A DNA stretch of 63,692 nt, filler included, from Stramenopiles sp. TOSAG23-6 (taxonomy: Eukaryota), in assembly GCA_900128565.1 (NCBI GenBank). It is 27 parts of 27 records of this genome, joined end to end, with 100 filler letters (N's around TTAATTAATTAA, not from the genome) between each part and the next. Parts side by side here need not be neighbours in the genome. Positions count along the whole stretch, not along the records: positions 4,753 to 7,028 come from LT638161.1; 26 more parts are not named here. One strand, written 5' to 3'. Made by a program: the position numbers and the translations under genes. Positions 1 through 63,692 of this stretch are shown one piece after another. The stretch's first letter is position 1. Each line of letters starts with the position of its first letter. The notes under the pieces are model-generated. The model made no database searches. It had not been told where the DNA came from and saw nothing but the letters and a program-made list of their open reading frames with translations.

Positions 1-546
1 TGTCCATGGGATGAAGAAACGTGTAGTAGTCCAGCTGAATATGGTCACTTGGAAGTATTAAAATGGTTAAGAAGTCAAAACCCACCTTGTCCTTGGGATG
101 AAGTAACGTGTTCTCGAGCAGCTGGAAATGGTCAGTTGGAAGTATTAAAATTGGTAAGAAGTCAAAACCCACCTTGTCCATGGGATGAAGAAACGTGTAG
201 TGGTGCAGCTTGGAGAGGTAGTTTAGAAATATTGAAATGGGTAAGAAGTCAAAATCCACCTTGTCCGTGGGATAAAGATACGTGTCGTTTAGCGGCTCGA
301 AGTGGTCACTTAGAAGTATTGAAATGGGCAAGAAGTCAAAATCCACCTTGTCCATGGGATGAATATACGTGTTGTGGTGCAGCTGGGTGTGGTCGCTTAG
401 AAGTATTGAAATGGTTAAGAAGTCAAAATCCTCCTTGTCCGTGGAATGAAGAAACGTTTAATAATGCAGTTCTACTTAATCACTTAGAAGTAGTTAAATG
501 GTTAAAAGAGGTGAGAGCACCAGGTTCTGAAAATTTGAATTTCTGA
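1..546 (+). CDS. Ankyrin-like repeat protein, C-terminal fragment
   Basis: Tandem 27-aa repeats 'CPWDEETCSxAAxxGHLEVLKWxRSQNPP'; stop at 544-546; 5'-truncated at the window start. Confidence 0.85.
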   Translation, partial: CPWDEETCSSPAEYGHLEVLKWLRSQNPPCPWDEVTCSRAAGNGQLEVLKLVRSQNPPCPWDEETCSGAAWRGSLEILKWVRSQNPPCPWDKDTCRLAARSGHLEVLKWARSQNPPCPWDEYTCCGAAGCGRLEVLKWLRSQNPPCPWNEETFNNAVLLNHLEVVKWLKEVRAPGSENLNF

Positions 547-679
547 AAAATGAACTAATTTAATATTTTTTTTAATTTCTGATTTCGAGATGAATGAAAA
601 TTTCTAAAAATTAAACTAATTTAATATTTTTTTAATTTATGATTTTGAGATTAAATCGTATCCTAGAAGTATTTTTCAT

Positions 680-2276
680 CTAATATCGTTTATTCTTTTG
701 TTTTTTTTTCTTATTATTACTAAACCCAAGTCCACCTAGATTTTGATTTCGTGCAGTCGCTGACATTATCTTCCATAAATCTCTACTTTTTTGAGAGGAT
801 GATGTGCTGCTATTTTTTTTTGTATTGGATTTGTCTTTATTATCACTACTTTTTGATATAGAATTGCTATGATTATATACACGAAACATTCTATTATCAT
901 ACAATTTTTCTATGTCAGAAGAACTCCAAACATTTGATGAAGAACTTGTATCAATCATAGCCGAAAGCAATTTATTATCAAATGGTCTACCATGCATTGC
1001 CGTTACGCATTCACTGGAAGACATTGATGATTTGAATGTGACTTGTACAGCTCCCTCAAATTTTGAATTAGGTAAACATTTGATAGTCTTCACTGGGCCA
1101 TATTTCATACATTCTACTAAAAAGTCTTTCTCAATATCTTGAAGGAATTTAATATTTTCCGATTGCTGTCTAGAAAACACATTTGAAATTAAAACAGACC
1201 TACTCTTTCGTACTACAACTTCAGAACTCAGTTTTTGATATCTTTGTGTCACATTAGTAGTATAAGGAGACACATTTGATCGAATTGAACTATTAGGTAT
1301 ATAATCAGCAACAAGACGTGGCTTATTTTCAATATATTTCCGACCATGGAGATAATCAGCACATACTTTTGCAATTTCCTCTTTTCTAAATGCAATCAAA
1401 ATCGATCCATTATACAAGACATCTACTGAATGTATAGCACTAATACTTTGGCAAGCAGCATGTATTAGCTTAGTAATATTATCTAAACCCAAAATTGCAT
1501 TTGGTGTTAGAAAATTTTCCTTTAGAATGTCATAAAGATGCTGATTATCAATATCTAAATTCTTTGAAGAAAATGAATTATTCCTAAAGTCATTCTCCGG
1601 GTCAAAAGCTTCAATTAATACAACTGTCGCTAGAGTTGTTGACTTTTTTGTTGTAGGGCCCATTAAATTATAAATAGCTCGATTTTGTTTCGTTTTTACA
1701 GCATTTAATTGACTATTTATTTCCACGGACTTTGTAGAGAGTTTTGATTGTTTCTTTTCAATAGTACTACTGTTACTCGTTGTACTACTTTTAGCAAAAT
1801 TCGCTTTTTTTACTTTCAGAAGAAAACCTGGAGAAAAATCTTGATTATCAAATCGATTTACTGCTCGTGTGCAACACTCAATGGTTTCATAAATGACTAA
1901 AGCGTCACCTTTTGGTACACCACTAGCATCAAGATACAATTTTGTTTTTATAACATTTCCCACGCGTGTAAAGAGTTTTTCAATATCACACGATTTAGCT
2001 GTTGGAGGAATGCCAGTAATATACACTGAAGTGTTAACACGATTTGTTCCAGTCGTTTTTTTCTTTTTTCTTTTTTTTTCACCCTGATCATATCTACCAT
2101 CGTACGCACAGAGAGTACCTGATTCTCTCTGATCCTTTGCAATACGACGACGTTTTGAAACAAGATTGTCATCCCCTTGTGAATAATTTTTACTACTCTG
2201 AGAAGAAGAATCTACATTAATACACATATACTTTTCTGCAGCTTCAATATTTCGTCTAATAGCCGCATCCAAACGA
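680..2276 (-). CDS. HTATSF1: Tat-SF1/Cus2-like U2 snRNP-associated RRM+UHM splicing factor, probably 5'-partial
   Basis: RRM 'NTSVYITGIPP...KTKLYLDASGVPKGDALVIY' and C-terminal UHM 'SVLISNVF...DIEKDFLVECMKYGPV...EGAVQVTF...AMHGRPFDNKLL'. Confidence 0.7.
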
Positions 2277-2376
2277 NNNNNNNNNNNNNNNNNNNNNNNN
2301 NNNNNNNNNNNNNNNNNNNNTTAATTAATTAANNNNNNNNNNNNNNNNNNNNNNNNNNNNNNNNNNNNNNNNNNNN
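2277..2376. other. Artificial contig spacer N44-TTAATTAATTAA-N44 (26 such spacers in the window)
   Basis: The same 100-nt linker with stops in all six frames recurs every ~2.35 kb; contig lengths fall from 2276 to 2244 nt. Confidence 0.98.
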
Positions 2377-2433
2377 AAAAAATTTCTAAAAAAAAAAAAA
2401 AAATTCTAAAAAATAATAATAATAATAACATAC

Positions 2434-2591
2434 ACTCCTCCAGCAGTTCTTCGTTTCTTATTATTTTGAATAGTAAATAACCCACCAGATGCTTCAATGG
2501 CTAAAGTTTGTCGTAACACTCTCCCAGATATTGTCTTTCCAGCTCGTTTTACACATCGAACAATAATATCAACTTTTTTTTCTTTTGTAAA
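2434..2591 (-). CDS. PHAX: Exon encoding a PHAX RNA-binding domain (duplicate at 9560-9717)
   Basis: Translates 'KEKKVDIIVRCVKRAGKTISGRVLRQTLAIEASGGLFTIQNNKKRRTAGGV', matching the PHAX 'T..IE..GG.......RRTPGGVF' motif; flanked by motif introns. Confidence 0.75.
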
Positions 2592-2689
2592 ATGTAATTT
2601 TGAAAAAATATTTAAAAAAAAAAATTTTTGTTAGGTACAAAATTACGTACAAAAAAAAAAAATCGAATTTGAAAAAAAATAAAACATAC

Positions 2690-3621
2690 ACAAGCATATG
2701 AAAATCATGAGCAATATAACCTAAAAAGAACCCATTTACAGAAGTAATCAAATCTAGTTTTTTTCCTGCACGAATAGCATCAATATTAGATTGTACTGCT
2801 TTTGAGTAATCTCCAATTTGAACATATATGTGACTTGGCATATGTAATAAATGACCAGCATCTGGTACAACCGGAAGGTTACGATTCGTTCCTTTTAGAG
2901 CATCACAAACTTGAGATAAATATTGTCCTTGAAGGTTTTTAGACATTTCCATTAAGTGAATGTAAAAGTGGCAAAGTCCTGGGTGCATTGGATTAATATC
3001 AAGACCACGCTCAAGGACGCTTTGAATCTCTCGAGGATTTGGACAACGAGAAATTCCCTCCATTTCTATAGGCGGGTCCCATAGTTTCCAAGGGCGAAGG
3101 TCCATGAGAGATGATGCATAAATTGCACATACGTCAGCATCATTCGGAAATTCAGAGAGAACATCTTTCATTGCATCAGCAAACGCCTTATTTAGGTGAT
3201 GCCACGATGAGCAAGGAGGCCACGTGTACCGAAGTTGCATAGCTTCAATCAAAGCGACTTCAACTTTGGGCAATGGAGCTCCAGACGTTTCTCCTTCAAC
3301 CTTTAATATACATGCTTTCTGTATAGCCTCAAATGCGAGTTTTATAGAGGGGAAACCCGTTTCTTGGGCGGCGAGTGAATAATATCCAGAATCAACATTT
3401 AAATTATAGTTTGGACCATTTGCATAAGATATACCCCAATAAGCCATAGCGCATTTAGGATCATAGTGTAATGCTCTCTCAAAACAAATTATAGCTTCTT
3501 CGTGGTGAAACGCAAACGACCAAACCATTCCCCGATCAAACCAACGCTGAGCCTCAGAACTAGTGCTTGAGATTGTTCGACTGTATTTACCTAAATCAAA
3601 ATCATATTTTGTACTACCCAT
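2690..3621 (-). CDS. TPR-repeat protein of the bacterial/fungal 'AQRWFDRG...FHHEEA' family, first exon (duplicate at 9816-10747)
   Basis: Motifs 'EAQRWFDRGMVWSFAFHHEEAI', 'CAMAYWGISYANGPNYN', 'HPGLCHFYIHLME', 'AGHLLHMPSHIY'; ends at a GTATGT donor at 2689. Confidence 0.8.
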
Positions 3622-4014
3622 AGTAATCGTAAATTGTATCAAATTGGTTTTGAAACTAAAAAGATATTATATCTATTATGCGATACGCTTTTGTTTACCC
3701 TCGTAAAGTGACTGATGAATCGTCGTTGAGGATGCTACAAGTAAGAATGTTAAGTGACTGCTTCAAGCTTAGTAGGGTAGCAGCTATGAAATACATAAAA
3801 AACATTATCAAATGAAATTATTGTATTGGCCAAATGAATGACCGCCGCTCCAGATGACCGCTCAAAAACATTTGAATATTTTTCGGATGACGTCATTCCA
3901 TTCATCATCGCATCTATCGTTTATAAACTAATCAAAAAATTTAGTAGCTATAAAAAATTTGTTTATTTCGTTCACCTTCAATTCTATTAAAAAAAATCCT
4001 ATTGTAGATTACGT

Positions 4015-4584
4015 TTACAAAGGTCTTCGAAATCTGTCTCCAATATATTCACACTGATCTTTCATTTCTTCTTCAATCTCACATAGTCGATTCCACTTTG
4101 ATATATATCCGCATCCACGAATACCATTTGATTTTATTTGACCAATTTGTACACCAACAGCATGTAGTATGAAAAAAAAATTTTAATTGTTGAAAAAAAT
4201 CGTTAGGTACAAAATTTCGTATGAAAATAAATAAAATTGAAATTCATGATGAAAACGTACAAGATCAGCTAAAAAATTATCTGAAGTATCTCCAACAGGA
4301 ATTGATATTGCAGTTCCCCAGCCTTCTTGTTCAATAAGAGATATGTATTTTGTAAAAATATTTCAAAAAAAAAAATCTAAAAATTTTTGTTAGGTACAAA
4401 ATTTCGTATAAAAAAAAAAAAATCGATTTTTTTGTAAAAAAAAAATAAAATGTACATATGTGTGAAGATTTCTGTCAATGATGACATTTTATTCAAGTCC
4501 AATGCAACTCCATTGCAAGCTTTTTCTTTTATAGCCATCTCTAATTGTTGTGAGTCTCCACTTATGAAATTATTTCCAAGTATC
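4015..4584 (-). CDS. Enolase-like protein (divergent, ENO4-type), last three exons: 4456-4584, 4261-4342, 4015-4161 (duplicate at 11141-11710)
   Basis: Spliced translation '...AIKEKACNGVALDLNKMSSLTEIFTH-ISLIEQEGWGTAISIPVGDTSDNFLADL-AVGVQIGQIKSNGIRGCGYISKWNRLCEIEEEMKDQCEYIGDRFRRPL*' aligns to the enolase C-terminus. Confidence 0.8.
4162..4260 (-). other. Non-canonical GT-AT intron (99 nt)
   Basis: GTACGT...CATACGAAATTTTGTACCTAAC...CATACTACAT; contains an in-frame TAA and no AG; removal restores enolase 'ADL|AVG'. Confidence 0.85.
4343..4455 (-). other. Non-canonical GT-AT intron (113 nt)
   Basis: GTACAT...TATACGAAATTTTGTACCTAAC...TTTACAAAATACAT; removal restores frame (H-I-S-L). Confidence 0.8.
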
Positions 4585-4808
4585 ATGGATTTTGTAAAAA
4601 TATTTCAAAAAAAAAACTTAAATTTGTTAGGTACAAAATTTCGTACGAAAAANNNNNNNNNNNNNNNNNNNNNNNNNNNNNNNNNNNNNNNNNNNNTTAA
4701 TTAATTAANNNNNNNNNNNNNNNNNNNNNNNNNNNNNNNNNNNNNNNNNNNNATTTTGTACCTAACAAATTTTCAATTTTTTTTTTTAAATATTTTTCCA
4801 AAATACAT

Positions 4809-5578
4809 TTCTTGTGATATTTTGGTTTATTAATAGACATGTATGTTTTTTTAATTATAGTACAAAATTTTGTACCTAACGAAAATTTCATATTTTTTTT
4901 TTTAACATTTTTTTTTAAAGTATAGTACAAAATTTTGTACCTAACAAAAATTTCATAATTTTTTTCAACATTTTTCATACAAAATTGTATACTTAACAAT
5001 TTTTTTTTTTTTTTTACTACAAAATTTTGTACCTAACCATTTAAATGTATTGAAAAACAATTCACAATATATGAAAATTATGCTTGGATATTTCAGGATA
5101 TTTTTGCTGTTCTTATTTGTTGCACTTTTTTATTAATAATTCGTGTTCAAAATTTAAAAGTCGTTACAATTTTATTAATTGTATTTTTTGTGTACGATAT
5201 TTTTATGGTTTTTATTTCACCTTTGATGTACGTTTTTTTTTTTTTTTTTCAAAAAAATGTATATGAATTTTTTAAAATTTTTTTTCAAAAATTTTTTTTC
5301 AAAATTTTTTTTCAAAATTTTTTTTTCAAAATTTTTTTTCAAAATTTTGTATAATTTTGAAATATTCTTCACAAAATTTTTTTGGTACATCAGTTATGAT
5401 GGAAGTTGCTACTGGTGGTGAAGCTGGACAGGATCATTATACAACTAATACTGGTAAAGATAATGAGAGTAACAAATGTGAATTTATTCCTGGTGAAAAA
5501 ATGCCAATGTATTTTTTTATTATTATTTTTTCAATTTTTTTTTTTCGTACGAAATTTTGTACCTAACAAATTTCAAAA

Positions 5579-5613
<35 letters not shown>

Positions 5614-6914
5614 NNNNNNNNNNNNNNNNNNNNNNNNNNNNNNNNNNNNNNNNNNNNNNNNNNNNNNNNNNNNNNNNNNNNNNNNNNNNNNNNNNNNNNN
5701 NNNNNNNNNNNNNNNNNNNNNNNNNNNNNNNNNNNNNNNNNNNNNNNNNNNNNNNNNNNNNNNNNNNNNNNNNNNCTTTTTTCCCATCATTGATTCAAAA
5801 AAAAAAAAAAAAAAAAAATTTGAATTTTTTTTTTTTTTGGTTTCGTACGAAATTTTGTACCTAAGGATTTTTTTTCATTTTCAAAAAAAAAAAAAAAAAA
5901 AAATATTTTTCCAAAATACAGAATCGATTCGGTGGTTTTTGGCCAACACGAAATATTATGTATAAAATGTACGAATGCTTGTATAGACATTTTTGTATAT
6001 GTAACAATCCTACTCCTCTTCAAAACCCTAACCCTACTCGGTCAGCTGTGGATGTCCAATCGACTACATCGTCCACTGTAGGGTTAGGGTTAGGGATACA
6101 ATCCAATGAAAACGTTTCTAGATATCGACAAAATACACGAAATCTTGAAAATTATGAAAATACACGAAATCGACGAATAAGTTCTGATGATGGTTTTAGT
6201 ACAGATGGTTTAATTGTCGTTACACAATATGGTTATTTTCCATATTTAGTATTTTGGTACGCAATTGGTTTAGGATTAGCTCTTTTAGCAAATTATTTCA
6301 AATTAACATTTTTAGGTGTTCAAGGCCAACCAGCATTAATGTATTTTTTATTTATTTTTTTTTTCAAAATTTTTTTTTTCAAAATTTTTTTTTTTCAAAA
6401 TTTTTTTCAAAATTTTTTTCAAAATTTTTTTTTCAAATTTTTTTTTTCATACGAAATTTCATACCTAACGATTTTTTTGTGATTTTGTGTTTTTTTTTCA
6501 CAATACATGTATATTGTTCCTTGTACTATTATTCCATTTATTGTCATGGCTTATCGGAATAATCATTTAAGTTCATTATGGGATGGTACAGCTTTGCATA
6601 AAGATGAAGTACGTTTTGTGTTTTTCATGTTTGAATTTCTTTGTAAAAAAAAAAATTTAAAATTTAAAATTTAAAATTTTTTTTTTTTGAAAAATTTTTT
6701 GAAATTTTTTTTGTCCTAAAATTTTTTTTTTTTGAAATATTGTTGAAAACAAATGAACGATATCGTCAATTACGATTACCACAATCCCAGTACCGGGATT
6801 CCATTGAAGATTTATCTATACCAACAAACACATCACCATCTAAAACACGAAATCGTTTAAGTGATGTGAGTATACAAAACATTCAGTATAGTTTAAGCAA
6901 TGACAATGTGAATA
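4809..6914 (+). CDS. Signal peptide peptidase-like (A22B) aspartic protease, partial; exons 4809-4840, 5073-5227, 5380-5508, 5922-6340, 6509-6608, ~6755-6914
   Basis: Spliced motifs 'RH|ENYAWIFQD', 'VYDIFMVFISPL|FGTSVMMEVATGG', 'GQPALM|YIVPCT'. The GLGD exon is presumably in the N gap; the last exon boundaries are approximate. Confidence 0.85.
4841..5072 (+). other. GT-AT intron with four tandem copies of the branch motif
   Basis: GTATGT donor; TACAAAATTTTGTACCTAAC-like units near 4861, 4926, 4978 and 5018; ends TTCACAATATAT|GAA. Confidence 0.8.
6341..6508 (+). other. Non-canonical GT-AT intron (168 nt)
   Basis: GTATTT...CATACGAAATTTCATACCTAAC...TTCACAATACAT; removal gives the SPP motif 'QPALMYIVP'. 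Confidence 0.85.
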
Positions 6915-6984
6915 GTATTTATTTTCATCATGAATTTATTAATTTATTTTTTTCAAAAAAAATTTCAATGATTTTATTTTACAA

Positions 6985-7019
<35 letters not shown>

Positions 7020-7128
7020 TAAAAAATTNNNNNNNNNNNNNNNNNNNNNNNNNNNNNNNNNNNNNNNNNNNNTTAATTAATTAANNNNNNNNNNNNNNNN
7101 NNNNNNNNNNNNNNNNNNNNNNNNNNNN

Positions 7129-9402
7129 CATACGAAATTTCGTACCTAACGATTTTTTTTTGAAATATTTTTTCACAATACTTTTTGTCCCCTCCGCTGT
7201 AAGTTTATGTGGTAAAATTCTTGAAATTTCTGTTGGTGAAGTTCATTTTGTGAGCTTTCCTGTTTGTATTCAAAGTATCGATGATGAAAATTCTATTTAT
7301 GAAAAACAATTTGGGATATCTGTTACATCTGACGTTTCATTATCATCACGATTGGACATTTTGTCAATGAACAAAATTAACAAAATTTCGATAAATAGTC
7401 CAAAAACGAACACTGTCACAGATACTACATCTTTAGTAGGAACCAACACTTTTATGAATAAACATGAAGAAGATTTAACATCAAGTAGTGATGATGAAAG
7501 TTCAGAATCTTCTACAAATATTTCTACATCTAACTCTTCCGTTAACCCTACTAACCCTAACCCTAAAGACACTCGTGAGGAAGATAAAAACTCTCACAAG
7601 GAAGTAAATTGTTCTCAGACTCACAATCGTGATACGATCAAGAATAAATGTAATATAAGCTTATGTCGTTCCATCAGTGGAACTCAAAGAAAAATAACAC
7701 GATTTAATGTTGTATTTATGTTTAAAACAAAAAATAACAAAAAGTTGCATTGTCATTTTTTGAGACAAATTCGACGAATAGCTACTTCTATCGGAAATGC
7801 ATTAAAATTGGAAGAAATTCATCATCAATATGTAACGAAAGCGAGCTGTAGATTATTACGTTTACGTGCATCTTTATATGGTAAAATACACTCTTCAAAT
7901 TCTGGAATTTTGCATACATTTGGTGTAGTAAACGTGGGCGATCCTTCAGGTAACCCAGAAAATAATCTTAAAAAAGCAGAACAAGCTGCAACGACGAGTA
8001 TTTCATCTCTGTCGGTGTTACAGGAATCCTCAACAAGACCCAAAACACAAAATTTAAGTAAAGACATTCATCCAACATCGTCATCAGCATTATCATATTC
8101 GGAGAGTAAAGGTCTCACTATAGTCCGTGAATTTAAAGAAATTTTTGTTGGTTTAAATAGTCCTCGTGGAACTGTCCAATTTATGTACGTTTTCAAAATT
8201 GAATGTTTTTTTTTTTTTTTTTTTTTTTTTTTTACGTAATTTTTTCCTTAATTTTTTTTTTTTTTAAAAAAAAAAAAAATTAAGGAAAAAATTACGTAAA
8301 AAAAAAAAAAAAAAAAAAAAAAAAACATTCAATTTTGAAAACGTACATAAATTGGACAGTTCCACGAGGACTATTTAAACCAACAAAAATTTCTTTAAAT
8401 TCACGGACTATAGTGAGACCTTTACTCTCCGAATATGATAATGCTGATGACGATGTTGGATGAATGTCTTTACTTAAATTTTGTGTTTTGGGTCTTGTTG
8501 AGGATTCCTGTAACACCGACAGAGATGAAATACTCGTCGTTGCAGCTTGTTCTGCTTTTTTAAGATTATTTTCTGGGTTACCTGAAGGATCGCCCACGTT
8601 TACTACACCAAATGTATGCAAAATTCCAGAATTTGAAGAGTGTATTTTACCATATAAAGATGCACGTAAACGTAATAATCTACAGCTCGCTTTCGTTACA
8701 TATTGATGATGAATTTCTTCCAATTTTAATGCATTTCCGATAGAAGTAGCTATTCGTCGAATTTGTCTCAAAAAATGACAATGCAACTTTTTGTTATTTT
8801 TTGTTTTAAACATAAATACAACATTAAATCGTGTTATTTTTCTTTGAGTTCCACTGATGGAACGACATAAGCTTATATTACATTTATTCTTGATCGTATC
8901 ACGATTGTGAGTCTGAGAACAATTTACTTCCTTGTGAGAGTTTTTATCTTCCTCACGAGTGTCTTTAGGGTTAGGGTTAGTAGGGTTAACGGAAGAGTTA
9001 GATGTAGAAATATTTGTAGAAGATTCTGAACTTTCATCATCACTACTTGATGTTAAATCTTCTTCATGTTTATTCATAAAAGTGTTGGTTCCTACTAAAG
9101 ATGTAGTATCTGTGACAGTGTTCGTTTTTGGACTATTTATCGAAATTTTGTTAATTTTGTTCATTGACAAAATGTCCAATCGTGATGATAATGAAACGTC
9201 AGATGTAACAGATATCCCAAATTGTTTTTCATAAATAGAATTTTCATCATCGATACTTTGAATACAAACAGGAAAGCTCACAAAATGAACTTCACCAACA
9301 GAAATTTCAAGAATTTTACCACATAAACTTACAGCGGAGGGGACAAAAAGTATTGTGAAAAAATATTTCAAAAAAAAATCGTTAGGTACGAAATTTCGTA
9401 TG
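7129..9402. repeat. Whole-contig perfect inverted duplication (fold-back centred near 8265)
   Basis: Identical 359-aa ORFs on both strands; the two halves are reverse complements meeting in a poly-T/poly-A tract. Confidence 0.95.
7184..8184 (+). CDS. NPRL3: NPRL3-like (GATOR1 subunit) internal exon; inverted duplicate at 8347-9347
   Basis: 'FVPSAVSLCGKILEISVGEVHFVSFP', 'FNVVFMF', 'IATSIGNALKLEEIHHQYVTK' resemble the NPR3 longin region; acceptor ends ACAATACTT, donor GTACGT at 8185. Confidence 0.65.
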
Positions 9403-9502
9403 NNNNNNNNNNNNNNNNNNNNNNNNNNNNNNNNNNNNNNNNNNNNTTAATTAATTAANNNNNNNNNNNNNNNNNNNNNNNNNNNNNNNNNNNNNNNNNN
9501 NN

Positions 9503-11776
9503 AAAAAATTTCTAAAAAAAAAAAAAAAATTCTAAAAAATAATAATAATAATAACATACACTCCTCCAGCAGTTCTTCGTTTCTTATTATTTTGAATAGT
9601 AAATAACCCACCAGATGCTTCAATGGCTAAAGTTTGTCGTAACACTCTCCCAGATATTGTCTTTCCAGCTCGTTTTACACATCGAACAATAATATCAACT
9701 TTTTTTTCTTTTGTAAAATGTAATTTTGAAAAAATATTTAAAAAAAAAAATTTTTGTTAGGTACAAAATTACGTACAAAAAAAAAAAATCGAATTTGAAA
9801 AAAAATAAAACATACACAAGCATATGAAAATCATGAGCAATATAACCTAAAAAGAACCCATTTACAGAAGTAATCAAATCTAGTTTTTTTCCTGCACGAA
9901 TAGCATCAATATTAGATTGTACTGCTTTTGAGTAATCTCCAATTTGAACATATATGTGACTTGGCATATGTAATAAATGACCAGCATCTGGTACAACCGG
10001 AAGGTTACGATTCGTTCCTTTTAGAGCATCACAAACTTGAGATAAATATTGTCCTTGAAGGTTTTTAGACATTTCCATTAAGTGAATGTAAAAGTGGCAA
10101 AGTCCTGGGTGCATTGGATTAATATCAAGACCACGCTCAAGGACGCTTTGAATCTCTCGAGGATTTGGACAACGAGAAATTCCCTCCATTTCTATAGGCG
10201 GGTCCCATAGTTTCCAAGGGCGAAGGTCCATGAGAGATGATGCATAAATTGCACATACGTCAGCATCATTCGGAAATTCAGAGAGAACATCTTTCATTGC
10301 ATCAGCAAACGCCTTATTTAGGTGATGCCACGATGAGCAAGGAGGCCACGTGTACCGAAGTTGCATAGCTTCAATCAAAGCGACTTCAACTTTGGGCAAT
10401 GGAGCTCCAGACGTTTCTCCTTCAACCTTTAATATACATGCTTTCTGTATAGCCTCAAATGCGAGTTTTATAGAGGGGAAACCCGTTTCTTGGGCGGCGA
10501 GTGAATAATATCCAGAATCAACATTTAAATTATAGTTTGGACCATTTGCATAAGATATACCCCAATAAGCCATAGCGCATTTAGGATCATAGTGTAATGC
10601 TCTCTCAAAACAAATTATAGCTTCTTCGTGGTGAAACGCAAACGACCAAACCATTCCCCGATCAAACCAACGCTGAGCCTCAGAACTAGTGCTTGAGATT
10701 GTTCGACTGTATTTACCTAAATCAAAATCATATTTTGTACTACCCATAGTAATCGTAAATTGTATCAAATTGGTTTTGAAACTAAAAAGATATTATATCT
10801 ATTATGCGATACGCTTTTGTTTACCCTCGTAAAGTGACTGATGAATCGTCGTTGAGGATGCTACAAGTAAGAATGTTAAGTGACTGCTTCAAGCTTAGTA
10901 GGGTAGCAGCTATGAAATACATAAAAAACATTATCAAATGAAATTATTGTATTGGCCAAATGAATGACCGCCGCTCCAGATGACCGCTCAAAAACATTTG
11001 AATATTTTTCGGATGACGTCATTCCATTCATCATCGCATCTATCGTTTATAAACTAATCAAAAAATTTAGTAGCTATAAAAAATTTGTTTATTTCGTTCA
11101 CCTTCAATTCTATTAAAAAAAATCCTATTGTAGATTACGTTTACAAAGGTCTTCGAAATCTGTCTCCAATATATTCACACTGATCTTTCATTTCTTCTTC
11201 AATCTCACATAGTCGATTCCACTTTGATATATATCCGCATCCACGAATACCATTTGATTTTATTTGACCAATTTGTACACCAACAGCATGTAGTATGAAA
11301 AAAAAATTTTAATTGTTGAAAAAAATCGTTAGGTACAAAATTTCGTATGAAAATAAATAAAATTGAAATTCATGATGAAAACGTACAAGATCAGCTAAAA
11401 AATTATCTGAAGTATCTCCAACAGGAATTGATATTGCAGTTCCCCAGCCTTCTTGTTCAATAAGAGATATGTATTTTGTAAAAATATTTCAAAAAAAAAA
11501 ATCTAAAAATTTTTGTTAGGTACAAAATTTCGTATAAAAAAAAAAAAATCGATTTTTTTGTAAAAAAAAAATAAAATGTACATATGTGTGAAGATTTCTG
11601 TCAATGATGACATTTTATTCAAGTCCAATGCAACTCCATTGCAAGCTTTTTCTTTTATAGCCATCTCTAATTGTTGTGAGTCTCCACTTATGAAATTATT
11701 TCCAAGTATCATGGATTTTGTAAAAATATTTCAAAAAAAAAACTTAAATTTGTTAGGTACAAAATTTCGTACGAAA
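9503..11776. repeat. Exact duplicate of contig 2377-4652
   Basis: Same ORFs at an offset of +7126; sequence identical by eye. Confidence 0.95.
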
Positions 11777-12274
11777 NNNNNNNNNNNNNNNNNNNNNNNN
11801 NNNNNNNNNNNNNNNNNNNNTTAATTAATTAANNNNNNNNNNNNNNNNNNNNNNNNNNNNNNNNNNNNNNNNNNNNCTGATTTCGTCGAAGTGAACGTCT
11901 CGGCATACCAATGTTTAAATAACTGTAGATAGATGAGTAAATGCGTTATATTAAGTGAATTATGAAGGAAGTATGTCGTTTAAAAGGATAAGTTAGACGA
12001 AAGTGAAACGAGAAGAATCGATGGGCGGAATCAATTTTTCGCGTTTTCGATTTCGTGCGAGATTTCGTGTTTTCAGTATTTCTTCGGTTAACCCTAACCC
12101 TAATTTTGAATCCTTGCGCTTGGCTTTGATTTTTAACGGAAAAATTCTTGTCTTTTTGCGGAGTTCTCTTCTTTTTGAAATTTTTCAAGTACTAAATAGT
12201 GTTTCTTTTGTATCTTTTTTTCATCAGTACATTGTGGTGTTTCATTAACTTCTGTTCCTTCTATACGTTGTAGA

Positions 12275-13582
12275 ATGTCACTTGTAGGCAATAGAGTAGT
12301 TGGTCTTCTTCGTGAAGCAAAAAACAAATGGGAACGTCGTTGTGCTCTAGGGCCTGATCAGGTGAAAGCACTCGTCAAGAAAGGAATACGTGTCATTGTG
12401 CAACCGTCAACGCGACGTGTTTTTACAGACCACCAATACATCGAGGCTGGAGCTGAAATCAATGAAGATGTCACACCTGCTTCACTTATTCTTGGTGTAA
12501 AAGAAGTGCCTCAAAATGAATTAATATCTGATCGCACATACATGTTTTTTTCACATACAATAAAAGCCCAATCCTATAACATGCCACTACTAGATAGCAT
12601 ACTTGAAAAAAATATTCGTCTGATTGACTACGAATGTATTGTTAAAGGTGGTAAACGTGGAGCACCACGTAAAGTTGCTTTTGGGCGGTATGCTGGTCTT
12701 GCTGGAATGATTGATATTCAAAGAGGTCTTGGTGAACGTTTACTTGCTCTTGGTTATAGTAATCCATTTCTGTCTCTCGGAAGTACTTACATGTATCCTG
12801 ATCTGAAATCAGCTAAAAATGCAGTAAAACAATGTGGTAAGTCCATTAAAAAATATGGTACACCAAAAGATTTTGGTCCTCTTGTGTTTGTCTTTGCAGG
12901 TGATGGTAATGTATCGAGAGGAGCCCAAGAAATCTTTAAATTATTACCTCATGAATTGATACCCGCATCGAAATTAGCACAGCTACATGAACCGGATGCA
13001 AATATTGATTTACATAAAGTATATGGATGTATTTGTAATCCTGAAGATATTGTAACACCACGTGATGGCTCAAAAATGACAACAAAATTAGTACCTAATT
13101 ATTTTAAATTTGGATCTGAACAATTTGAATCAACTTTTGCTAGACAGATTTTACCGTATACAACTGTACTAATGAATTGTTTATTTTGGACTGAACGGTA
13201 TCCACGTTTAGTGACTACAAAAGAACTTGAAGAATTGATCATTGAACAAAAACAAAAGAATTCAAAAATCGAAAAAACAAAACAAACATCTCAAACATCT
13301 CAAAAACAATTTGATTGTAAATTATTAGCTATCGGTGATATTTCGTGTGACTTACAGGGCAGTGTTGAATTTCTAACAAAATTCACAAATATAGAAAAGC
13401 CATTTTATTTATATGACGCTCCTGCTGCTATTACACATGATAATTTAGATGATTATGGAGTAGTTATGATGGCAAATGATATTTTACCTGCTGAACTTCC
13501 GGCGGATGCAACAAATTTCTTTGGTGAAAGTTGTACGTTTTTATCAAATTTTAATTTTCTTTTTTTTTTTTTTTTTTTTGGA

Positions 13583-13613
<31 letters not shown>

Positions 13614-14146
13614 GGTAAAACTTTTTTTATACTTACTCCAAATCTTGATCAAAATGTTCAAATATAAAAATAAAATGTAATAAAAAAAACAATTTTGGAA
13701 ATATTTACTTACCTACAGTGTTGCCTTATATAGAAGAATTAGTAAATTCCGATGGGTCACTTAGTTTTAACCGCCAAAAAAAAGGATTATCATCAGATAT
13801 TTATGGTGCAATCATCACAAATCAAAATTCATTGACTCCGAATTTTGAATATATTTACGATTTACGGAAACAAAATGAACGATTGTTAAAAACAAATTCT
13901 AAAAATAATAATAAAAATGGACAACTAAAAGAAAAAAATAATGATAAAAAAAATTTTCTTCTTCGTGGACATTTATTTGATCAATCTGTATTGAATGGAG
14001 TTTTAGATGTTGTCGAAAATTCAGATGGAATATCTGTAAATATTTTAGATGTTGAGGTTGGATCTGATTTAGATCATCAAAGCACAGCAATTTTACAAAT
14101 TGTAGGGGCTTCTGAAGCGCTTGAAAATACTCAAGAAAAAATCAGT
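12275..14146 (+). CDS. AASS: Alpha-aminoadipic semialdehyde synthase (lysine-ketoglutarate reductase domain), 3'-partial; intron 13533-13718 (GT-AG)
   Basis: 'REAKNKWERRCALGP', 'YMFFSHTIKAQSYNMPLLD', 'FGRYAGLAGMID', 'AIGDISCDLQGSVEF'; splicing gives 'ATNFFGES|LLPYIEEL'. Confidence 0.92.
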
Positions 14147-14389
14147 GTATNNNNNNNNNNNNNNNNNNNNNNNNNNNNNNNNNNNNNNNNNNNNTTAATT
14201 AATTAANNNNNNNNNNNNNNNNNNNNNNNNNNNNNNNNNNNNNNNNNNNNGCACAACCAGTATACGTAGCCGCACCGACGCAGCCAGTATACGTCATGGC
14301 GTCACCCACTCACCACTCACCCACGCACCAAACACCACTTTTGAAGCAGAATCAAAAAAACACCAAAAGTTCACAACAATAATACGAAA

Positions 14390-14917
14390 ATGGCAATGGT
14401 TGTACTTTTCATTGCATGTTGCCTTCAAATTGGTGCACTGGGTTGGAATACGTACGGTAAAGTTGAAATTAAAATTCTTTCTCATAAAATGAAACTTGAA
14501 TTGAGTTGGAAAGAAGTTACCGTTATTAGTGAAAAATCCACTGAAACCATGTCATACAAGCATTTTGCCAAAGAGCACATGAAAGGTAATGGTGACGAAA
14601 TAATCTATGCAGGAAAATTCATCTTGGGAGGCTTAATTGTCTCTTTACTACTGAATGTTATCGCCACGGCTCTAATTTTCCTGCACCAAAGGAATCTAGC
14701 TTTAATTGTGCTCTTTTTTGCTGTTGTTTCCGGAGTAGTTGCTACTGCGGTATGGAATGCTCATGACAAAAACTGGGATAATAGCACGCCTGGTATGGAA
14801 TCTTGGAAAGTAAACCTTGTATTTAAATCTACAGTTTTGGCCGGGGTAGCTAATTTCTTAATGGGTTGTAATTTAATTGGTTATGCATATACTACTAAAG
14901 CCTTCGGGAAAATATGA
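14390..14917 (+). CDS. Hypothetical multi-pass membrane protein
   Basis: 175-aa ORF with about four hydrophobic segments; may extend upstream across an A-run frameshift. Confidence 0.55.
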   Translation: MAMVVLFIACCLQIGALGWNTYGKVEIKILSHKMKLELSWKEVTVISEKSTETMSYKHFAKEHMKGNGDEIIYAGKFILGGLIVSLLLNVIATALIFLHQRNLALIVLFFAVVSGVVATAVWNAHDKNWDNSTPGMESWKVNLVFKSTVLAGVANFLMGCNLIGYAYTTKAFGKI

Positions 14918-15246
14918 AACACTTAAATGCGCAATGACAAATTTTATTTTTTTTAATTTCCAAGTCAGCACAATAAAAAGAAGACAATGTTACTCAAAAT
15001 ATTATAATCACGCTGTTGTAGGTATTGTTGAACTAGTATTACTGATAGTGAAAGATTTCACAGAAGAGCCACCAGTTTGGTTCATATTAGCAAGATATGT
15101 TTGCGCATTGACATTGACTTGGACTTGGAGATTTACCTGCAGATAAAACAAAAGAAAAAGGGGACGAAATATCTTATTTTTTGTACCAAATTACTTGTCT
15201 AAATTTAACATACTCTATAATTTACTACTATTTTATATTTCCATTT

Positions 15247-16523
15247 TTAATTCTTTCGTAATATTTTTTGGGCGCGATGCAAACTTTCTTTTACATCAAC
15301 TAAAAAGGAATTATTTAAATCTGAAAATAATTCACTCAAAGGAATAAATGATCCCTCATCACCCAACCGAACAAGTAAATTACGAGGTAAATGACCATCA
15401 CTTAACCACATTCGCATTTGCAACGTTGTAAATGGACCAAATAACTCTTTATAATCGTCTTTGTAATACCAACACTCGGGATTTGTGGTGCTTATCTGTT
15501 TGAATGCTAACAATGCATTGAGAAGTGCATGTTTTGTCTTTGATGGAGCTCCTAGAACGCTTTTTGATACATTTGAAGTGTTTCTTTTGGTTGATTTCTC
15601 TGGTGATTGTAGTGCTTCAATCTTGGTTTTTAGAGCTACAATTTTATCTAACACTGTTTGATTTGCTGTTCTTACCTTTTTGAGCTGAAAATTAATGAGG
15701 GCTTCCTGTTGAGCTTTCTTTTGTAGTTTCTCTGTATCAATTTTTCGTTTTTCTTTCTTAGCAGCTCGAATTGCAAATTCTGTGACCTTGTTCAAGTTAA
15801 TACTTGTAGTATCACTTGAACGACAATGTGTTTTTGGCGTTTTTGATACGCTATTTTGTACTTCACTATCAGCAGTAATAGATCTATTAGATTGTAAACC
15901 ATTTGATGTAGAAGCCACTGCGTTCTTTGTTACAGGAGAAACTGGTGCACGATCAGTTGTACTATTGTTAGTCTTTTCAACTATAGAACATTTTTCTAAA
16001 ATTGACCTGAGTTGAACTTTTGGTTGTTTTACTTTATCAACTAACTCGGCTTGCTTCGTCAAACGTTGTAACTGTCTTGCCTTAGATCGTTCAATCCACG
16101 CAGCTGTCTTATTCTTCAATCTTTCTTGCATTTCCATACATCTAGCATCAGAAGTAGCCTCTAATGCCTTATCAATTATAGTGGTATTATCTGTAGCAGC
16201 ACGACTAGCTTTCTCCCTTCTAATTCGATCTTTAGCTAATGTAATCTGTCTCTTCTGCTTAATCAATTGGTCTCGTAAACTATTTTGTGCTGAATGCATG
16301 TATACACTATCGCCAACTTCCCCCCAATAAATAGACTTTCTACAAAGACAACCTCTAATTAATGACTGCACTTTTACCGCGGCCTTTGACTGATTCTTTT
16401 CATATTCCACCAGTTGTTTCTTTCTCTCCTTTTCTTCACGTCCAACTTTAATTTTTCTTGATATGGGATCGATAAAGTGAGGACTAATCATCATATACGT
16501 ATACGTAGGGTCTTTCAACCTAT
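15247..16523 (-). CDS. IQ-motif, coiled-coil and GYF-domain protein, 5'-partial
   Basis: IQ-like 'AAVKVQSLIRGCLCRK'; GYF 'WYYKDDYKELFGPFTTLQMRMWLSDGHLPRNLLVR'. Confidence 0.75.
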
Positions 16524-16623
16524 NNNNNNNNNNNNNNNNNNNNNNNNNNNNNNNNNNNNNNNNNNNNTTAATTAATTAANNNNNNNNNNNNNNNNNNNNN
16601 NNNNNNNNNNNNNNNNNNNNNNN

Positions 16624-18825
16624 ACCGATTAAGAAACCATCGATCATGTATTTTGGAAAAATATTTAAAAAAAAAAAAAACTTAAATTTGTTAGGTACAA
16701 AATTTTTATAAAAAAATTAATTCGAAATTGAAAAAAAATAAAACAAACATCAATCATCGACATTACAGTAGCTGCAATATCAGAAGGTGTTGGTTGTTGA
16801 ATAATAAAACCATTTGTTGTGAAAAAGTATTTTTTTGAAAGTTTACAATTTGTTAGGTATGAAATTTACTATGAAAAAAAAAAATATTTTTTGTGTAGGG
16901 TTAGGGTTAGGGTTATGAAAAAAAATCAATCATTAAAACATATATGTACATCAGTAGGCTGTAAGTATTCTGAGACACCTGCTGTACCAAAGGTTAACAA
17001 TGGTCGGCCAGCAGCCAATGACTCTATATTTGATATACAATATTTATTATGAAAAATATGTCTGTACAGTTTGAAATTTGTTAGATAAAAATTATAAAAA
17101 TTATAAAAATTATAAAAATTACAAAAATTGGATTAGGTACAAAATTTACTATGAAAAAAAAGAAATTAGAAATTCATGGTGAAAACGTACATGTCTCCTC
17201 AAAAGTTGGATGGATGACAATATCAATTTCTTCATTCAATCTACGCCATGTATCGTGATTTTTTTTTTTTAGTAAAAAAAATCGTTAGGTACGAAATTTC
17301 ATACAAAAAAAAACTCCAAAAAAAAAAAAATCAATTTCGAAAACGTACAAATTTCACCATGGGGCACCCATCCTTCAAAAGATACAAACACTGAATCATT
17401 GTTTAAATCTTCATTACTGATATTCCATTTGTTTTCAAATTTCATATTTTTAAAAATTTTGTTTGATTTTGTCTTTGGAAGTAGAGAAAGATTTAAATCA
17501 GAAAGTAAATTTTCCTCAAGATATTTTGAAAGAATACCATTACCAAAGAAACGAAAAATAATTTTTTTTTTCGATTCAAGATTTTTGTGTAATATTTCAG
17601 AAACGATTTTGGCAGCTCTTAAAAAGTATTGTGAAAAAATATTTCAAAAAAAAAAATCTTTTTTATTTTTTTGTTTTTTTTGTTTAGGTACAAAATTTCG
17701 TATGAAAAACAAATTAAATTTGAAATGAAAACGTACACCATTCCAGGTGACTTGATTGGAGCTAGACGTCCAATAATAGCAATTTGTATAATTGGGTTTT
17801 GCTGTGAATTTGTCGTTAATTGACTAAGAGGAGTGTGAAAATTTTGAATGTTTTGAATTGGTATAGTTTCATTGTTTTTTTTTTTTTTTTTTCTTGTGTT
17901 GTACCAAAGACATCTTGAACGTGTAAACTATCTGTGAATTCACTTGATAAACCAATCGGAAGTACATGGCATGGTGGTCGATATTCGTCGGAGTTTGAAA
18001 GCATTGTTGAATTTGAAACATTTAATTGATGTGCCCATGATCCAGCTCCGTTGTGTTGCCCTTTCTCACCTAAATTTATTTTGAGCAAATATTTCAAATT
18101 TCGTTTTTTTTGTTAGGTACAAAATTTACTATGAAAAAAATAAATTCGAAATTGAAAAAAATTGTAAAAAAAAAAAAAAAAAAACATACATACCAATATG
18201 TACATGCTGCAGCTGATGGTGAGATGATATCAGTGACATCCTGCATTGCAATATAAGGTAAATGATCATGCCATCGTCCAGGTTCGCAAATAATTCTATC
18301 AACACCAGCAATACGCGCAGCCTGGATTAAAAGCTGATTATCCAATCCTTGTTCTGGAACATACACTGATGAATATATATGTTTTACATATGAAATTTAT
18401 TAGGATTTTTTTTTTTAAATTATTTTAAAAAAAAAAAATTTCTACACATTTTTTACGAATGAAATTTGAAATTAGTTAGGATTTAAATCATTCATTATAA
18501 AACAAATACATTATAAACAATACATGTAAATATTTCAAATGAATGATGAAAAATAAAGTCAGTCAAGACTCGGAAAAAAAAATATAAAAAAATAAAATCT
18601 TTTTTTTTTTTTTTTTTTTTTTTGGGAAAAAATTTTTGTATAAAAAAAAAAAAATTTCGTATGAAAAAAAAAATTAATGTTAAAAAAAACAAATGATGAA
18701 AACATACATGAGAATAGTGTACTATATCAAATCCTTGAAGTTCCGTTATAAGTGACGTCATTCCTTCAAAATCACCAGAAGTCATTAAGTCAAGTCTTCC
18801 AACAGGAATATCCTGGAGTCGTTTT
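16624..18825 (-). CDS. GT4-family (GT-B fold) glycosyltransferase, partial, 8 exons
   Basis: Spliced motifs 'IGRLAPIKSPGMV|LRAAKIV', 'FEGWVPHGEI|WRRLNEEIDIVIHPTFEET|YCISNIESLAAGRPLLTFGTAGVSEYL'. Introns: 18074-18189, 17624-17736, 17248-17348, 17042-17190, 16812-16949, 16646-16748 and ~18378-18707. One homopolymer frameshift near 17880. Confidence 0.8.
17248..17348 (-). other. Non-canonical GT-AT intron (101 nt)
   Basis: GTACGT...GTATGAAATTTCGTACCTAAC...ATCACGATACAT; using the nearest downstream AG would give TAT-TGA (stop). Confidence 0.85.
17624..17736 (-). other. Non-canonical GT-TT intron (113 nt)
   Basis: GTACGT...CATACGAAATTTTGTACCTAAAC...TTCACAATACTT; removal restores 'SPGMVLRAA'. Confidence 0.75.
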
Positions 18826-19271
18826 ATGTATTTTGGAGAAATATTCAAAAAAAAAAAAAAAATCTTTTAGTTTAGGTACAAAATTTACTATAAAANNNNN
18901 NNNNNNNNNNNNNNNNNNNNNNNNNNNNNNNNNNNNNNNTTAATTAATTAANNNNNNNNNNNNNNNNNNNNNNNNNNNNNNNNNNNNNNNNNNNNGTACG
19001 AAATTTTGTACCTAACGTTTTTTTTTTCAAATATTTTTCCAAAATACATAAAAAACGTTTCATAGTAGAACACGAAAAGTATTTAAATGCTTGTAGTAGA
19101 AGCAAAGAAAATTTTGATCATGAAGAAAAATATTCAAATAAAGATGTGGACTCTTCAGAAACTGAGCAGGTATGTTTTATTTATTTTTTTTTTTTCAATT
19201 TCGAATTTTTTTTTCGTACGAAATTTTGTACCTAACAATTTTTTTTTTTGAAATATTTTTCCAAAATACAT

Positions 19272-19496
19272 GTATACGAATGGGCGCGAGGTGTTCCTTT
19301 TAAAACGATTTGTGAGTTGACTGATGTTGATGAGGGCACAATAGTGAGAACTATCACGCGATTGGATGAAACTTGTCGAGAAGTTCGAAATGCTGCAAGA
19401 ATCATTGGAGATCCTGATTTATTTAAAAAAATGGAAAAAGTTTCTGAAATACTAAAAAGGGACATTGTTTTTGCATCGAGTTTGTATGTAACTTGA
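19272..19496 (+). CDS. SKI2: Ski2-like RNA helicase, terminal exon (DSHCT domain)
   Basis: 'VYEWARGVPFKTICELTDVDEGTIVRTITRLDETCREVRNAARIIGDP...KRDIVFASSLY'; preceded by GT-AT intron 19170-19271. Confidence 0.9.
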   Translation, partial: VYEWARGVPFKTICELTDVDEGTIVRTITRLDETCREVRNAARIIGDPDLFKKMEKVSEILKRDIVFASSLYVT

Positions 19497-19676
19497 TATT
19501 TAAAATAAAATTTAAATGTAGTTTTGATTTTGTCGAATGTGTATATCACTTCAAGATGACGAAATATTCAATCATTATAAAATAAAATTTGTATAGATCT
19601 TTATTCGTCCATATACTCAAATTACTAGCTAGAATACATAATAACTAATCTGTTAATGGAAGTTCATTAATAATAA

Positions 19677-21166
19677 TTAATTATCTGATAATCGAAGTTC
19701 ACTAATAGGAAATGACACAGCAGCACTTATTATTGGCAAGTTACTTTCTTGATCAAGTACAAAAACTTTTACAACTCCAGCTGCGCCCTGTGGATGAACT
19801 GAGATTACACCAACATCATAATTATATAAAATGTCAGGTACCATAGCGGGAATTAGAATTGAAGGCTTTCGCATGGAGTACAAGGAATGCTTATAACCGA
19901 ATGTAACCTGTGTATTATATAAAGCATTTTTGCCAGTGTTTCGAATCTTCAAGCGTAACTGGAATAGCGGACCCAAGCCTCTTATTTCGACAGTTATATT
20001 TACAGAAGCTTGCTTGGCATACGACATTGGTCCGTTACCGTGAGATATTAGTTTTACGTACGATCTTGCAGAATCCAACCTGAGTTTTGAAAGATCCCTC
20101 TGAAATACTCGATGCATCTCTACAGCTTGTTCTCGCTCTCGATCTGTTTGATTAACATACAATCGGGTCTTTTTTGGTAGATTCAATGGAATGTTCTGTT
20201 CAGGAGGAGGACCAGTTAAAATTCCAGCCGTACTTAAAGATGCTTGTCGGCGGAACACTCGTATGCTACAGGCATGTATTTTGAAAAAATATTTCAAAAA
20301 AAATCGTTAGGTACAAAATTCCGTACGAAAAAAAAATGGAAATTAAAAAATTAAAACATACACCACTACGATGCGTAAGTGCTAAACAACATTCTTCTCT
20401 ACCATAGTGACCACATTGCATTCCCATGACAACATCATCAACCTTAAATGAGTCTAAACAAAGCTTATTCTTATATAAACGAATGTGTATTGTGAGAAAT
20501 ATTTTCTTTTAGTAAAAAAAATACATTAGGAACGACCGTTTTTGTAAAACATAAAAAGGATTGATGAAAATATATTGAATAAAAACTCAAAAAAAAAAAA
20601 ATCTCGAGGAAAAAAAGTTTTTGAAAAAATTGAAAATTCATGATAAAAACAAACTTCACCATTTACCAAAGCAACTAATAAAGCTCTATCTCTTTCCTGT
20701 TTCCCCCTTTTAAAGAGAGCCATATTTGTAATTGCAGCAGGCATTTTTAAAGAATAAATTTTGTTGCCTTTTACATTAAAACAATGAATTACACTGTTAC
20801 TGTATTGTGAAAAAAAAAATTATAAAAAAATCGTTAGGTACAAAATTATGTACGAAAAAAAATCAGAAAAAAATCAGAAAAAAATCAGAAAAAAATCGTT
20901 AGGTGTTGAATTTTCATAGTAAAAAAATTGAAATTCATCATTTAAACAAACATAGTTCCAACCAAAATTTCTTTTGAGCTTATTGTTACTATACCAACGG
21001 CAGCTTCCTGCAATTCAATATTTTTCCCAGAGAGTTTCCCATTTTTTACTGTAAAAACTTTTCCACCACGAGATCCGACTAGAATTCTGTAATCTACATT
21101 CATTAAACCAATAGAAGCAAGAAAAACAGGGACAGCAGGGATAAAACATTTTACTAGAATAGAACA
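19677..21166 (-). CDS. BBS1: Bardet-Biedl syndrome 1 protein, 3' exons 20952-21166, 20655-20799, 20362-20484, 19677-20273
   Basis: 'LVALVNGE|IRLYKNK', 'GHYGREE...SG|ACSIRVFRRQA', 'GPPPEQNIPLNLPKKTRLYVNQTDRERE...MHRVFQRDLSKLRL', 'GLGPLFQL'. Confidence 0.92.
20274..20361 (-). other. Non-canonical GT-AT intron (88 nt)
   Basis: GTATGT...CGTACGGAATTTTGTACCTAAC...TTTTCAAAATACAT; the first downstream AG is out of phase. Confidence 0.85.
20485..20654 (-). other. Non-canonical GT-AC intron (170 nt)
   Basis: GTTTGT...GTTCCTAAT...TCTCACAATACAC|ATT; restores BBS1 'NGEIRLY'. Confidence 0.75.
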
Positions 21167-21366
21167 ATGTATTTTGGAAAAATATTTGAAAAAAAAATCA
21201 TTAGGTACAAAATTTCGTACGAAAAAAAATTCGATTTTTTTGTTAAAAAAAAAAATAAAACATACANNNNNNNNNNNNNNNNNNNNNNNNNNNNNNNNNN
21301 NNNNNNNNNNTTAATTAATTAANNNNNNNNNNNNNNNNNNNNNNNNNNNNNNNNNNNNNNNNNNNN

Positions 21367-23637
21367 TACTTAAGCTACCTCCAGCACCTGACGTCGCTGA
21401 ACCAGTTCGAAGAGTTATCGAGCCACTGCTTCCTTCGCTAGTTGTACCCGAGGTGAATGATAATGAACCAGACACTCCATCAGTTCCCGCGTTGGCTGTA
21501 CGAATGATAAATGTTCCACTAGATGTAGTTGATCCATCCCCAGATACTAATGACATAGAACCACCCGTCAAGTCACTACTTTTACCTGATCGCATGATAA
21601 TTCGACCACCAGAAGTTTTGTTTCCTGTTCCCACTAAAACATCGATGCTTCCACCGGCCCCAAGTGTTGCACTGCCTGTCCGAAGACTAATCATACCAGA
21701 GCTACCTTTACTAGCAGATCCTGATTTTAAAGACAATGAACCAGATACACCATCTGTGCCACCATTTGTAGTACGAATACTAAATGCACCACTAGATTTT
21801 TCAGATCCATAACCTGTTGTCATTGAAACAACACCACCCGTCGACGTTGTTGATTCTCCTGCACTTAGAGTTACACGACCACCAACAGAAGTATTACCAG
21901 AACCAACTGCAAGACTAATGCTACCAACCACACCCTTATTTGCATTCCCAGACCGCAACCCAATCGCACCACTGCTGCCTTTACTTGATGTACCAGATAT
22001 GATATTTAGTGATCCAGATACACCATTTGAGCCTGAATTACCAGTGCGAATGCTAAATGTTCCGCTAGATGAGGTTGTACCGAATCCAGTCATCATAGAT
22101 ATTGAACCACCAGTTTTTGTAGTACTCTCACCTGCACTCAAAGAAATACGTCCACCAGAAGCTTTATTACCACTACCAACAGATATACTGATGCTTCCAC
22201 TGGCACCTAACGTTGCATTTCCAGTTCGTAATGATATCATACCACTACTTCCTTTACTAGACATACCAGTTGAGAAGGACACAGAACCAGAAACACCATC
22301 TGTGCCACCGTTAGCGGTGCGAATACTAAAAGAACCACTAGATGTTGCAGATCCATAACCTGTTGTGATAGATACGGTTCCACCAGTTGATGTTGTACTC
22401 TCACCGGCGTTGACAGTAATTCGCCCACCGTTAGATTTATTTCCACTTCCAACTGTAATACTTATACTCCCCGAAGCACCTTTTAACGCAGTTCCAGTAC
22501 GAAGTGTAATTGCGCCACTACTACCTTCGCTTGTTGTTCCAGATACAATCGAAAGTGAACCAGAGACACCATCAGTCCCCGCATTTGCGGTTTTGATACT
22601 AAATGAACCACTTGAAGATGTTCTGCCATAACCAGAGATCATTGATAAAGAACCACCTGTTTTATCTGTACTCTCACCAGCAGACATAACTATACGACCC
22701 CCAGATTCGTTGTTGCCACTACCAACAGATACACTGATGCTTCCACCAGCACCTAATGTTGCATTCCCAGTGCGTAATGACATCGCTCCACTACTTCCTT
22801 TACCAGACGCACCAGTAGATAGTGATAAAGAACCAGACACACCTGAAGTTCCACCATTTGCAGTACGAATACTAAAAGTGCCACTAGATGTTGCAGATCC
22901 ATAACCTGTTGTCATAGATACAGCACCACCAGTTGATGTTGTACTTTCACCAGCATTGATTGAAATTCGCCCACCGGTTGATTCATTGCCACTTCCGACA
23001 GTAATACTGATACTCCCTGATGTTCCTTTTACTGCAGTTCCAGTACGAAGTGTAATTGCGCCACTACTACCTTCACTTGTTGTTCCAGATACAATTGAAA
23101 GCGAACCTGATACACCATTAGTTCCCGCATTTGATGTTTTAATACTAAATGAACCACTGGATGTAGTGGTACCATAGCCAGATATCATGGATAGCGAACC
23201 CCCTGTACTAGTCGTACTACTACCGGCACCGATAATAATACGCCCACCAGCCGAAGTATCTCCTTGACCCACGATAATGCTTATACTACCTGAAGCGCCA
23301 CCAGTCGCATTTCCACTTCTAAGTCCAATCATTCCACTGCTACCGTTAGACGATTCACCTGATACAATAGATACTGCTCCTGACACCCCACTATCACCTG
23401 CATTCGATGTATGTATGCTAAAAGAACCACTAGAATTTCCACCGCTAAATCCTGTTACTAAAGATACGGAACCACCAGTCACATCGGTGCTTTCTCCAGC
23501 AGTAATTACAACTCGACCACCAGATGTTGTATTACCCGTGCCTACTAATACGCTGATACTACCAGCTGTCCCAGACGATGCTAATCCAGTACGTAATACA
23601 ATTTCCCCACTATTACCTTTACTAGTAGTTCCTGATG
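21367..23637 (-). CDS. Giant Gly/Ser/Thr-rich repeat protein, internal fragment
   Basis: Open frame across the contig; ~15-aa 'SGSxSxxSGxxxxG' units grouped into 91-aa super-repeats. Confidence 0.85.
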
Positions 23638-23737
23638 NNNNNNNNNNNNNNNNNNNNNNNNNNNNNNNNNNNNNNNNNNNNTTAATTAATTAANNNNNNN
23701 NNNNNNNNNNNNNNNNNNNNNNNNNNNNNNNNNNNNN

Positions 23738-37789: not shown

Positions 37790-38963
37790 TTTTTTATTCT
37801 TTTTTTTTTTTTTTTTNNNNNNNNNNNNNNNNNNNNNNNNNNNNNNNNNNNNNNNNNNNNTTAATTAATTAANNNNNNNNNNNNNNNNNNNNNNNNNNNN
37901 NNNNNNNNNNNNNNNNTTTTTTTTTTTAATTTTTTTTTTTTTAATTTTTTTTTTTTTTTTATATGTTTTCATCATCATTTCATTGTCAAGATACATTTTT
38001 CAATTTTTTTTTTAATACGAAATTTCGTACCTAACAAATTTCAAATTTGTTATACTTTTCAACGATACATGGATATTGAAATATTAGCACAAGCAGCAAG
38101 GGTACATTTTCATCAAACATTTTCATCAAACATTAAAAAAAAAAAAAAATTTAGATTTTTTTTTTTTTTTTCAAATTTTTTTTTACTAGAAAAATTCATA
38201 CTAATTTTTTTTTTTTTTTTTAAATATATTTTCACAGTATATGTTGCAGATCCAAAAAAAGGCGGAGAATTACTCAGTCAATTACGTAAGCCTCCGTTAT
38301 TAAAAACAACCTCAAATAAAAAGAGTAAAAAAAATGGTATAGAAAAGCAAAACAAGTCAAGTACAAAAAATGGTATAGAAAAACAAAATAGACAAAATAA
38401 TAAGAGTACTAACCCTAACCCTAATGGTGATCGAAAACCCTAACCCTAATGATGTAGATGTTGAGGCACAAGCGGAAGATAATGTGAATTTACCATGGGG
38501 TAAAAAGGCACATGAATTATATTGAATAAAACAATTTAAATTTTTCTTATATTGAATCCTAACCCTAACCCTAATGATGTAGATATTGAGGCACAAGTTG
38601 AAGATAATGTGAATTTACCAATTTACCATGGGGTAAAACACCCACAAAACGCAGGAATTATATTGAATAAAACAATTTAAATTTTTCTTATATTGTACAA
38701 GTTTTATAATACATTATTTAAATATTTCCGTGTTGTGGGTGTTGACAGATACATTTTATTATTTATCGGGGATATTTTCGACATTTTTTTTTACAGATTT
38801 CGTGGAGAGCGGTTATAAAATTGTCGTTTTTCATTATAACCGTCGCTTTCGACTGTGTTTTTTCTCGCAAAGCAAAACTTTTTACTTTATTCACTGTACT
38901 ATAAAAGTAAAAGTATACTATTATACAAGAAACAAAACAAAAGCAACAACAAAGCATATAACA

Positions 38964-40175
38964 ATGAAAACATCATCATGTGTATTCGTTCTTTTGGTTA
39001 TACTTTATAACACAAGAGTTGTACATGCTATGGAAGACCAAGAAGAGAAAGCCCCCCCTAGTAGAACGTATTCATGAACTTCCTGAAGATGATTTAGTAC
39101 GGTATATTAAGTTTTTTGTACATTATCTAAGAGGAGCTTCAATTATTAATTACAACACGGCAGAACCGGCAAAACCGGCAGAACAAGCACAACAAGTACT
39201 AAGATTAGGCCCTGCCCGGGGTAATGGAATTCATACCATTATTGGTGCGACTAACGGAAAAAGTAAAGGAACTATGGTAGAACAAGTACTACAACCAGGG
39301 AACGTAAGGTCAAACTTCGGTTCCTATGTAAGTAATGCTGAATTAGCTCGTTTAGCTCCTGTTTCACGTAGGATGTACGAGGTGAGTAAACTTGAGCGCG
39401 CACATCAGATATCTATAATGGCGAAAGGACTAATTGAATCACTAGAAAATGTAAATGTAGATTTTAATTCTTTCAATAAAAAAAAAGAGGAGTCATCAAT
39501 CCAATGGCTACAACGTGTAGAAGGTATTCATCGTAAGTTATTGGAAAGACATGCTTTAACTGTATTGTATNATAATAATAATGGAATCAATTGGAAGCGT
39601 AATAAAAAATGGAAAACAGATCCAGATATTTGTAAATGGGAAGGAGTCAAGTGTAATAAAAAAGGAAGTGTTATTGAATTGGACTTGGAACGGAACCAAC
39701 TATCTGGTCCAATTCCAAGTGAAATTGGTCAACTCAAAAATCTTGAACTTTTGAATTTGCAACACAATAATCTAACTGGCCCAATTCCAAATGAAATTTC
39801 TCAACTAACAAAACTTAAAGACTTGAACTTGGGCTTCAACGATCTATCTGGCCCAATTATACAAATTTGTCAACTCATAAATCTCGAAGACTTGTACTTG
39901 TCTCACAACCAACTAACTGGTCCAATACCAACTGAAATTAATCAACTATCAAATCTGAAGAGATTATTCTTGTCTCACAACCAACTATCTGGTTCAATTC
40001 CAAGTGAATTTGGTCAACTATCACAACTCAAATGGTTGTATTTGAATGACAACAAACTATCTGGTTCAATTCCAACAGAAATTGGTCAACTAACAAATCT
40101 TGAAGATTTGTGGTTGAATAACAACAAACTATCTGGTCAAATTCCAACGGAAATTGGTCAACTAACAAAGCTCAT
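38964..40175 (+). CDS. Secreted plant-type LRR protein, 3'-partial, with a frameshift at the C7 run (~39052-39058)
   Basis: Signal peptide 'MKTSSCVFVLLVILYNTRVVHA'; LRR-NT 'ICKWEGVKC'; repeats 'LxLxxNQLSGPIPSEIGQLxxL'. Confidence 0.85.
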
Positions 40176-40392
40176 NNNNNNNNNNNNNNNNNNNNNNNNN
40201 NNNNNNNNNNNNNNNNNNNTTAATTAATTAANNNNNNNNNNNNNNNNNNNNNNNNNNNNNNNNNNNNNNNNNNNNTGAAAAAATATATATTTTTTTTTTT
40301 TTTTTAATATCAATCATTAGGTACAAATTTTCGTACGAAAAAAAAAATTCTGAAAAAAAATTCTGAAAAAAATAAAACATCATATAACATAC

Positions 40393-40807
40393 ATGTGTTA
40401 TTGAATAGTTCAAAACCAGGCACAGCGCGTGTAAATTTCTCTGCTTCTTTTATAGAGACGACGCCATTTTTATGATGATCTAAAGAAGCCCATAACTTAT
40501 TCAATTGTTTATCATTTGCGCAGAGTTCATCGAATTTTTTTTCATTTGGTTCTTTTGATTGTAATAAAAAAGTTCTGATTCGTTGTATTGATTTCGTTGT
40601 GTTGATGTTTGAACTTGAAGTGTTTTTGGTGTTTTTGGTGTTTGTAGTCTTTGTATTCTTTGTATCAACTGTTGGTTTTGTTGGTTTTGTTGGTTTTGTT
40701 GCTTTTGTGTCACTTAAATGTTTGTCATTTTCAGATTTTGTTTCATTTTCAGATGTTTTGAGTTTTGATACACCGTCGATACTTAACTCTTGATGAATAC
40801 TTGGCAT
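40393..40807 (-). CDS. EF-hand (calflagin-like) protein, first exon
   Basis: 'LWASLDHHKNGVVSIKE'; GTATGT donor at 40392. Confidence 0.5.
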
Positions 40808-42049
40808 TGGTATTGTTATACACTGGATAGTAGGGTTATGATTGTAGTTGTATTGGTATTGGTATATTTGTCAACAAGTATGTTTTTGTGAATCTTTGTT
40901 ATTATTGTAAAAGATAATGTAGTTATAGTTAGCTGATATATAGTATACTTTTTTTTGTTTTTTGGACGTTTCATACATTTTTTTTTCGAAACGTCCTCTT
41001 TCAAGACACGAAATCTTGAATAAAACTGTGAACAAACCTGCTTTGTCGACAAAATGATGTTACTTTTTCTTCCTTTTTCTTCTTCGGTTTTTTTTTTTCC
41101 GTTTTATTTTTTTTCGAAACTTTGTTCTCTCTCATCTTTTACATTTTTACAGTTTTACAGTTTTACAGTTTTACATTTTTACGTAATATCAAACAATTTC
41201 AATCATATATCAACTGATACATTGACACAGTGCTCAATACAGTTCTATCAACGATCCCAACGATCAACGAATAAAACACGATATATAGATATATATCGGA
41301 CAATATCAAGGCTATCAAGGTATTGAACTGTACATAGAACCCGATAGAACCTTAGTACGCCTCAGGTACTGTAGTACACACTGTAGACAGACGACAATTG
41401 ACTCGTTGCTCTTTGCTCGAATTATTGAAGCAAACTAAATATACGCCGTATTATTGACGATTATTGACAATTATTGAAGCAAACTCTCTGCGGATTCTTT
41501 GGATTCTTTGGATTCTTTGTCGCTTTTTGACCGTTTTTTTTGACTTATAACGTGTTTTCGTGTTTTCCTGACTTTTTTCTTGAAAAAAAAAAAAAAAATG
41601 TCACTACCAAACATTGAAAAAATTCAATGGAATCTTCATGACACAAAAGATAACAACAAGAACAAAATGGTACAATCAAATAATGACGATGTACGTTTGA
41701 ATCAAATGTTTATACATATTTTGAATTATTTTAAATAGTATGGAATTTTGTATAATTTTTTTTTTTTTTTTTTTATGAAATTTTCATAGTAAATTTTGTA
41801 CCTAACCAAAAAACCAAAAAAAAAAAAAAAAAAAAAATAAAATTTTTTTNNNNNNNNNNNNNNNNNNNNNNNNNNNNNNNNNNNNNNNNNNNNNNNNNNN
41901 NNNNNNNNNNNNNNNNNNNNNNNNNNNNNNNNNNNNNNNNNNNNNNNNNNNNNNNNNNNNNNNNNNNNNNNNNNNNNNNNNNNNNNNNNNNNNNNNNNNN
42001 NNNNNNNNNNNNNNNNNNNNNNNNNNNNNNNNNNNNNNNNNNNNNNNNN

Positions 42050-42533
42050 TTTTTTTTTTTTTTTTTTGAAATATTTTTCCAAAATTCATCAGCTCAATGA
42101 TTAAAAATATGATACAAACATCAAATGACATCGAAAGCCCTAACCCTAATGACCCTAACCCTAACGATCTTACTACAACAACAAATCCATTGTATATACA
42201 AAACTCCATACAAAAACAAAATATTGAAAAAAGTATGTTTTTTTTTTCATACGAAAATTTGATTTTAATTTTTCATCTACTTTTTTTTTTTTTTTTTTTT
42301 TTTTTTGAAATATTTTTCCAAAATTCATCAGCTCAATGATTAAAAATATGATACAAACATCAAATGACATCGAAAGCCCTAACCCTAATGACCCTAACCC
42401 TAACGATCTTACTACAACAACAAATCCATTGTATATACAAAACTCCATACAAAAACAAAATATTGAAAAAAGTATGTTTTTTTTTTCATACGAAAATTTG
42501 ATTTTAATTTTTCATCTACTTTTTTTTTTTTTT
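42050..42533 (+). repeat. Tandem 239-nt duplication of an acceptor-exon-donor unit
   Basis: Identical ORF starts at 42097 and 42336. Confidence 0.9.
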
Positions 42534-42633
42534 NNNNNNNNNNNNNNNNNNNNNNNNNNNNNNNNNNNNNNNNNNNNTTAATTAATTAANNNNNNNNNNN
42601 NNNNNNNNNNNNNNNNNNNNNNNNNNNNNNNNN

Positions 42634-43542
42634 TGCTTTTGCCTCTGCTTCTGCTTTTGCTTTTGCCTCTGCTTCTGCTTTTGCTTTTGCCTCGGCTTCT
42701 GCTTTTGCTTTTGCCTCTGCTTCTGCTTTTGCTTTTGCCTCTGCTTCTGCTTTTGCTTTTGCCTCGGCTTCTGCTTTTGCTTTTGCCTCTGCTTCTGCTT
42801 TTGCTTTTGCCTCTGCTTCTGCTTTTGCTTTTGCATCTGCTTCTGCTTTGGCTTTTGCTTTTGCTTCGGCTTCAGCTTTTGCTTTTGCTTTTGCTTCGGC
42901 TTCAGCTTTGGCTTTTGCTTCGGCTTCAGCTTTTGCTTTCGCCTCGGCTTCAGCTTTGGCTTTTGCCTCGGCTTCAGCTTTGGCTTTGGCATCTGCTTCA
43001 GCTTTAGCTTTTGCCTCGGCTTCAGCTTTTGCTTTTGCCTCGGCTTCAGCTTTTGCTTTTGCTTCGGCTTCAGCTTTGGCTTTTGCTTCGGCTTCAGCTT
43101 TGGCTTTTGCTTCGGCCTCAGCCTTTGCTTTCGCTTTAGCCGCTTCCCGTTTTTGGTGTTCCAAAAGTTTTTGTCTTCTTGCTTCTTCTTCCTTCTTCAT
43201 TGCTTCGGCTGCTTCGCGTTTTTTTCTTTCTCTATCTTGCGCGGCTTTACGTGCCTCACTGGCATGCTTCTTCATTTCCTCCAATTCAAGTTGTTGCGCA
43301 GATTTGGGTTTCATATCGTCAATATCATCAGCAATGTCAAAAAAGTCCTTGTTATTATCTTTATCTTCTTTGACTTTTTTTAACACCTCAGAATCGCTTT
43401 TTTTTTCTCCTTCATTTGAGGCATCTTTTTCTATTTTATTTCCATGATGGGGCTTTTTCTTCTTGTGGTGCTTCTTCTTTACGGGTGCTCCGAACATTGC
43501 AATTCCTCTGGAAACTGCACTTTCCTCTGTAGACTCCGACAT
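42634..43542 (-). CDS. Coiled-coil protein with (AEAEAKAK)n repeats, 3'-partial
   Basis: 24-nt tandem repeats in an ORF starting MSESTEES. Confidence 0.8.
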
Positions 43543-43795
43543 CTTGGAAAGTAAAGGTTATTTCAGAGTCTTGTTAATGACTACAAAACTAAAAAAACAG
43601 TTACGCAAAGCAAATGACTTGTAACTGAAAAAGATGGAGTTTGCGTTTTTTGCGTTTGCGATTTTTTCGTGTTCTCTCTTTTTTCGTTTTGAATCGAAAA
43701 TTTCGATGATTTGGTTTCAATTAGCCTAAATTCATCATCGAACTCGACCCGAGAAAAAGAAATCGAAATAGAGGGGATTGAAACAGATTGAAAAT

Positions 43796-44032
43796 ATGAG
43801 TGATAGTCAGTATGAGAATAATTTAGGCTACAAATTAGACATTGTTGATGAAGCCTGGGCTGCAGACATACTTTCCGATGACGAAATAGAGTTACCACCT
43901 GAGGCAGATCCAATACCCGACGAGAATGACATTGAACCAGCAGATACTAGTGATTTCAAAAAGAAAGAGGAAGAAAAATGGGCAGATCTTGCACTCGATA
44001 CATTTGAATACGATGGTGTGCAAGACTCTTGA
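43796..44032 (+). CDS. ANAPC13: Anaphase-promoting complex subunit 13
   Basis: 'LDIVDEAWAADILSDDEIELP...EEKWADLAL' matches the Apc13 signature. Confidence 0.8.
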   Translation: MSDSQYENNLGYKLDIVDEAWAADILSDDEIELPPEADPIPDENDIEPADTSDFKKKEEEKWADLALDTFEYDGVQDS

Positions 44033-44053
44033 TTATTATTGTAACATTTATTA

Positions 44054-44831
44054 TTATAAAAACTTCTCTTCCCATACTGGCATTTCAATTAAAGATGGAG
44101 TAATACCAGAACAAAAGATAGTTTGATTTTGTGACCTTACTTCTTCGTGCTGACACGTCGACACATCTCGAGGTGTTGTACCAGGGTGAGGACTCAGCAG
44201 AGGCCACGCCCCCGAACACACATGGAGACGGATTCTGTGCCCAGATTGCCAACGGTAAGCAGTACCGCTTAATTGTATTTCAACACGCATCATATGTTTT
44301 GGGAATTTTGGGAATTTTCCTTGACGATTTACGATGGTTGCACAATGATGGCAAGTGGTATCAAGCACTCGTCCTTCACTCAATCGAACACCAGCTTCAC
44401 ATACATTTGTACTCTTCCCTTTTGGATCAACATCGCATAGTCTGCACACGAAATCTGTATTTGGGAGAGAAGAATGGAGATACAGCACAACTCGGACATA
44501 GCCTATAACAACAACTGGTGAGAAAAGTTCTGAAGTACTAAAGATAATTACATCATTTCGATTCTCAACTATACTTTGATTAGCTTTCCCTGAAAACCAT
44601 TTATGGAAACTAGGTCCACCAGAATTAGGTGTTGGATCTAAAGCATTGTATACAAAATGATAGGAACATTTTTTTGTATTATTTTTTGTATTATTTTTTG
44701 TATTCCAAGTCAGAGAATTTTCAGACCCCAGAGAAAGCATCTTTTTTGTTGTACTAGCCACAGGTGGCCAGCAATTAAATGTCACCCACCGTTTGTCTCT
44801 CTTCTTATCCTCATTATCTTCAGTGGCTCCC
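44054..44831 (-). CDS. CocE/NonD-family hydrolase, C-terminal exon
   Basis: 'WPP', 'DPTPNSGG', 'VENRNDVIIFST', 'NTDFVCRLCDVDPKGKSTNV', 'GHRIRLHV'. Confidence 0.85.
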
Positions 44832-45029
44832 ATAAATTTTGGAAAAATATTTCAAAAAAAAACTAAAATTTGTTAGGTACAAAATTTCGTNNNNNNNNNN
44901 NNNNNNNNNNNNNNNNNNNNNNNNNNNNNNNNNNTTAATTAATTAANNNNNNNNNNNNNNNNNNNNNNNNNNNNNNNNNNNNNNNNNNNNAAAAAAAAAA
45001 AAAAAAAAAATTTAAAAAAAAAACATACA

Positions 45030-47246
45030 TAAATATGCATTTGCACGAGCAACACTACCTCCATAAGAAACATTCTCTATTGAAGATTCAAATAATTCGT
45101 CATTTTCATTAAACATTGCATTACTAATATATAAAAGTTCAGTCACCAAAGCTTCATCAAGTCCAAGTATTTTGGAAAAATATTTCAAAAAACAATTCGT
45201 TAGGTACCAAATTTCGTACGAAAAAAAAATCGAATTTGAAAAAAAATAAAAACATACAATTTCTACTGCATTAAATTTTGCTTCAATGTATTCTACTAAA
45301 ATATTTCTTGAATGAAGACGAAAACTCAGTCTCATCATAAATATTGGATCTTCTTTTGAAGTGTGTCTTTTATCACGACGTAAGACGACTGGGAATATAT
45401 TGTGAAAAATATTTTTTTTTTTTTTAAATTTTTTTTTGTTAGGTACAAAATTACCTACGAAAAAAAAATGTACAAAAAAAAAAGAAACGTACAAGGAGTT
45501 CCATTAATATAACTATCAATTTGAATATCTCCTAAATATGTTTCGAATCTTTGCCACATTGCTGATGCTGTGTATGAAGCAGCGACTTGCGTTATGCTCA
45601 TATACAAAATTTCATTTACATTTTTGGCAACAATTGAAACTCCACTGCATTTGTAGAAAAATATTTTTTTTTTTTTAGAAAAAATATTTTTTTGTTAGGT
45701 ACAAAATTTCCTACAAAAAAAAAAACATTTTTTTTCAAAAATTTTAAAAATTAAAAAAAAAAACCTACATTCCTTGAGAAGATGTAAATCCAATGTGTAC
45801 ATCACTTATATTGAAATCTTTTTCATTATTTTCATTATTTTCATTATTTTCATTATTTTCATTATTTTGATATGTATCACTTTGTATAGTATATAATTGT
45901 TTACCTTCTTCAATTTTTGGAAGTTTTGTTCGATGACTATCTCGAATATTTGAAACATTTTTAATTGTAAGTAGCACTGTAGGTCCATCCGTTGAAACAT
46001 CACAAGCAACGTGTCTACGTTTGTTATCAAATACAATATCAATATGATCTCCAAGTACATCCATTCGAACACGCCATTGATCTTTACTATTTGGGTCACT
46101 GTTCTCATGATTCTCATAATTGACAATATTCAATTTTATTTCTGGTATTTTTGTAGGTTGATCCCAACCAATAGATGCGCTTTCATTGGATTGTATACAT
46201 CGACAATTTGATGAACCTGATTGAGTATATAAAAATGTATACGATGAAATATTCAGTATTTTATACATTGGAATTGAAGTATCTTCATTTCCAACAACAA
46301 CCCGTCCAGGACTAACACGAATTCTTAATAATAAATAATCCTTATCTGTAGTATATTTTATATTTTTTGTATTTTTTGTATTTTTTGTATTTTTATGAAA
46401 TTCTGTACGAGGCAAACGAAGAAGAGAAATTGGAAATTCACCATCAATATCTATACGAAATGGCCCTGACCAATTTGTTGGAGGGTTTTGACCACAAATT
46501 TGTACTAATCGACGTCCAGCATGGTTATTCCAATGAAAAAATGATTCTTCACCAGACGCTAAACAAGCACAACTTCCCACACCAACACCATGAGCATGCT
46601 CATCTTGACTTGTAACAAATTGTCGAAAGTGTAATATATACCCTTCAATACATAAAGAAAAAATACGAAATCTCGGTCTAAATGTAATAATTTTTGTCAT
46701 TTGAAATGGAAATGGTGCATCCTCAATATCTACTGAAATTTCAGCAAGACGCGAAGGGAAGCGTGTTAAGCCTCTCCTTCTACTACATAATTGAAAAAAC
46801 CCAGAGTTTTCAAGGGAACGTAAATTTAAGATTGGACCCCATTTCCCCCCGCCCCATTTGACGACTAACTCTTGACGGTTTGAATGATACAAACAAATTC
46901 GAATTTTGTTATGTGAATTTGAATTTGTTTGTTGATTGTCAGGATTTTTTTGACTTTTTGGATTTTTTGGATTTTTTTGATTTTCTGGACTTTCTGGATT
47001 GTCAGTATACTCTGAGTTTTTTTGTATTTCGTGTATTTCAGGTGTAGTTTGAAAATGAGTAGTTGTACTGAAAATACTTTCCTTGGATGTACTTGTGATG
47101 GATTGTAATGCTTTTTTTTGCATTTGTTTTTTCTATAGACGTTTTATATTTTTGTATATTTTGTATATTTTTTGTATTTTTTGTATTTTGTATATTTTTA
47201 TTCATCATTCTTGTTTTTCTAGTTTTTTTTTCATATACACTATTTG
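45030..47246 (-). CDS. VPS13: VPS13-family lipid transfer protein, fragment; introns 45645-45768 (GT-AG), 45395-45492 (GT-AT), 45165-45257 (GT-TT)
   Basis: 'TKIITFRPRF', 'WSGPFRID', 'IGWDQP', 'DGPTVLLTI'; spliced 'GI|GVSIV...EILY...IQIDS...TP|FPVVL...EI|GLDE'. Confidence 0.85.
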
Positions 47247-47346
47247 NNNNNNNNNNNNNNNNNNNNNNNNNNNNNNNNNNNNNNNNNNNNTTAATTAATT
47301 AANNNNNNNNNNNNNNNNNNNNNNNNNNNNNNNNNNNNNNNNNNNN

Positions 47347-47379
<33 letters not shown>

Positions 47380-47442
47380 TACGAAATTTTGTACCTAACA
47401 ATTTTTTTAATTTTTTTTTGTACATATTTTCCTACAATACAT

Positions 47443-47949
47443 ACTTTTTCGGAATTTAAACGTGGAATGTCTTTTGTTGGTTTCAAACCAACATCAACAC
47501 AATTAAAAGATTTATTTTATTCATTTGATTTAGATGATAAAAATACAATTTTATTTTCTCAATTGATGATGCAAAGTGGTGTTGAACAATATGATGAAAT
47601 AAATGATACAAGAAATGAAAAAAATCAAGAAAATCAAAAAAATATTAAACCTTTTGATGAAACTGATTTTTTACCAAGTTACACAGAGACATTCAATTTG
47701 GGTAGAAAATTATATAATCAAATCATTGATGGAAATTTTTTCTCATGGTATGAAAATGTTGATAAAGGTGATGATATTATTAATTTCACAGATTTTTGTT
47801 GGGGTATTTCAGGGATTGGAATTCAACCAACTCCACCAAAAAATGTTCTTTATAATTTATTCATTTCTTTTGATTTAGATAAAGAGCAAACGATTACATA
47901 CTCAGAATTAGTGGATAATATACAAAATAAATATAAACCAGGTTTATAA
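47443..47949 (+). CDS. Multi-EF-hand protein, terminal exon
   Basis: 'TFSEFKRG', 'FDLDDKNTILFSQL', 'FDLDKEQTITYSEL'; preceded by a motif acceptor ending TACAATACAT. Confidence 0.7.
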   Translation, partial: TFSEFKRGMSFVGFKPTSTQLKDLFYSFDLDDKNTILFSQLMMQSGVEQYDEINDTRNEKNQENQKNIKPFDETDFLPSYTETFNLGRKLYNQIIDGNFFSWYENVDKGDDIINFTDFCWGISGIGIQPTPPKNVLYNLFISFDLDKEQTITYSELVDNIQNKYKPGL

Positions 47950-48049
47950 ATTGATATATACTCAGAAAAATCATAATAAATAAAGTTTACAATATGTTGC
48001 TACGAGGATTGTTTTACTAAATAACATTTTTCAATCTTCAATTGTCTTA

Positions 48050-48262
48050 CTATTTATTTTTAGTATTCTTTTTTGAGTTTTTTGAGTTTTTTGAGTTCGT
48101 ATAACAAAACTTCAATTTTTGTACAAATTCTTGACACTTTCTCCAATCACGATTATTTTCACCAAGACATTCTTCTAATTGTATAACTTCTTGATGACAA
48201 CCACTTTGTTTTACTGCGTGTTGGGCTACGGGGGTTTCCGTTCCCGTCGATCCACAAGGCAT
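48050..48262 (-). CDS. Twin CX9C mitochondrial protein (COA4-like)
   Basis: 'GCHQEVIQLEECLGENNRDWRKCQEFVQKLKFC'. Confidence 0.7.
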   Translation of the reverse strand: MPCGSTGTETPVAQHAVKQSGCHQEVIQLEECLGENNRDWRKCQEFVQKLKFCYTNSKNSKNSKKNTKNK

Positions 48263-48649
48263 TTTAGAACGTCTAAAAATACTCTTTGATCGATTTGCTT
48301 TACAATACAACTATAGCATTGATTCTTTTACCCTTTACGTATTGGTTAATAAATGCACTAATGCGTTGAAGTAGTAGAGTATATAATGTTATAATGTATG
48401 ATTATATCGTATATTACTACACAGCTGAACAATACTGGAAAAATATAATTAATAGAAAAAGAAAAAAGTCGTGAAAGAAAAGAGTCAATGATCACAACAG
48501 AAATCTCTGAATGTAAGCGGTTTAACCTAGGGTTAGGGTTTATTATAGTGATATAGTCGATCGATCATTGCTACACCACATGCGTCTAAAGTCTACGTAT
48601 AGAACTCTTTTTTTTTATATAAAGACGCGAATCGACTTTATATAAAGAG

Positions 48650-49077
48650 ATGGCTGCTCGTACAGCTTCTTTTAAACAGTGGGCTAGATTATCTCTAGAC
48701 AGACATCCATGGTGGGTTATGTCTGGTGTTATGACCGTTTTTGGTTTTGTTGTACCCGCGGTAAGTTATAATACTCATGCAATTGTGTTGTTGTCCTTTT
48801 CACTTTTCATTCTTCATATGTTTTCTATCAATTCAATTAAACTCACCAATAAAATCTGTACATCTACTTCTTTACAAAATAGTGTGTTCCCGCCATTAGA
48901 GAGTCGTTAGGTTATCCAACTTGGCAGTCAACTGGTGCCAGGACCATGCCAGGACAATGTTCTTATGGATCAGACCAAGTTTCAGCCTTACGCGTAGAGA
49001 CCGAGGGAATGGCAGCTATAGCCACTGCTTCTTTCGAAGAAGATATTTTAAATTCCAAACCACGCCGAACCCGATAA
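48650..49077 (+). CDS. Complex I accessory subunit NDUFA3/B9-like; conventional intron 48761-48882
   Basis: Spliced 'RHPWWVMSGVMTVFGFVVPA|CVPAIRESLGYPTWQ'; intron GTAAGT...AATAG, in frame. Confidence 0.6.
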
Positions 49078-49160
49078 ATCTATGTAATGAATACAATATT
49101 TGATAAAATGTTTCTGTTTTTATAATTATAACTTTATTTGCTCTTTAAAAAAAAAGGTCT

Positions 49161-49535
49161 TTACTTGTTTTGTACCATTTTTCTAACATTATCACTTATA
49201 CTTGTCGCCGGAAATAGAATATTCGGAAACTTTTTCGCAATCACAAGAAATTCTTCAGGTGAAATTTTGTTATCCCCATCTGAATCAGCTTGTTTCATTA
49301 TTGTTTGTGCTTTTCGTAAAACTGCGTTTCGATCAGGTGCCAAGTGATTCGCTTGAAGGATTTTCACAAGTTCATCTTCTGTGATAAATCCATTCTTATC
49401 ATCGTCATACATTTGAAAACAAATTCTTGCTTTCTTTTCCATATCTGCAGTAGCAAAATTAGATAATCCAAGCATAAACTCCTTTACGTCAATACTACCA
49501 CTTCCATCTCCATCAAATAATTCAAACAATCGTTC
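49161..49535 (-). CDS. Calcineurin B-like EF-hand protein, terminal exon
   Basis: Three EF hands: 'DGDGSGSIDVKEF', 'DDDKNGFITEDEL', 'DSDGDNKISPEEF'; acceptor TTCACAACACAT. Confidence 0.85.
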   Translation of the reverse strand, partial: ERLFELFDGDGSGSIDVKEFMLGLSNFATADMEKKARICFQMYDDDKNGFITEDELVKILQANHLAPDRNAVLRKAQTIMKQADSDGDNKISPEEFLVIAKKFPNILFPATSISDNVRKMVQNK

Positions 49536-50175
49536 ATGTGTTGTGAAAAAAAAATAGTTAAAAAAATCGTTAGGTACGAAATTTCGTATGAAAAAAAAAT
49601 NNNNNNNNNNNNNNNNNNNNNNNNNNNNNNNNNNNNNNNNNNNNTTAATTAATTAANNNNNNNNNNNNNNNNNNNNNNNNNNNNNNNNNNNNNNNNNNNN
49701 CTCCATCCTATTCTCCAACGTCTTCCACAATTCGTGTATGTTGTCTGTCAGGAGTATTAATCTTAACATCTAATGTCTTTGCATCGTCCAGATCATTTCT
49801 CCTAGTCGACATTGGACGTAAAAACTAACAGAGGGAAATACTAATGAACACAAAATATTATATCTACACTGCTTTACTGAAAGGTAAAAAAGAAAAGGAA
49901 GAACATGAAAAAGTCGTAACTGTCGCAATACCCCCATATGATAGATATCACCTTATACACGGTATAAAATACATGTGGCTTACGACTTATTTATTCTAAG
50001 TAAGTATTAGCTATTGCTCAAGTCTCAAAGAACAGATGACAATTAACATTTAGTTTTATAAAAGTTGCGTACCCAATGCCATAAATGAGGTGGATTTACA
50101 AATTTCTCGAAGAGTTGAACAGCTGTCCGTCGACTACTCTAAGTTAATCCGACATAATTATCGACTAGTCAAAAA

Positions 50176-50754
50176 ATGCTCAGTTCATTTGCACGTTTGA
50201 TACTTTCGAAGGACAATGGTGGGGGGACTAAGAAGACTAAAACAAAAAAATATACTGGACTGTCTGAACAAGAGATCAAGAATGCACGTCAGAGAGGAAA
50301 AGATGCGCGGAAGCTTCGGTTGTATGGTTTTACTTCTTTTGATAATGATACACCAAAGAGGTCAAAATCTGCTACAAAAGTTATCGATTCAGTCAACGAC
50401 TTTTCTGTGGGGAAACGAAAAGATTATTCTCCAAGAGATTTAATGCATGGGACTGCTTACTTTCGCCGAACAAGACCGTATGATGTAAGAAATATCAAAA
50501 ATAATTTAAATAGAAAACGCCAACCAAGGCCTCCAAATAGACCACCCCCACCAAAAAAAAATGATAGTAGTAATATCGAATCAAAAACAAATGATAGTAG
50601 TAATATCGAATCAACAGATAAGAAAAACAAATCACATAAATTTGTTAATATAAGGCCAATGGTAGCTTCGAATAAGAACCGGAAGCAAAATTCAGTGGAT
50701 AGTATTCAAATGAATATTAATCGTCGTATTAATCCTCCACCTTCCCCAACTTGA
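50176..50754 (+). CDS. Hypothetical basic protein
   Basis: 192-aa ATG-initiated ORF; no domain recognised. Confidence 0.45.
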   Translation: MLSSFARLILSKDNGGGTKKTKTKKYTGLSEQEIKNARQRGKDARKLRLYGFTSFDNDTPKRSKSATKVIDSVNDFSVGKRKDYSPRDLMHGTAYFRRTRPYDVRNIKNNLNRKRQPRPPNRPPPPKKNDSSNIESKTNDSSNIESTDKKNKSHKFVNIRPMVASNKNRKQNSVDSIQMNINRRINPPPSPT

Positions 50755-50892
50755 TGTATTTTCCCATCGTGGCATCATTGGTAGGCTATTACGATATTGT
50801 AGGGAAATATACTGAATTCAAAATTCATTAGGTATATGAAGCTTTACAATTTAAAACAAAAATAATAATAGAATGAACAATGGAAAACGTAC

Positions 50893-51953
50893 ATATGTGC
50901 ACCAAGAATAAATGGTACAGGCGACTCAGTCATTGATATCATATTTGGTGGTAGTACTGGACAATACACATGTCTCCATTGCAACGGAAATATTAAGGCA
51001 CAAAATGCTTCACAGCAGAGGGATAATCTGGATGTTTTTGTTGAGAGAAATAAAATGCTATCTTCTGATATTAAATGTGCTAATATTTGGCAAATATTTC
51101 TTGGCGAAAGACTCGATAATAATATATGTATAGTGAAAAAATATTTTAGAAAAAAAATGTTAGAGTACGAACTTTTTTTTGTGAGAAAAAAATGATAAAT
51201 AAATTTGAAAATCATGTTGAACACTCACATTCACACAAAGATCATCAAGTGCTGGCAAACTTGATAAAAATGGGGTTATTAATTTTGATTGTAGTCTTTT
51301 GAAACCAAAATAACCTGTAATATTTAGAATATGACCAGGTGCTGGAATTTCAAGCAATGTAAAATAACGAACAGCATCTTTTATATCCGTTACTACATTA
51401 TTTGACGTAAGAAATACCTGATGCAGAGCCGAAAGTAATTGTTGAAATAAATCAAAAAAACTGTGGTGTGAAAAAAAAATATATATTTGTTTTGTTAGGT
51501 ACAGAATTTCGTATGAAAAAAATAAATTCCAAATTGAAAAAAATAAACATACCTATGGTGTGAGAGAATAATGAGTGACGTCACATTTCTATTATATCGA
51601 ATTTTATGCATTGGACTCCTACATGGTGAATTTGCAGTTTTGAAGTTTTTTTTCCTTGATATAAATGAGAGACTTACACAATAAACCTTTCTTCCAGATC
51701 TACTAGTAATTACTCGTATTGTAAAAAATATTTCAAAATGTTTTTTTGTTAGGTACAAAATTTCGTATAAAAAAAAATATAAATTCGAAATTGAGAAATG
51801 AAAACATACACAACTTGAGACTTTTGGCGGCCCGAGACCAAGTGGATGCAAACCCAAGAATAAAGGTTGACCTTTATACGCGACTGGATAAGATTTGTTC
51901 AAAGGAGATGCATTACGGCGATGATTATTTCTTTTTATTACAGGTGATGTATC
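50893..51953 (-). CDS. DENN-domain protein, partial; introns 51714-51809 (probably GT-GA), 51461-51552 (GT-AG), 51126-51228 (GT-AT)
   Basis: 'VITSRSGRKVYCVSL', 'LSHHS|FFDLF', 'EDSILFLS...CEAFCALIFPLQWRHVYCPVLP...ESPVPFILG'. Confidence 0.85.
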
Positions 51954-52136
51954 NNNNNNNNNNNNNNNNNNNNNNNNNNNNNNNNNNNNNNNNNNNNTTA
52001 ATTAATTAANNNNNNNNNNNNNNNNNNNNNNNNNNNNNNNNNNNNNNNNNNNNTGGAAAAATATTTGAAAAAAAANTCGTTAGGTACGAAATTTCGTACG
52101 AAAAAAAATTCGAATTTGAAAAAAAATAAAACATAC

Positions 52137-52832
52137 AGGGGATTGGCGACAGTATATAACGAGTACGCTTCATTACAGATTCTCAGATGTTCTTTACCAC
52201 CCTGTATTGTAAAGAAATATTTTTTCAGTACAAAAAATGGTAAAAATGTTAGGTACAAAATTTCGTAGGAAAAAAAATGCATCATTCATACCAAAAGAAC
52301 ATACATGATAAATACCACCGGATACAAGTCCATCTTTCCATTTTTTATCTTCTCTATTTACATACTTTTGCATCTCACTTATGATAAGTTTTCCATCACG
52401 ACCATGTGTAGGTAATTCGTGGATACATTCAACATTATTTTTTCGAAGAGGTTTTTTAAGATCGTCCATAATGCCATCCTGAATTTTTGTCATTTCCTTG
52501 TCTAAACGGCTTGCACAGTAAGGTATTTGTTTCATCATTCCAAAAGCAACATCTATAAAGTCTTGCCTCAAATCAAAAGCATATTCCAAGAGACCACGCG
52601 TACGAAAATGATGATAACAATGTACAAGACGGGGGAATAATTGNAACAAACGTCGTAAAATAGCAAGACCGACGAAATTAGCAACTAGCACCTTCAAAAA
52701 AGAACGACCCTCCAGCTTTCTTGATACGATCTGTAAAAGGGGCGGTAGAGTGGAATTGCCTCTAACATATTTAGTTGTGTGGAAAAGTAATGCCGCATAT
52801 ATCACCCATTGTTTGATCAAAGCATGTACCAT
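52137..52832 (-). CDS. SGPL1: Sphingosine-1-phosphate lyase, 5' exons; intron 52202-52304 (GT-AG, motif class)
   Basis: Spliced 'WKDGLVSGGIYH|GGKEHLRICNEAYSLYTVANPL'. Confidence 0.85.
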
Positions 52833-53224
52833 AATTTTGAACGGTTGGTTGTGGAACACACTAAGAGGAACAGTGTTTGGACGACTTGTGTCAAAAACAA
52901 GACTTCTAAGTTCCACAAAAAACAGTGTCACTTTTTATCCGTTTTTCGTGTTGTTCTATTGTGATAGGAGCGAAGTCAGAAGTCAGGGTCGAAAGTCGGA
53001 GCGAAAAAAATGATTTTTTGAGTTCATCATCTGGTATTGAAGATATTATATTGAAGAAAATAATGTTAAAAATATTGAAGAAAAAAATGCTACAATGATT
53101 TTCAACAACCAATAATAATTGTCACAACGATTTAACTTCATCAAATACACGTTGTAGCCTGCCACCTCCGAGAATAGCGACAGCATAATTTATTTTTAAA
53201 CACATACTACAGTATAGACCACAC

Positions 53225-54250
53225 ATGCCTAAATGGATAGATATTCCAGCACCAGCTTTACTCGAGATTGGATTGTTTCTACCATTTCACGACGTTCTTT
53301 CTCTAAGTATAGTGTCTCGACCTCAGTATCCTCTACCTCTATCTCTTCATACTCTTCACCATAGAGTTAAAACATTACTTTGCCTCCGTGACAAGAGTGC
53401 AGCAAATGATATTGTTTCATTTGCTCAACGCTTCTATATCACGACACTTTATATTTGTGTTACGGGTGCTAATGATCTATTACAGCTATTATGCCCATAC
53501 ACCTACAAAAACAAGCCTTCGGTTCTTTGTAGTATGAATGATGAAGCCAATGGAAATGCTGAGATGGGCAGTATAGAAGCACTAGTTACAAAAATTTGCC
53601 CCCTATATGCTCAACACTTGAAAATATTGAAAATTAATAATAAGCAACAGCAAAAACGTCATACTCTACCAATCACGCCACTGCGTTATGGACTTAAATT
53701 CCTACATCATTTAGAAATTACAGGAGACGTCAGTGATATTACAGCAATACATGTATGTAGTGTTTTCAATTTTTTTTTTCGTACGAAATTTCATACCTAA
53801 CATTTTTTTTCCTAAAAAAAAACAAAAAAGTAAATTTTTTAAATTATTTTTCACTCTACTTTCTTTAGGTCCTACCTAACAAAAATGATATTTTTTTTTT
53901 AAATATTTTTCACTCTACTTTCTTTACCAAATTTAAGAAGTCTGACTCTAAATAATGTTTCGAATATAGATTTAGTACTGCTTCTATCCGGTATAAATTT
54001 GAAATGCCTTCGGTTGGTAACATGCCACGATATTTTTATAGGTTTGACACTTACTGATGAATCATGGGGTCAGAATTTAAAGCAATTACAGATAAATAAT
54101 TGTACAACAACAGGTGGTAAAATAGATACGATTTTTGCGTATTTACCAAGTTTGAGGTATATAGCTCTACCTGCTTGGATGGTAGATGATATTGGATCAT
54201 TAAGTAATATATTGAGTTTAAAGTCACTTCAACTAAATGATTGTTTAAAT
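53225..54250 (+). CDS. F-box/LRR-like protein, partial; intron 53753-53920 (GT-TT)
   Basis: F-box-like N-terminus 'WIDIPAPALLEIGLFLPFHDVLSLSIVSR'; spliced 'AIH|SLPNLRSLTL'. Confidence 0.65.
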
Positions 54251-54493
54251 GTATGTTTTATTTTTTTTTCAAATTTGATTTTTTTTTCATACGAAATTTT
54301 GTACNNNNNNNNNNNNNNNNNNNNNNNNNNNNNNNNNNNNNNNNNNNNTTAATTAATTAANNNNNNNNNNNNNNNNNNNNNNNNNNNNNNNNNNNNNNNN
54401 NNNNAAAATATTTTTTTTTGTAAAATTCGTTAGGTACAAAATTTCGTACGAAAAAAAAACTAAATTCAAAATTGAAAAATAAATAAAACATAC

Positions 54494-55818
54494 ACTTCAA
54501 CACGTTTTTTCAATGAAATACTGGTGACACATTGGTAATGTGATAATTCCCACACTTTTATTGTGCCATCACGTGAACCAGTACAAAGCAAGTCAGAATG
54601 AGGTCTAACTTTTGGATCCAAACTTTGTACAAATGTAATACAATTTACACCGTCTATATGTGATGTTGAGATATTTTTTGCTGTAAAAGTTTCTAAATCA
54701 ACAGACCATATTTTTCCTTGATCAGATGAGACAGCAAGTGTATTTGTTGATGCATCTGCTGATATTGCTGTAATACGTCCAATAAGTTGTACCTGTCTTT
54801 CAATAATCCATTCCATATCAAAACCACTCAATTGTTTTAGTACACCATCTCCAGAACCAACAAAAAGTTTTTCACCAAATGTGAGTAAAGCAGTGACACC
54901 ATTTGATGAAATTGGCACGGAAGTTCTATACACAAAATGCTCTGTATTAAATACGGCAAATTCTCCATTAGATGTACCAGCAAGTAAGCATGTACCAGAC
55001 GAGTCTATTGCGGAACAAAAGTATTTTCTCGTAAGACCAGATGTTGGCAAAGTACACTTATTTGTCTTCAGGACATATCGAACAGCTCCTACATCATAAA
55101 TTAAACTACATACAATAACATCTGTTGTACATCCAAAATTAATTTGATAGATACTTCTTTGTGTTCGGGGATTGACTGTAGTCCTACCCCATGACATAAT
55201 TGCGATAGGCTTCACAAATGCTCTGCTTACAACAAGCTCACCAACTTCCATGTCCCAAATAGCACAGTTCTCATTACTTGTGGCCGATACAAATTTGGAG
55301 TCTGGGGAAAAAGCAACACTGGAAATTTTGTGCTTCATACCCTCAAAGACATAGATATTTGACATGTTATAAAAGTCCCAAATAATTACAGGGGCAGCAT
55401 CTCCTGCATGTACCTTGGAACCTAATTGTCCACTAGCGATGAAACGACCATCTGGAGATATATCGATTGAAGTCACATCAGCGTCATGTCCTTGAAGGAA
55501 GCGCTGCTTATGTGGATCAGTAAGATCACCAACAACAATAACACTGCCAATGTTATATACAATAATATTAGGTTGAGTTGGATGAAATTGTAATGTTTTA
55601 GGGTATCTACCAGAATACCCAAATACGTGTTCAAGTTCCATGCAGTCGTCTACCGCTTCACTATTTTGCTCAACGTTGAGACGGGCAGAACTTGACTGTT
55701 GCTGAGGACCTCCATACGATCTACCAGATGGCAATGGACCAATTGAGCGTGCAGTTTTTGGATTTGTTCTCGACGTGAACAAATCTGGACGGCGAGAACC
55801 AGCTCTAGAAGACGCCAT
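54494..55818 (-). CDS. CFAP52: CFAP52/WDR16-like ciliary WD40 protein, first exon
   Basis: 'ELEHVFGYSG', 'QRFLQGHDADVTSIDISPDGRFIASGQ', 'APVIIWDF'; GTATGT donor at 54493. Confidence 0.75.
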
Positions 55819-56148
55819 TCTCACACAGATGTTGTATAGTATTTACAAGGAAAATAATCTAACAACTGCTAATCTCTTTTTTTTTATGAAACCGAAATTT
55901 CCTTGGGCTTGCAACAAACCTGCTCCACGTATTTCAATATCATCATCATCATATTTAATAGTATTCAAATTGAATCACTGATTTTCTTGAGATCGATCAG
56001 ATTTCTATTTACAGTACCTGTCGCACGTATTCATAATAAAATGACTATATTCACACATTATTGGTATAACAATAATATATCACTGTAAATAGATTCGAAT
56101 TATTTTAAAGACTCTCATAAAATTCAGAAAATATTTTTTAGTTATTTT

Positions 56149-56415
56149 TTAGTTATTTTGAAAATAATTCAACAAAATTTTATATTCATTACTATAATTT
56201 GAACTTGCATAATTGTCTGTTTCGGAACTCCAGAGACATCGTGAACTCACTCTGACAGAATGCTCTCTCTTTTCACCCAATGCAACCTGAACAACTACCT
56301 TGTAGCGAGGTATATTCAGCTCTTTCACTCTCTTTTTTATTTCCTCAGCAATCTTTGTACTCATATCAATACTGTCGTCATCGTCATATTTATTTTCTCC
56401 TATGTTTTCCTTTGT
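56149..56415 (-). CDS. Tctex-1 family dynein light chain fragment
   Basis: 'IAEEIKKRVKELNIPRYKVVVQVALGE...VRVSSRCLWSSETDNYAS'; both ends disrupted; the N-terminal part appears inverted at ~56586-56655. Confidence 0.75.
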   Translation of the reverse strand, partial: TKENIGENKYDDDDSIDMSTKIAEEIKKRVKELNIPRYKVVVQVALGEKREHSVRVSSRCLWSSETDNYASSNYSNEYKILLNYFQNN

Positions 56416-56755
56416 TCGTGTCTCAACATATTATACTTTTTTCTGTTTTTTTATGGATTCAACTATACAATATTCCATTGTATGCATCTATACATTATCA
56501 CTGGCTCATTTGAACAAAAAAACTGTCATCAAATATCATTACTCATTAAAACAAACCCTATCCAAATATATTCTTTAACAACAAAGACCATCTCAAGTAA
56601 AATATATATGTGACCAGGTATTGAAGGAAAACATCGGAGAAAATAAATATGACGANNNNNNNNNNNNNNNNNNNNNNNNNNNNNNNNNNNNNNNNNNNNT
56701 TAATTAATTAANNNNNNNNNNNNNNNNNNNNNNNNNNNNNNNNNNNNNNNNNNNN

Positions 56756-59003
56756 TTGTTGTTTTAATCTTAGCCTTCTTAACACTTTCCATGCGCTGCA
56801 CTTCATGATCCTCTGAATCCTTCGACACAGAAATTGACGATGCATCACGTTTCCGACCTAATAACTTGGTACGCAATGCATTTTCATTGTTTCCACTTAT
56901 TTTCATTTTTGATGATTCAGTAGAACTTTTCTTTTGAAGATTGATAACTTTCTTCAAAGGAACAATTTTCTTAGGAATAATGCTCTTTGTTTTAAGTGCG
57001 GTAGAAACACCAGATGAATTCTTTAGTTTAGCCTTTAATTCTTTATTTGCCGCCGTCACTTTAAGAAGATTATCTTGTAAAGTTTTATACTTGGTAACTA
57101 AATTCTTCAATGTAAGTACCCGCTTCTCATTTAAACTAGTTAATTTATTATTCAACTCGGTGAGACGCGAAACTTCTTTTGTTAATTGTCCAATTTTCGC
57201 ATTTAACCCTCCAATCTTACTTTCACTAGAAGTATTTTTAGTTGATAATTCCTTTAATTCTTTCTTCAATGAATTAATTGTAGTCTTCAATACTGCAATA
57301 TCTGTTGTATCATTTTTGTTTCCTTCATCTGAGGTATTACTAGTGACTAATTGATTTGATTGCGATTCAGCTGCTTCTTTTTTTACTGACTCAATAATTT
57401 CGTGTAATTTTGCAATTTCTTGGTCTGCAGTTTTTGTTTTACTACATAATTCTTCCCGTAATGCTTCAATAGTAGCTAAATGTGCGGCAACTTGTGTAGA
57501 ATCAACAGAACTAGTGCCACCAGAAACGGCAGTAGCCGTCGGACTAATACCAGATGATTCGCCAATCGTATTCATTTTCTGTTTTATTGCTTCTAATTCT
57601 GAAGATATTGTAGCTAATTCAGCAACTTTTGTAGCCAATCGTTTCTCAACGTCAACTTTTTCGTCAATTGAAGTTTTTGCCTTTGCTTGTAGTTCAAGAA
57701 CTTTTGCACGCATTTTATCACCTCTACCTTGAGCTTTTTGTTTCTCAGCACTGACTTTCGTTACAGTTTCTTTAACTTCTGAAATTTCCTTCTTCAACTT
57801 TACATTTTCTGTATTAATTTTTTTATTCTCTAGAGAAGCTACCGTTGCTTGCTTGTCTTTACTAACAATTGAAGTACGAAGTTCTCGATTTGAGGCCTGT
57901 AACTTTTTCATTTTAGTAACTAATTCGACACGCTTCACCTTCATAGTTTTGATTTCTTCTTGAGATGAATCGTGTTTTTTTTTCAAAGTAGCAAATTCCT
58001 CAGGGTCTACTGTATGAAACTTGGATATTAAACCTTTGGCATGTGTTTGCCAACGAGTAACATCAGCTTCCAAAGAAAGTTTCATTGCCTCCAGACTCTT
58101 AATTTTTGTACTCAAGGCATTAATTTCATTCTTTAATGGCTCAATTATTTTTTCACTTTTTGATAACTTTTCCTCCGCATCTTGAGCGCGTTGAGTAAAT
58201 CTTTCCACAGATGCTCTCAAAGTTGTGTTTGATTCTCTCAATAAATTCATCTGTGATACTTTCTCCATTAATTCTTCGTGATCTTTAGTACTTGCTTCTT
58301 TGGCATTAGTACGCATAGTATTCGCTGCAGAACGCGCTTCTTTTAATGAACTTTGTAATGAAGATAAATGCTTCTGCGCGCGATCGTTTTCCTGTGTAAC
58401 TAGATCTAATTTACATTCAACAATTTCCTTTTCACGACGAATAAATTTTACAACCTCTCTTAATTCGGACATATTACGCCGATGTTCTTCCGTAATATTA
58501 TTATTATTATTGGTAGACTCACTTGTCACAATATCAGCACCAGCTACCGCCGCGGCAACACGATTTTCTTGATATTTTTTAAGTTCACTTGCGAGACTGT
58601 CAAGTTGATCATGTANNNNNNNNNNNNNNNNNNNNNNNNNNNNNNNNNNNNNNNNNNNNNNNNNNNNNNNNNNNNNNNNNNNNNNNNNNNNNNNNNNNNN
58701 NNNNNNNNNNNNNNNNNNNNNNNNNNNNNNNNNNNNNNNNNNNNNNNNNNNTTTGATGTTTTTTGAAATGACTTTTGTAAAGTCTCAAGTTTCGTCTTTG
58801 CCTCTCTCAGTAATTTAAGATCGTTCGCGTGTGATGTCAATTCTCTTTCATAATTGCCCTGTGATGTACTAGAAATTCGCGTGTGACGACTTACATCGCT
58901 TTTGAGACTACTAATTTGTTTCTTCGCAGTATCCAACTCAGCATTGCATGTAGCAAGCTTTGTTTCGTAATTCTTCTTCGATGAATCTGCTAATTCCTTC
59001 GCT
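56756..59003 (-). CDS. TPR: Nucleoprotein TPR/Mlp1, fragment
   Basis: 'NYERELTSHAND', 'LREVVKFIRREKEIVECKLDL', 'MNLLRESNTTLR', long coiled coil. Confidence 0.85.
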
Positions 59004-59547
59004 NNNNNNNNNNNNNNNNNNNNNNNNNNNNNNNNNNNNNNNNNNNNTTAATTAATTAANNNNNNNNNNNNNNNNNNNNNNNNNNNNNNNNNNNNNNNNN
59101 NNNGTAAGACAAAATATTGTTAATCGAGCATCGTTTGTACAGCATCAACGACAACAAGCACAAATGTAAAAGTATTCGCCTTTGCACATGTCTCTTCCTT
59201 CTAGAAACATGGTCTATAGACAATTTCAAGAGGAAAGATTTCGCACGCCTCAATCACCTAACCGTCGCAAATTAACAAGATCAACAAGTTTGAGTTCATT
59301 GGTTCCAGAAATGGAATTATTTGATGAGAAAAAAGAAATAATCAAAATGTCAGGCGAGGACAGATTTAAATAATGTGAATCTTTTGTTTACAATCAAAGT
59401 TTCAATACTATTCTCTCAATTTAAATAATTAATAATAGTTGAGGGGGGGAAACTAGTAGAAATGAGGGCAGGTTTGTGTTATTCTCTATTACCCTTCTCC
59501 AAAAACAAAATAAAAATTTTAAATCTATGAAAATCTATAAAAATCTT

Positions 59548-61035
59548 TTATTCTTTGAGTTTAGCTTCAGAAAGACCTTGAAGAAATTCATTATTATACG
59601 CAGAAATACGTTCAGCATATAATTTATGAGTGGCTTCAAGTATTTTTTGAAATTTTGTAGCATCTTGCTCTCGGCATTTAATGTTATATTCTTTTAATGT
59701 GTTTAATTGATTCGCCATTTTATGAGATTCTATTTCATATCCTTCAACTGTATCTTTCAATGCTTGTATATCTTCCATTAAATGTTTATTATTGTCATCA
59801 TCATAGACTCTTAATGTGTTTAATCCATTCGCCATTTTATGAGATCCTATTTCATATCCTTCAATTTTATCTTTCAATGTTTGAATGGCTTTGTTGTGCT
59901 TTTTGTCCCTTTCAGTACAAAATTCTCGGAATTTTAGCTTTAATTTCATCAATGCCTTTTTATTCTCGTCATTACTAGTCGTAATTTCTTTTTTGCAATT
60001 TTCTTTCACTTTTGTCACAAGAGCTTGTGCTGATAATAATGCGTCTTTATCTTTTTGTGCTCTATTTCTTTCAGATAAAGTGAGATTTGTAAATTTCTTT
60101 GTCCAACTTAATTTGGCTTTACGCATAGTTTCCTTATGTTGTTCACAAAGTTGTGTTTTCATGGCTTCTTCAGATAGCTCTTGTTTCTTCATCATTAAAT
60201 CAATATAATTTTCTAACTTATTTTCTTCATTTTTCGTAGATTTATTTTTGTTTGTGACTCCGCCATTTTCGATAAAGTTATTTAACAAACCTTTATAATG
60301 ATTTTGTAATTTGTACATCTTTTCCATTTTTACATTCAAGTTTTGTTCCTTCTTTTGTCGATTATTTATATTCATTTTGTGTGTTGTTGTCATTGCCAAG
60401 ATTTTGTTCTGTAGACATCGTAGCTCAGTTGTGGAATTATCGATAACATACAAGTTTAATATTGTATGTAATATTGGATATTATTGCTTTTTATTTTTTT
60501 TTCCATACAAATCTGATATTCATTTTTGACGGAATTTAATTCATCATGAATATGCCTCGTACATTCGTGTACTGCTTGGTCTATCTCTAACTTCATTTCT
60601 AGTTCTTGTTCATGTTTCAGAAAAGAAATATATCGATGTTCATTTAATTCAATTTGAGAGATTTCATCTTTCAGTCTATTATTTTGTTTCACCCAAGAAA
60701 TTTCATTATTTATTTCACGATTGTACACCATATCGACATCACTATGTACTTGTGCTAATTGCTGAGATAAGCTTTCATTAGTATTGATGTGCTTATTAAG
60801 TTTTCCTTCTAAGTTTTCTTGTGCATTTGCTTCATTCAAACGAAATCCTACCGTCAATTCGTACAACGCATCTGCATGATCATTTAATGTCACATTATGC
60901 TGTGCAGCTGCTTCTTCTAACTCTGCTTTATGTCGGTTTTCGATATGCTCTCTAGAAATATTTTCTTGGGTTATATATTCCGCGTGTTTCTCTTCATGTG
61001 ATTCCAATGCCGATGTAAGCGATTGAATATGTTTT
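59548..61035 (-). CDS. Hypothetical coiled-coil protein (two ORFs, join unresolved)
   Basis: Heptad-rich ORFs at 60456-61103 and 59548-60453; internal repeat 'IQxLKDxxEGYEIxSHKMANxLNTL' occurs twice. Confidence 0.55.
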
Positions 61036-61057
61036 TTTGTATTTTCAAAAAGTACAG

Positions 61058-61268
61058 GATATTGCAAAAAAAGTCGCAATGCATGTGGTGGTCGCAAGGC
61101 CAAGGTATTTATCCCGTGAATTTGTACCAGAATTAATAATAAAAAAGGAAAAAGAGATTATAATTGAACAACTAGTTGCAGAAGGAAAACCGGAAAAAAT
61201 GTTTGATAAAATTATTCCAGGAAAACTCAACAAATTTTATGAAGAGAATTGTTTAGTGGATCAGCCAT
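61058..61268 (+). CDS. TSFM: Organellar elongation factor Ts, internal exon
   Basis: 'DIAKKVAMHVVVARPRYLSREFVPE...GKPEKMFDKIIPGKLNKFYEENCLVDQP', followed by a GTACGT donor and motif intron. Confidence 0.88.
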
Positions 61269-61509
61269 GTACGTTTTCAATTTCGAATTTCAATTTTTTT
61301 TTTTTTTTTAAATTTTAATTTTTCATACGAAATTTTGTACCTAACAATNNNNNNNNNNNNNNNNNNNNNNNNNNNNNNNNNNNNNNNNNNNNTTAATTAA
61401 TTAANNNNNNNNNNNNNNNNNNNNNNNNNNNNNNNNNNNNNNNNNNNNTTTTTTTCGTACGAAATTTTGTACCTAACGATTTTTTTTGAAATATTTTTTC
61501 AAAATATAT

Positions 61510-61819
61510 TGGTGTAAAGAAGGACTTTATCAAAGCTAAAGAATATTTGGAAAGATCAGCTAATAATGGAAGTTGTTTGGGCCAGTTTCTTCTAAGTCGT
61601 TGTTATATGATGGGACTTGGTGTTGAAAAAGACACAAAGAAAGCTTGGAAATTATGCACAACAGCAGCCAATTCAAATTGTGCTATTGCGTCGGACACAC
61701 TTGCGTCGGAGAGTTTCAATATTCATCCTATTAAAATGGATGATTCCGGTAGCAGTAGGAAATTTTCATTTTCTTGTAAAGTGCCTCAGAAATCATTTGA
61801 TGTTATGAAAACAATCTGA
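61510..61819 (+). CDS. Sel1-repeat protein, terminal exon
   Basis: 'GVKKDFIKAKEYLERSANNG', 'CYMMGLGVEKDTKKAWKL'; acceptor TTCAAAATATAT. Confidence 0.75.
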
Positions 61820-61939
61820 GTGAATTATAAAAAGAAACATCAGTTCTATTTTTTAGAATTCATTTATAATAATAATCGTTCAATCAGTTCTATTTTTTAG
61901 AATTCATTTATAATAATAATCTAAATCGTTCAATTAACT

Positions 61940-62863
61940 TTAACAAACGTTCAACATCCTTTCTGCCGCAATTGTTTCTTTCTCTGTTCTCACAGATGAT
62001 TCAATCACTGGCTCAACATTAAATGTACGCATCAATTCTAATGTGCTTTTTGTGATTGAAGTGGCTGCAGGGACCCCACTTAGATAATCTCCTTCATTTC
62101 CTCCAAGAAAAGTGCCCGTCCAACAGCGGAATCTCATTTTTGCAATCCACGACTTGGAGGGAACAAAAAACGAACCAAAGAGTTGAATGGAGTCACCATT
62201 AGGGATTTCTTTTAATTTGTTTCTTAATCTCGATAATCCGAATTCCAGTGCTTTTACATCTGCACCAAATGCAATCCATATTTCCTTCACCAAACCTGTT
62301 TTTAGTTTCTCCTGCAAACGATTCCATTCTTCTTCACGCGCTTCGCTACCAAGTGAATCAAGACTTCCACCTATATGTGGATTAAACACAACGCCAAATG
62401 ATATTGTGCTTAGCTGATCAGCTGCTGCTCGTCTTAGGGTTGCCATGGAATCCAGAGTTTTCTTTTTACCACCACCACTAACTACTAATGTTGAATTGAC
62501 ACCAGCGGAACAAATTTTATCTATGTAATTTTTAAATCGATGATACGTAGCATCTTCTCTTGTGGCATATGGTGCCCTGGCATTTTTGCCCGCACCAACA
62601 TAAGCACATTTGGCGCTCCATACCACTGATACTTTGATATTTTTTTTCTTTAAAATTGGAACAAGCAAATGAGCAAAACGAGGGTTATCCAAAGAGCTTT
62701 CTTTACCTTTAAAGGTCAATAGCACACGTGATAATGATACATTTTCACACAATGGGAAAATGACGCGGTGAATTAGTTGTTTCAACTCTTTTTGAGTTTT
62801 GAAGTATAATTCTAGGACAACCATTTCGCAATCATGAAGTTGAAAAACACAAATGGCACACAA
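61940..62863 (-). CDS. Conserved hypothetical protein, possibly MTHFR-like fold
   Basis: 307-aa ORF with 'LVVSGGG', 'GVVFNP', 'EEWNRLQEKLKTG', 'MRFRCW'; start uncertain. Confidence 0.5.
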   Translation of the reverse strand: MCAICVFQLHDCEMVVLELYFKTQKELKQLIHRVIFPLCENVSLSRVLLTFKGKESSLDNPRFAHLLVPILKKKNIKVSVVWSAKCAYVGAGKNARAPYATREDATYHRFKNYIDKICSAGVNSTLVVSGGGKKKTLDSMATLRRAAADQLSTISFGVVFNPHIGGSLDSLGSEAREEEWNRLQEKLKTGLVKEIWIAFGADVKALEFGLSRLRNKLKEIPNGDSIQLFGSFFVPSKSWIAKMRFRCWTGTFLGGNEGDYLSGVPAATSITKSTLELMRTFNVEPVIESSVRTEKETIAAERMLNVC

Positions 62864-63048
62864 GCTTACTACTGTAAGAAATAGTGTCGTAGAAGAAAAA
62901 AATAGTCATCGTTGTTTTTTGACGAAAATCTCCGAAAACGCAATCAATACGAATACTAAGTCCATCATCCTTTCCTTTAATGAAGATACAGAAGAAGGTC
63001 CAGATGTTTGTTCATGATCCATGATTTTGTTGATTTATCCTTTATCAA

Positions 63049-63638
63049 ATGTTACCATCATCAAATGATACCATAGAAGAAGAGCTGATAGAAGAAGAGC
63101 ANATTTCATACCCGTCTCGTTGGTGGCTTGCAACAATATTTTCACTGCTTGGTATTCTTCAGTCTGCTGAATGGAACTTCTTCCCCCCTTTGTCTGCAGT
63201 GGTAGAAAAATTATACGGATGGACGCCTTATTATATTGAGTGGACATCAAATTTACCCGGTCTAACATTTGCCGTCTTTGTCATTTTTGCTGCCGCAATT
63301 GTTGATAGTCCAAGTGGAGGAGTACGAAGAGCAACTTTACTCGCGTCAGCAATTGTTTGCGTCTGTGCTCTCCTTCGCTTTTTGCCCATTGATCGTTCGT
63401 CTTCTTTAATATACGCAATTGTGGTAATGATATCTGGTGTTGCGAATGGAATAGGTGGCTCATGTATAGCAATAATTCCACCGGTATTATCAGCCGCCTG
63501 GTTCCCTCTTTCCGAAAGAACAACAGCAACTGGAATTATGGTGACAGCTAATTATTTTGGTCAAGCCGTGAGTTTCTTTGTTGGACCAAACTATGTTCCC
63601 TATATTAAAACGACAGATGCTGTTGCACATCAATTAAC
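63049..63638 (+). CDS. MFS transporter (SLC49/DIRC2-like), first exon
   Basis: 'YPSRWWLATIFS', 'LQSAEWNFFPP', 'PPVLSAAWFPLSERTTATG'. Confidence 0.85.
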
Positions 63639-63692
63639 GTACGAAATGTTGTACCTAACAAATTTAAGTTTTTTTTTTTGAAATATTTTTCC

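What the first reader, a model, noticed from the sequence alone, without database searches (positions are those of the whole stretch)
6339..6514. Introner-like origin: GTA...TAC inverted ends with a possible 2-bp (mostly AT) target-site duplication
Seen: intron starts (GTATTTT/GTATGTT) are roughly the reverse complement of the subterminal AAAATAC. The exon almost always ends in T before the donor, usually AT|GT rather than the usual AG|GT. In my 23 complete introns the last two exon bases equal the last two intron bases in 10 cases (8 AT/AT, 1 AG/AG, 1 TT/TT), and 12 of the other 13 differ at one base. Here ATGTAT flanks both ends. Inference: a GT...AC element inserting with a 2-bp duplication, spliced out together with one duplicate, would restore the frame exactly and explain the variable terminal NN. 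Established: introner elements derived from DNA transposons create introns this way in some algae.
Basis: inference. Interest (0 to 1): 0.72.

Follow-up and report, generated by a model that had tools for sequence, protein, structure and literature searches.

The report
Repeated intron family with non-AG ends
The stretch is a real intron in a signal-peptide-peptidase gene and belongs to one repeated, roughly 100-base intron family that mostly ends in AT instead of the usual AG, but the proposed 2-base insertion footprint is no commoner than chance.

Summary
Window 6341-6508 is a 168-nt intron. Removing it restores the conserved ...GQPAL(M)YIVPC... motif of a signal peptide peptidase. There is no AG anywhere from 40 nt before to 30 nt after its 3' end, so the non-AG end is real.

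It belongs to one intron family with a 101-nt consensus: GTATGT..., TCAATTTCGAATT, CGTACGAAATTTTGTACCTAAC, GAAATATTTTTCCAAAATAC plus 2 nt. The core box occurs 52 times against 0.13 expected.

The 3' cut two bases after the TAC is frame-compatible in 23 of 28 introns, with one firm exception. Homologues confirm it in two genes. Intron ends are AT 19, AG 5, TT 4, GA 1, AC 1 of 30.

The 2-bp target-site duplication is not supported: 11 of 30 matches against 8.9 from random pairing, P=0.20, with no locus-specific match at any offset. The inverted ends are only 0-5 bp and show no covariation.

The introner-like family is supported. The DNA-transposon mechanism is not. I obtained no RNA data. A public gene model reads straight through one of these introns.

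The parts
5922..6340 (+). Upstream exon of a signal-peptide-peptidase-like gene. It ends ...GGC CAA CCA GCA TTA AT (G Q P A L plus 2 bases of the next codon).
   Evidence: The reading frame is open for 158 codons up to the donor. tblastn of homologues P0187-P0191 aligns ...NGV(Q/R/H)GQPAL to 6198-6338.
6339..6344 (+). Left copy of the ATGTAT direct repeat (exon AT plus intron GTAT).
   Evidence: Read directly from the sequence. Because of this repeat, the same mRNA results from any cut pair between 6339/6506 and 6345/6512.
6341..6508 (+). The intron, 168 nt, GT...AT, phase 2.
   Evidence: The frame joins only if 168 nt are removed. No AG occurs from -40 to +30 of the 3' cut. Homologues read QPALLYLVPCTL without a gap where the window has QPAL-M|YIVPCTI.
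6354..6449 (+). Tandem array (unit about ATTTTTTTTTTCAAA, 6.9 copies) that lengthens this copy beyond the roughly 100-nt family unit.
   Evidence: Tandem Repeats Finder, score 127.
6448..6469 (+). Family core box CATACGAAATTTCATACCTAAC, with a branch-site-like CCTAAC 39 nt from the 3' end.
   Evidence: Exact match to GAAATTTYRTACCTAAC at 6453-6469. There are 52 matches in the window against 0.13 expected.
6499..6508 (+). 3' terminal box CACAATACAT (family consensus CAMAATAC plus 2 nt).
   Evidence: Table of 30 intron ends. Alignment A1.
6507..6512 (+). Right copy of the ATGTAT direct repeat (intron AT plus exon GTAT).
   Evidence: Read directly from the sequence.
6509..6608 (+). Downstream exon, (M)YIVPCTIIPFIVMAYRNNHLSSLWDGTALHKDE.
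   Evidence: Pfam PF04258 Peptidase_A22B, profile positions 257-283 of 286, E=3.9e-4. tblastn to LYLVPCTL... of the homologues.
6609..6754 (+). Next intron of the same gene, GTACGT...GAAAACAAAT, ending AT, phase 0. It is a diverged family member.
   Evidence: Frame test: 42 codons upstream, 91 downstream, compatible. No AG from -40 to +30.
4841..5072 (+). Earlier intron of the same gene, with four branch-box units, ending CACAATATAT.
   Evidence: Homologue P0188 residues 395 and 396 fall on either side of it (...INRH | ENYAW...). The exon 5073-5227 is PF04258 positions 106-152, E=3.8e-12.
5228..5379 (+). Earlier intron of the same gene, GTACGT...CACAAAATTT, ending TT.
   Evidence: Homologues read P(L/S)IF(G/N).SVM. 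The window gives PLI|FGTSVMM only with this cut, and the conserved I is made from exon AT plus T.

Best explanation
Window 6341-6508 is a spliceosome-type intron in a signal peptide peptidase gene. It is one copy of a single high-copy intron family of about 100 nt that supplies most introns in this AT-rich marine eukaryote. The best protein matches carry a MAST-3-like stramenopile label.

Each copy brings its own signals:
- a yeast-like 5' site, GTATGT or GTACGT;
- a 5'-proximal block, TCAATTTCGAATT;
- a near-palindromic box CGTACGAAATTTTGTAC that overlaps a branch-site-like CCTAAC, 30-46 nt from the end;
- T runs;
- a fixed 3' box, GAAATATTTTTCCAAAATAC.

The 3' cut falls two bases after that TAC whatever the two bases are (AT in about two thirds; also AG, TT, GA, AC). 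Most of these introns are therefore GT-AT, not GT-AG.

Shown here:
- the family exists;
- the exact amount removed is fixed by frame and by homology;
- the ends are not AG.

Inferred:
- removal is by the spliceosome, from the 5' site, branch box and T tract;
- the family spread by copying itself into genes, as introners do.

The AT/AT identity at this locus arises because 'AT' is the consensus both of the element's last two bases and, independently, of exon ends. It is not a duplication made at insertion. How the copies spread is open. The absence of a duplication footprint and of true inverted ends, and the sense-only orientation in genes, fit an RNA-level or other footprint-free route better than cut-and-paste DNA transposition.
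For: Intron reality and exact boundaries
- Frame joining works in 23 of 28 introns.
- Homologues run without a gap across 6341-6508, 4841-5072 and 5228-5379 in the peptidase gene. They do the same across 20951, 20654 and 20361 in a BBS1 gene.
- At 20361 the conserved G of ...SG|A... is made only if the 5' cut is at |GT or one base before it, which reads the same here. A cut pair shifted by two bases gives D instead. At 5228 the conserved I gives the same answer.

Non-AG ends
- 24 of 29 window introns do not end in AG. Of those 24, 15 have no in-frame AG within -40 to +30 and 6 have no AG at all.

Family
- Core box: 52 matches against 0.13 expected.
- 3' box: 28 against 0.27.
- 5' block: 25 against 8.0.
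- 23 of 29 introns carry the core box with at most 2 mismatches.
- The consensus is 101 nt.
- Pairwise identity averages 0.59 and reaches 0.85, against 0.32-0.35 and at most 0.58 in five shuffled controls.
- One further copy, with the same ends, lies in an unrelated metagenome contig, L002.

Against a duplication footprint
- 11 of 30 against 8.9, P=0.20; inverted ends 0-5 bp.
Against: - There is no RNA evidence.
- One intron (donor at 9815) breaks the 'TAC plus 2' rule. Its frame needs ...TTACA| or ...ACATTT|.
- Two introns have an ambiguous upstream frame (42233, 32943).
- Homology cannot separate a cut pair shifted by one base wherever the exon's last base equals the intron's last base (19 of 30).
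- With 30 introns the duplication test has little power against an old, half-decayed footprint.
- Copying as the origin is inferred from similarity alone. Strong shared function could hold the boxes constant, since the spacers between them vary in length.
Confidence: 0.7

Rival explanations
1. A non-autonomous DNA transposon with GTA...TAC inverted ends inserts with a 2-bp, mostly AT, target-site duplication. Splicing removes the element plus one duplicate.
For: Both flanks have the same consensus, AT. 11 of 30 pairs are identical, and 17 of the 19 mismatched pairs differ at one base (read from the table). GTA and TAC are complementary. Many contigs break inside copies, which fits a high-copy repeat. 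Some published introner families do have such footprints (PMC9860276, passages read).
Against: - Matches equal what random pairing gives (8.9 expected, P=0.20). The within-intron to between-intron ratio is 1.15 and 1.12 at the two positions and about 1 at all other offsets from -8 to +8.
- The five most similar copies match in only 2 of 5 cases.
- The exact inverted ends are 0-5 bp, below the 6 nt or more used in PMC9860276, and are no better within an intron than between introns (P=0.07).
- GTAC introns keep A, not G, opposite the C, with one exception (38102) (table).
- Exon ends show six different dinucleotides while intron ends are 63% AT. That is the reverse of what a variable duplication predicts.
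- I saw no antisense or clearly intergenic copy.
Confidence: 0.1
2. There is no mobility. All introns of this organism must carry long, strict splicing signals for an unusual spliceosome, so they look alike through shared function or homogenisation, as in intron-poor algae and yeasts.
For: The conserved parts are discrete boxes separated by A/T runs of varying length. The boxes sit where the 5' site, branch site and 3' site are expected. Earlier notes e1-562441 and e1-567715 record an alga in which a uniform intron 'family' proved to be ordinary strict signals.
Against: Conservation covers about 60-70 of 100 nt. It includes a 5' block (TCAATTTCGAATT) and GAAATATTTTT, which match no known splicing signal. 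Some copies in unrelated genes are 77-85% identical end to end, T-run lengths included. This genome is intron-dense, not intron-poor: there are 47 distinct core boxes in about 60 kb. AG-ended introns without the boxes also exist (13533), so the boxes are not compulsory.
Confidence: 0.15
3. The stretches are removed by something other than the spliceosome. One option is a structure-guided cut like the nonconventional introns of euglenids and diplonemids. Another is a staggered cut on a short end-to-end helix, which would leave the observed 2-base 3' overhang. A third is removal at the DNA level.
For: The cut sits two bases beyond the C that can pair with G+1, whatever those bases are. In 2 of 6 minimum-energy folds the ends form a GUAU/AUAC stem with a 2-nt overhang. 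The ends are not AG.
Against: The 5' site GTATGT, the branch-like CCTAAC and the T tract are classic spliceosomal signals. The folds are no more stable than shuffles (z from -1.37 to +1.67). The end pairing is 0-5 bp without covariation. The rule still holds where TAC is mutated to CAA, TAT, AAT or TAA, so no stem is needed.
Confidence: 0.05

Closest known systems
Introners (introner elements) of Micromonas, Aureococcus, dinoflagellates and others (PMC9860276, passages read; PMC12130899, listing and abstract only)
   Same: Many similar introns at unrelated positions in unrelated genes. The element supplies splice signals. Removal restores the reading frame exactly.
   Different: No locus-specific target-site duplication and no inverted ends of 6 nt or more were found. 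Most copies end in AT rather than AG. Copies are 59% identical on average and 85% at best, not near-identical.
Introner-like elements of ascomycete fungi (as summarised in PMC9860276: no duplications, no inverted ends, strongly gene-biased, interpreted as RNA-based)
   Same: They carry both splice sites, leave no footprint, and were seen only in genes and only in the sense orientation.
   Different: The fungal elements use GT-AG. That they fold stably is my recollection, not from a call. Here the 3' end is non-AG and the folds are no better than shuffles. The host is a heterotrophic marine stramenopile.
Abundant non-canonical introns of Amoebophrya (PMC7789003) and of the tunicate Fritillaria (bioRxiv 2025.08.15.670264); abstracts and listing only
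   Same: These are lineages where a large share of introns lack GT-AG and are tied to repeated elements. For the tunicates a changed 3'-site recognition (U2AF) is proposed.
   Different: By my recollection those introns often lack GT at the 5' end and have clear repeats at their borders. Here the 5' GT is kept in 30 of 30 and only the 3' dinucleotide departs.
Nonconventional introns of euglenids and hemistasiid diplonemids (PMC12621601, section 5 and passages; PMC6221363, passages)
   Same: The borders are ambiguous because of short direct repeats. The ends can pair. A MITE-like origin has been proposed.
   Different: Those introns have no conserved 5' site, have G/C-rich ends and pair extensively. 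Here the 5' site is GTATGT, the sequence is A/T-rich, and pairing is only 0-5 bp without extra stability.
U12-type (minor) introns
   Same: The 3' terminal dinucleotide is flexible, and the branch box is long and strict. CCTAAC resembles TCCTTAAC. (This is recalled knowledge.)
   Different: The 5' site is GTATGT, not RTATCCTT. The branch box lies 30-46 nt from the 3' end in most copies, further than the roughly 10-26 nt I recall for U12 introns.

Membership tests
Spliceosomal (U2-type) intron | GT (or GC) at the 5' end with an extended 5' site | tested here: met
   30 of 30 start with GT. The starts are GTATGT, GTACGT, GTACAT, GTTTGT or GTATTT.
Spliceosomal (U2-type) intron | Branch-site motif and pyrimidine tract upstream of the 3' end | tested here: met
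   23 of 29 carry ...TACCTAAC with at most 2 mismatches in the 17-nt box. The box lies 30-46 nt from the end in 19 of these 23, followed by T runs. The branch itself was not mapped.
Spliceosomal (U2-type) intron | AG at the 3' end | tested here: not met
   5 of 30 end in AG. The rest end AT 19, TT 4, GA 1, AC 1.
Spliceosomal (U2-type) intron | Precise removal from RNA (junction reads, lariat) | not testable with these tools
   Read laying gave no result. Removal is inferred from frames and homology.
Introner (any mechanism) | Many sequence-similar introns at unrelated positions in unrelated genes | tested here: met
   The host genes include a peptidase, BBS1, an Mtr4/Ski2-like helicase (DSHCT domain), a VPS13-like gene and a TPR protein.
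Introner (any mechanism) | Recent gain: presence/absence between strains or close species, and positions not shared with distant relatives | not testable with these tools
   No whole genome is held. The duplicate contig is 100% identical. No set of eukaryote gene structures is at hand.
DNA-transposon-derived introner (MITE-like) | Locus-specific target-site duplication | tested here: not met
   11 of 30 against 8.9 expected, P=0.20. Per-offset ratios run from 0.71 to 1.31 with no outlier. The method follows PMC9860276.
DNA-transposon-derived introner (MITE-like) | Terminal inverted repeats of 6 nt or more | tested here: not met
   The longest exact run from the ends is 5 nt (1 of 29), and 15 of 29 have 2 or fewer. 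There is no within-intron excess.
DNA-transposon-derived introner (MITE-like) | Copies in both orientations and outside genes; an autonomous partner with matching ends | tested here: inconclusive
   Every copy whose flanks I could read is in the sense orientation inside a gene. However, 2.3-kb contigs hardly sample intergenic DNA. No transposase domain appeared among the 20 long open frames scanned, which was not a systematic search.
Euglenozoan nonconventional intron | No conserved 5' site; stable pairing that brings the two ends together | tested here: not met
   The 5' site is conserved. Fold z-scores run from -1.37 to +1.67.
U12-type intron | 5' site RTATCCTT and a branch box close to the 3' end | tested here: not met
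   The 5' site is GTATGTTT or GTACGTTT. The box-to-end distance is 30 nt or more in all 23 copies measured. The U12 consensus itself is recalled.

The most novel reading that the evidence does not exclude
Most introns of this marine stramenopile are copies of one mobile intron of about 100 nt that carries its own non-AG 3' splice signal (CAMAATAC plus any 2 nt, usually AT). This organism's spliceosome would then pick the 3' site from that box, or from its position, rather than from an AG. The family would have spread without a DNA footprint, for example through RNA. If so, published gene models for this group that assume GT-AG are wrong on a large scale.
Probability: 0.45. Interest if true: 0.8.

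Novelty: new variant of a known kind. Interest (0 to 1): 0.6.

Why it matters
First, it would add a lineage in which the 3' AG, one of the most constant signals in eukaryotic splicing, is dispensable for most introns while the 5' GT is kept. That is a natural test bed for how the second splicing step chooses its site.

Second, it is an intron-dense genome dominated by one intron family with no duplication footprint. That bears on the open question of how introners spread, by DNA or by RNA.

Third, it has a practical side. A public gene model for the same sequence translates straight through one of these introns and removes two stretches of the open first exon instead (P0192). Proteomes inferred for these uncultured grazers may be wrong wherever GT-AG is assumed.

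My seven full-text searches found no paper describing this. The passages I read from three papers on the group do not mention splice sites. Subscription journals are not covered by that library.

Tried and rejected
- RNA evidence. The look-up of sequencing runs listed 21 runs. Nothing was laid, and I draw no conclusion from the small shares.
- Whole genome: none is held.
- More copies from public DNA. The metagenome scan with the 20-nt core box gave 4 loci, of which 1 (L002) is a true family intron and 3 are chance hits in unrelated sequence. The prokaryote genome scan gave 4 chance hits. The viral contig scan gave 0.
- RNA families and tRNAs: none in the window, so no snRNA could be examined.
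- The protein atlas gave no usable taxonomy.
- Automatic intron finding by open frames and automatic 3'-end picking by consensus were too noisy in this A/T-rich DNA. I replaced them with a hand-checked table.
- Diplonemid origin. I considered it because of the published non-canonical introns. I dropped it because their intron ends are G/C-rich with no conserved 5' site and the best protein hits point to a stramenopile.
- Ciliate-type eliminated sequences. Rejected because long open frames exist under the standard code.
- Alternative reading as AT...AC introns, with both cuts shifted two bases left. Rejected because at 20361 and 5228 it would replace conserved G and I with D and F, and because 18 of 30 exons do not end in AT.
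- Pfam on short exons of the glycosyltransferase-like gene gave nothing.
- I left out of the 30 the introns whose 3' end I could not fix (donors 31618, 18707), those cut by contig ends or N runs, and all copies in the duplicate contig.
Full report
What the window is

The 63,692 bases are not one stretch of chromosome. They are 27 separate contigs of about 2.25 kb, sorted by length and joined by 26 linkers of N44-TTAATTAATTAA-N44. One contig occurs twice (2377-4652 equals 9503-11776, 100% identical). One (7129-9402) is its own reverse complement over its full length. The DNA is A/T-rich (GC 0.19-0.43 in 2-kb windows). It is eukaryotic with the standard code: RRM, WD40, LRR, cobW, GYF and VPS13 domains lie in long open frames. 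No whole genome is held. The best protein matches to two genes are coding sequences labelled 'GSMAST32...' in EukProt (P0001, P0192). I take the organism to be a heterotrophic marine stramenopile of the MAST-3 kind and did not trace it further.

The observation at 6339-6514

ATGTAT stands at 6339-6344 and at 6507-6512. The sequence between starts GTATTTT and ends ACAATAC followed by AT. The upstream frame is open for 158 codons and ends with two bases (AT) of a split codon. The downstream exon's frame is fixed by the next donor at 6609. The two join only if exactly 168 nt are removed. No AG occurs from 40 nt before to 30 nt after the 3' cut, so no GT-AG intron can be drawn here.

The gene is a signal peptide peptidase.
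- Exon 5073-5227 matches Pfam PF04258 positions 106-152 (E=3.8e-12).
- Exon 6510-6608 matches positions 257-283 of 286 (E=3.9e-4).
- Five relatives found by an exhaustive profile search read ...NGV(Q/R/H)GQPALLYLVPCTL... without interruption. The window has ...GVQGQPAL, then M from AT|G, then YIVPCTI... on the two sides of the intron.

The intron is therefore real and its size is exact. Because of the ATGTAT repeat, any cut pair from 6339/6506 to 6345/6512 gives the same mRNA. Its length of 168 nt, rather than about 100, comes from an internal tandem array at 6354-6449.

A single intron family

Printing the context of every CCTAAC showed that nearly all introns share long blocks.
- The 17-nt core GAAATTTYRTACCTAAC has 52 matches at up to 2 mismatches, against 0.13 expected from shuffles. 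Five of these sit in the duplicate and palindromic contigs, leaving 47 distinct copies.
- The 3' block GAAATATTTTTYCAMAATAC has 28 matches against 0.27 expected.
- The 5' block TCAAWTTCGAATTT has 25 matches against 8.0 expected.

I aligned the 15 unit-length introns of my 29 window introns. They give a 101-nt consensus:

GTATGTTTT..TTTTTTTCAATTTCGA.TT.TTTTTTTCATACGAAATTTTGTACCTAACAAA.......TTTTTTTTTGAAATATTTTTTCAAAATACAT

Their pairwise identity, counting gaps as differences, averages 0.59 and reaches 0.85. Five shuffled and realigned controls give 0.32-0.35 on average and at most 0.58. The five most similar copies (77-85% identical) lie in five unrelated genes. Of the 29 window introns, 23 carry the core box with at most 2 mismatches. 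About 19 of the contig ends inside the window fall within about 100 nt of a core box (coordinates set against the bounds). That is what an assembler does at a high-copy repeat. One more copy with the same ends sits in a gene on an unrelated metagenome contig (L002). Some introns hold two to four core boxes through internal tandem duplication, not through nested whole elements.

Where the cuts fall

I fixed a hand-checked table of introns. I placed the 5' cut at the conserved GT and the 3' cut two bases after the position aligned with TAC. The joined frame is then the best open frame in 23 of 28 introns. Of the other five:
- 32329 has a 38-nt downstream exon and is consistent through the exon chain;
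- 42233 and 32943 have two equally long upstream frames;
- 16748 cannot be tested, because its exon is cut by N and I entered its length one base short in that call;
- 9815 is a firm exception, and its frame needs ...TTACA| or ...ACATTT|.

By chance only one register in three would fit.

Homology agrees in two genes. In BBS1 the closest relatives run ...THRSG|AVSIRIL... across 20361-20274 (window THRSG|ACSIRVF). They run ...NGE|(V/I)(K/R)L(F/Y)... across a single 170-nt intron, 20654-20485, that ends ATACAC. They run ...VGT.|.NSVIH across 20951-20800. In the peptidase gene they bridge 4841-5072 and 5228-5379.

The conserved G at 20361 and the conserved I at 5228 are produced with the 5' cut at |GT. 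If both cuts move two bases left they become D and F. The 'AT...AC intron' reading is therefore out. A one-base shift cannot be told apart wherever the exon's last base equals the intron's last base (19 of 30).

The ends of the 30 introns are:
- exon last two bases: AT 12, TT 5, AA 4, AG 4, GT 4, GG 1;
- intron last two bases: AT 19, AG 5, TT 4, GA 1, AC 1;
- first base of the next exon: G 15, T 9, C 3, A 3.

Of the 24 non-AG window introns, 15 have no in-frame AG within -40 to +30.

Testing the duplication and the inverted ends

I used the test described for introners in PMC9860276 (passages read). It compares the match between bases at the same distance from the two splice sites, within introns versus random pairs.
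- The dinucleotide matches in 11 of 30. Random pairing gives 8.9, and P(>=11) is 0.20.
- The within-to-random ratios are 1.15 at -2 and 1.12 at -1.
- All other offsets from -8 to +8 lie between 0.71 and 1.31.
- Subsets give the same answer: 11 of 27, P=0.13; non-AG only, 9 of 22, P=0.36.
- Among the five most similar copies the pairs are AG/AT, TT/TT, GT/AT, GT/AT and AT/AT.

The terminal AT therefore behaves as part of the element's consensus. AG and TT are one-step variants of it, and exon ends share a looser preference for A-T.

Exact complementarity counted from G+1/C-3 runs 0 to 5 bases (0:9, 1:1, 2:5, 3:7, 4:6, 5:1 of 29). It is not better within an intron than between introns (150 against 144.8 complementary positions, P=0.07). 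With one exception (38102), introns that start GTAC keep A opposite the C (table). Six copies folded as RNA are no more stable than shuffles (z from -1.37 to +1.67). A 4-bp GUAU/AUAC end stem appears in 2 of 6 minimum-energy folds.

With 30 introns the test could still miss an old, decayed footprint.

How it most likely works

The 5' site (GTATGT or GTACGT), the branch-like CCTAAC 30-46 nt from the end in most copies and the T runs point to the ordinary spliceosome. The 3' site appears to be read from the CAMAATAC box, or from its position, rather than from an AG. The cut stays two bases beyond the box when the two bases are AT, AG, TT, GA or AC, and even when TAC itself is mutated. Removal by the spliceosome and spread by copying are inferences. 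I obtained no RNA data, no snRNA lies in the window, and I could not see presence/absence variation.

Several things fit the footprint-free introner families better than MITE-like ones (PMC9860276): there is no footprint, copies are sense-only in genes, and each copy is self-sufficient for splicing. I rank the rival 'strict shared signals, no mobility' second. Two earlier notes of this scan on an alga (e1-562441, e1-567715) are a fair warning. Here, though, the conserved part covers most of the intron, includes blocks with no known splicing role, and sits in an intron-dense genome.

Comparison with what is known

The closest kinds are listed here.
- Introners: the same pattern, but without the footprint and with a non-AG end.
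- Fungal introner-like elements: footprint-free, but GT-AG.
- The non-canonical intron sets of Amoebophrya and Fritillaria: only abstracts were seen.
- Euglenozoan nonconventional introns: G/C-rich ends and no 5' consensus (PMC12621601, section 5).
- U12-type introns: a flexible 3' dinucleotide, but a different 5' site and branch distance (recalled).

Seven full-text searches and passages from three papers on this group turned up no description of these introns. The library lacks most subscription journals, and I did not open supplements.

A public gene model of the very same sequence (P0192, 332 aa) translates through intron 9815 (...HMLVYVLFFFKFDFFFLYVILYLTKIFFF...). It also omits two stretches (11 and 8 residues in the alignment) of the open first exon. 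The model for a GT-AG intron in another gene is correct (P0001).

Verdict

The sequence features are real and the intron is real. It belongs to an introner-like family whose members mostly end in AT. The proposed 2-bp duplication and transposon-type inverted ends are not supported. I rate this a new variant of a known kind, with interest 0.6, limited by the lack of RNA data and by a sample of 30 introns.

Noticed in passing
whole window; linkers e.g. 2277-2376, 7029-7128: The window is a chain of 27 unrelated contigs of about 2.25 kb, sorted by length and joined by N44-TTAATTAATTAA-N44. Neighbouring 'genes' across a linker are therefore not neighbours in the genome.
   Followed up: yes
7129-9402; 2377-4652 and 9503-11776: Contig 7129-9402 is a perfect palindrome, identical to its own reverse complement over 2274 nt, which looks like an amplification or assembly chimera. 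Contig 2377-4652 duplicates 9503-11776 at 100% identity.
   Followed up: partly
9698-10747 (-), intron with donor at 9815: A public coding-sequence model of this same sequence (P0192) translates through the family intron and omits two stretches of the open exon. GT-AG-based annotation misreads these genes.
   Followed up: yes
6026-6097; 32500-32630 (-); 38414-38570; 42139-42400; L002 about 890-950 (reverse strand): Telomere-like hexamers (AACCCT)n occur inside coding sequence, where they encode N-P repeats. At 6026-6097 and in L002 they form an inverted CCCTAA...TTAGGG pair. One also sits inside an intron near 16905 (-).
   Followed up: no
4841-5072; 32329-32169 (-); 32130-31934 (-); 20951-20800 (-); 53753-53920: Several introns hold two to four copies of the branch-box unit. 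This comes from internal tandem duplication, not from nested whole elements.
   Followed up: partly
9815-9718 (-): This is the one intron whose frame does not fit the 'TAC plus 2' rule. It has an extra T (AAAATTACAT), and the frame needs a cut after TTACA or after ACATTT.
   Followed up: partly
21367-26006: Two contigs with higher GC (0.42-0.44) each hold a 756-aa open frame of Ser/Gly/Thr-rich internal repeats. They have no Pfam match and no family introns, and may come from another organism or from a repeat protein.
   Followed up: no
contig ends, e.g. 4626-4642, 7134-7150, 19000-19016, 28475-28491, 61329-61345: About 19 contig ends inside the window lie within about 100 nt of a family core box, as if the assembler broke at this repeat. 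That implies a very high copy number in the genome.
   Followed up: partly
17900-17760 (-): In the glycosyltransferase-like gene the open frame shifts near a long A run between the introns at 18189 and 17736. Either a further intron or a homopolymer length error lies there.
   Followed up: no
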